Below, piece by piece: positions 1 through 64,000 of a stretch of DNA of 64,000 bases. Under the pieces are notes generated by a model. That model saw only the letters and a list, made by a program, of their open reading frames with translations, did no database searches and had not been told where the DNA came from. The stretch comes from Microbotryum violaceum (Eukaryota): the NCBI GenBank assembly GCA_001244265.2, contig CDLV01000008.1, forward strand, positions 1-64,000, in the 5' to 3' direction. The first letter of the stretch is position 1, and each line of letters starts with the position of its first letter. The translations under genes were made by a program, and so were the position numbers.

Positions 1-362
1 CTGGTTCTCCGTATCCCCAGTCGTGACTTTCTGTATACTCTCCCCCTTCTTTCTCTAGGCGCTCTTGCCTGGTTTTCGAGTATCTTTGCTCCCGCTCTTG
101 GGACGTTGAAGCGGCAGCAGTACTCACGCCCGTTGGAGTCCGCGTTAGGTGCTCGGCGGGTTTTGATCTGCGCAGCGCTCTTTGCGCGCAGGGGTTTGAC
201 TTTCACCCAACTGCTTGCCGTCGTTGCTTTATAACCTCTTTAGCTCTTTTTTGTAGCGGTCCGTCGTTGCTTTATAACCTCCTTTAGCTCTTTTTTGTAG
301 CGGTCCCAGCCAACCCGAAGGATTGCAATTTATGAGCCCCAGTCAAAAAAAAAAAAAAAAAA
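1..362 (+). mobile_element. Mirror copy of the LINE family A 3' UTR with poly(A) tail (345-362)
   Basis: Reverse complement of 10583-10900; ends ...ttatgagccccagtc followed by poly(A). Confidence 0.85.
218..304 (+). repeat. About 44-bp direct tandem duplication found only in the left arm
   Basis: ccgtcgttgctttataacctc(c)tttagctcttttttgtagcggt occurs at 218-260 and 261-304; the right arm has one copy at about 10641-10684. Confidence 0.9.
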
Positions 363-1087
363 ATTGAGATTGACTCGACGGTGACTCGCACTCTTTGGCT
401 TCGGGGTTCTGAGTCAAGGGAGGATCAGCAGACACAGGCAGAAAGTCGGCTTTGAGGGGCCAGGGACTGCTGAGGTGGAGGTTTTGAGGGGCCTCCACCG
501 CTCTTGTTGTGACCGAGCATAGACTTGGGACTTCGCGTGTCAAGGGTAGCTGCTCGTCGCTCTCCTGTCTTCGTCTTGACCGGGAAGTGGGGGCGGGGTG
601 GCCTCTTGTCGTTACGTCTTCCATCTAGTTCTTAGTGATTGCGCTCAGATCATCGCGTGGGTGCGTCGTCGAACCCTGTCCGTGCGACCGCCTCGCTCTC
701 GCCTTGCCTCGCCTCGCCTTCGTGATCTTCCCCTTCGGCCGAACCACCACCTCCATCCCAACTCTATTTCGTTCGGAGATGCATCGCTCGGTCCGCAAGA
801 GGGCCAGGAGCCCTCGCCCGTTCGCCCTCCTCAATGCTCACTGCACTGCACGCGCGTTGCCCCCTTCACCTGCTATGACGAGAGCGAAGATGACGAGGCA
901 TCTGTGGGCAGGTGAGGACGAAGGGTTAGCCTTGGACAACAAAAGCGAACGATCCGGCTACACGGAAGTTGAACGTGAGAATCTCGACGACGACGCGACG
1001 AACACGGGCCACACAGGGCGGTGGCCGCGGCGACGGCATGAACCAAGTCGCGGCGTTCAAGGCGAGCGCTTGCGCGGAGTGCCTCAT

Positions 1088-4000
1088 CGAGGAACGACTG
1101 TCGCGGCCGGTCTACGCCAAGTTCGCGGCACGGAGTTCGGATTCCAAGATCACAGCACTGCGATTGCCCAACGGGAGCTGACACATGACATTGACGTCGG
1201 CTTGACCACACACAGGCGCACTTTCAGCGCCTCTACAATTTCGAGCCGCGCGATCGGGACCACGTCGCAGCAACTTAGGGACGATTTCTTGGCGCGATCA
1301 GGGCGGCGCGCACTTGCGACGATCCGAGCTCAGACCGCTCTTTCTGCGAGACTCTCGGAAGCGCACATCGAGCTCTGCAGCAACCATCACGAGGACGAGT
1401 CGTAGCCGCAATCGCAACAACGCACCCCGGTCGATCGCCGGGTCCATCTGGCGTGCCCTACGAGCTCTATCACACAGCCGCGCGGGGTGGGCCAAGGCGC
1501 TGAGCGGGCTTTCAACGCGATGACGAGCGGGCTCGCTTTCACCGAAGCAGGGCAAGGACTCGTTCGCCTGCTCTTCAAGCATCACAGATCGGGGCCGATC
1601 GCGCCGAGCTCTCGTCGTACCGGCCATCACCTTGCGCGAGTGCGACTACAGGCTCTTCACCAAGGTCTACGTTGCGCGACTCAACCACGTGCTGCCGGAC
1701 CTGCTCCCACCGCAACAGCACGGCTTCGTCAAGGGCCGCCGATCGGCGGACGCGTCATTCACCTGCGCTCTTGATCGAGGAGCTGGGCGCGCCGGCACGA
1801 GTGTCCCTGACGCGGCGCTCTTGTCTCTTGACCAATCGTCGGCTTACGACCTCGTGAGCACGAATGGATCTTCGCCATCTTCGACGCTCTCGGCGCTCCT
1901 GCCACCTTCCAACGCGTTCTGAGGATGCTCTACTCGGGTGACTCGACCACGGCGCGATATATCATCAACGGCTTCTTGACTCCGCCGGTGCGGCTGACGT
2001 GTGGGCTCGGCCAAGGGCACCCGGCGTCGTCGTCGGTCTGGGATGTCGTGTTCCAGCCGTTCCTGGATGCTCTGCACCGTCGAGGCATCGCGCTGAACCT
2101 TTCGCTTCCTACCATTCACCCCTACCCACAGAGCCGCGCCATTACATCTCTTGCGTTTGCCGATGACGTCGTCGTCGCCGTCGCGGGCTCGGAGTCACTC
2201 ACCTTGCTCGACGACCTGGCGCTCGACTGGAGGCTCGCAACCAATGGCCGGCTCAACACCGACAAGACCGTCGTACTACCCATCGGGTGTCGCTGGGAGG
2301 CTGGCGATCGTCCGCTCGTCGTCAAGGCCGAGGCGAGTCGCTCGAGTGGATCGGCCTATCTTTCGACCCCACCGGCAACACCGAACTCGCCAAGGTGAAT
2401 CTCGTCGCACGGCTCGAAGCGGTGCTCGATTCGGCACGGGACCGGGGGCTCACACACCACACCGAGCGTTCTACGTCAACCGATACGCCATTCCAAGATT
2501 CTGCACATCCTCTCGCCGACATCCACCGCTCGAGGTCGTCAAGGAGCTTGATCGCATTCTCGTCGACTTTGTCCGCGGCGGCAAGAGAAGGTCGTGCTAT
2601 GGCAAGGACGTCGTCTTCACACCGAGGTTCAAGGGGGGTCTTGGGGTCATGCGGATGCAGGACGTCGTCGACTCGGTTGCGGCACGCGTCTGGGATGTGC
2701 TTCTTGGCGCGGTTCGGATGCGATCTGGCAGGGACTTGCGCGCGCGGCAATTGTACGAGCCCATCCCGCCCCCGACTTTGACTTGGCAACTGATGCGTGG
2801 CCTTGCGACTACACTCCGATCCGAACCGATCTACACCCAAGATGGCAGGCCGTGCTGAAGGTACCATCGACGCACAATGCGCAAGTCAAGCCGAGGACGT
2901 TGACGCTCGCGAATCTTCTCGCCCTTCCGATCAAGTTGCACACCCTTCACTACCTACGGGAGCACCAGCTGTGTCGCGATCACCCTACGACGTCGACTAT
3001 GCTGCGTTTGCCATTTACGCCAAGGTAGCGGACCTGTTTAGACGCGAGCTGTACCCGGGCGGGGGCTTTCATCTCTGGATGCCGCCGACGGATGTGGTCG
3101 TCAGCAACAGCGAATACGATCAACGGGGCCGCCCACAACGAGAGCACATTGTGGCATGGTACCGACATGCGATCAATCGATTAAGGTTCACACCAATAGC
3201 TCAACCGGTGGCGGCAGTACGAATCAACGGGCCTCCCGAGTCCGCCCCACCACGCCGCTCGAGTCGATCCTGCCCCATCCGATCGACCCGCCGCAGCGCC
3301 TCCCGAGACCGGCTCTCCCAGACCAATCAACACAATACAACTTGCTCAGCATGGATCGGCCATACACCATCCGTCGCGTCCGCCGAGTCTTGAATGCAAA
3401 GGCCTTCACCGACACGATCAGTTTCAGGGACTCGCTGCAGCCCGACGATATCAAGGGATTCTGGAAGGGGGTCAACTCGAAGGCATTGACGGCGAGGGAA
3501 CGCGAGGTGTGGTTCAAGCTCGTCAGGAACTTCACCCCGACTCGGAGTCTGCAGTTTCATCAAAAGCACGACGACTCGCCCGCGTGCCTCGTCTGTGGAG
3601 CACCCAAGGACGATCGGGAGCACTACTTCTTCGACTGCGTTGACTCTGGAACGTTTGGATCGCGGCAAGGAGCGTGCTCTGCGACGCACTGGGGCTCGAC
3701 ACGATCGACAACACGCATTACACGGCTGTTCAACGCATGTTCGGACTTCCGAAGCTCAAGGCCAGTCTGCGCGATCAAGAAGGAGCGGGGAGGACGATGA
3801 AATATTCACCGGGCTGGTCTTGGAGATGATCAGCAGCGGGAGGTGGGGGATGCAGAAGTGGGGGATGAGGATGGAGGGTGTTGTGAGGAGGAGGATCATC
3901 TTGGAGGAGAGGTTGAAGCTGAGGGCGGGAGGAGCTTGGGGAGGAGAGGGCAGTAGAGGCTGGGTTCGACTTTCCCCCACCACCACCACACACACACACC

Positions 4001-4123
4001 AAATTCTTGTGACATCATTTTCTCCTACTGTACACTAAATAGATCGCTTTCATCTTTCATTTGTTACAGGTTCACCGTTGCGGATCATGGACCATCTCGC
4101 GATTTGGCGTCGACTCGGTGTGG
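1088..4123 (+). mobile_element. Mirror copy of LINE B1 (RT plus C-terminal zinc finger), heavily frameshifted
   Basis: Fragments [38 protein letters not shown] and CLVCGAPKDDREHYFFDC are spread over several frames; reverse complement of 6785-9845. Confidence 0.9.
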
Positions 4124-5434
4124 GTTAGCACGAGGTCCCAGCTGGATCATGTTCGTGCCAGAGGCACGAGAGTTCAATGCGGCAGGCCCACCGTGCTTTC
4201 CATTCTTTCCAGCAACTCGGAAGCCGGTGGTCGAAGTCAAAGTCGAAGTCGAGGCCCCCGGAACAAGGGCGGCGGTGGCCGGAGTCGAAACCGGCTTCCT
4301 GCAAGCCCCCACTGGTGTCCGGCGCGATTGCACACGGCGCAGTAGTGCGTCTCAAATTCGTGTCGCAAGCCGTACTTGGCGCCCAGGATCTCGATCTCTT
4401 GTGGCAAGGCGGCGTTGAGCGCAGCCTTCTGCGTCTCGGTGGAGCCTTGGAAAAGATCAGCATGTAAGCGAAGGTACGTGCAGTGGAACCCGTCTTCGGT
4501 CATGGCCATCGGGTCACCGTTTGGATCGACCGCGAGGCCCCGCTGTAATTGCATGAGGGTATACCCTTGCGTGCAACCAGCGTGGCCGAAGGAGGAAGTG
4601 AGGGCAGCGTCGAGAGATTTTCGGAGCACGGAAGCGGGAATCGCGCTGGAAGAGGAGGGTAAGGTGAATCGCACCTGGACGATGTGGTTTAGGGGGAAAC
4701 ACTCGGAGCTCGGTGACCATCTCTTTTCCATGATAGGGGAATGGACCCGCTGCAGCGGCTTCGAGACAGGCCTGGTCGGATTCGAACACGAGATCGTACA
4801 TATGACGAGCAATCGGGAACCTCTTCGTTGCCTTCGTCACGATCGGGTTCAGCTTCACACATTTCGAGAAGAGCTTCTCGACCTCGGGGTCAAGCTCGGC
4901 GCCCTTGGGCCGCGCGAACATGAATGGCGTCTCGGCCAGCCCAAAGTGCTTACGCAGCGCAATCTGTACAGGGCCTCTTGGGGACCAGGTACCATCCATG
5001 CTGACTCGGATCACGTTGGAGGCCGGCATCGCGTCGTTTCGTACCGCCCTTTGAGCAGCTCGTGCGAGAGCCGGCGCCTGCGAAGGCGGGCTGGAAGGGT
5101 CATACAACAGTACCATCAGCCGGCGGGTCGACTTGGAGGATGCTACGATGCCAAGGGCTTTGAAAGCCTTCTGCATCGACTTCTCATGGTCCAATCGAGC
5201 CTGAGAAGCCTGGGCAGACCAGGCTGGAGGATTAACGGTTCCTCCAGTGACCGTCTCACGGGTTTCCGTGTTGAGTGATTCATCTCTCAACACGTCACCA
5301 GCCCACGGAGCGTTGGGCGGGTGCAGGGTGGGCCGGGCGGATCCGGCATCACTTCTTGTAGTCGTCCTGTAGCTCTTGAAGCGGTTGCTGGGCGACTGTA
5401 CACACTACACGACGGTACACACTTTGTGTGTGCC
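4122..5434 (-). mobile_element. Mirror copy of the 5' part of LINE family A (5' UTR plus ORF1 N-terminal part)
   Basis: Reverse complement of 5471-6786; ORFs 4514..5293 and 4237..4812. Confidence 0.8.
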
Positions 5435-5470
5435 CGAGCCTGGAACACGAATTCGAGTGCAAAGGTCTGA

Positions 5471-6784
5471 GGCACACACAAAGTGTGTACCGTCGTGTAG
5501 TGTGTACAGTCGCCCAGCAACCGCTTCAAGAGCTACAGGATGACTACAAGAAGTGATGCCGGATCCGCCCGGCCCACTCCTGCACCCGCCCAACGCTCCG
5601 TGGGCTGGTGACGTGTTGAGAGATGAATCACTCAACACGGAAACCCGTGAGACGGTCACTGGAGGAACCGTTAATCCTCCAGCCTGGTCTGCCCAGGCTT
5701 CTCAGGCTCGATTGGACCATGAGAAGTCGATGCAGAAGGCTTTCAAAGCCCTTGGCATCGTAGCATCCTCCAAGTCGACCCGCCGGCTGATGGTACTGTT
5801 GTATGACCCTTCCAGCCCGCCTTCGCAGGCGCCGGCTCTCGCACGAGCTGCTCAAAGGGCGGTACGAAACGACGCGATGCCGGCCTCCAACGTGATCCGA
5901 GTCAGCATGGATGGTACCTGGTCCCCAAGAGGCCCTGTACAGATTGCGCTGCGTAAGCACTTTGGGCTGGCCGAGACGCCATTCATGTTCGCGCGGCCCA
6001 AGGGCGCCGAGCTTGACCCCGAGGTCGAGAAGCTCTTCTCGAAATGTGTGAAGCTGAACCCGATCGTGACGAAGGCAACGAAGAGGTTCCCGATTGCTCG
6101 TCATATGTACGATCTCGTGTTCGAATCCGACCAGGCCTGTCTCGAAGCCGCTGCAGCGGGTCCATTCCCCTATCATGGAAAAGAGATGGTCACCGAGCTC
6201 CCGAGTGTTTCCCCCTAAACCACATCGTCCAGGTGCGATTCACCTTACCCTCCTCTTCCAGCGCGATTCCCGCTTCCGTGCTCCGAAAATCTCTCGACGC
6301 TGCCCTCACTTCCTCCTTCGGCCACGCTGGTTGCACGCAAGGGTATACCCTCATGCAATTACAGCGGGGCCTCGCGGTCGATCCAAACGGTGACCCGATG
6401 GCCATGACCGAAGACGGGTTCCACTGCACGTACCTTCGCTTACATGCTGATCTTTTCCAAGGCTCCACCGAGACGCAGAAGGCTGCGCTCAACGCCGCCT
6501 TGCCACAAGAGATCGAGATCCTGGGCGCCAAGTACGGCTTGCGACACGAATTTGAGACGCACTACTGCGCCGTGTGCAATCGCGCCGGACACCAGTGGGG
6601 GGCTTGCAGGAAGCCGGTTTCGACTCCGGCCACCGCCGCCCTTGTTCCGGGGGCCTCGACTTCGACTTTGACTTCGACCACCGGCTTCCGAGTTGCTGGA
6701 AAGAATGGAAAGCACGGTGGGCCTGCCGCATTGAACTCTCGTGCCTCTGGCACGAACATGATCCAGCTGGGACCTCGTGCTAAC

Positions 6785-6786
<2 letters not shown>
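5471..6786 (+). mobile_element. 5' part of LINE family A: short 5' UTR and ORF1 (MPDPPGP...) with a CCHC knuckle
   Basis: ORFs 5553..6218 and 6044..6823 join across a C-run frameshift near 6200-6215. They carry a CX2CX4HX4C knuckle (CAVCNRAGHQWGAC). The last 57 nt (6730-6786) are identical to the 5' end of element A at 15940-15996. Confidence 0.8.
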
Positions 6787-10216
<3,430 letters not shown>

Positions 10217-10309
10217 TCACGAAGGCGAGGCGAGGCAAGGCGAGAGCGAGGCGGTCGCACGGACAGGGTTCGGACGACGCACCCACGCGATGATCTGAGC
10301 GCAATCACT

Positions 10310-10572
10310 AAGAACTAGATGGAAGACGTAACGACAAGAGGCCCACCCCGCCCCCACTTCCCGGTCAAGACGAAGACAGGAGAGCGACTGAGCAGCTACC
10401 CTTGACCCGCGAAGTCCCAAGTCTATGCTCGGTCACAACAAGACGCGGTGGAGGCCCCTCAAAACCTCCACCTCAGCAGTCCCTGGCCCCTCAAAGCCGA
10501 CTTTCTGCCTGTGTCTGCTGATCCTCCCTTGACTCAGAACCCCGAAGCCAAAGAGTGCGAGTCACCGTCGAG
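10310..10572 (-). mobile_element. Diverged B-related 3' UTR segment, probably the 3' part of the internally deleted element C
   Basis: Clearly similar to 20410-20830 (gtcacaacaagacgcggtg, cagtccctggcccctcaaagccgactttctgcctgtgtc). Removing element A and one target-site-duplication (TSD) copy joins it directly to C ORF2. Confidence 0.6.
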
Positions 10573-10582
10573 TCAATCTCAA

Positions 10583-13500
10583 TTTTTTTTTTTTTTTTTT
10601 GACTGGGGCTCATAAATTGCAATCCTTCGGGTTGGCTGGGACCGCTACAAAAAAGAGCTAAAGGAGGTTATAAAGCAACGACGGCAAGCAGTTGGGTGAA
10701 AGTCAAACCCCTGCGCGCAAAGAGCGCTGCGCAGATCAAAACCCGCCGAGCACCTAACGCGGACTCCAACGGGCGGTGAGTACTGCTGCCGCTTCACGTC
10801 CCAAGAGCGGGAGCAAAGATACTCGAAAACCAGGCAAGAGCGCCTAGAGAAAGAAGGGGAGAGTATACAGAAAGTCACGACTGGGGATACGGAGAACCAG
10901 GAATACTAAGACAGAGAGGAGGGGAACACACCCGAGGGGCCAAGGTAGGGGGTCGAAGCCGGAGGTAGAGGTCCCCAGGGACTAACAGGCCGCAGCCAAG
11001 CCCCAGCTACTCGTCACCCCGACAGCGCCTGATGTCCTCCCTTGGCTGAATCTCGAGTGCTGGCTGTTGAGCCGTCGGGGCCGAGAGAAAAGCGATCCAG
11101 TACAACGAAACGAGCCTCGCCTTGACGCGAGGATATTGACCAGAAACGAGCGACCTTCCTTCCCGAGCCATGCCGTAGATCTTGACCAACGCGAACGAAC
11201 GAACCATTCGACGGAATCCAACACACGGCTTAGGAGTAAAAGGAGAAGTGGCTGAAGCGTAGTCAACAACCGAGCAACAGGAACGAGAAGAGGAAGGGAA
11301 GGGAAAAAAGGGGGGAAAGGAGAGGGAAAAACTTCACAAAGCCTCCAACGCAAAGACAATCGACCTGGCTTGCCGATCCATCCAAGAACAAAAAAAACCG
11401 CTACTGCGCAAAGTAGAGAGAGAGAGGGAGAGGTGCGCAGCCTTCCACTGCGCAACAAGTTTCGAGACAGTCAGTTTCTAAAAGAGGAGTCGACCTCCGA
11501 AAAAGAAGGGAGGAAAGGAGGGGAGGAAAATGGGAAGGAAGGACTTAACTCGGTCATCACACCTCCCAATCTCGAGCCCCAGGCACAAAACCCGCTCGAG
11601 AGAGAAAATCTCGCTCGAACGCTCTGAGTGCACTGGGGAGCGAGGGAGGGGCCACGACGCGGTCCTTCTCGAACCGCTGGTGGACGTGCCAGCGGAGCAG
11701 GTGCAGCCGCTGGAAGCCGATCGCGCAGGCCAGCCGAACCCACATCCATCTCGAGGTCGTTCTCCCACGACCCCGCAAAAGGGGGAGCCCCATAGTCAGC
11801 TGCTCCGGAGTGAACGTCGACGGATCGACGTCGGTATCCTCGATGCCCAGCTTGTCGAACAGAATGCGAAGCACCCCACCCCAGAAGCTGGTCGAGTACG
11901 CGCACTCGAACAAGTAGTGCGACACCGTCTCGATGACCGCTACATCGTTGCCGCAGAACAGACACGTCGGCGAAGAGGCATGACCCTGAGTATGCTGCCT
12001 CTTGCGCGTCGGTGTCGGGCCGTACATGAGCCGCCAGTGGGTGTCCTGCTCCACAGCAGACGCGAACCGGTCATGAAGCCATCTCCAGAAGCGCTTCCTA
12101 TCGCTTTGAGAAGTCCCATCACGGAAACGCTTGATACGATCCTCCCTCCCTGGGAACCGAACCACGTTCACAAGCCGACGAAGCTTGCGAATAGTGAACG
12201 GTCGGGTGAGCCCAAAGAAGTTGAAGCACCGAGGACGGGGAGCCTCCTTGAGAGGTATCCGAGCAGGTCGCAACGCGGTCTTGGGCAGCAAGGCTTTCGC
12301 CTTGAGCAACTGACCCACGCGCGACCACACGTGCTCGTGCTGTAGGGCGGGTTCCTTAGAGTGCTGCCAGAACCCGCGTCGATGACCAACCAGAGCCCAG
12401 CCCTTCCCTTCGTCCCTCCAGTACAGGTCCGCGATCTGCGCAAACTTCGCCACTGCGTCCGCATCGTCGTATGCGTGCTTGGCACCTTCAGCATAGAGTG
12501 AAGGGAGGCGAGGCGGAAGCGAGAGCAATTCGGGGAGCGTAAGGAGTTCGGACTTGATGGTTGGAAATGTGACCCTGGCCGCTGCAACGACTGCCCCCCA
12601 GCGCGTCGAGTCGCGATACAGCTTCTCGAGCCGAGCCGTGCTGCTGAAGAACCCCCACGGACTGAAATCGCGGGTCGCAGCGACGAGTGACCTCCAGCTC
12701 TCGCGAGCTAGGGGCGCCCAGATCGCCTCGTTCGAGCCCGCCACAGCATCCCAAAACCGAAGCGCCACCGAATGAACGATGTCGCCGATTGAAATCAAGC
12801 CCAAGCCACCGTCCTCCCGAGCCTGGAACACGAATTCGCAAGCGACGGTGTTTTGCCGCGGCCCTCCCCAGACAAAGTCCGTCAGTGCCGTCTCCGCCGC
12901 CTGAATGAACCATTGAGGCGGTATGTCGAACGACAGCACGTGCAGGACCGTCGAGGTGATGTGGGCGTTCGCATAGAAAACCCTCCCACTCGGCGAAAGC
13001 GTCCGGTCTCGAGCGGCGCGGGCCTTGGCCTTGATCCTGTCAAGAACATGGGTCCAAAACAGTTTCGAGTCACCATGGCGAAAGAAGGCATAGCCGCACC
13101 ACTTGAAGCTCTCCCCCTCCTGCACCGTTGGCAGCGCCTGCGCAGTCTCGTCCCGAAGCCAGTTCGGTCCGAGTGGTAGCACCAGCGTCTTGTCCGTGTT
13201 GGTCTTCCCGTTGGTTGCCTCTTACCACGTCTGCGACAGCGTTTCCAGCTTCGACAATGCCGCCGGTGACTCCATCACCACCACAGCATCGTCGGCAAAC
13301 GCCAGATGCGTAAGCTGCGCACGCGGCCCCCCTGGCCACACCTTCTGCAGGTCGAGCGCGATCCCGCGCCGAACGAGGGCGTCGAGGAAGGGCTGGAACG
13401 TGATGTTCCAAACCGGGCACGAGAGGGGATCCCGCACCCCCAGAGTCTCGGGATCGTACAGAGCGCGCAGCAGGGAAATGAAACGCTCACCAAAGCCAAA

Positions 13501-15996
13501 GGCCTCGAAGACGTCGAAGATCCATGCGTGATCGACCCGATCGTACGCGCTCTGCTGATCCAAGGACAAGAGGGCGCCCTCGGGGAAAACTTCAGTGCCT
13601 AGCGACTTGAGTTTTTCGAGAAGGAGAGTGAGATGACTTCCCGCGTCTGCTGAACGTCTTGATGGCATGAACCCGTGTTGCGCCGGCGGCAAAAGCTCGC
13701 CGAGCACCCCATTGAGTCGCGCCACCAAGACCTTGCTGAGGACCTTGTAGGTCGTCTCGCGCAGTGTGATCGGTCGATATGCCCCCAGTGATTTCAGATT
13801 GGCCCCCGGTTTGTTCTTGGGCAAAAGCCGCACCAGCCCCTCTGCCAAGGACGCCGTCATTTTACCCCCTCCCAAATCGAGTTGAACAAATCCAACAGCT
13901 TGGGAGCAAAGTAGGTTGGCAGCGCCTTGAAGAGCTCGTACGGAATGCCCGAGGGCCCCGGTGATCGCCCCGAATCCGTCTTCTTCAACGCCGCTTCAAC
14001 CTCGAGGAGGGTGAAGGGCTCGTCAAGCGCCACTCTCGCTTGACGAGGCAGCCGACGACCGAACGTAGGGTCCGAGCGGTCGTCATCGTAGCATTTCGCT
14101 GCGCGAATAGGGTCGAGCAGGGACCGACGTGTGTTCGTCGGGTCGCCACGAGCTGGGTCCGGCGTGAAGAGCGACTGTGCGTGCCGTGAAGCAATGCCCA
14201 GCGCCTCCTGCATGTCAACGGTCTCGGTGCCATCCACATCCTCCAGCGAGACGATGCTCGTCTGGCGACTCCGGCGGTTGAGACGCGTGCGAATGCTTGC
14301 CGATTGACCTTCCCTCGAGTCGACTGACGGCACATGCGCACGAATGCGCAGCCACTGAGCCTCCTTTACCGCCAACTGGTCCAACCGCGACTTGGCAAAA
14401 GCATACGCATCGCGCTCGGCCTCATTCATGTGCTCACCGCGTGCCTCCAAAGCCTCCATGACGGATTGGCTCTCGGCCCGCAGTCGGCGCATGTCGGCAC
14501 GAGTCGAGCGGTATCGTGCATGGCCAGCGACTGCAACCGCCCGCAGAGCGGCGTCATAGACGTCGCCGAGCGGAGCGGTCCCCTCGAGCCTTCGATAGAC
14601 CTCGTCGACGACCCCGGGAATCGATGCGACAAAGTCTTGATCGTCAAAGACCGTTGGGTTGAGCCTCGAAATGAAATCGCTCGTAGAGGGAAGAGAAAGG
14701 GGGGTTCGGCATCAGCGTTCGACGTAGGCAATGCGAAAGTCGCAACTACAGGTCTGTGGTCCGAACAGGGCGCGTCGAAGAGCGTAGAAGCGCTCAACAA
14801 CCGGTTTGCCCAACTGCATTGGACAAGAATATAGTCGATCCGCGACCACGAGCAAATCTTTCGCTCCTCCCCTCTACCACGGTAGTGAGGACGAGTGAAT
14901 GCGGGGGTGCAAGATTGGACATGTCGGACCGTGTCGAGTGCCTTGAACGCGATCTTTGACAGCAAGGTCTGCCAGTGCGATACAGGAGTCCAAGCGCGAT
15001 CGGTGATGGACACTCGGTCGACCGATACATCCGGACAATCATTGAGATCGCCGGCCAAGATCCGAAGAGTCTTGGGTCTCGGGGCGTTGAAATGCAGGAG
15101 CCCGAAGAAGTCGCGACGATCGTCCTCCTGTACCGGCGCGTACATGTTGATGATCTCAACATCGAGCTCCTCAAGACGAAACACCGAGCGCAGAATCCGA
15201 CCGTCGAGACGAGGAGCTCCTGCAAAGACGACCGGGGTAGAGGAAAGGAGATGGCCCGCCAAAGGTGAGCCATCGGGTATGAGGGTAAGGACATGAGGAG
15301 TGAAACGAATACAAGCCCCTGGCCAAGCACTCTCGAAGCCTTCGCGCGACGCGTTGTAGCTGAGGTGGTGCTCTTGCAGGAGAATGGCCGCAGGGGCCGG
15401 CCGAAGGGTTTTGAGATAGCGGATGATTTTGACTTGGTTGACTGCGTTCTTGATCGATCGGACGTTGAACGTTAACACGGTGAGGGACTCAATCATGAAT
15501 AAATTGGATCAGCGCCGCCCCCCTCGAATTCGGTCATCTCGGACCTGTGACCCCCTGAACTGTTGCCCCTGAGCCGTCACCCCCTGATGCACCGAGGATC
15601 ATGGCGGATCCCGCCCGGGTGACACGTCGGTTGCCGGGTGCCGAGCTCGAACGAAGGCGTCGAGGACTCGTCGAGGCTATCGAGGTCGTCGAGGTTGCCG
15701 ATGATTCCGACGTGCCACCGGACAAAGGCGATGCCGGAGCAGAAGCAGAAGGCGAAGGAGAGGTCGGGGTCGAAACGGGCGCCGCTGTCGTCGTCTGCGT
15801 CTCCTTTGTTGGGCCCGTGGTCGCACGGGTCAACGTCTCTTTCCCAGTGTCGCCGCCCTCCGGTTCGGTCGAAGCGACCGATTCGCCGCCGCCGTCGTCG
15901 TCGTTCGCATCGTCCTTGTTGCCGGTCGCTGCACCTGCGGGGTTAGCACGAGGTCCCAGCTGGATCATGTTCGTGCCAGAGGCACGAGAGTTCAAT
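10583..15996 (-). mobile_element. LINE family A, 5'-truncated: ORF1 tail, ORF2 (APE-RT-zinc finger), about 950-bp 3' UTR, poly(A), 9-bp TSD TCAATCTCA
   Basis: Poly(T) at 10583-10600 on the + strand. TCAATCTCA at 10573-10581 and 15992-16000. The ORF1 tail ends at 15534 and ORF2 starts at 15496. Confidence 0.92.
11557..15496 (-). pseudogene. Family A ORF2: AP endonuclease, reverse transcriptase and CCHC zinc finger; frameshifted, with an in-frame deletion in RT
   Basis: APE motifs TFNVRS, LLQEHH, NMYAP, AGDLND, SRIDYILV and SDHRPV. RT motifs [29 protein letters not shown] and FADD. Also GGLGL and CLFC...HYLFEC. Spread over ORFs 14426..15496, 13857..14492, 13222..13875 and 11557..13182. Confidence 0.92.
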
Positions 15997-17526
15997 CTCA
16001 TAGGGGACCCCTGAAGGACCCGGAGATCGACCTTCGTGCGTGGTTCGAATCGCTGCGAGCACCTCGGCCTCGCTGATGGGCTCGGCCAGAATGTCGACGT
16101 GCGAATTCGAGAACCGCCGAAGGAAGCGAGCGTCGGAAAGCGGGTCGTCACAAGGTCTTGCTGATCTGATGGGTCCCAAGAGCTCATCCCGCATCGTCAC
16201 GATCTGTTCCGGATCCTTCGCTTCGACAAGGTAGTGCTGCTGGAAATGAGAATGGGTGTGCTCGAGCGTGCGCTCCATGTCAGTGGTGAGCTCGCCATCA
16301 GCGAGCCGGATACTCTGAAACTTCACATCCCGGGACCGAGCAGCCAGTTTGGCATGTACCGGACGACTGAGACGTTCCTCGGATGCAATCTCGGGCACGT
16401 GCGCCCTGATCCGGGACTGCCTTGCTCGCTCGTTCACAAGTTTGGTGAGAGCGTCGTGGGTGTTCGTCCAGTCGATAATATCGAAGGGGCTCAGCACCCG
16501 ACGAGACTCAATGTCCTGCAGTCGAGATACCAGCATCATTTCGAGGGCGTTGCGCTCCCGAAACAGACGCCGAGACAGCTCGAGAGCTTGGACCCGAGAC
16601 TCCGAGAGTACGCGCTGAAGGTCCGCGACCGGATCCCCAGACGGTGCCTGCTCAAGGAGACGAGTGACGAACTCCTTAAACTCGGCGTGTCTGAAGGTCG
16701 ACGAGTTGATGCGGGTCAGAAAATGAGCCGCCTGGGGAAGGCAGAGCTCCTCTTCGACCTCGGCACCACTTGCGCGCAGCCTAAATGTGACCGTAACCGG
16801 TCGATGATCCGACATGGATCGAGAGATATTGTACAGAGTAGAAGCAGAAACGACCCGTCGCTCGTGTCGCCGCTGCACCAGAACAAAGTCGATGCGCGCG
16901 CGCGAAATGAGCTGGCCGTCCTTGCTGAGATGTGGGCGCGTGGTCGCCGGCGACAGTGGGTGCATGAGCCGAATGGCATCCGTGTACGCCCCGTCGAGCC
17001 GAGACATAAGCACAGGCCAGTGGTGGGTGTTCGGGCGGTCCACCTGTTGCGCTCGATCCACCGCGGGAATAGGGCAGTCGTTCAGATCGCCCGCGATGAA
17101 CCGAATGTGAGAGGAGACGGTCGCCCGAAAGTGAAGGGAGGTGAAGAAGAGGAGGCGCTCGGCGGGTTGAACCGGAGCGTAGATATTGTTGAGTTCGACG
17201 ACGTCCGTCGAACCCCGCACATCGAAGGTGGTCACGAGTAAGCGCCCGCCAAGAGACTGACGCGTGCGACGATGACCACCGAGAAGAGGAGAAGAGCTTG
17301 GAATCAAAGTGAGGCAGTGTTGAGAAAAGTAGGCCTCGCCCTGGTGGGACTGGGCGTACTCGTGGCGTATGTGAGATTGTCGTGCTTTAGGAACATTATG
17401 TTCCTGGAGAAGGATAGCAGAAGGGGGAGGTGTGAGCGAAGTGAGATACGAAAGAAGCAGACGACGTCGTTCAGGGGTATTGAAGCCCCTGTTGACGTTC
17501 CAGGTCATGATGATGAACTCAATCAT
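15997..17526 (-). pseudogene. Family C ORF2 N-terminal part (AP endonuclease), truncated before the RT core
   Basis: ORF 15943..17526 has TWNVNRG, LLQEHN, NIYAP, AGDLND, ARIDFVLV and SDHRPV, and ends at [12 protein letters not shown]. Confidence 0.9.
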
Positions 17527-19497
17527 TACGATCGCGCCTTCGTTGCAGCAGCAGCTCCCTTGATGGACAACATAGGTCCGAATGTGGGTGGCGGGAGAGG
17601 GTCCGCAGCAGTCGATTCGTTCCAGTCCGATGTGCGCGCAACGCTGGTGAGACGCTGGATACGCTCGGACCGGCGAAGACCCTGGGAAGTTCCTTCTTCC
17701 ACCTCCTGCTTGGGCTCGGGCTCGGGATCACACACTGGACCTGGAGACGGCGAAGGCATCCAACCGGTCACAGACGGGGTGCGGTCCAACTCGGTGATCT
17801 CATCGTACAGACCGGCATCCTGTTTGCGCTCGCGATCCGACACACGATTCATCCAGTCGTCAGGAAGGCCGTCCATATCAAGCTGATGGTGACTGGCCGA
17901 TCGGAACCGCGTCAGCTCAGGGGTCGTCGAGACAACCTCAGGCATAGACCCCGTCTCGGCCGACTGCGATTCCCCTTCTTCCGCGTCACTCGTCTCCGTG
18001 TGTTCCTCCTGGTTCCCCTCCGCTCCGCGGTCCTGCAGATCCGACAGATCCGAAGGCTCCAACGGCGGCACCTCCTGCTGTGGTTCCAGCTGTGCCTCGA
18101 CTACGCTCATCTCGTCCTCGAGAGCCTGAGCGGGCTCCCCCTGCGCCTCTTCGGCCACGTCGCCGGCCAGACTTGCGAATGGGTTTGCGGCGACGATGAA
18201 ACCGCGAAGGGCGGATGCTGTGGGTGTAGAGCTTTGTGAACGAGCAGGGTAGACTCGTGGTGAGTTGTTAGTGGCCCTTGTGGGAAATGCGTTCTTCTTT
18301 GAACGCTTGGACGCGACAGGGGACATTGGGGAGAGGGAGAGGCTACATCACCTCTGCGTTGTTTTTGGGGGGTCGAGGTTTGCTCGATGCTGCTTTGGGG
18401 CTCGGCCTGGGGCCTTTGGTTGTTATTATTTTTCTGGGCGGCCTGCTGACGCTGGACCGGCTTTTGAACGCAGTTGTCGGAGTGGCCTACAAAACCGCAT
18501 CGGCGGCAGGAGGCTTCGGCCTCGTAGTCGTGGCGAAGGGGGGTGAGAGTTGCGAGTCGTCCTCGAAGGTCGATCCTCGTCGGTAGAACCTGTCGAAGTT
18601 GAGCACCGTTGTTTTTGAACAGATCGTCGTCGTCGAACTGGACGATGGCCGCGTAGTTTCCTCGAGCAACGAGATACGAGCCTTGAACGACTGTTAGAGG
18701 CTGCTGGAGTTGGAGCAAGTCGCATTTGTGGCCGTCCCCGGTAAGCTTGGCGACGACGCCTTGCAGTTTGCTCCAGAGGTCGTCACTCGTGTATTCAGCC
18801 TCAGGACTGATGATGAAACGCAGTTCGACGACGTTCTTGACGAACGCCAAGCGCTTGCGGACTTGGGCAAAGGAGCGTTTCCACTCGATCTTGGTCGCCG
18901 CGTCGTGGACTTGGTCGAGCGCCGCTGCGCTAGCGCAGCGCACCACGAACTTGAACCGGGTGTTGCCGTTTTGGATGATCGACTCCGGTGCGACTCCATG
19001 GATGACTGGAGCGTATTTCTGGAGCTCGGGGGGAGGACAACTCCTGCGGGCAGGTTAAAACACAACGACGTGTCGGGCGACAGGGTACGGAGCACCTTCG
19101 AGTACAACTCGGACTGCTCGCGTTCAGTGGCCACACCGGTGTGTTCGAACGTGACTTCAAGAACGGCACCAGACGTGTCGGCGATTGGTTTCGTTGCATT
19201 GAGTGCGCTAAAGCGCAGGGAGGTGGCCCGGTCCTTGCCGAAGCCGAGTGCTTCTTTGAGCACAAGGATGCGGGTGCCCTGGCGTGTGCCATCTTCGACA
19301 CTGATCATCTTCAGGATCCTCGCGACATCCTCCTTCCTCTTCTTCTCTTCATCACGCTTTTCCTGGTACAGCGCTAGGCCGGGGTTCCCTGGTCCCTCGG
19401 CGGCATCGGCCTCCGCCCCCGCGTCACCACGTGGTTGCCCCGTCGCTGCCGGCTCCGGAGGGCCGCGGCCCGGATCAGGCGGTGCCTGGTCGGACAT
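17526..19497 (-). CDS. Family C ORF1 (gag-like nucleic-acid-binding protein), read across two apparent frameshifts
   Basis: Starts MSDQAPPDPG, has the knuckle-like CRRCGFVGHSDNC and a low-complexity acidic C-terminus. Made of ORFs 18694..19635, 18107..18946 and 17526..18326. Its TAA overlaps the ORF2 ATG. Confidence 0.75.
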
Positions 19498-19570
19498 TGG
19501 GTCGATAGCTGATGTAGCGGTTGATGTATTCGATGTATTGACGTTTGCCGAGGTAGGGTAGTGCGATTGA

Positions 19571-19598
19571 GATGAAAGATGAAAGATGAAAGATGAAA
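19571..19598 (+). repeat. (GATGAAA)4 heptamer repeat at the 5' end of element C
   Basis: gatgaaagatgaaagatgaaagatgaaa, read directly. Confidence 0.9.
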
Positions 19599-19602
19599 AA
19601 GA

Positions 19603-20314
19603 TTTTTTTTTTTTTTTTTTTTGTATGAAACTCATCGCTAATTTGCAAGACGAGAAAACCCCCTACGGAACTAAAGGAGATGCTACCCAGCATGCACGAT
19701 GATGACCACAACCGCCGCTTGATGCGTTGTAACTAGCAGAACAGACCAACCCGATACATCCGAGTTCAAGTCCCCCCACCCACGGTTGCTCCCTCCCAGA
19801 GACGAATGAAAGGAAGGTTGAAGATTATACACAAGGAATCGGGAAAAGATGGATGAGTCGTTGGTGATGGTACATGTGTTGTACAGGCGAATCCGATTAT
19901 AGTCGTACAGTTGAACCTTCTTCGATCTTTTGACTTCAGCCCCCCCCTGAGACCGCCATACTCCTTGAAGCCCCTTAATTCTTTGAGACGCGTCGAACAA
20001 GGCCTCCGATGGCACAAACATCCCGCTCAATCCAAATGATTCACGTGGTCCAAAGGGGAATGTAACCCCCTGCGACCGCAGCAATCACATACCCCTTGTA
20101 CCCGTCTGCGCTGGATCTCCACCGCGGATTCCAAACCCCTTTTCGGTTACCAAAGTCGGCCCCCCCTCGCGACCGCACGACCCCAGATCACCCCCATTCC
20201 AATGACTGCAACTGCGAAACAGGCCTACTTCGCACAAAAACACACAATCCAGAGATTTCCGGGGAAAGTCACGGAGCATGTGACAGTCCATTGGACACGC
20301 CTCGGTCGGGTGCA
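19603..20314 (-). mobile_element. Orphan poly(A)-tailed unit D of about 0.7 kb, non-coding; probably a 5'-truncated LINE 3' UTR or a non-autonomous element
   Basis: Poly(T) at 19603-19622, same orientation as its neighbours, no recognisable ORF, and the same pre-tail motif as A and B. Confidence 0.6.
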
Positions 20315-20318
20315 GCGC

Positions 20319-23300
20319 TTTTTTTTTTTCAGCGTTTTTTTTTTTTTTTGTAGAAAACGTTCATCATATTGCCCCCAGTTCCTGTTCCCCCTGTTTTGGC
20401 CTACGGAAAAACTAGATTGAAGACTACGATGATAACACAAACCGCCCGCAAAAGTGCGAGAAACGAGCCAAGTCCACCAATCCGAGATTCGGATTCAAAT
20501 GCCCTAGCCAAGCGGTTGCTCCCCCCCGGAGACTAATGAGAGAGAGAAAGAGAGATGAAGAGAAAAAGAAAGAAAAGAAAAGTACTAACGACAGAAGGCC
20601 CACCCCACAGCCACTTCCCACTCGGTCGAGACGAAGACAAGAGCACGACTGCGCAACCACCACGACCCTCGACGCTCCAAGTCTCTGCTCAGTCACAACA
20701 AGACGCGGTGAAGGTCCCTCAAAACCTCCCCCATCGGCAGTCCCTGGCCCCTCAAAGCCGACTTTCTGCCTGTGTCCGCTGATCCCTCCCTTGACTCAGA
20801 ACCCCGAAGCCGAAGAGCGCGAGCCACACCGAGTCGACGCCAAATCGCGAGATGGTCCATGATCCGCAACGATGAACCTGTAACAAATGAAAGATGAAAG
20901 CGATCTATTTAGTGTACAGTAGGAGAAAATGATGTCACGAGAATTTGGTGTGTGTGTGTGTGTAGTGGTGGTGGGGGGAAAGTCGAACCCAGCCTCTACT
21001 GCCCTCTCCTCCCCCAAGCTCCTCCCGCCCTCAGCTTCAACCTCTCCTCCAAGATGATCCTCCTCCTCCCAACACCCTCCATCCTCGTCCCCCACTTTTG
21101 CATCCCCCACCTCCCGCTGCTGATCATCTCCAAGACCAGCCCGGTGAATATTTCGATCGTCCTCCCCGCTCCTTCTTGATCGCGTAGACTGGCCTTGAGC
21201 TTCGGAAGTCCGAACATGCGTTGAACAGCCGTGTAATGCGTGTTGTCGATCGTGTCGAGCCCCAGTGCGTCGCAGAGCACGCTCCTTGCCGCGATCCAAA
21301 CGTTCCCAGAGTCAACGCAGTCGAAAAAGTAGTGGTCGGTGTCGTCCACCGGCGCTTCGCAGACGAGGCACGCGGGAGAAGTGTCGTGATTCTGTTGGTG
21401 TTGCAGCTTGCGCGTCGGGGTGAAGCGGAGAATCAGCTTGAACCAAACTTCCCTCTCCCTCGCCGTCAGTGCCTTCGAGTTGACCGCCTTCCAAAAGCTC
21501 CTGAGGTCGTCCGGCTGCGGTGGTCCCTTGAGCCCGAGCGTGTTGGTAAAGGCCTTCGCGTTCAGGACCCGGCGGATGCGACGGATGGTGTACGGTCGAG
21601 CCATGTTCAGCAGCTTGTACTGGCTCGCCTGCTGTGGAAGCACCGGGTCCGGAAGGCGCTGCTCCATTGCGAAGCGGGCCACGGGCTTGGGGAGAATCGC
21701 CTCGAGTGGTGCGCTGGTGCCGATCCGGGGAGGCACGTTGAGCCGTCCTGCCGCCACCGCCACCGCCAAGGGCGTGTTCTTGTGTCGATCGACAGTGAAC
21801 CGGTACCAGGCCGCGATTGCCAGTCGCTGCGGGAGCCCGCGTCGATCGTACTCGCTGTTGTCGCCGAGCACATCCGCCGGCGGCGTCCAAAGGTGAAACC
21901 CCCCACCCGCATACAACTCGCGCCGGTAAAGATCCGCCACCTTCGGGTAGCCCTGGAGACGAAGGTAGTCAGGTATATGAACCGCGTCGATGGTCTGTCT
22001 CCCTCTGATGGGGGTGTGGAGGCTGCCGAGCAAGGTGGGAAGCGCGAGCAGGTTCGCGGTGGTCAAGGTCCTCGGGTTGACCTGCGCGTCTTGCTGTTTC
22101 GGAACCCCCAAAGCTGCTCGCCATCGGGGATGGAGGTCGCTGGGGATGGGAGTGGATGGATGTGGCCAGAGATCGGTGGCCAGGTCGAGGTCGGACTGAG
22201 CTCGCTGGAGTGCCGCGCGCGCAAGTCCTTGCCAGATCGCGCCCGAACCGCCGAGAAGAACGTCCCAGATCCGTGCCGCAACCGCGTCCACGACGTCCTG
22301 CATCCTGATCACCCCGAGTCCCCCTTGAGCTTGGCTGTGAACACGATATCTCTGCCGTAGCTGGTCCTGCCCTTGCCCCCACGGACGAAATCGACGAGCA
22401 TGTCATCGAGCTTCTTGACGACTTCGGGCGGCGGGATGTCGGCTGCAAGGAAGTGCAGGATCTTGGGGATGGCGTACCGATTGACGTAAAAGGCACGGGT
22501 GTGGTGTGTGAGCCAGCGATGCTGAACCCCTTCCAGCGTCGCCTCGAGGCGTTCGATGAGATTCGCGTAGGCGAGTTCGGTGTCGCCGCTCGGGTCGAAG
22601 GGGAGGCCGATCCACTCGAGCGACTCGCCTGCGGCCTTGACGACGAGCGGGCGTTGCCCCGGGTCCCAGCGGCGTCCGATCGGTAGGACGACCGTCTTGT
22701 CCGTGTTGAGCCGGCCATTCGTTGCATGCCTCCAGTCGAGCGCCAGGTCATCGAGCAAGTTGAGTGACCCCAAGCTCGCGACGGCGACGACAACGTCATC
22801 GGCAAAAGCAAGCGATGTAATGGCGCGGCTCTGTGGGTACGGATGAAGTGCAGGTATGGAGAGATTCAGCGCGATGTTTCGACGGTGTAGAGCATCCAGA
22901 AACGGCTGAAACACGATGTCCCAGACCGACGACGACGCCGGGTCCCCTTGGCCGAGCCCACACGTCAGTCGTACCGGCACCGTCAAGAACCCATTGATGA
23001 TGTAGCGGGCCGAGGTCGAGTCACCCGAGTAGAGCATCCTCAGCACGCGAAGAAAGGTGGCAGGAGCGCCCAGAGCGTCAAAGATGGCAAAGATCCAGTC
23101 ATGCTCGACGAGGTCGTAGGCGGACGATTGGTCAAGAGATAAGAGTGCGGCCGCGGGGAACTCGGTCCTGCGCGCGCCAACTTCCTCGATCAGGAGACGA
23201 AGGTGTAGTGCAGCGTCAGCCGATCGGCGGTCCTTGACGAATCCGTGCTGCTGCGGCGGGAGGAGATCGGGTAGAATCTGGTTCAAACGGGCGACATAGA

Positions 23301-24124
23301 CCTTGGTAAAGATCTTGTAATCGCACTCGCCCAGGGTGATCGGCCGGTACGACGAAAGTTCGGCGCGATCGGCATTCTTCTTGTGTCGCTTGAAGATGAG
23401 GCGCACGAGTCCTTGGCCCTGCTTGGGAGAGAGTGAGCCTCGCTCTATCATCGCGTTGTAGGCCTTGGTCAGCACCTTGGCCCATGCCTTGGGTGCGGTC
23501 TGGTAGAGTTCGTAGGGCACGCCCGACGGTCCCGGCGATCGCCCCGGGTGCGTCGTCCCGATCGCGGCCACGACCTCGTCCTCGGTGATTGGTCGCTGGA
23601 GTAAGTCGTTCTGTGATTCCGAGAGTCGGCGCAGAAAGAGAGGATCGAGCGCGGGTCGTCGCAAGTCCGCGCCGCCCTGATCGGCGCGAGGAAATCGTCC
23701 CGAAGTCGGTCGACGCGGTCCGGGTCACGAGGCTCGATGTGGTAGAGGCGCTGGAAATGCGCCTGCGTGTGGTCAAGAGCGACATCAATGTCATGCGTTA
23801 GCTCTCCGTTGCTCAAGCGCAGTGCTGTGATCTTGGAGTCCGAGTTCCGCGCCGCGAGCTTGGCGTGGACCGGCCGCGACAGTCGTTCCTCGGAGGCGAT
23901 CTCGGGTACGTGGGCTCGGATCCGGAGTAGGCGCGCGCGCTCCTCGACCGCCCGCTTGAGTTCCTCGGACGTCCTTGTCCATTCTGCCGTTTCCGCCTCC
24001 CCCATTCCGGTATCGCCTCCAGATCCTGCACCCTCCCCACCAAATACTCCATCCGTTCCGTCCGCTCCCGATGCAGCCTCCTCGCCATCTCCCCACCCCT
24101 ATCCCTGCACGCCTTCAGAATGAC
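20319..24124 (-). mobile_element. LINE B2, 5'-truncated: linker, RT, zinc finger, 3' UTR and poly(A)
   Basis: ORFs 23469..24005, 22309..23664 ([23 protein letters not shown]) and 20996..22312 (CLVC...HYFFDC). Poly(T) at 20319-20349. Confidence 0.93.
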
Positions 24125-24920
24125 TTTTTTTTTTTTTGTAGAAAACGTTCATCATATTGCCCCCAGTTCCTGTTCCCCTGTTTTGGCCTACGGAAAAACT
24201 AGATGGAAGACTACGATGATAACACAAACCGCCCGCAAAAGTGCGAGAAACGAGCCAAGTCCACCAATCCGAGATTCGGATTCAAATGCCCTAGCCAAGC
24301 GGTTGCTCCCCCCCGGAGACTAATGAGAGAGAGAAAGAGAGATGAAGAGAAAAAGAAAGAAAAGAAATGTACTAACGACAGAAGGCCCACCCCACAGCCA
24401 CTTCCCACTCGGTCGAGACGAAGACAAGAGCACGACTGCGCAACCACCACGACCCTCGACGCTCCAAGTCTCTGCTCAGTCACAACAAGACGCGGTGAAG
24501 GTCCCTCAAAACCTCCCCCATCGGCAGTCCCTGGCCCCTCAAAGCCGACTTTCTGCCTGTGTCCGCTGATCCCTCCCTTGACTCAGAACCCCGAAGCCGA
24601 AGAGCGCGAGCCACACCGAGTCGACGCCAAATCGCGAGATGGTCCATGATCCGCAACGGTGAACCCGTAACAAATGAAAGATGAAAGCGATCTATTTAGT
24701 GTACAGTAGGAGAAAATGATGTCACGAGAATTTGGTGTGTGTGTGTGGTGGTGGTGGGGGGAAAGTCGAACCCAGCCTCTACTGCCCTCTCCTCCCCCAA
24801 GCTCCTCCCGCCCTCAGCTTCAACCTCTCCTCCAAGATGATCCTCCTCCTCCCAACACCCTCCATCCTCGTCCCCCACTTTTGCATCCCCCACCTCCCGC
24901 TGCTGATCATCTCCAAGACC
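24125..24920 (-). mobile_element. LINE B3, a short 5'-truncated copy (ORF2 tail, 3' UTR, poly(A)) with 6-bp TSD AATGAC
   Basis: Nearly identical to 20335-21138. Poly(T) at 24125-24137. AATGAC at 24119-24124 and 24921-24926. Confidence 0.92.
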
Positions 24921-24991
24921 AATGACCTCGAAGTCATTCTTTTGGTTGACTCTGGGTGCACATGCTCGACCCACCACTGTATCAAGTTACC

Positions 24992-25079
24992 GGTCTGCTG
25001 GCCCAATGGTTAAGGCGCTTGACTACGACCCGTTAACCTGTACATCAAGAGATTCCAGGTTCGAGTCCTGGGTAGATCA
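24992..25079 (+). tRNA. tRNA-Arg(ACG) with a 15-nt intron (25029-25043)
   Basis: Cloverleaf: acceptor GGTCTGC/GTAGATC, D-arm GCCC-AATGGTTA-AGGC, anticodon stem CTTGA/TCAAG with CT-ACG-A, intron at 37/38, T-arm CCAGG-TTCGAGT-CCTGG. A T-run terminator follows at about 25097-25106. Confidence 0.95.
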
Positions 25080-25339
25080 CTGAAGCCTCCCAAAGCCTTT
25101 TTTTTTGCACAGTTTGTCCGGCGCTCGTCGTACGACATGCACAGTGCACCCCGACGGACCCGGGGACTCAACCCACGTGTCCATCTGCCCCCTCTTGTTC
25201 TTTTTTGGTAGCAACCAGGTGCGGCGGACCGTAATCGTTGACCCGTTGCAATGCGATGTACTTTGCTGCAACAGCTGCGATACTGTTCAGTAATGGAAGC
25301 CTAGAGGTTGAAGTCGGGAGAGGACCGCGCGACGATAAT

Positions 25340-25860
25340 CAAATGTACACAGCCTTGATTTCATTACATTATCCGCTTCTCCGTTCTCAGTCCGATGAAG
25401 CAGAACTCTGACACGGTCCACATAAGTTGCTGCCAGGGACAACGCGACATACAACTGGCCGTGAGAAAAGACGGGCGTCTCCAGACACACTCTTACTTGC
25501 GCGAGTGACTGCCCCTGCAACTTGTTGAACGTCATAGCCATTGCCAGCCGATTCGGAAACTGCGTCCGATGCAGAGTGAACGGAAGCTCAGCTGATGACC
25601 CTGTCTTCAGCGTGATCCGTGGCAACAAAACGGGCTATCCAGCATGATCTTCTGTGAGAATGATAGCCTCGAGCACGGGTGTGTGTGACCGAGTTGACAA
25701 CAGTCTTGTGCCGTTGCACAGCCCCGCGGCGGAGTCCAAGTTTCCGAGGAGCATGACGGGACATCCCACTTTGAATTTTGCAGCGTGCAACACCATCCCG
25801 GGGATGTTGAGACTCTGAAGGCACTCGATCAAGAACAGTGATTCGTCAACGGGAAGGCAT
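25340..25860 (-). pseudogene. Helitron PIF1-like helicase C-terminal relic
   Basis: KVGCPVMLLGNLD...GLCNGTRL and LPRITL...[20 protein letters not shown]...[13 protein letters not shown] are degenerate versions of the Helitron helicase motifs. The frame is broken. Confidence 0.85.
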
Positions 25861-26168
25861 TGCTTCGGATCCCCTGTGATGTTACAGTCCAACCGGTCAG
25901 TTAGTCATGCTGCCCTGCGTTTTGCTTTTGAAAGATTGGCACACACCTGCCAACGCGACGGTCATTCCACCGAACCGAGCCGTTGAGGATCTGCCACGGG
26001 ATGGTGAGCCGTACTCCACGCGACCAGAGCCTGTTAAAACTATCAGTATTCTTGCTGTTGTCCATCTGTAGCAATGGCAGTGAAGACTCACATTTAGTAG
26101 TGTCCCATTGAACCGTCATTGGAAAGATTTATAAGAAAGGTTCTATAATAGATCCTCACACTTCCCCT

Positions 26169-26207
26169 TGGTCTCCCGAACCGGGGTCGAACCGGTGACC
26201 TCGGGAT
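26169..26207 (-). pseudogene. Isolated tRNA 3' half (positions 38-76 including CCA), tRNA-Tyr-like
   Basis: The minus strand reads A-TCCCG-AGGTC-ACCGG-TTCGACC-CCGGT-TCGGGAG-A-CCA. G72/A73 fits eukaryotic Tyr. No 5' half lies next to it. Confidence 0.7.
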
Positions 26208-26239
26208 AATTGGGACTTAGAGTCAATGCATTGCAATAG

Positions 26240-26307
26240 CCTGGCACCAGTGCAAAGGTCTAAGGGGAAGTATTGAAGGTGTTAGTAGACCTTGCACTGA
26301 TACCAGG
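26240..26307. repeat. Imperfect hairpin of about 22 bp directly upstream of the tRNA-like unit
   Basis: cctggcaccagtgcaaaggtcta (26240-26262) pairs with tagaccttgcactgataccagg (26286-26307). Confidence 0.85.
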
Positions 26308-26380
26308 GGCCGGATAGCTTCAGTGGTCAAAGCTTTTCCAATTAATGGAACTGACCCAGGTTCGATTCCTGGTCCAGCCG
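26308..26380 (+). ncRNA. tRNA-like 73-nt element (pseudo-tRNA or SINE head) with a non-canonical anticodon arm, nominally TTA
   Basis: Acceptor GGCCGGA/TCCAGCC (one mismatch), D-arm GCTT-CAGTGGTCA-AAGC, anticodon arm TTTCC-AATTAAT-GGAAC, T-arm CCAGG-TTCGATT-CCTGG. T-rich sequence follows. Confidence 0.7.
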
Positions 26381-26949
26381 TTTCTCTTCTTTTGTTGATC
26401 ATTTTTCGGGATCATTGTTGATTCCAACAAATTCTTCCGCTGTGTCACTGATGTCCAATGTCTGTTTTACATATCAGTTAACGTCATGCCTAACCATGTA
26501 ACCATGTCAAGTCACAACTCACGCATGCAGTGTCACCAGCTGATGGTGAAGAAAACAACTCGGGGGTTGACATTCAAAGAGGACGTGTTGAAGGGAATTG
26601 CTGCTTGGTAGTTTCCCATTAGCTCCTGAACAATCCCACACCAAGAGCACAGTTTATGAAGTTACTTACTCGAGTCCGTAGCTATACTGCATGCTGCAGC
26701 CATTTCTCGAGAAAACTTGTCCCGTATCGTTGCAGGGCTTCCACGACGACCCCTTCAAGTGTCGCGAGCTCGAGGCCATGTTGTCTCGAGCACAGTTCGG
26801 GTCGGCCCACCCGTTCGATATCCGCATGTTTGTCTGCGCCTGCACCGTGCCGCTGTCAGTATAGGGTCTCAAAGTCAGGCAAAGACTACTACGTACAGAG
26901 AGATGCGCACCTCAACTTTCCCCCCAGAGGTCAGCATTCATGATGCACA

Positions 26950-27150
26950 CCTGTCAACACGACGTCCCTTCGACGTCCTTGACTTCGACCCAAACACTTG
27001 CACATACACCTTAGACCTCCCAGCACGTTACACCAACCCAACAATGATTAAGCTTGGGGACAAAACAGCTTCCCCATTGTGGACATATTCGACTGAACGA
27101 ACCTGCGCAGAAACCTGTTCTTCATGGGCCTGCGATGGTGACTGAGGTTG
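26950..27150 (+). pseudogene. Possible Ty3/gypsy integrase C-terminal relic (GPY/F module)
   Basis: RPFDVLDFDPNTCTYTLDLP resembles the GPF-x-V...Y-x-L-x-LP motif. The match is short and degenerate. Confidence 0.4.
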
Positions 27151-29341
27151 GATCTTGCTAGAAAAAGTTACTTAAGTCCGAGTCGTGCGCCCGCCCCGCG
27201 CCCAATCGCAACCGAGACCCAGAGCCCCTCTCGATCCGGGGTCTTTCCCACCGTCGAGTCGGGGTCTTTCACGCAGTGCGGCCTGTGTTTCAGCTTGGAT
27301 CTTTTCCTCCGATCTGGGATTCACCACACCACCTCACTTGTACTACGGTTAGGAACCATCTTGAACACTATCACTAAGCCCCTTGCGGTACCGGTACCTG
27401 GAGTGGAGCCCGTGCTTTCGTATCGAGTTTGTACTCTGGGCGTCTTCACAGTGGCTTCGCCCGCACGCGCTTTGGCGGGGTCGAGCTGGAGACGGTGACG
27501 CGGTGCACCGTAGCGCGTCCCTTCCATCAGAAAAAGAATCTGGATGCTCTCACGATCGGCTCGGCCAATGGTTCGCCAAACCTTCATTATCGACGCGAAC
27601 GCCCAAGGTGCCTCTTTCTCTGCCAATCCGTCCTCGAGCAGCCAAGTGGTGCGTGACTTCCCCCTCGCTCGCGACTTTGCACCACTTGAATTGGAGGTAA
27701 CTGGATTGGAGGCGGTATCAAGTGGGCGTCCAGAGCTAAAACAAGAGACGTGGTGAATGTAGGAGGCAGCGCGGTGAACGCAAGTGACAAGCTTGAGCCA
27801 CTGTCCCGGTGTGAACCGGGGGCCCCCAACTAGTACTACTAGTACCGTGGCAGACGACCTCGGATTTTGGCCTCCGAGGTAGAAAACCACTCCCTTGATA
27901 TCTTGTGTTTCAGATAAAATTGGGGGCCAAAAACTCCGTTGCGATACGAAGCGTAGCAGTTGTTGCACGTTCGTGTATGGACAAACAATCGGTTGGACCA
28001 GGCTGCAGGCCGCTGGGTCGCCTCCAGGCCCTCGAGGCTCGTCCGAGCTAGGTTGAATAACATGCAGTCGAGTCTATCGTGGCGTGTCAATGAGTGCATG
28101 GAATATACTACCGGCTGGAGGCCTAATCTTTCCTGAGTGCGATAGCTGGGCCGATCAAGGATTTGACAGATGGACGGGGCTCAGCCTTGGTTGCCGACCT
28201 CGATTGCAGACTTGCGCGCGCGACTCGCTTAAGGGGGGACCTTTAAGTTGCTCGTCGTTGCACTCGCTCAAAGATCCATCAGTCAGGCTTCTGTACCAGG
28301 TGGTTGTGATCTTGATGTTACCATGTCTTCTCTCACTCACGAGATCGTTCGAGGTGCTGGAATGGCGTTGCCGAAACTCCCGGTACACCCGGGCAGGTTC
28401 AGAGCCAAAGCGACTGGCCGGTGGACTGAGTCGGCGTGTACAGAAATCAAAGCTGTTCAACGGGCTGTTTCAAGGTTGGATTTGAATCACGGAGGGTCAA
28501 GACGAGATCCCAGCGCTTTGGGGCCGTCATTCTGTACTCGACAGGACTACGCTTTTTGACGGATGATGGTCACCTCTTTACGCTTCTCGCACCCCACCGT
28601 GACTGCGGGATCCCCTCCGGCCCCCTCAAGACACATTTATTGATCCCAAAGGGGCAGACCATGTCCTCATTTCGTCCGAAAGTATTGATACACAGTCCAA
28701 AACAACGCAGATCTAGGGTAGCCAGGCTCTGTGTTACTTTAATCCGGTGGCTTGCGACGTGCGCCGCCGCGTCTTTTCCCCCGCACTCGTGCACTGGTGA
28801 AGCTTGAATAAAATGCGTCAAAGGATGCGCTGCCATCAAAGGGAGGGCTTATGGTATCGAAATCCCGCAAAGTGAACATAATTAGGAAGTTGGATAGGAA
28901 GAGGGAGGAAGGGTCTGATCTGGGACAGAGGCAAAGTGTGAATACCTGTTTTCAACTTCCCCCACAGGGGGGGGGTGGGGCGATAAGCGCCCCTGACAGT
29001 TTTAATACGAACAGGGACCGAGGAACTTTGCAAAAAAAAAAAAAAAACTTTTGACTTTTGAGTAATTTACCCCTCGAACCTGGTATTTATGTCAACTCGT
29101 CAACAGAAGAGTGCGAATGAAAACCCGGGGAGTGGACCTGTACGCGGAAAAGTGGAAAAGAAGGCTCCCGAGACTGCAAAAGTACTCCGAGTGACCCCTG
29201 CTGCAGGCCCACAAATCGAGTGAGCGGCGGAGATCGGGCAACTGACCGAAAGCAATTCCTCGGCTCGCGCTGCTCTAAGATCTGATTCGCGCTCCGCTCT
29301 TTCGCTCGCTCCACCTCATCACCATCCCAAACCCTCACAAG

Positions 29342-30497
29342 ATGCCATCCAAACATCTTTCCAACCGCTACAAACCTAGCGTGCACTCGTCGTCGGTTCC
29401 CGAGACGACGCCGCGTACACCGCTGTCGGTCAGCCTGCACCTCGTCGGGCTCGCGATCCTGTCGAACGCCTTCAGATTGTTGTGGACCCCGTCGCCCGTC
29501 AAGGAGTACATGGACGGCCAGTTTGGTGGGCAGTGGAACTTTCTGACCGTGCTCTCGTAAGTTTACAGAGTCGAGAGGGACAGCAGCTCGGGAGGGACGG
29601 GCACGGCCATTGACGCTGGAACAGCGATGACGTCGTCGTCTTCGGTTCCACCCCGCGATTAATCCTGCCTCGATGTTTCTGTTCCCTACCACAGGCTCGC
29701 GGTCAGTTGGTTGACCTTTGCCGTGGCCGTACTCAAGGATGTGCTTCCGAGTGTTCGATGTGAGTCAGGGCCCAATCTCGTACATCGCATTCCATGGCGG
29801 GGCAGAAGGATGGCAAGAGCTGACTCCCCGACGCCCCTTTTGATACCACACTACAGTGTTTGATCGACTCAAGACGACCCTTATGATCGTCGCCGTTCCC
29901 GTCGAAGGCCTCGTCTCGTTGTTGTATTGGGGCATGCAGGTTGGTTGCCCCCCCAACTCGTTTTTGCTCCGAGCCCAAGTGCCTACCCTCACTCTGATTC
30001 GGACATACAAACAGTTCTACGACCCGTCCCTGCTGACCCCCAAGGGAGCGATCTTCAAGATTCCTTTGTTCCTCGACATCTCAATTCACGCCTTCCCTGC
30101 GCTATTGCTCTGGATAGATTTCCTCGTCTTTTCTCCGCCGATGAGCAAAAAAGCAAACCCGTTATTGATCTCGACCGTGGCGACGATGGGTTACACAACC
30201 TGGATGGAGTACACCAGTTACCACAACCAATGGTTTCCTTACCCATTCCTCAGTGAGTCGAGCGAGGAAAACGCGGTTGCAGGGAAAGACCAACTCATGA
30301 AATCCTTTCTCCGGGGAAATTTTACAGGCGAGTTGACCCGCTTTCATCGCGCGAGTTTTTATATCGCCATGATTCCCGTTCTGTTGGGTCTCTTTTACCT
30401 CGCCAACGGGATCCACCGCAGCGTGCGTGGTCGACCTGCCGGTGTTGAGTCCAAAACGGCGAAGCGATTGGATCGCAAGGTACAAAAGGCGCTCTAA
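29342..30497 (+). CDS. FAR-17a/AIG1-like integral membrane protein (multi-exon)
   Basis: FGGQWNFLTVLS, PVEGLVSLLYW, LDISIHAFPALLLWIDFL and WFPYPFL; GT-AG introns. Confidence 0.85.
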
Positions 30498-30607
30498 CAA
30501 CATATGCGCGAAAAGTCTTCACCAAGAAGTCATCATTTCCAGAATGACCTGAAATTATTACAACATATTTTGATCGACTACATGACCCGGTCCTGGCGAG
30601 ACCAAAC

Positions 30608-33384
30608 TCAGGAAGACAAGAGACCGGGCTGGAGACTTTTGAGCAGTTGGGTCCCCTGAATCATCTCGGTCGTCACTATGAGGAGGTTGCGACCTGAGAA
30701 TGATGCGAAATATCAATGAGTCACGTGAATCACAAACCCAACACGTAGGGCGACTAACCTCGCATTCCCCGTTGAGCAAACCTCAGAGCCGCGACCTCGG
30801 CGTACGTGATCCCGCCCAAATACACGACGACCGTAGTCTTGGTCCTCATCATCGCCGCCGCCTCCGCCTCACTTTCGTTCTCCCCATAAGCTTTACCCTT
30901 CGCTTCGCCCATGACTCGATCAAAGATTTCACCCCCTCTCAAAGTCTTGACGACCTCTTCAACCCCTTTCCACCCATTCACACCACCATTCCCCGCATTC
31001 GCATTCGCATTCGCACTCGCTCCCCCGATACCGGACATCCTCCCCAACGACGAAGCACCATTCGTCAAACCCGCCAAAGCCGACGAACCCGTCGAAAGCT
31101 TGGTCGCTCCCCCTGCCCCAATCGCACATTGTACCAACCTCACACTTAAAGGTGCGTACCCGAAAAGACGTAGGAAATGTCCGAGGGGGAAGATTCGTCG
31201 ACGTCGTCGACGATCAGTTTAAGTGGTTTGCGGGAGAGCGCAAAGGTAGATTTGGAGGGGTTGCTCAAGGAGGCAGGGGGTCGGGAGAGAAGGGAGAGGC
31301 TCGTGAGGTGGGTCAAGAGGGTGAGATGTTGGTAGCCGTAGGTCTGTAGGTACGTAAAGACTCAGTTTCAGGCCACTAAGCTCCGGTACCGGATTGTGCA
31401 CGCACCTGCAGTATCTCCTTCTTGAACTCCTCGAGCACTTTTTGCTTCAGCCCGCCCGAAACGAGCGAGTAGAGGCATAAGAGCCGCAGTACGGTGTAGA
31501 GCGGTACTTCTTGGTTGATCAGCTCGCGAATCGTCGTTTCCTGCGTCGCCAGATCGACCCCGGCGATGGTGTCTGATCGGAAAAGAGTGGGGTCAGGATC
31601 ATTCCTATTCCGCACCTAAAATAACTCGAGACTGACTCTGCTGCACCTCGAGACAGGTATTAAACTCGTCCCCTCCCGTGACGGTCATAATTTTCTCCGT
31701 TAACGCCGTGTGCAACCTCAGACTTTGGTGCTCATTCTGTAGACCCCCCAGTTGGCCGACGAATAGCCGTAACTCGGCCGGTGTGCGCGCCTGATGCCGC
31801 TTATCGTAATCGTCATTGAGGCGCCGGGCGATGCGGTTGAGGTGCGAACCGATGATGGCGAAATTCGCGTCGCGCAGGGTAGGGAACAAAGGGTCCGAGG
31901 TCGACGAGAGGAGGTGCTTTTTGGGTTTCGGGGGCGCGGCTTGCGAGATGGAAGGTTGCGAGGGCGAAGTCGAAGGTCCCGAAGCCGGGGCCGGGTTCAA
32001 CAACGAAGGGTCGACATCGACGTGGGCTGTACGAGCGCCGATCGCGTGCATCAGCACCGGACGAAACATTACGGCGTGATTTGGTACGCACAGTTCTTGA
32101 TGCCAATTATCTCGTCAATCAGGCCCTCGTAGGTCAGTTGCGTGCACATGGGCGTGACGAGGTCGACGGATCGATCGAGGATGACCATCGAGTCGATCGA
32201 GGCGTTCGTCGCGGCCAAAGGTGGTGCACCCGCGGTCGACGAAGGCGCCTCTCTCCGTAATCGTTGCAACAAGTCGACGAGTTTCTGATTGCCAAGAGTC
32301 AAACGTCATCAACTTGACGAATTCTCGACGAGGCTGGATGTACAATACGACTCACATTCGCCGCTTCCCCCTTGCCGATGATCCGCGGCACATCGCCAAG
32401 AGCGCGCTGCAGAACCATCAAACCTTTGGCCATGTCCCAAATGACGGCGCCATCCTGGTCGAGCTCCAACCGCTTGTACGAGTCCTCCATCTCCAACGAG
32501 AGCAGGTCCGACTCGAGCGTGATGAGCCCGAGCTGGAACTCGTGGATGTCGAGCGAGCCGAACACGCCGAGGTCCGAGAGCAGGGCCTGACAGGGGGCGG
32601 TCAAGCGAGGTACGACGAGGAGATGGTACGAGTACGACGACGAATTTGACGATGAGGTCGCCTTGATTTGGTCTTTGGTGGACGTAAGGTGAGGAGCAGC
32701 ATCACAAGCAAAGAGAGATCAGTTGGACCGGTAATAATTTTGTTGAGCCCCACACGTGGGGTAGATGGTGTTTCCGGATGATGATGGAGTCCCTCTGCGT
32801 GTCCAGAGTGACGGATGGTACTTGCGCCATCCTCACCGGCAAAGGGTCGCCCAACATCGAGCATAATTATGGAACATCGATGTGTGGAATCTTACTGACC
32901 AAGCTTGCAACGAGGAAACGTCCCCTCCCCCGAGGAGAAAGAGGGGACAGGTGCAAAGCCCGGCTAATTTGTTCCGAGGGAGAGGACAAGATCCAATGAA
33001 CAAGGAAAAGTGCTTACCTGCAATGATCTTGATCCACCTCAACTGAGGTCGACACAGATACACGATGTTGCGCTCAATGCCCCCACCTCCGCTCCCGCTC
33101 GCCCCTGACGCGGCCCCACCCAGCGCGCCCGGTTCCAACCAGAACATGCGACTGACGCCATGGTCGTTCTTGAGCGACGACACCTGCGTGATCAACCCCA
33201 GTGGACCGGCTAGAGAAGGCTCGAGGATGAGTGTTTTCGGGCCGACGATCTTGTCGAGCAGGCCACGTAGGGCCGATGACGACACGAGCTGGAACAGGTG
33301 CGCGTCCACGTCGGTGCTGGGACCACCGTAGCCGTGAGGCTGCTGCTCCTCGGCATGGTGATGCTGGTAGTTGTAGTTGGCCAT
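30608..33384 (-). CDS. VPS33: Vps33, Sec1/Munc18-family HOPS/CORVET subunit (multi-exon)
   Basis: GPKTLILEPSLAGPLGL, LESDLLSLE, ILDRSVDLVTPMCTQLTYEGLIDE, HQSLRLHT, GAYAPLSVRLVQ and VVVYLGGITYAEVAALRF. The last exon ends at TGA 30608. Confidence 0.93.
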
Positions 33385-33646
33385 GCCAGGCGGCGGTGTC
33401 GACGGGGGTCACGACAGAGCGAGAGGAGCGATTGCGTTGATTCGAGGTGTCAAAAATGGGTCATTAATCCCGGAAGCGACCTGAAGCCACGGTAATTAGC
33501 GACGATTAGTGCCAATTAGCCCCATTATGCCACCCTATGCCACCGGGCTTTTGACTCGGCGTGATTCGGGGCCGAGGCGCGCTCTGTCTTCTGTCTTTTG
33601 CTCGTCGTCACTCAGCTCGCAGCCGCAGACAACCACCAACAAGCGC

Positions 33647-35837
33647 ATGCGATTGCAGTTACTGCATTCCTTGACCCGATCCAGACCCCTACTTCGAACT
33701 ATACCCAGTGCCCTCCCCCGTGCCAAGCTCACCATGTCCGCGCCCTCATCGTCATCGACCCCGACGACCCACTCGAACGAGCTCAACGACCGCATCAAGG
33801 CCCAGGGCGATGTCGTACGCCAGCTGAAAAAAGACAAGGCCAACGTGGCCCAGATCGAACAGGAACTGGCCAAGCTCAAGTTGCTCAAGGATGAGCTCGT
33901 CAAGATCAACCCCAACTCGCCCGCCGCGGTCGAGGCAGCGGCCAAAGCGGCCAAAGGTGCTGCAGGCAAGGCCAAGAAGTTTACCCTCAAGACACCCAAG
34001 GTGAGGCTGGAGTAGCATTTATTCGTGGTGTCAAAACTTCTGGCTCATCTCGCTGGAATGTCCCACTTCGCAGGGCACCAAAGACTGGCAGCCGGCCGAC
34101 ATGATCCTGCGCCAACAAATTTTCAAGAAGATCACCGACGTCTTTGAGCTCCACGGTGGAGTCACGATCGACACCCCCGTCTTTGAACTCAAAGAGATCC
34201 TGTCGGGCAAGTACGGCGAGGACAGCAAGTTGATCTACGATCTGCAGGATCAGGGCGGCGAATTGTGCTCGCTCCGATACGATTTGACCGTGGGTTGCCA
34301 TCCTTCTGATTCCCGACTTCCGTACATACACGGTACTCATTTACACTACCTACGATGCCATGCAGGTCCCCTTTGCCCGCTTCCTGGCCATGAACGGCGC
34401 AAAGTACCCGCAGATCAAGCGCTACCACATCGCCAAGGTCTATCGTCGAGACCAACCGGCCATGTCCAAAGGTCGCATGAGGGAATTCTACCAATGTGTG
34501 AGTGTCATGCTCTTGGGTGACCTGATGGAAGCTACCGTGTAAAGTTTGCTGATCTATGGGTGTCTTTATAACAGGACTTTGATATCGCCGGGGCCAACTA
34601 TGACAAGATGTTGCCCGATGCCGAGATCTTGACCATCGCCTGCCAGGTCCTGGACGCTCTCGAAATCGGCGAATACACCATCAAGGTAGGAAAGATCTTC
34701 AGGGTGGGGACCCAGGCGCTTTTTTGACTTGGGCCACCTTTATTCATGGCAGGTCAACCACCGCAAAATTTTGGACGGTCTGTTCGCCGTCTGCGGTGTC
34801 CCGCTGGACAAGACGCGCACCATCTCGTCGGCCGTCGACAAGCTCGACAAATCCCCTTGGAGCGAGGTCAAGCGGGAAATGACCGAGGAAAAGGGTTTGG
34901 ACCCGCAGGTCGCGGACAAAATTGGCGAATACGTTAAGCTTAAGGGCGGGAAAGAGTTGGTCGACCGCCTGCTCGCGGATGCGCACCTGCCGAAGAACAA
35001 GAGCGCGAAAGAGGGTATCGAGGAGATGGGTTTGCTTTTCAAGTACCTGGACATTTTCGGTGTGACCGACAGGGTGAGTCTTCACGAAACGGAATTTTCT
35101 TCAAGTGATAGCCAGCTGACGCATACCCTCGCTGGTGATAGATGTCGTTCGATCTGTCTCTCGCTCGCGGTCTCGACTACTACACGGGCATCATCTACGA
35201 GGCCGTCACCGAGGGTTCGGCACCACCACCCCCTTCCTCGACCGCTGCTCTCCCCTCAACTGACCCTTCCTCCGCGGCAAGTGCTGGACCAACACCCAAG
35301 CCCAAGGCCGCTGCTACGATCGGCGCCGACGGCGAGCCCGAACTCGACGAGTCGATGGTCGGTGTAGGCTCGATCGCGGCCGGTGGCCGCTACGACGAAC
35401 TCGTCGGCATGTTCTCCGGAGGTGGAGCCTCGGGTGCTATTCCTTGCGTCGGCATCTCGTTTGGTGTCGAACGATTATTCTCCCTTCTGCTCGCCAAAGG
35501 ACAAGAGTCCAAGCGGGGCAAAAACACCGAGGTCTACGTGATGTCGCTCGGCGACGGTCTCTTGGAGGAACGGATGAAGGTCTGCAAGGACCTGTGGGAC
35601 GCCGGAATCAAGGCCGAGTTCATGTACAAGAAGAAACCGAAGCGACCGGCGCAGTTCGAATATGTCGACAAAGAGCGGATCCCGTTCGCCGTCATCGTCG
35701 CACCGGACGAGATGGAAAGGGGCGAGATCAGGATCAAGCCCCAGTTGGGCAAGGAGGAGGCGCAGGGGCTCGGCGTCTTGGTCAAGCGCGACGAGTTGGT
35801 GTCTTGGTTGCTTAAAGAATTGCGTGCGGGCCAGTAG
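33647..35837 (+). CDS. HTS1: Histidyl-tRNA synthetase with WHEP domain and a putative mitochondrial presequence
   Basis: QGDVVRQLK (WHEP), [59 protein letters not shown] and AAGGRYD. Confidence 0.97.
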
Positions 35838-37049
35838 CATCTACTTAACTAAATAATACCCACTGATACATGAAAACCGCACGCAAACAAAAAAAAAAAA
35901 AAAGGGTCCTGATGGGAACACGGCACGTTTTGAGCCAACGTTACACCTTTGAGAGAAATGAAGCTTCGCAATGATTCCTCCCCTCGACAAGCCAGCAAGC
36001 GCATCGCCAAGGAGAGCGATGGTCTTGGCTGGCGTCCGCCCGCGCGCACTTGTGGCGCTTGGGTGACCCATTGGTGCGTTGGCGCCAATGAAGTCGCTCG
36101 ATGCAAGGGCGAAAATCGCAATGCGGTAAAGGAAGAAAACCCAAGCTTGTCTCACATTTCCAAGGGTCAGGGTCCACTCTTGGCAAAAAAACATAGCCTC
36201 ACTCCTTACCAGATGCACGTCAATGTTGTTATGTGTAAATTCAGGGTTGAACTGGCGCGTCGGTTCCGGGAGCTCTCGAAATCGAGTGCGATGCCCACGG
36301 CGGGCTCCGGCAGCACAAACAACAACACCGATAGCTTACGTTTCGGACCACACATTGCGAGCACACCTTCCTTCTTTGCGTTCTACTGGTTCTTCGCAAA
36401 TTCGCCGTTTGTTGATTTCTTACTCTTCCACCTATTGCTGCATCACTCGGACGAAGTACACTGCAACGGTTCGTATCTCCGACGACCGTCGATCGAAGCG
36501 CTTGGCCGGCCTATCCGAAATGCCAAGCGCACCGCTTTGCCTTGGTCTGTCTCGGGCGTCAATTGAACCGCCGCAGTGGCTTTCGCTTCCGTCACATCTC
36601 CAAGGCAAGACGGACATCCGAGCAGTACAACATTGTGAGTAAGCGCTACTCGCACCGAAGCGTCTCCTCTACCCGCCCTCGTCGACCGTCGCGACTCGCC
36701 TGTATGCGAGAATCGAGCTCGTGCTTGGCTGAGACTCCATGCCTCGACCGGGGCCGAATAAGCTTTGACGGCGAGCGCGTTTGCGGAGTCCGGTGCGGTG
36801 GTATCCTGCACGAACGAGAGTGAACCCACAGGCCAATCAATGCCTCCTGCACCACACACCACCATTGGTCGATCAGATTAACGATCCTCTGCGGCCATCC
36901 GCCGGGATCGACGACTTTCGTTGAACACGGCGGTGGCCCCGAGGCCTTCCGAGATTGCCAGGCCACTGCCGCGCTCGCAAATGCTGACTCTTCGCCTTGC
37001 TCCTCCTCTCGGGTCCCTCCTTTTTCGGCGTTCAGCTGCTCTTTGAGTA

Positions 37050-39905
37050 ATGTCGTCCTACCCACCTCATCGAGGACAAGGCACCGAAGATATGATGGCC
37101 GGTGGTGGACACTCGATGATGGATGGTCCGCAGCCGACCTCGGCGGACCTGTACGCCGCGGTGCCGACGAACCACGACTCGAACCTCGCCTACGCGGCGT
37201 ACTCGACCCCTTACGACTCGATCATGATGGAGGAGATGGACCCCGCGCTCGGCTCACCATCGCACGTCCACGACGACGTGCCCACTAGCCCTCCTACGCG
37301 CAGCCACAGCGTCGCATCGTATAGTGATCATCACGGCGGCTCGTACGCGCGCTATGACGGCCCCGCGGCGTCGACGTATTCGCTCGGTGTCGACGGCCAG
37401 TCGCAGCTGGGTCTGAATCCTCGCTCGGGGAGCGTACTCGGAGTATACGAAAAGTACGAGGATCACGAGATGGGCGACAAGGCGAGTGCAGGGCGGCGAG
37501 GGACTGCGAACGTTGCCGGCGGTCGCACACTCGTCAAGAAGGGCACGACTGGATTTTGGGCCACTCTGTCGAGTCGCGGGCGCAAATTCTTGCTGCTCGC
37601 CGTGCTCGTCGTCTTGCTCCTCATCGCCGTCGCCGTTGCGATCCCGACAGCGCTCGTGACGCGCAACAATGAACGCAAAGCCAACAATGCCTTGGCCGCC
37701 GATGGCTCGTCGTCAGCAGCACCGACGACGCTAGGTTCGGCCGCGCCTTCTTCGGCCGCTGCACCTCTCACGACCTCGGCGACGCCGACGACGACGGCAT
37801 TCCAGGGAATCCCAACGGGTGCAAACGGGTCGGCGGACTGGCGTACAGCACCGTTCGGAGGTGATGGGTCGATCGTCTACACGGAGAGCGGATCGCCGTT
37901 CGTGTACAACAACAGCTTTGGCGGCTTTTGGGTGTCGATCCCGTTCAACGACTCGGCGCGCGCGCAGGACGATGTCCCGCCGCTGAACGAGCCGTGGGAC
38001 TATTCGACGACGCTCATCAACGGCGTCAATCTCGGAGGTTGGCTCGTGACCGAACCTTTCATTGTCCCTGCGCTGTACGAACCCTTCAACGCCGCGAGCG
38101 ACTCGCGCACGGCGACGAACCGCGCGATCGACGAGTGGACCTTGTCCGAGGCGCTTGGCACGAGCCTGACCTCGGTCATGACGAACCACTACGAGACTTT
38201 CATCACCGAGCAGGACTTTGCCGAGATCGCGAGTGCGGGCCTGAATTGGGTGCGCATCCCGATCGCGTGGTGGCTCGTCGAGGCGTGGGAGGGCGAGCCG
38301 TTCCTCGCAAATGTCGGGTGGACGTACTTCCTCAAGGCCATCGGCTGGGCGCGCAAGTACGGTCTGCGCCTCAACCTCGATCTCCACGCCGTCCCCGGCT
38401 CGCAGAACGGCTACAACCATTCGGGTCGCCAGGGGACCGTGAATTTCTTGAACGGCGTGATGGGGATCGCGAATGCGCAGCGCACGCTCGACTGTATCCG
38501 CACCCTGACCGAGTTCATCAGCCAGCCCCAGTACAGTAACGTCGTACCGATGTTTAGCGTGCTCAACGAGCCCCTTGGCCTGTTGGCGATCGACGTCGAG
38601 TCGCTGCGTCACTTGTATGTTACCGTCGGACTCTTGCGCTAGCACGTGGTGGCTCACTCGAGCTGACTTTCCCTGCTTCCATTCCTTTCGACTCGCACAG
38701 TTATTGGGAAACGTATTCAATGATGCGTCAAATCACGGGCTACGGCACGGGCAAAGGTCCCTTCATCTCCTTCCACGACGGCTTCATGAACCTCAACTCG
38801 ACTCGCGACGGTGGGTGGATGGGGTGGATGCCCGGATCGGACCGCGTCTCGCTTGACACGCACCCGTACCTGTGCTTTTCGGAACCCAACAACGACGGCA
38901 TGACGTACCAAGCCGCTAAGCCGTGCATGTACTGGGCCGACAAGATGAACGTGACGACGCAACAGTTCGGACTCGCGATCGCGGGCGAATGGAGTCTCGC
39001 GATCAACGACTGCGGCAAATGGCTCAACAACGTCGGGAACGGCAACCGGTATAACGGCACATACTATCTCCCCAACACGGAAGCGATGACGCCCCGTTTC
39101 GCCGGCGTCGGGAGCTGCGATGTGTGGAACGTGAGTCGTCTTTTCCCTCATCGGTGGGGAGAGGTAAACTTGACTGCGCACGGAGTCGCAAACTGACTAA
39201 CCCTGGCTCCCGCTTTTCTACCACCGGCAGGACTACACGAGGTGGAACCAAACGATCAAGGATGGGTTCCGACTCGTCGCAACGGGTCATATGGACGCTT
39301 TCCGCCATTGGTTCTTCTGGACGTGGAAGACGGGTTACTCCAACACGCTCGGCCGCATCGCCAACCCGATGTGGAACTACCAACTCGGGTTCGAGAACGG
39401 GTGGATTCCGCCCAACCCGCGCGAGGTCGTTGGCGCTTGCCAGTCACTCGTTCGCAACAACGGCTTCACCGTCGCGTTGGGTTCGAACCCGGCACCGACG
39501 CTCGCCCCGTGGATGACGGGAGGGAGTGGAGCCGGGACGCAGCAAAATGAGGCGATGAGTCGCAGTTACACGAGGTGGCCGCCGGTCTCGCTCGGTACGT
39601 TGAACACGGCCAACTTACCGCAGTACACCCCGACGGCACCGGTCGTGACTATGCCCGTCGCGACGCCGACGAGTTACCCAAACGGATACTCGGCCGTCAC
39701 GAACCCCGGCAACGGGTGGCACAACACAGGCGATGCCAAAGGCTTCATGACCGAAATCGCCGGGTGCACCTATCCCGATCCGTGGCAGGGTGTATCGGCG
39801 ACGGTACCTTCGAGACCTTGCACGGGCGGTGCACGAATGGTCAAGAGGAATATCGTCGTCGAGCGCGGGCCGGCCCCGACGCCTCCTCCTCGACCGGTCG
39901 GCTAG
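37050..39905 (+). CDS. GH5 exo-beta-1,3-glucanase with a single transmembrane anchor (type II topology)
   Basis: Transmembrane stretch FLLLAVLVVLLLIAVAVAIP, GVNLGGWLVTEPFI, DEWTL, GLNWVRIP, DLHAVPGSQNGYNHSG, catalytic NEP and GEWS, and FFWTWK. Confidence 0.93.
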
Positions 39906-40493
39906 AAAGAAGAAGGAGAAAACCCCGATTGGTTTGCATTTACACTAGACACTATTTTTCGGATTCCTGGCCGGGCCTAGCGCCCAAGTCTTTGTTGTTA
40001 CCATTATAAAGGTCCGCTCTTATGTTACCGATGAAGGTATCAAAAAATACATCGCATTACATGCAATCTACTTTGCTAGCGCGCGCCGCGGCAGTTCACT
40101 GAACTCTACAAGCTTCAACAGTATTAAAATTGGGTGTATGTCATCGAAGGGCGGTAAAAATGTGGCCACAGTCGCGATCGTCCACGACGGTCAGCTCCAG
40201 CCCGAGGCCCGCCGCGTGAGGCAAATTGCTCCTTGACGCCAGGCTATTTCCCGTGAGTATTAAAATATTCGAGGCTCGTCCTTGCACGCAGCGCCTCGAT
40301 AAGTGTTCGAGGGGAACGCGCGAGCGCCACGAGGTGTAGCGTGCGGAAGGGGGGACGGCGACACGGATGTTGCCGTTCCAGACGAGGTTGGCTGATCTGT
40401 TCGCGATCGGTTTCAAGCTACATTTCGCCTGAAAGAAAAGTGAGAGTGAATGGTGGGTGATGGATACGATGGAGAGCCGGGTGTGTTTTGTGT

Positions 40494-42732
40494 TCATTGA
40501 AGCTCCTGGGGCCATTGATCCCTCTTCATCCAAATGCCTTCCTTCGAGAACCTCGGATTCGGGACATAGCTCAGACCGTCGTCCATTTTGGGTGTAGCTG
40601 GGATGGGCACTGTCCACGCCGACGCGATCAACGTGCTTTAGTACTCTCGTCAAAAACACCGAAAGTTCCTCCCAACACTCACAAAACCAACCCCACCTCC
40701 CCTTTCCCATGACCATCTTCCAATTCTTGTCCCTACTTCCCAACCACCACAAATTACCCTCTTTCCCTAACCTCCCCCACTCCCGATCCCATTCCTTCCG
40801 TACCTTCCTCATCCCCTTGAACCCAAAAGTCCCAAACTGCCTAGTCAACCTCCTATTCTCTATCGATTTAATCCTCTCCAATCCCATTTGTTCGATCGTC
40901 GTTAAGTTCAACAAGATCAATTGGGTATGCATGAACAGAAGGGAGCTGACGAAGAAGGCGAAGAGGCCGGAGAGGCAGAGGATGACGATTTGTTGCGCAT
41001 CGATCGAGGCGTTCGAAGGGGTGGCGATCCCGATTAGGAGGGTGAGGAAGACGTAAAAAGTGTAGAGAGTCGACCATTGGAGAAAGTTGTAGACTGAGAG
41101 AGTGTATCAAGAATTCAGTTCGGGAATTCTTCCGGATGGGGAGATATTGCAAGGCGTACAGTATTTGTAATTACGCGCACCGACACAGGTCCCAACCCAA
41201 GGGCAATGGTGGTCCTATGGCATGAGGATGGGTCAGCACGGCATTCCGAATACGTTCCAAGCCGTCGCAGAGTCACACGTCAGGTCTTGTCTCACCATTT
41301 CTATAGAAAGATGGAAGGCGAGCTCGTCAGTCGCAAAATTCGTTGATGTCCAGAACCCCTCTTCCCATCTGTCGTGACAACTCACTTAGTACGACCGCCG
41401 CGCAATGCTTGCACCTATGTGACCTAAAAGGTCTCAAATACCCCTCCCTCGAATCATACCGATACTGTTCGGTTAAAACAGGCACCGTCGGTGGCGTTCG
41501 TTCCAAGATGACTTTGGGTGGGGCGGGTTTGTAATCCTTTGCCGGTTCGGGAAAGTCGAGGTAAGATCGCGAAGTAGTTTCGTGCGACGTTCGTGTGGGA
41601 GCGAAAGGCTGGGTGTGCGGTTGAGGTGGGTAGGAGGAAGTGGCAATCGGCTGCGTGGTGGAGAAAGTGGTTGAAGACGGGTTCGAGTCGGGTTGGGTCC
41701 CGATCGCGGTCATGCTGTCGCCGATGGTCGAGGTGGAGGTTTTGGGTTCAGAGGGGGTTCGTTCGAGGTCTTCCAAAGTGGCGGCCGCAGCGAGTGATGC
41801 AGCAGCTGGACCGAGTGCTCCCAGTGTAGGGTCCTCATTCGCTTCATCATCACGCTCAACAGATGCTGGCGCCGCCTCAGGCCGTGCAACGATTCCTTGC
41901 TCCAAGTCAATGGTGTCGGCTCCGGGTCCATTCACATCGACACTTGTTCTCGGTGGTGGTTCATTTACGCTTCGTCGCAAGTTCTCGAACCTGTACCCTT
42001 CCACTTGGACCAGTTCTTCTTCCTCCTGTGGTGGTTCCGTTTGAGGGACGTACTGTGGGAGTTACAACGTGTCAGTCTTCGCTCCTTTTATTCGAATCGG
42101 GGACCCATGCCACTGACGTCTCTTGCGAATCCCGGTCCGGTGTTGATGATGCGCATATAACACCATACGAACATGAGGAATAAAAAGTGGTACAGCACCA
42201 AATAGATGACTGCGCATTGAATCAACGTTGTTCGAGATCAGCCCTCGGTGACAAGGTAGCGGGATCAAAAAGATCGCGATCGACACGCACCTCCCTGCGC
42301 TCGACCGCCTTGTCGATCCCGATCGAGTCGGACCATCTTGATGCACAGCCTGACGACGTAGACATAGTAAGAATACCCAAACATGCCGACGACGAGACCG
42401 ACGGCGAACTAGACCCGAGATCGAGTTGAGAACCGGGGGGAGGGGAGTCACGTGAATAGAAGCTCGTGGTCAATGCCGAGCTCTCGCGTCACGAGTGTAG
42501 GGAGAAGCGCGATGCTCACCTTCCTCGTCAACCAACTATCCGGACCGGTCTGCTGCAATCTCTTCTCCTCGAGGTTGCGCATGTGCTCCCTGATTCCGAT
42601 GATGCGAGTACGTTTCTTCTTCTCGACGACTGGGCCCTGGCCAGGGGAGGGGGATGACGTCGGATCCCATGCTGTGGTGGATGATGGACCGCCGTGGGCT
42701 TGTTGAGAAGACGATGGGTGGCATTTTGACAT
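40494..42732 (-). CDS. DHHC palmitoyltransferase (multi-exon, includes a 5-nt microexon)
   Basis: [49 protein letters not shown] and a final exon ...[21 protein letters not shown]. The start codon is less certain. Confidence 0.88.
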
Positions 42733-43362
42733 CGTTGTGCACGGGGGTCTCTTCTCGCCGAGGTTGGAAATTGAGTGCCCCTCTCCCTGCGGCTCAGGCC
42801 AGTAATAGGGGAACGAACGAGTCCTCCGAGACGATGACGAACGACAGAGTGGTTGAACGAAGCGAGCGCGGACGTTCAGGTGGCACAACCAGGGGATGCA
42901 CACCCGAGGAGGTCGAGGATCAATGCTACAGAGCTGGGTGATGGGGGAGGGATGGCTGAAGTGCGCCTCGGGTTGCCAAGAAGCGAGAGGGAAAGGGGGA
43001 GCAAAAAGGACGTGGATTGGGAATGGCACGGCTTGAATGACGCGCTCGGACCTTGCCTCGGATCTCGGCGCCGGATACTGACAAATCCCGACGGTCAGGT
43101 CGCCACCACCTGCGACTTGGGCTGTGCACATTCGATACTACTGCACGAGCCTGGATAGGTAAGGTGATCATCCTCTTCTCAGCAGCCAGGTCGCAGCAGT
43201 TCTCATCACATTGGCTGGGTCGCACCACTGCGCCTTGATGTGCAGCTTCATCCCCCCCAAAGCCCATCTCCTTTCGCTTTCATAAACCAAACTAAAACCA
43301 TCTCTACTTTGTCATACATTGCACAAACCCACACTCGATAGCCCTCAACGAGACGGCTACTA

Positions 43363-44113
43363 CTAATGATCATGCGATCCGCCTTGACCGGCCAACGAGC
43401 TCTCGTCCCTGACACCCATCTTGGCGGCTTGATTTGACCACTGTCAGCATATCGGGGAAAGGGAATCGATTAGTATCGAGGTGGGTGCGGTGGCGAGTCG
43501 CCTGATGGGATAGGAGACGTCGACAATCTTCAGGGGCCAGACTGACCAGCATCGAAGGGATCTCTCGTGTCGGCGCGTTGTGTCGTACCTGTCCAAGACG
43601 ACGCAGAGTGAGTCATGAATACCCGACAATGCCTTGTACCATTCCCGTGCCACCCTCCACGCCCGCCTGTCCTCCCATCGCCAGCCGTACGTGCGACGCC
43701 AATTACCTCCCTTGTCGTTCGGCATACCATCCCAATTCCATTCCGTTCCTCTCTCTCTCTCTCAATCAATGCACTCACCTCTCGCCCAGCTGAATAAGCC
43801 CAAATACCGTACGTCGTGAGGGACACAGCCAATCCGACGATCGCGGTCGACGACTTCCAGTTCGCGGGGCGGGTCCACCAACCACCTAGGAAAAGAGAAT
43901 CAAGAAGAAGGTAAAAATAGGTGTCGAAATTTGGAGGGTAGAGATGATGTCGCTCTTACCTGCGGGGGACCAGACCTCCTTGGGGTAGGCGTAGCGTGCT
44001 CCGCCGCCCTGCAGCAGGGACAGGGGGTGTGAATGTGGGTGTGGGTCAGTAGGGAGTACAGGCGGACACTCAATAAGGCTGAGACTTACGAGTCGTGCTG
44101 CGGTAGGAATCAT
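43363..44113 (-). CDS. Mitochondrial complex I small accessory subunit (NUUM/NDUFC1-like)
   Basis: Spliced product MIPTAARL|GGGARYAYPKEVWSPAG|GWWTRPANWKSSTAIVG...AGRE|VRHNAPTREIPSML|WSNQ...*. Confidence 0.8.
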
Positions 44114-44389
44114 CTTGTGCGGGTGGTAGATGGTGTAAGAGCAAGGCAGAGCCGGCGCCGGCGAATGGCGCGCGATGTCGGCCTGAGCTTGAGCGGTAAA
44201 GCGCTTCTTTCCCCACGCGCTTCTTTCCCGACTACCCACCACAATCTACCTCGCTAACACTACGCATCGCCTCCAACGTTATCACAGCACCCAAGTTGCC
44301 AAGTTGCATCTCTCTTTTCATCAAGGCACCTACTCCCAGTACACCGCAACTCGAGTTGTGCGCTCTTCGCATCGCACACCCGCACAACC

Positions 44390-44905
44390 ATGTTCCCTAC
44401 TCTCCCCCTCCTCCGTGGTACATCCCGCTCCTCGTGGCTTCCTAAACGTTTCCAAACCGGTCTCTACGACGGCCGTTCTCTACAATCCGGTTCCCAGATC
44501 GGTGAAACGTTCTCGTCCAAAACCCGACGAAGGTGGTTACCGAACGTACAAACCAAACGCATCTACTCTGAATCGTTGAAAGCGTTCCTCAAGTTAAGGG
44601 TCACCACCGGTGCGTTGAGGACTATGGACAACTGTGGCGGTTTGGATCAGTATCTTTTTAGGATGAAACAAGAGCGATTGGGCAAGAAGGGTCTCGAGTT
44701 GAGGCAGATGGTGAGTACTGCGCTTTTGGGGGAGACTGGCGGGCGGGAGATACTGATACTAGGGGCGATTTACCTCCAGGTTATGCAAGCGCACAAGACG
44801 TTACGAGCCGATCGCAGGGCCTTGGCCGAACGACCACTCGAGCCGACGACAGCCAAGTCGGAAAAGGCCGCAGTTCGGATACCCGCGGAAACGGCGCCGA
44901 TATAG
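44390..44905 (+). CDS. MRPL24: Mitochondrial ribosomal protein bL28m
   Basis: KRFQTGLYDG...KTRRRWLPNVQTKRIYSESL...LRTMDNCGGLDQYL; one intron at about 44711-44779. Confidence 0.88.
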   Translation: MFPTLPLLRGTSRSSWLPKRFQTGLYDGRSLQSGSQIGETFSSKTRRRWLPNVQTKRIYSESLKAFLKLRVTTGALRTMDNCGGLDQYLFRMKQERLGKKGLELRQMVSTALLGETGGREILILGAIYLQVMQAHKTLRADRRALAERPLEPTTAKSEKAAVRIPAETAPI

Positions 44906-45527
44906 AGGGATGGGAGATGCAATGCGATCCGAACAAGGTCTGAAGAATGTTCTGGTGAAAGGGACACGCTGTGTGCCCACAGCATAGCAGAGTAGGCTCG
45001 GCGAGAATTAATGCTACGGGTGGTGAAAGTTTTGCTTTGCTCGACTCGGGAGGTGGTCGTACCACTCGTGCGAGCTGAGGCAGACAGGCTTAGTGTAGCC
45101 CAATGAAGGCTGGGGACACGAGTGGTAGTCCCAATCAGTGAAAGTATTTCGCTTGGGCTTTGAATGACCCGACGTACGTCAGTCGTCGGTCTGAATTGAG
45201 CGATCGGCCGCCGGCGCGCTGAACCAAGTCACGCCTCGGGTGGCGCTCCTCATGGCTTTACCCCACGAACGGGCACGTTCGGGCACGTTCGGGCATCCTG
45301 AATAGTCGCACGGCGGTGCACCCGATCAGCGTTCACTCGCAGCAGAACCGCACGGACTGCTGCCTAAGGGTGTGCTCGGTACCTCTGCTACACCACCCCT
45401 CCGTATTGCTCGCCGACCACGAGGGCTGTCGTGTGCCACAGCGTCGCAAGTGGTGCCCGTCCTTCAGGCCTTCAGGGCGTGCTCAGTGCTCGAGGAGCCG
45501 TGCGTCACCGTGACGACTTGGGAAACG

Positions 45528-48500
45528 ATGGGGCTCGTTGTCGTACGTGCCTCGGATGGAGCTGCATTCCCCTTGTACAAACATGACCTGCACCGCATCA
45601 CCACGTCAGTCGTAGACCTTCCTCTCCAGACCAGACCACACTTACCTACCTCAGCTGACTCCTGGCATCTCCTTCACATGGCACCCAGCCTCGATGAGTT
45701 ACGGTACAACGTCCTTTCGAACCTGCTCTCGATCGAACCGGACCACTTGATCTGCATGAACGAAGAAGGCGCCCAACTGCGCGACGAGACCGTACCCCAC
45801 CTCGCACTCCTAGCCGGATCCCCCTCCACTTCAGCCGTTCTCGAGTCATCGTCCTCACGTTGGAGAGAAACCAATTCGGTATCCGCTTCGGTCTCGCGGT
45901 CGGTATCCGCTTCGGTCTCGCGGTCGAGTCATCTGCGAGGTTCGACTACGGCGTCGAGATCGAGGGGTGCGGAGGAGAAGAGGATCTATGTGTTCGATAG
46001 GGAACATTTGGATGCCGATCCGGAGGTGGTCGCGAATCGTTTGGCCATCACCGAACAACAGGTGCTCACGGAGGCACCTTTGGAACGTGAGTTCCTCGGT
46101 AGAGTTTGCTTCTAGAAGGAACGCTCCCAATCGATGCGAGCTGCTCTACATTGTTGCCTCGACAGCCCAGGACCCATTGCATTCCCACATCGGGCTCTCA
46201 CTACACCATCTCGATTCGGTGCATTCGCTCATTCACTCGATCGCACTACAACACTCGTCACTCCACCTCGCCCTCTCCAACCTCCATCGCGTCAACACCG
46301 GTACCCACGCCTCCCTCCAAGTCTACCTCGATTCGACCCAACCCAACTTGCAGACCTGGCAAGGTCTCTTGGAGAGCTGGGAGGACTCAATGATTGCGAT
46401 TGGCAAGGTGGGGGTCGTTTCGGCTTTATTGGGCAAGAGGGGTTCAGGCATGGGGGGTAGTTCGGTCAATTCGACTGCTCAAGAGAGATATTTGGGCGAT
46501 TACGTTAGTCGGGATAAGATGGGTGCGGTCAAGGAAGGGTGTAAGAGGGTGCTCGGTAAGAGTCTCTTGCAAAGAAGGGGTGACCCCACGCGCAGCTTTG
46601 GCTACGATGCTGACAGAGGAGGTTTGCGTCCTTCCAGATGATCTGGTTTCAAGAACGCAATCCATGCAGGCGAGCGTTGATGATGTATTGGCCAAAACAG
46701 CTATTGTGCAGACCGAGTTTGATGCGACAAGGTTAGTCGACTTATTCGTAGACACTTCTCTCTCGCCATCTTCACTGACCTCTTATTGTTGTTTCAGTCG
46801 AGACATGGAAGATTTGGATGCCTGTGCTCATGATGCTGAGATCGGGCATCAGCGGATAGAAGAGCTTGTGCGAGCGAGTGAAGAAAGTGAGCACGTTCCC
46901 TAACCGCATGCATCCACCCCATGTTGGCCTACTCACGCCGATCATCAATTCGTGCGCAGTGCAAGACCCGACCCTGACCGATCAATGTTTCGAAGAACTG
47001 ACCCTCCTCGACTCGGAGCACCGCGATCGCATTCGCTTCCTCGTCCAACACAAGAACGCCATGACTCATTACCTCCTCACCATGATGCAACGCATCTCGG
47101 GACTTCAATCCGATATCGCGATCATGCCTTCGACGTTGGGCGAATTGGACCATGATGCGAGGACCAAGACGGACAACTTCAAGCATCTAGCGAGGTTGGA
47201 GGGGTTGATCCCTGCTTATGTCGCTACGATCGTGGAGATTGTTAGGAGGAGGGAATACGATGGGTTGTTGAGGACCCATGCGAAAGGGTTGGGCGAAGCG
47301 TTGGAGGTCATTATTGGAGTTGAGAAGGAGCAAAGAGGGACCTATCGCCAACGCTATGCGGGAAAGTTGCCGTGGGAGGTCAAGGGGCTCAGCAGTGGTG
47401 GAACGACGGAGGAAGTCACCCCTTTCGTTGACCTCGTCGTTCGACTCGGTTCGGATGAGCATCTACCCGAATTGACGAGGTCGCACGTAGAGGCGTTATT
47501 AGCGAGCTTGAGGCAAGTCGAAGGCGGGATGACGGTCTCGGGCAAGAGACATCCTATTCGGGAAGCGAGGATTCTCCTCGAAAGTCTCGTACAACAACTT
47601 GACGAGATCAAGATTGAATTCGAGCGACTCGCGAAGGAACGTTCCCCTACTATAGCGGCGAGTTCCTCAGTCGTCTTGGCTAGGACGCAAGAGGTAGAAG
47701 AGTTGAAGGGCAAGATTCGGAGTTTGGAGGAAGCCAAGTTGGAGGTCGAGAGGGAGTTGCAGCGCGAGCGTTCGAGCCATGAGGAAGAGGTCGTGCAGCT
47801 CAATTTGTTGGTCGGGCAAGCGACGGCGGGGAAAGAGGCGCATCGGGCACAGTTGGAGGCTCTGAGAGCGGAAATGAGGAAGGAGAGGGAAGAGAGGAGG
47901 AAGGAGGTTGCGAAGTGGGAGAAGGCGGAACGGGAGGCGAGGAGGGACAAGGAAGAGGAAGCTAGGAGGGCGATGGACGAAGCGAGGAGCTTCAGAGCTA
48001 GGGAAGACGAGTTGGACCTTTTACTGAAAGCGGCCAGGAAAGGAGAAGACGACCTCAAGGATCGTGTTGCGGATCTTGATCGGAGACACCTTACCCTTTC
48101 ATCGGATCATGAAGGCGTGCGGGGCGAATTGGATCGGGCCAAGTCGACGATCGAGGAACTCGAAAATGCCATCAAGGTCTCGGAAACGACCTGCCGCGAC
48201 CTGACCGTCGTCGTCGCGGAGAAGGAGAGGAAATTGCGGGACCAGAGCAACGAGGCTGAGTTGGATCGCGCCGTATTGGAGAAGGAAATGCAGGACTTGC
48301 GAGCAACGATCGAGAGGCACCAAGTTGAGCGGGAACGTGCGGCCGCAAGGGAGTCGACGCTCGAAGAGATCGCGAGTGGGTTGAGAGAACAGGTCGAGAG
48401 ATGGACTTTGCTGGCTGCGACCAGGGAGACCGAGTTGGTACAGGCGAAGGGGGACGTCGATTCACAACGCGGGGAGCGGGAAAGGGCTCTGATCGAGGCA

Positions 48501-50489
48501 AACAGAGAATTAGCTAAAGCGACGGCGGCGGCGAGGATGGCTATCAAGCTGGCGGCGAGGATGAAACAGGAAACGGAGCAGGTGACTTCACTCCTCAGAT
48601 CGACGTCGGCGTCGCAGAAGGTGGAATGGTCGCCCGAGAACGTCGACGGTGCGAACATTGACCTCGCGGGCTCCGTAGCAGCGCCGGATCGTAGTGTAGC
48701 GGGCACCATGTCCGAGTCTGTCGATTACGAGCAGGGCAAGATCGAGGATCTGATCGCCGAGCTCAGCAAGATTGAGAAGATCGGCGACAACAAGGACTCC
48801 CTGACAGATGCGGTGCGCAGCAAGATCGATGCGCTGTCGTCGGCGACCAAGAAATGGATCAAGGAGGCCAAGGCGTACCGCGAGCGAGCACTCAAGGCTC
48901 AGACCGTCGCGGCGGACAAGATTGCTTTCCGCAAGTGAGTGGGGCCCTTAGAGAATTGTCGGGATGAACGAGTGCTGACCACGGCATGATACTCTGACAG
49001 CTTCGCAATCGGTGATTTGGCGCTGTTTTTGCCCACTCGCGACTCGGCGATCCCCGTCTGGGCCGCCTTCAACGTCAGCTGCCCTCACCATTTCCTCTTG
49101 GCCAAGGGAACAGTCCAGGAGCAAACGCAGACGCGGACTTGGATCGTTGCTCGTATCACGTCCCTCACCGAGCAAGTCGCCGACGTCAAGGACTCCGCCT
49201 CGAACCCTTACCTTCTCGCGCCGGGGACCAAGTTCTTCCACCTCGAAGTTGAACCGTGGAGCTCCAAGGACCTCTCGCGCTCACGTGGCAAGAGACCATC
49301 GTTGGGGGACAAGACGTTTCGTGACAAGCGCAGAGGCTCACTTTCGACGTCCAACAATAAGCACAAGCCGAGCGGCCTCAGCTTTACGGGCCCCGATTCG
49401 CCTTCCCAGGGGGGATCTATGGCTTCGACTTCGGCTGTCGTGGTCGAATCATCGACGCCTTCGAAACGACCTACGGCAAGTCGACGCAGTGTCTCTGAAG
49501 GTGGGCAGAGTGCGCAGCTACCTTCGAACGCGACGTCATTGGCTCGTTCAGAGTACGCCATGATTGAAGAGGAGGAGGCGACCGGTCCGACCCCGCCCTC
49601 GGGGTTGGAGCACGACGCTGCGCCATCGACCCCAGCAGCGATCACCACACCTTCAGGTCTGGCCGTATCGCTCTCTCGCTCTCGACCGCCCTCTCCAGCA
49701 ATCGTTCGGTCCGATCCTTTCAATCCTAATCCTTTCGCCGTCTCGTCTTCGCCGCCTGTCGATGACTCGTTCGAAGAAGGCTCGATCGCAATCGTTAGCC
49801 CCCCTGCAACCGATTTCGAACCCGCCGCGACTTCGGCCGGTGCGGTGCCGGCGTTCCTCCCTTCAACGGGAAGAAAGACCCCTTCTACAGTTGGGAGTCA
49901 GAAAAGCTCGACGACGGCCTCGACCGCATTGACCTCGACCAAGCTCAGTCCTCGTTACGTGCGCTCCTCGCCGGCTGACGAAAGGGGATCGTCGAAACCA
50001 CGATCAATTATCGGGGTGGTTGCTGGTGGGTCTTCGGACGCCGACTCGTCCGCAACCTCACCTTCTTCGGTTCATGGTCACCTGCCTCGCTCGGCCAGCT
50101 CGGCGAGTAGCATTCTCTCGGCGTCGTTGCAGAGGGCCAGACCGCTAGCATTTCCGAGCACGAGCCCTCTCGACGGGAGCAAGGCCGCCCCGACTGTCGA
50201 GAACGCCTCTTCGCATCGATGGACGACCATGACCGATAGCCTCATTGACGCAACTTCTACTTTGCTACCCACTTCGAGTCAAGGAGGGAGTGGGTCCTCG
50301 GGGCCGGTGAGCAACTCGACGATCCCTCGAGCTCGTCGACCCTCGGAATCTTCGTTGGCGGCTGTCGCAGCAGCCGGACGTCGGACAACCGCTACAGCAC
50401 TGGCGGACTCGACGAGAAGTTCCAGGATCGTGGGTGAGGTGCGCAAGGTCTTGTCGCCAAAGTCGGAGAACCCTTACACTTACACTTAG
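45528..50489 (+). CDS. ATG11: Autophagy scaffold Atg11 (FIP200-like), multi-exon
   Basis: IYVFDRE, AYVATIVEIVRRREY, a long coiled coil, KIAFR|NFAIGDLALFLPTR, WAAFNVSCPHHFL and NPYLL. Ser-rich tail; the 3' end is approximate. Confidence 0.9.
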
Positions 50490-51436
50490 GCCTGGGGTCG
50501 GGTCCGACGCGTCACGTGATACTGAGACGTCGGACCGAAATCTGAGACTTGGCACATCGACTGGCTGGCTGAGTGTATGCGGACTATTCTTTTTCTCGTC
50601 GTTGTTTGGTTTTGTCTTTGCAGTGCAATTAAGCAATTTCGTTTGCACGTGTCCGAAGAGATCCATAGGATCTGAGAATCGTCTGAGATGGCAACATCCG
50701 AGTAAGACCCCCGGGCTGCCTGGAGCCGAAGCGTGTTTGTCTCGAGAAGTCCTGGAACATTTCATCACGCACCAATTGGGGAGGGAGCGTCAGCGTGGGT
50801 TTTTGGAGCTCCGTCTAAGTCCGCGCACTCCACGCGTCTCGAAATAAAAGTTGGGTGCGATCTCCCTCACTTTCGCTCTCGCCCGTACCAACTCACTACT
50901 GGTCCAAGCTTCGTTGAGCTCCCACGACACTCTTTTTTCACCACAAAGTTGCTTGGCTCGAACACACAGCAGCAGGTATCGACTGCTTGCTTCTGTTCGC
51001 GTCGGCCGGTCTTGCAAAGTTGAGATCCCTTCCCCGGATTTACTTTGGCGTCAGTAGCAGGCACAGTGGTCGCGTCCGCCGTCAGGTTGCGGCAAGTGCC
51101 TTCTGTCGCGAATGCACGTGCACTGACCTGTCATACCTGCGTCCGTCAGTCTTGCTCTCCCCGACAGCGATCCACAAAGCCCGTCTTCTACACTAGTCAC
51201 TGAACTTGGGACCGAGGTTGCCAAAAATTCTGGGACGCCACATCTCGATCGTTGTCGAGTCGGATCAACCCGAACGGCGCGCCCCGGAACGCGTCGTTTC
51301 GAAGAGCAGCCCAAGTGGTCGCGACGCGAGGGAAATACACAGCCGCCTGCCCCCCACCCACCCACCCCTCGCGGACCAAACTCGCCGGATCACAAATCCG
51401 ACAGACATCTATATCCGTTGGACCATACCCGAGTCA

Positions 51437-54400
51437 TGGCCAAACAGACCCTACAGGCTAGGCGGGAAATGCCTCAGACGTTGACCCTGCACCCACTCGC
51501 CGCGACCTCCCCCGCGTTCAGTGCCAAAGACCCAGGCGCTCAGTCAACCTCGTCGCCTTCGCTAGCGGTCCCCACCGGCGCCGGCTCATCGAGCGACGGT
51601 ATCCATCGCTCCATCAAGGACGCATGGGGTTTGCGTGATCGCTCCTCGACGTCGACGAACTTCACGCCTCCCATTCTGTCTCCGGCTTACTCCGAATCGA
51701 GCGGCTCGACGTACGAAGTACCCCTGACCCCGTTCAGCGCGGTCCCGACCAACTTTTCGCGCCATCATCCCCAATTCCAGTTCCTCAACTCGCCCGACGA
51801 GGTGGACGGTGACCACTCGGATGACCTGGGTGGTACCGACCGTGGCCTTCCTATCTCCGCTAGCAGTACTTTCGTTATTGACGGGGCGAGCACCGACTCG
51901 CTGCCCCGACCTTGTTCATTTGGCGACCTCGTCATGTCCGGCCACGGATCGACGTCCTCGTTCGACTCGTCTCCGACTGGGGACACAACTTCGTCGACCC
52001 TGTCGAAGCCGTTCTTGCTCTTTGGTGTAACGAACGATACGGACGTTCTTGTTGTGCCTCCCCTCCGTTATTCGCCCGACGTGTCGAGGCAGCGTGTGCC
52101 CTCGTCGAACGACAGCTTGGGCGACACAGAAACCTCATCCGCTTTCTCACCGAGCACCAGCCTCGCGAGTGTGCGAATCGCGCGACTGATCCAGCGCGAA
52201 ACGTTTGCGACGCCGGGCCTCGACCTGTCTTCGGATCAGTTGGAGGGCGGTGGGGCAACCCAGGCAACCTCGACCGGTCTGGTCGGCTACCCGGCCTCCC
52301 CTGTCACACCGGTGCTGATGGAGACCGAGTGGATCAGCAGGTCCATCCCTCGCGTCGCCGGAGATGAGCCCTCACCACGACCTAGCCCAAGTCCCCGGAC
52401 GATGGCTATGCGGCGAAACGACGTGCCGGCGCTCGAGCCCTCTCGACCACTGTCGGAAGTGTTCCTCTCGGACCTGTCCGAAGCAGACGCGAGCGTGCGC
52501 ATGCGCACCATTCTCGGTGCGTCCCTCTGTCCCAATTAGCGTTACAGCGCAGAAGGTAGAGCTCACAAATTATGCGTTTTGATGACTGGCCAGGACCCAA
52601 GACGAGGATCATTTCCCCCGCTCCTTGGGATTACCCGGATGGCGTCGCCCCCGGCGTCCAGGACGAGCCGGCGCCCTCGGCCAAGTTTCGCAAATCAGCC
52701 AACACTCGCCGGACCGAGCCGACCAAACCAACGTCACCGAATGGTCCGCCCTCGCCCGCCAAGGAGAACCTCGGCTTCAAAGCACGCCTGGGGAATCGCT
52801 CCAAGAGCTTCAGCTTGCTCACTGGCAAGAAATTGCCGGCGCATGAGGACACGTTCGAGAGCGACGCAGCGCTCAACGCGCTCATGCCCACGTCGTCGCC
52901 AATGGCACTCGGCAGTAAGGCCGCCGCTAGGATCAACACTGGGAGTACGAACAATAGCACTGGTCTCTCCAGTCCGCTCTCGCCCGCTCTCAGCGTCTCG
53001 TCGTACGGCTCGAACCGGACCCCCATCGCTTCGTCGCCCGAAAGCGCTGCTTTATCCCCGAACGACTCAGAGCGCTCAAGCATCTTGACGCTTGCAGTAC
53101 CGGTTGCGTCTGCATGTGTGCCTCAATACGCTCACGCCGATGAGTCCTCCTTTGCTCCGACCAGCAGCAGTTCAGATCTACGCGATGAGCAGAGTGCAGG
53201 GTGTGTTTCGACATCGGCCCTGGGCGAGCGAGATCCATATTACGTCGCCGCGCTTCCGGATGGTTACACCTCTCTGTCGGCCCGAAGTCCCATGGGAAAT
53301 GATGCGCCAATATTACCGACCGGACCAGGCAAGAACTACGAGCTCATCTCTCTCGACGAGGCGCGCCAGCGGGAAGAGGATCGAAAAACTGCCGTTGCTC
53401 AGCGAGGTCAAGCCAATGCGTCATCGAGTTCTGGCCCGAGACCCGACGAGCCCGCAGCAAAGCAGGATGCGTACGACTACAGCGCAGAACGCCTATCGGC
53501 CTCGACCAATGGAAGCACCATCTGTTCGCCGCGAACCAATATCCCGCCACCGGCAACCCCCGGCACAGCTGCCAAGACGCTCAAGAACCGCAGAAGTGGT
53601 TTCCTCAAGCGCATGATGGGCGTCATTGAAAAGACCGAGCCGATTCCGCGGATCCCTTCCTTGCCGCAAACCAGTCCGACCTCAGCGTCGTTCCCTCAGC
53701 AGGTCGAATCCTCCCATTCAGTGCATTCGAGCCTGAACGAATCGCCTAGCGTGATCGGTCCTGCCTCGCCGACATCAATGCTCAAATCGAGCTTTTTGCC
53801 CAGGGTCTCTTCTGGTGCGCCGGCTACTCGTGTCGCCTTCTCTTCGATGCCCGTGCCGGATCCCGAGCATCGGCTGCGCAACGGTCAAGGTGCGAACGGA
53901 GCTGCATCGGCGCCGTCGTTGTCGCTTCGACCGGTTTCGATGGCCTTCTCCGCGGGACTTCCTTCAGAATTGATGGCCGAGATCGAGGCGGCCGAGATGG
54001 AAGAAGCTAAGCTCTCAGCGCTTTCAGCGGACACCGTTATGCGCAACACCCCCGCCCTTCGATCACCGCATGCCCCCTCCTTCGTATCCGACACAACTTA
54101 TACTTCCTCAGCGTTCGAGACCGCACCAACTTCGCCTGACGTTTACACACCTCTGACCTCCGTGTTCGCCGTACCGCCGAGCACAGCACCCACGTCCCTC
54201 AAAATTGTCAGCCCGTCCCGTGGACGGCCGTGGGAAGTTGAAAGGGCCGAGTTGGAGGAGACGATCCGACTGTTACGCGCACAATTGTACGACCAGGAGT
54301 GCGAGTGCCCCGAATGCGGCCACGAGTTCAGGCACGTTCTGACTGCGCCATCGACGCCGATGAGCCCGTCGGTCGTCGATCGGCCTCGATTCCATGGCCA

Positions 54401-54524
54401 TGCAGCGTTTGGGAGTGTACGTCCCCCCTCTGCCTTCCTGAGCAAAGCTCTCCTCGTGTCGCTTCAATCTAGCCTAACGATGCCTGTCTCTATCTCGTTC
54501 TCACAGGCCCGTGTGTTGTTCTAG
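51437..54524 (+). CDS. Hypothetical Ser/Pro-rich protein, probably two long exons
   Basis: Long adjacent ORFs 51418..52539 and 52572..54524, with a short coiled coil and CECPEC near the C-terminus. No domain recognised; exon joins uncertain. Confidence 0.6.
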
Positions 54525-54821
54525 TAATCGCCGTTCTCGGACGGATGGTCTTGGGTGCGATGTGTCAGTAAAGCGGCGTTGTAATATACCACACATCCTT
54601 GATTGGATCACAATACACGAAACTCTACGCTGAGCTATATGAAGCACTAAGGTCTCATTCCCTTTCACTGACAAGCTAAGCTATGTAGAGTACTATGTGA
54701 TGTAATTGAGACCTGATGCATTGATCGAGCACCTCGCACCTTTCGCAATACTGGCCTACTACGAATACGACGACACCGACCATCACTGTGACGGTCCAGC
54801 CATCTCTTCCGAGCACTGAAC

Positions 54822-57800
54822 CTATTCCGCTTCGAACCAGTACGGGAACGAAAAGTTGGTCAGGTCGTCGGGGGAGGTGAATGCAAACTCGGGCCGCACC
54901 GCGTTTGGAGATGCGGCATTCGCGAGAGGTGGTAAATCCAGTGGCGTCGAGCTCGAGCTTTCCAGAGCAGTCAACGAGTGGGGATCGAACCCTCCGAACG
55001 ATGAGAGGGGCGACACAGTCTCTTCTTGAAACAGATTGGTGTACTGTTGGGTGAGATCCCAGTCGTACGTGTCGAACTCCGTTGATGGATGAGAAGGAGG
55101 TGGCATGGAAAGGCCGGACAAGGCGGGTTTGAGCGATGGAAGCAGAGCTGCGCCCAGGGTTGAGCTGCTCTCCTACGGTATGAAAAGAGATCAAGGGTGC
55201 CACCGTGTCAGTGGGGTAACCAGATCAGTATCGATGTGTTCGGGAACGTGTTTTGAGACGTACGAATGGATTCGGGTATCCGCCATTTCCGTAGCCTTCC
55301 ACCAAATGCGCGTGCCACCTTGCTGCAACAGCCCAAGTGGTGGCCGCTTCCAGAAGGATATTCAAGCCCGTCATGAATGTAGTTTCGGCTCTTGCAGCGT
55401 AAAACACGTCGAAGCATTGACATTTGAGGACATACAGCGCGATCTCGGCGGCGACAAAGACGTTGTAGAACAGAAAGGGGGGACACCCACTTCGGGGTCC
55501 GCGTGTCGAAAAGAAGAGCTCTGCATACGCGACGGCTTCAAAGGCTTCGTTGGTCATCATTTTGGTGGTTCTCTCCCACGAAAGAGCAGTGTGAAGCTCG
55601 CGGTCGACAAGTGAGGTTTGGTATTGCGGATCATAGACGCCCGCCGTTGAGGCGAGAAGACTGCCCGCGTTTTAGTGCGCCGTCAGTTTGAACTGGTCGT
55701 CGCACGACAAACACGAAACGGTGAGCTCACGATACTTCAAGTCTGTGCAAGGACATGTAAGCTAGCTTCAAGGTACTATTGGTCGCGTAGAATGCCTGCC
55801 GGACACGAGATGAGAACTCGGCTCAAACTCGATGGAATCGTGAAGGCGTGCTCGAGACCGGAAACTCACGAGATCTTGCTTCTGCTCTCGCCAGTGTTTC
55901 AGATTGACCGGACTCCAACGGTGGCTCGGAGGTAGATCGGCTTCCCAGTGAGCTAGTTCCGAGCGCAGTTCCAACAACTCCGCTTCACTCCAAGACCCAT
56001 GTAGCGCAGGATCGATCGAGCTCGCTTTCCTGGAAACTTTGGCCCAGAGCTCAGTGACTTGGACTATCGAGATGAGCAGGGATTGGTCGGATTGAGAAAC
56101 AGACTCGGGTGAAAGGAGCGCTGCAGCGGTGCCCATCAAAGATGAGCACGTTCTGGGCGAACGACCTTGAAGGTAAGCTTCGTCATCGCAAGGTAGAAAC
56201 GCGGTGACGTCCAGCAGGTTGAAGCCCGAGCTCGATCGATCCATCATGGGGTAGAAATAGGCGTGAGACTGTATGATCCAGAGCGTCCGTCGAGCCACCT
56301 CGGTGTCGATGATCTCTGTTCTCGTTGCATCGGGGCCGAGCTGGTGAGTCGCTTCGTCATGGAGCCTGAGATCCCATGACACTGTGTAGTGTGGGTGTGG
56401 CGAGGGTCAGCACCGACCATTGTTAGCCTTGAACCAGTTGGGAAACTCACTCTTCGTCGCAATATCCATCAGTACCTAGTGCCATGAGAATGAAAAAGTA
56501 AATGAGCTTGCTGAATGCGTACAAACTGAGTCTACGCAGCGCGGAAGCTGCACACCGAAGAGCTCTGCCGGTGCCCCTGTCCCCAGTGAAACGTCGCGAG
56601 GAGAAAAAAGGCTTGACAGGCCTCGAGCGATGGCGCGTGCGACTCGACAGCGACCATCTCCATTGCTTGATTCAGAAATTTTTCGCTCGCCTCAGATGGA
56701 GACTATTGGTGTATGGATGCCATGCTCAGCTGTTTTCTACAGCCTTTCTGGTGTGATCATAAAAGGCATGACTCACTGGGCTAGAATGTGCCGATACAGC
56801 GAGGATAGACGTGAGAAGGAAGGTGGAGACCGAGCGGGAGTCGTGACCGAGGCGAGCGATGAAAAGCGTCGCGTAGTCAAGCCCCTATGGACGTGCGCAA
56901 AACGTATGGTCGTAAGCAGCTCGTTCAGCAATTCGAGCTCCGGTAGCTTGAAGAACCAACCAGCTGCAAGTAGCAGGAGAACACAAGGTGAACGGCCTCG
57001 AAAATTTCTTCCAGCGGAGGTGGGAGCCCCGCAGCATGGATTGTCGAGGCGTTGAGGGGGCACGGCAGCTGTCGAAGCGAGGAACCATGAGGCGCTCGGG
57101 GTGGGGACGAGTCGGGGAGTGATGGTGGTAGGGACAAGTCCGGGGTTGGCTCGGTTTGAGGTCTATGCCCGGATCTTGAAGTAAACACTCCGGTCGACTC
57201 CCTTTGCCCAATTCCAGCGAAAAGCTTGCGGACAGCTTTGGACTCAGGACGATCGCCTATTAGAGGGGCCACGCGTTGTTCTTGCGACGAGCGCCTCCGG
57301 ACTTGCGTTTTTGGGGGCGCCGATGCAGGAAACGCCTTGGGGCATCTGCGTCTGAGCTATCGAGATCCAAGAAAAGTGGAGCAACAATATGTCAAATTCA
57401 TGACCCCCAGAAATACAACACTCAAAGTCTGCTCACATCCCGATGCTCAGAGGCGTGTCCTCGAGGCATGAAAACGCAGCGCAGTCCAAGCTCGTCACAC
57501 TTAGCGCAGTTTCCTACAGGGACTTTGCGTAACCGAGACTTATTGGAATCGGAGTGAAGGACATTGAATCGAGCGACGCATTTCTGCCTCGGGGCATCAA
57601 AATCAGACGATCGAGGTTGCGGCGAGGAATAAAGGGGTTTGCGGGATCAGCTCCTCTTGCCCCCCGTATCGGAGGTGGGAAGACCTTTTACTAATGCAGG
57701 GTCCTACCTGCCAAAAAATCAGATGCTCACCTGTCGGAATTCTCTACAGTGGGTGCAAGCCATGCTGCTGCGTGTCACTTTGGCTTTATTGCCCACCTGC

Positions 57801-57901
57801 GTAGAGGGGTTCAGCTCGTCGGAGATTACCGACGCGGACGCGGACGAGAGCGCGTCAACGCCGATTTCGGCCGTGGAAGACAGTGGTGGAAACCCGCTCA
57901 T
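54822..57901 (-). CDS. Zn(II)2Cys6 fungal transcription factor with Fungal_trans domain (multi-exon)
   Basis: KVTRSSMACTHCR, then QKC and CAKCDELGLRCVF in later exons; middle region DTEVARRTLWII and ELAHWEADLP. Confidence 0.8.
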
Positions 57902-59312
57902 GCCAAATACTTGTCGAGCTTGCATGACCGCGGATTGGAAGGAAATCGTGGCCACCAAAAAGACGTCAGGTCAGGGTGTATCAAAAGACGTAAAAGCAAA
58001 AGGTGCAACAAGGGGGGTCGGGGGGTGAGGCCTCTTGCAAGCGTCCTGTTGCCCCATTTCAGGTTGTCGGGGAGCAGTGTGTGAATCTCATGCCATTCTG
58101 CTCCTAGGAAAACCGACCCTCCCCTGTCCCCAGCGAGGGGAAGAGCAGCTTCGACGCTTCCGCAACGAGGAAGCGCTTCAGCCGCCGTTTTCATCGGCCC
58201 CTGATGCGAACGTGCGGCGACCGAGGCGCAACAGGGTCAGCAGGCTCGCCGCTGAACGTCTTGCAACGCGGTACACATAAGGCCACGATGTCCAAGCAGG
58301 CAAGGGATTGGCTACTTGCGGAATTATTCGGGTAATTCGGGGAAACTCGTAGACCGTGCACGATGGTCTCATCGAGCTTTGTGGTGTTCGGGGATTTGTA
58401 AAGTCTGGACGCGCGAAGAATGACCGCATGCATCGGAGTGGTGGTGCTTCGGCATGAGGGCGACCCCTTTTCGCGCCGGGAATTCCGAAACCTTGGAATT
58501 GGTGAACGTCATGGCGGGCTTGTCCGCGGGAGCGGAAATACGCGAGACTTCCCCAGCTACGAGATAATCGATAGGCTGTCCCATGGGAAACCCCGGCAAA
58601 ATGCGGAGTCAGTGGCATGGCCTTGTCCGCGAAGGAGGTCCTTGCCAACCGGCAATCCGCTCCGTCCGACGGTGGGCATGCCAAGAAAAGCTATCGTCCC
58701 ACGAAATGTCGCGTTCTTTTTTCGTGGACTCCTCATCCCCCCGCACTAGCGTGAAAGTGGAGAAACGCACGTCAACAAAATCTCGTCCAGAATCTTGGTC
58801 TCTGCCACCTCCCTGACTTCTTTGCGATGACGTGCTAAGGGGTTGGCAGGAGTCGTCACACTCTGTCACGCTCTGGCGATGATGATGACTCTGCAGCGAG
58901 AATGTCATCTCGCTTCGCTCCCGGATAGGAGGTCGAGGGAGGCCTTTTGCGTCGGTTTGGCTGGGAAAGCCGCATCATGCATTGACTGAATCTCATTTTT
59001 CAGATGCAGATCCGCGTTCCCGGCCGATCCCCGCCGGTCCCTGCCTTTCCCAAGCGTCCCATGCTTCCCAGAGGTTCATTTAGCAGTCCAGCGGCGCGAG
59101 CTGTGGCTACGCGCTTGCGCTTCGACGCTCCTTTCCATACCGCCATCTGACACGTCGTCACAATCTCTCAAAAGGTAATCGTCTGCGACACAAACGCTAA
59201 TTTATCACCTGTACCCTCGCTGCTCGCCCATCAGCCTCGTGTGGCCTCCCGGCGTCAACCTCCACCTCCTCGTTGTTCACTCCCACTCCAACCCGCGCTC
59301 GCTTCCGTCATC

Positions 59313-61068
59313 ATGGGTGACGCCGGCTTCTTCAAAGTCAGTTGCATAGCCTTTATATGATTGCCTGCGTTTCAGCTGCTGATGCACACCGATTGCGCGT
59401 GGGTAGGGCACCTCTGCGGACCAAGATCCCCGTTTCAAGAACAAGGCGCAGATGGCGATCGCAAAAATGAAGTTTCCTCCTTCCTTTGACCAGAAGGTAT
59501 GCTCAACTATCCATCGGCGCAATGTTCATCCGTTGACAGTACTTCCTCTCCCCCTCCTTCGCCTTGCGTGGTCCTCCCTTGGTCCTCCCTCGACGTGCGA
59601 CACCCCTGATCCGCTCCCGGTGGTGCACACATGGTACTATGTATGATACTACTCTGGCCTCGCTATCAGGTGGATATGCGCAAGGTCGAACTGGCCATCA
59701 TGAAACCGTGGATTGCTAAAAAAACGGTCGAATTGCTAGGCTTTGAAGATGAAGTCCTGATCGAATACATCACCTCTTTGCTCGAGGACCCTGATCAACC
59801 GGTCAGTACTCTTGACTGATGTTTTGTTACCGGGCGAGAGAGCTGAATTCCAAGTTGGTATGACTCAGATCATTGACGCCAAGAGCTTGCAACACCTTTT
59901 GACGGGCTTCCTCAACAAGTCGACGCCGACGTTCATGCAGCAATTGTGGACCCTGCTGCTCTCGGCCCAGTCGAACCCGCTCAAGGTACCGACTGAACTT
60001 TTGGAGGAGAAGAAGAAGGAGATGCGTGAGAGGGAGCAAGCGGCTGCTCTCAAGAAGAGGGAAGAGGAGGAGAAGCAGCGACAATTGGAGGAGATCAGGA
60101 GGAGGGAACGAGGTGATCGTGGTGCGCAGGGCGGAAGGGGTGGTGGTGGTCGAGGAGGAGGGTACGGGGGCGATGGACGAGGAGGTTACGGCGGTGGGTA
60201 CGGTGGTGGAGATCGAGACCGAAGAGACGGACCGGGAGGCTACCGAGGTGGGGCTGGGTATGACGATAGGCGAGGTGGTGGGAGATACGATGGCCGACGT
60301 GACAGTGGACCGCCGAGGGGACGCGACTATGACGACCGACGACGAGATGGTCGTGATGGTCGTGACGATCCTCGAGGCGGTGAACCTAAGAGGGTACGCT
60401 TTGGCATCGTTTCAGACCGGCTCGTGGCTACTCAGCTGATCAGTAAAGTCGGCGATGTACAGCGTCGCGATCACTCTCGATCGCGCTCACCCTCACGCTC
60501 ACCTCCTCGCCGTCGCGTAAGTGATCAGCCTTTAGGGAACAACTTCGATGATGCATCCGTATGCTTATTCTTGTGTTCACTGCTGCCGTGGTCTCCTAGC
60601 ACCGCTCCCCTTCCTACTCTCGCTCTCGTTCCCCTCCCCGCCGCCGACGCGATCGCCCCCCCTCTCGCTCCCGCTCCCGGTCACCCGCACCGGCCCGACA
60701 AAGCCGTCGTTCCCCTTCATCCCGAGGCGCTCGTGGAAGGAGCTACAGTCGATCTCCTTCACCTCGACCCAAGGAGTCCTTTTCGAGGAGAAGGAGCCCG
60801 TCGAGGTCGGTTTCCCCTCCTCCTAAGGCGGAAGGGTCGAAGCGAGATCTGGATGTTGAGGTGGATGATGAGGTGAGTCAATAAATTGGCTTTGCTCGGC
60901 CCCGAGAGATCCATAATCCCAGGCACCGACCGTTGCTTATCGATTCTACTGGAACAGGTCATGAAACACCGTGAGAGCGAGTTGAAGGACAGGATTAGGA
61001 GGCAAAAAAACCACGGGTCGGCCATATCGATCAAGGGGAGGGCTTCAGGACCCGGGCAGAGTCCTTAG
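59313..61068 (+). CDS. PWI-domain SR-related splicing protein (SRRM1/SRm160-like)
   Basis: MGDAGFFK|GTSADQDPRF...MKFPPSFDQK|VDMRKV...KPWIAKK...LLGFEDEVLIEY|...LTGFL...FMQQLWTLLLSAQ, followed by RGG- and RS-rich segments. Confidence 0.92.
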
Positions 61069-61387
61069 TGCTTCTGAGCCAAGTAGCCGAACTGCAGTCA
61101 GTTGACGTGTGTAATCTAATGAAAAACGTCCCTGATGCGTTCTCAGGATTTGAGCTCTCCCGGAGCCGAGCGTTTGGGTGTACTTTCTGTTCTTGAGTGC
61201 AAATTGAATGGAACGGGACAGAGTGGCTATAGAACATTTTACACCAGACACACGCCCTTAGCGAAGGTAAACTCGAAAGGGGAGCCCAAGTCGAACGGGA
61301 AAGGAGAAGGGTGGGATGCAGGAACACAAAACGACCGTAGTACCCACGGCGATGGATCGATTGAGGCGATTTTGCAGTTTAGGCCGT

Positions 61388-63194
61388 TTAGGCCTTGATC
61401 ATATCGGCTTGCTCGGGAACGACGTTGATGACCTTGCCCTTCTCGATACCGGCCACCAAGTTGTTCAAGACCGTGTTCTCCATCTGTCGTCGCGATTCGC
61501 GCGTTTCGGTACCTAAGAGCGGAGGGAGGGAGGGGCGGCGGAGAGCACGTCAGTAAGGCGCAATCTACCTTTTTCACGTGTACAGGGTTCGGTTGAGGAA
61601 CTGACCCATGTGGGGCAACAATGTTAGCCTATCGTTAGCGATCAACTTGGGGTTCACCTGGGGTTCGTTGGGGAAGACATCCAACCCGGCCGAAGAGAGG
61701 TGCCCACTCTCGAGCGCCTCGAGCAAGGCCTCCTCGTCGATGACACCACCTCGCGCGGTGTTGACGATCGCCGAACCCTTCTTCATTTTGGCGAATTGGG
61801 CCTTGCCGAAAAGTCTGGGGGTGTAGAAAAGAGCGCAAACTTGAGCCTTTTCTGGACGGTGGGATCACGGGTTTCAGCGAGAAGACAACTAACTTCTCGG
61901 TGTGGGGGTTGAGGGGGACGTGGAGTGAAACGACATCGGCCTGAGCGAGGAGCTCATCTAATGTCGAGCAGTAAACAACGGATCCAGCAGGCTAAGGAGT
62001 AGTAAAGAGGCAATATGATTCGGTCAGATGGAAGGTTGGGAGTGCGTATAAGCTCCCGAGAGCGCTTACGAAGTCGGCGAGCAAAGCCGGGTCGGCTTCC
62101 TTTCGATTGTGGTAGATGATCTTCATGTCGAAGCCAAGAGCGCGCTTTACGAGAGCCTAAGATGAGACCAGCGTTATGAGTACCCAAAAGAACTCGTTCT
62201 GACCAAATTTCGGAGACAACTCACTCGGCCGATACCGCCCATGCCAACGATACCGAGCACCTTCTGCTCGACGTCGTTCTGGAATGCGGGAGAACACCCG
62301 TTCTTGAACTGGCCGGCGTGGAGCGACAACTGGGCCTTCCAGAAGTTGCGCAGGGCCGAGATGATGAGGAACATGGCAACGGTCGCCGTTCCGTGGTCGA
62401 CGGCACCGGGGGTGTTGGACAGTTGGATGCCTCGCTTGGTGCAAGCCTAGTATGGGGTAGGAGGGCAAGGATGGATCAGTTTTGCCATCCCATTCAATTT
62501 TACAATTCGTTCCTCGTTTTGGGAATGTGTCGTTCTCGCGTTGGACCAAGAGGAAGGGGCCACTTGACCCCGCGATCGCGAGGTGAAGTTGGCACGTGCG
62601 GAAAGGGGCGAGCGAGCTGACCAACTCACGTTGACATCGATAGGCTGTGATCCCACGTCTATGACAGTCAGTGCACATGTAACTGAACCGTTGCTGTACA
62701 GAAACGAAGAACTCACGTCGTATCCGGCACCATGGTGAGCCAGGATCTTAACCGAGGCCGGAAGCGCGTTGATGAGCTCGGCGTTGAGGGGCCCGATCGC
62801 AGGGCACGAGTTGTTGTACAAGGCGACTGCCTCGGAGAAGCGACCTTTGCAGTCGGCGAAGAACTCTTCCCTGTTCTTGGAGTCGATGGGCTGAAAATAT
62901 TCGTTTGCATTGTTTACAAGGTGGAGTACATTGGGGTCAGTTTTGGGCTTGTTTGGGATGGGGGGCGTCGTCGGATTTCTCTTTCCCGACGTGGGGGAGC
63001 GAAACGGGAACGGGGGGAGAGACGAGCGACCTCGTGAATGAAAAGGGGGGTGGGAACTTGACCCTAGCAGCGGAAGGAGCGGACCATCAGCAACTTACCT
63101 GGAAGGTGTACTTCTTCTCGAGTTCCTGTTGCTCTTCAGTGGCGTAGAGCACTTTACCGGCAACGAGGATCATGGGCTTGGTGGTGGCAGGCAT
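61388..63194 (-). CDS. D-isomer-specific 2-hydroxyacid dehydrogenase (glyoxylate reductase/D-mandelate dehydrogenase-like)
   Basis: HHGAGYD, SNTPGAVD, LGIVGMGGIG, IIYHNR, MKKGSAIVNTARGGVIDEEAL, GLDVFPNEP and LLPHMG. Confidence 0.93.
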
Positions 63195-64000
63195 GGTGGG
63201 CAACGACGAGAATGAGAATTCGCGGAGATGGGTTGAGGAAGGAGGAAGGCGAAAGGAGGAAGCAGCAGCAGCAGCTCGAGCAGCGCCTATCAATTATCGC
63301 TGAGACGGAGGTCAAGCACCCCACAGACATCCGAGGACGCCAACGGCGCGACTGACGAGACACACTGCCTGCAGGTTTGGTTTTGAAATCGGTCAACCGA
63401 GGCTGACCGCCTGCCTGTAGCGAACGTCGGCCAACCCACGGTCGGCGCCAGCGGCGGCTTAGCGGCGCCTCGCCGCCTCCCCCGTGGTACTACCACTCTC
63501 CTCACCACGTTGCTCTGCTTCGGTGTAGCTTACCCCTCTTGAAACATTTTCCTAGATCTGTTGCATCACTCTTCAAACCTTCGCAACCTCCCACGAAGGA
63601 CTTCTCACCAAGCGAACGTCAGTCTTCGGTTTGGTGATCTCCGAGCTGAGGTCGAACAAACCCGCGTTCGGAACCGGCCCGGCCCGGCCGCGCGTCCACC
63701 CTCCGGGTGGGGTTCTGCGACAACCGCGCCCGCGCACGGTTGTTGATAGACGATCAAGTGGGAGAGGAGTGGGTTGGGGAACTCCGCAATCAATCCGCGT
63801 CGTTCAATGAGGATGGTCAGGCCAAGCCTGATCGCGAAATGACAATTGCCCGTACACCTTCTGCTGGCGTGTGACTCTTATGTCTTGAGTACAGTCCTGC
63901 ATCCAACAAAGATGACCAAATTTCACGGCGATCTCCCCAAGTACCACACGCCCCCCAAGTCACCGAGAGTACAGGGGCGGAGTCGGGAAAGGCGAGCTGC

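Follow-up and report, generated by a model that had tools for sequence, protein, structure and literature searches.

Transposons that settle next to tRNA genes are the standard textbook example of how a mobile element finds a safe haven when the genome is compact. Among LINEs, this kind of targeting is, within the excerpts of the reports drawn on here, documented only in dictyostelid amoebae, in four lineages (PMC5006619, PMC5911963). TRE5-A of Dictyostelium discoideum inserts 37–211 bp upstream of tRNA genes, with a mode at 47 bp and 59% of the insertions within 47 ± 3 bp, always 5′ end to 5′ end, and extra nucleotides have been reported at its 5′ junctions (PMC5391098). TRE5-A and NLTR-B of P. 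pallidum resemble the elements analyzed here in having an ORF1 separate from an ORF2 with APE, RT and a zinc motif (putative here), in ending in oligo(A), as well as in the element 5′ end being turned to the tRNA 5′ end, in 5′ truncations and in extra 5′-junction nucleotides; the upstream distances are 32–71 bp here, 37–211 bp for TRE5-A and 39–64 bp for NLTR-B (PMC5391098, PMC5911963, PMC5006619). The likeness to TRE5-A is one of architecture and geometry, whereas the host here is a basidiomycete and not an amoebozoan, and the pattern comes from a single tRNA gene.

In the anther-smut fungus Microbotryum, several LINE retrotransposons form a row that ends a short way upstream of a tRNA gene, their heads turned toward it. 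This LINE stack upstream of tRNA-Arg(ACG) is real. In the window (the whole stretch of 64,000 nucleotides that was analyzed), minus-strand LINE copies of the APE and RT type, with ORFs matching Exo_endo_phos, RVT_1 and, slightly below the cut-off, zf-RVT (Pfam), fill the sequence upstream of the gene, and the units B3, B2, D, C and B1 follow one another tail to head, all on the minus strand. The earlier note had the stack end just upstream of the tRNA gene at 24992 with the 5′ ends facing it, which was confirmed, and begin at 15997, which was not, as LINE copies run on to the window start. Its description of head-to-tail minus-strand units, each with its poly(A) abutting the previous head, held for strand and order and for D, whose tail (T20 at 19603–19622) abuts the C 5′ UTR, but not for C, which has no poly(A) at 15997 and is cut by another LINE, A. 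The features of the locus are as follows, with negative numbers counting from the tRNA gene and X1, X4, X8 and X13 denoting public sequencing runs.

6785–10216, minus strand: B1, an older or mosaic B-type copy (81% identical to B2 overall, 97% in the last ~400 nt)
10329–10569, minus strand: 3′ remainder of C, a piece of B-type 3′ UTR (85.6% to B2 20586–20827)
10582–15987, minus strand: A, a LINE of another family (APE, RT, candidate zf-RVT, 3′ UTR of ~950 nt, A18) inserted in C (Pfam; tblastx)
16001–19602, minus strand: 5′ part of C, with 5′ UTR (19602–19498), ORF1, ORF2 start at about 17526 and APE domain (Pfam Exo_endo_phos)
19603–20307, minus strand: D, non-coding, with A20 as its tail (aligns weakly and collinearly with the B 3′ UTR)
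20308–20334: spacer between the B2 tail and D, made up of GGGTGCA, GCGC, T11 and CAGCG
20335–24124, minus strand: body of B2, a 5′-truncated B-family LINE (linker, RT, candidate zf-RVT, 3′ UTR, A15 tail; Pfam RVT_1 1e-21)
24119–24124: AATGAC, distal copy of the B3 target-site duplication
24125–24920, minus strand: B3, a 5′-truncated B-family LINE (ORF2 3′ end, 3′ UTR and A13) nested in B2 (98.9% identity)
24921–24926: AATGAC, tRNA-side copy of the B3 target-site duplication (−71 to −66)
24927–24931, minus strand: CTCGA, 5′ stub of B2, which B3 has split off from the rest of B2 (consensus of the loose ends of X1, X13 and X8 past 24124)
24932–24953: 22 nt of filler or flank at the B2 5′ junction (unique in the window; unlike the family consensus)
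24954–24991: 38 bp adjoining the tRNA gene, taken as the original upstream flank, opening with GGGTGCA
24992–25079, plus strand: tRNA-Arg(ACG) gene with a 15-nt intron (Rfam RF00005, 49.5 bits; ARAGORN)
25098–25106, plus strand: T9 run, likely Pol III terminator
25287–25904, minus strand: C-terminal remnant of a Pif1-type helicase, Helitron-like, downstream of the tRNA gene (Pfam Pif1_2B_dom 3.6e-15; ORFs)
26308–26380, plus strand: tRNA-like sequence, anticodon UUA, in a multicopy unit (Rfam 40.3 bits; ARAGORN)

Inspection of the tRNA-Arg gene by eye gave the anticodon ACG, an intron of 15 nt after position 37, and A and B boxes. As for the LINEs, the full Exo_endo_phos profile (Pfam, cut-off 24.5) was matched in A (4.2e-6, 27.1 bits) and C (1.9e-6, 28.2 bits), and the APE domain is absent from the truncated B2 and B3. 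RVT_1 was detected in A at 1.4e-16 and in B1 at 8e-20, and zf-RVT scored 26.9 bits in A and 26.8 bits in B2, slightly below the 27.5 cut-off. The tails comprise 13–20 A, and 5′ truncation is found in B2, B3 and A. ORF1, which in C has its ATG at 19497–19495 and a CCHC-like motif, matched no Pfam family, and its comparison with Atlas gave sub-threshold CCHC-type leads only (best score 0.88, all <0.9). In the PDB ranking, human L1 ORF2p chains came out best (8c8j, E 9e-23; 8uw3, 2e-22), followed by R2 proteins (about 1e-17), and the closest named relative beyond Microbotryum was a Chlorella ‘Transposon TX1’ protein at 29% identity. Together, these comparisons suggest that the units are L1/Tx1-like LINEs, the two pointers to the clade being the PDB ranking and one source-given name; the elements are not filed under the Dictyostelia TRE family, which is defined by the grouping of ORF2 with TRE5/TRE3 in RT trees.

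The copy B3 is a clean retrotransposition, displaying an A13 tail, a 6-bp duplication and a 5′ truncation. It is 98.9% identical to the B2 3′ end at 20337–21138 over 802 nt, with 4 substitutions in about 790 nt. The AATGAC duplication, previously proposed with its junction 71 bp from the tRNA gene, was recovered as clean 6-bp copies at 24119–24124 and 24921–24926, and the claim that removal of B3 extends the B2 frame also held, since RVNQKNDFEVI / VILKACRD reads across the B3 site. The B3 target AATGAC/CTCG, located 66–71 bp from the tRNA gene, is neither T-rich nor a poly(A) tail.

The surrounding B2, whose tail is the T15 run at 20335–20349, matches the collapsed contigs from four runs with an identity of at least 99.4%. 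Beyond 24124, the collapsed family contigs of other strains read CTCGAGCTCCCC..., with which B2 has only CTCGA (24927–24931) in common, so that B2 ends ~60 bp from the tRNA gene; the junction had been placed at about 35 bp, whereas likeness to the family consensus is lost at 24931, that is, at −60. By eye, the filler opens with 8 nt that read as the reverse complement of B2 bases lying 6 nt inside the junction, a snap-back. This filler, partly a reverse copy of B2, can be set beside the extra 5′-junction nucleotides reported for TRE5-A (PMC5391098). GGGTGCA, put forward earlier as a possible B2 target-site duplication, is indeed present at 20308–20314 and 24954–24960, but its status as a duplication is doubtful and it is kept as a possibility; the window contains 14 occurrences of the motif where 8.7 would be expected, and GCGC-T11-CAGCG parts it from the B2 tail.

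Farther from the tRNA gene, D aligns collinearly and weakly with the B 3′ UTR (75% over 69 nt, E 3e-6, and 86% over 29 nt) and is probably the 3′ UTR of a 5′-truncated distant LINE. It has no match to the A 3′ UTR beyond the A-run, and no D target-site duplication was found by eye. The next unit, C, is 58–66% identical to B2 at the amino acid level, with homology to B stopping at about 15997, and its two parts taken together exhibit a ~2.7-kb internal deletion that is older than the insertion of A; the C 3′ end carries no poly(A). The interrupting element A shares 30–50% amino acid identity with B (tblastx) and is bounded by a 12/13-nt target-site duplication (GAGTTCAATCTCA at 15988–16000, GAGTCAATCTCA at 10570–10581). 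B2 and B3 are young, and the outer units C (deleted, interrupted) and B1 (81% to B2) look older.

Two separate B insertions are thereby found upstream of tRNA-Arg(ACG), B3 at −71 to −66 and B2 between −60 and −32, both with their 5′ ends facing the gene and the younger copy closer to it. Because both copies are 5′-truncated, the site carries neither a LINE promoter nor a 5′ UTR as a mark, and the tRNA is the sole constant landmark for the two insertions. The outward order, in which B3 nested in B2 is followed by D, by the deleted and interrupted C and by B1, fits repeated hits that displaced older copies outward. On this analysis of one locus, it is plausible that the stack represents TRE5-like, Pol III-directed LINE insertion, a reading that we hold in even balance between acceptance and rejection. 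At least the B family would then undergo target-primed reverse transcription into a window ~30–75 bp upstream of tRNA genes, in a fixed orientation with the element 5′ end facing the tRNA 5′ end, and each new copy would land at or just inside the previous head, displacing older copies outward. For B3, the tRNA-sense strand would be nicked first, between −66 and −65, and a second nick would follow 6 bp further out. Site choice would depend on the distance from the Pol III complex (TFIIIB/TFIIIC), via a tether or open chromatin, rather than on DNA sequence, and D, C and B1 may have arrived earlier by the same route. The proposal in the earlier note that several families repeatedly hit one Pol III upstream window agrees with the B-family geometry and with the outward order, but multiple hits were seen for one family only. 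Somewhat more tentatively, a Microbotryum LINE lineage (B, perhaps with the related C and D) may have independently evolved TRE5-like, orientation-specific integration ~30–75 bp upstream of tRNA genes. As far as the literature search shows, it would be the first Pol III-directed non-LTR retrotransposon outside dictyostelids and in fungi, in which such targeting is known for LTR elements only; the search found no fungal tRNA-targeting LINE, in line with the earlier note, which named no described fungal APE-type LINE of this kind.

The tRNA gene might instead stand by chance at the edge of a repeat dump (e.g., a non-recombining or pericentric tract), in which TEs nest in an island and the gene has no role in site choice. 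The locus is a single one, chosen by a reader seeking such patterns, and the tRNA gene lies within a TE island of at least 26 kb; TEs flank it on both sides, with the Pif1/Helitron-type remnant and multicopy sequence beyond the gene, which makes mere adjacency more likely, and ordinary genes start only at about 29.8 kb of the window. Nesting here needs no tRNA, because A inserted about 3.6 kb from the C head, in the same orientation and away from the tRNA gene. Rearrangements affect the older units of the stack (C internal deletion, missing C tail, mosaic B1), and LINEs account for 0.93% of the M. lychnidis-dioicae assembly, with 392 copies (PMC4469406). It also counts against tRNA targeting that the D 5′ end and the C 3′ end are not definable and that B2 has no convincing target-site duplication. 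Chance adjacency, however, needs two independent B insertions within 75 bp of one tRNA 5′ end, both in the TRE5 orientation, a younger B insertion within ~10–30 bp of an older truncated head, and five units that all point the same way and have the youngest at the inner end, which is unexpected from random nesting; we regard it as an unlikely explanation that nevertheless carries real weight.

Improbable, in our judgment, is a stacking directed by the LINEs themselves, in which resident poly(A)/poly(T) tails (as endonuclease or priming sites) or LINE heads would attract new copies and the tRNA would be irrelevant. Same-orientation insertion into a tail would give exactly the tail-to-head joints observed, with the A20 of D abutting the first bases of C and the B2 tail set 29 nt away from D, an additional T11 run occupying part of the gap. 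However, the B3 target is not an A/T run, and the B2 head, produced by truncation, offers no LINE-specific 5′ sequence that could draw B3. The tail model further predicts B2 to be the oldest copy, yet B2 retains its near-identity (at least 99.4%) to the current family consensus and it is C that is deleted and interrupted. The stack or the tRNA junction could also result from repeat copies having been wrongly joined in an error-prone long-read assembly, and the indel errors and fold-back of this assembly count against tRNA targeting as well: the arms 1–5434 and 10900–5471, with 5 mismatches but 100 gap positions, are typical of a fold-back and probably constitute such an artefact, and single C bases are missing at 22319, 23645 and 23998 relative to short-read contigs (homopolymer indel errors). 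Nevertheless, the fold-back lies >14 kb from the tRNA gene, and B3 and A each end in a proper tail and are bounded by a target-site duplication, features that a mis-join does not produce, leaving an artefactual origin highly improbable.

Human L1 uses T-rich nick sites genome-wide, and target-specific Tx1 relatives such as Dewa, Mutsu and Keno recognize their insertion sites, within small-RNA genes, by sequence. The elements described here share the domain order of L1/Tx1-type LINEs, but their copies are found next to the gene rather than in it, at a set distance, and the B3 target is not T-rich. Ty1/Ty3 and Tyl6/Ylt1 are integrase-based LTR elements, with Ty3-type insertion at the transcription start and Ty1 insertion over a broad nucleosomal window, in contrast to the TPRT-based LINEs in one fixed orientation found here. 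The likeness to yeast Ty1/Ty3 and Yarrowia Tyl6/Ylt1 consists in a fungal host and in the safe haven that such elements find by inserting upstream of tRNA genes (PMC5911963). If tRNA-directed insertion is true, the fungal example would add a further independent origin of LINE tRNA targeting, the many sequenced strains and species of the group would make filled and empty sites directly comparable, and the reading of the Pol III complex by TPRT could be studied beside the integrase-based Ty elements of the same kingdom; if the association is due to chance, what remains is an ordinary cluster of nested LINEs.

Contigs of four public runs (X1, X4, X13 and X8) were compared over 21140–26500, and none among the matches listed spans the B3 or B2 junctions or shows the flanks of other copies. 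In 22 of the 23 listed public runs, 63–75% of the sampled words of 19600–25100 were present, which is no proof of locus conservation, since ~84% of that interval is B-family repeat. The joints 24148 to 26273 and 21897 to 24127 had sides of only 23–29 nt and were treated as T-run noise. A metagenome scan with a 12-sequence RT alignment retrieved no close relatives, all 80 loci kept being at 21–32% identity; none of the 60 loci scanned, out of the 80 fetched, held a tRNA beside its distant L1/Tx1-like LINE, which provides a crude baseline. A variant like the C deletion occurs elsewhere in the genome, as indicated by a loose end at 24614 in X4 and X8 (among the matches listed). Finally, the multicopy unit around the tRNA-like sequence exhibited raised depth, with joints from 26093/26095 to 26430 in all four runs.

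The tRNA gene at 24992-25079 (+) is genuine, scoring 49.5 bits against Rfam, with the anticodon ACG and a 15-nt intron after position 37 (read by eye) and a T9 run (25098-25106) on its 3' side. Every unit of the LINE stack upstream of this gene lies on the minus strand, and the stack, which the earlier note had begun at 15997, instead reaches the window start.

Units of the stack, in order outward from the tRNA gene
24927-24931, minus strand: B2 stub, separated from the B2 body by B3
24125-24920, minus strand: B3, nested in B2
20335-24124, minus strand: B2 body
20308-20334: spacer between the B2 tail and D
19603-20307, minus strand: D, non-coding, with an A20 tail
16001-19602, minus strand: C, 5' part
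10582-15987, minus strand: A, of another family, inserted in C
10329-10569, minus strand: C, remainder
about 6785-10216, minus strand: B1

Exo_endo_phos was detected in the minus-strand ORFs of A and C and RVT_1 in those of A, B1, and B2, with zf-RVT borderline in A and B2, and the top solved-structure matches were human L1 ORF2p chains (E ~1e-22), behind which R2 proteins rank. Judged from these sequence matches, the stack units are L1/Tx1-like APE LINEs. The complete 5' layout was seen in unit C, which has a 5' UTR of 105 nt, an ORF1 whose ATG lies at 19497-19495 and which bears a CCHC-like motif, and an ORF2 that starts at ~17526 and overlaps the ORF1 stop. In the spacer between the B2 tail and D, a T11 run lies between GCGC and CAGCG (20315-20334), possibly what is left of an insertion that was aborted or extremely truncated.

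The earlier description of B3 held: B3 is 98.9% identical to the last 802 nt of B2 and ends in a T13 tail, its duplication AATGAC is present at both sides (24119-24124 and 24921-24926), its 5' junction lies 71 bp from the tRNA, and the B2 frame is continuous across its site (RVNQKNDFEVI / VILKACRD). The B2 junction had tentatively been placed ~35 bp from the tRNA. The B family is collapsed in the short-read contigs of four public runs (X1, X4, X13, and X8), and past 24124 these contigs read CTCGAGCTCCCC..., extending 28 nt in X1 and X13, 8 nt in X8, and 1743 nt in the X4 contig (2005 nt). The window follows this sequence for CTCGA only and then diverges, which moves the B2 head to ~24931, that is, 60 bp upstream of the tRNA 5' end (-60). 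The 22 nt beyond this head are unique in the window, begin (by eye) with 8 nt that copy B2 sequence in reverse, and look like 5'-junction filler. GGGTGCA, suggested as the B2 duplication, is a doubtful candidate for that role, weakened by its 14 copies in the window versus 8.7 expected, as well as by the GCGC-T11-CAGCG stretch that intervenes before the T15 of B2 on the 3' side; since it is only a possible duplication, the B2 target falls somewhere between -60 and -32.

B2 and B3 are separated by four substitutions, one 1-nt indel, one 4-nt indel, and tail length, and the collapsed contigs carry 0-5 other letters per piece relative to B2 (pieces of 227-1182 nt). An extra C is present in the contigs after 22319 and after 23998 in all four runs, and after 23645 in three of them (X13 has no cover there); by coordinate arithmetic, these three additions unite the three frames of B2 as one ORF2. 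Either the B family has an intact consensus or homopolymer errors are present in the window, and because the extra Cs restore a single ORF2, the LINE ORF frameshifts in the window are possibly assembly errors. Contigs from other strains also carry an extra C at homopolymer sites 24174 and 24307. Contig depth over the B2 interior is ~10-30x that of the single-copy contig 25001-25472, a ratio that should not be read as copy number. Overall, B1 shares 81% identity with B2, and its sequence suggests a mosaic or gene-converted copy. Its identity to B2 is ~80-88% over the RT, ~62-66% over the C-terminal part, and 97% over the last ~400 nt, and it breaks off at B position ~20824, where the 3' remainder of C starts.

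The poly(A) assigned to C at 15997 was not found; C has none there and is split by LINE A, whose tail is A18. The target-site duplication of A (12/13 nt) consists of GAGTTCAATCTCA (15988-16000) and GAGTCAATCTCA (10570-10581), and both copies cross the joint of the C ORF2 with a B-type 3' UTR piece, so that a ~2.7-kb internal deletion in C predates A. A landed exactly at this pre-existing deletion junction.

On the downstream side of the tRNA is the C-terminal remnant of a Pif1-type helicase (25287-25904, minus strand; Pfam Pif1_2B_dom, 3.6e-15), probably from a Helitron, adjoined by a ~250-bp segment (about 25849-26098) whose summed contig depth is very high in each of the four runs. At 26308-26380, a tRNA-like sequence with the anticodon UUA (Rfam 40.3 bits) sits within a ~334-bp multicopy unit (about 26096-26429) of raised contig depth. 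Joints of 26093/26095 to 26430 in four of four runs indicate that the repeat around it also occurs in the genome without this unit, which may be a tRNA-derived mobile unit. With the stack reaching the window start and TE sequence downstream, the TE island that encloses the tRNA gene spans at least 26 kb. Ordinary genes begin at ~29.8 kb (Far-17a/AIG1, Sec1, HisRS, DHHC, ATG11, and PWI).

We regard it as evenly balanced whether the B insertions were directed by the Pol III gene. Such direction is favored by two independent young B insertions lying less than 75 bp from one tRNA 5' end, both divergent in orientation, by the insertion of B3, the younger of the two, within about 10-30 bp of the truncated B2 head, which is without LINE 5' sequence, and by a B3 target that is not A/T-rich; the outward unit order fits repeated hits displacing earlier copies. 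Counting against it are the single locus, its choice by the earlier note, its setting in a TE island, and A as a counter-example. The island, together with the insertion of A away from the tRNA (about 3.6 kb from the C head), would suit nesting by chance, an explanation that we consider somewhat unlikely given the two young divergent insertions beside the same tRNA 5' end. Stacking directed by LINE ends is a good deal less probable, since direction by tails predicts B2 to be the oldest unit and B2 is near-identical to the current family consensus.

That the arrangement is an assembly artefact appears highly improbable, and what speaks for it includes an almost perfect inverted duplication, in which 1-5434 aligns in reverse complement to 10900-5471 and the arms differ by 5 mismatches, 56 gap openings, and 100 gap positions. 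The gaps are mostly single C/G, the centre comprises ~35 bp at about 5450, and the duplication extends beyond the window start; this pattern suggests that 1-10900 holds a fold-back artefact of long reads, or else indel errors left unpolished, and not an old palindrome.

Direction by the Pol III gene would have a counterpart in dictyostelids. In the accessible part of one report (PMC5391098), TRE5-A of Dictyostelium discoideum invariably stands 5' end to 5' end with the tRNA gene at a distance of 37-211 bp upstream; 59% of its copies fall within 47+/-3 bp, and extra nucleotides are reported at 5' junctions. This published geometry is the same as that of the B insertions at this one tRNA gene. 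NLTR-B of P. pallidum lies 39-64 bp upstream of tRNA genes, as described in the available portion of PMC5911963, and the consulted sections of two articles (2016, PMC5006619; 2018, PMC5911963) give tRNA-directed non-LTR elements for dictyostelids only. Our literature search, which left subscription journals and Repbase reports mostly outside its coverage so that an earlier description is possible, turned up no fungal non-LTR element described as targeting tRNA genes. A metagenome scan returned distant LINEs only and no close relatives of the stack LINEs. The M. lychnidis-dioicae genome paper (PMC4469406), in the text accessible to us, lists 392 LINE copies and 0 SINEs and has no occurrence of "tRNA" as a whole word. 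The window is eukaryotic (GC ~0.58), and its host is a Microbotryum anther-smut fungus. The B2 RT fragment (471 aa) matched 39 proteins, 22 of them named Microbotryum (M. intermedium, M. saponariae, and M. silenes-dioicae) with identities of up to 90-98%; the closest named match outside this genus was a Chlorella "Transposon TX1" protein (29%).
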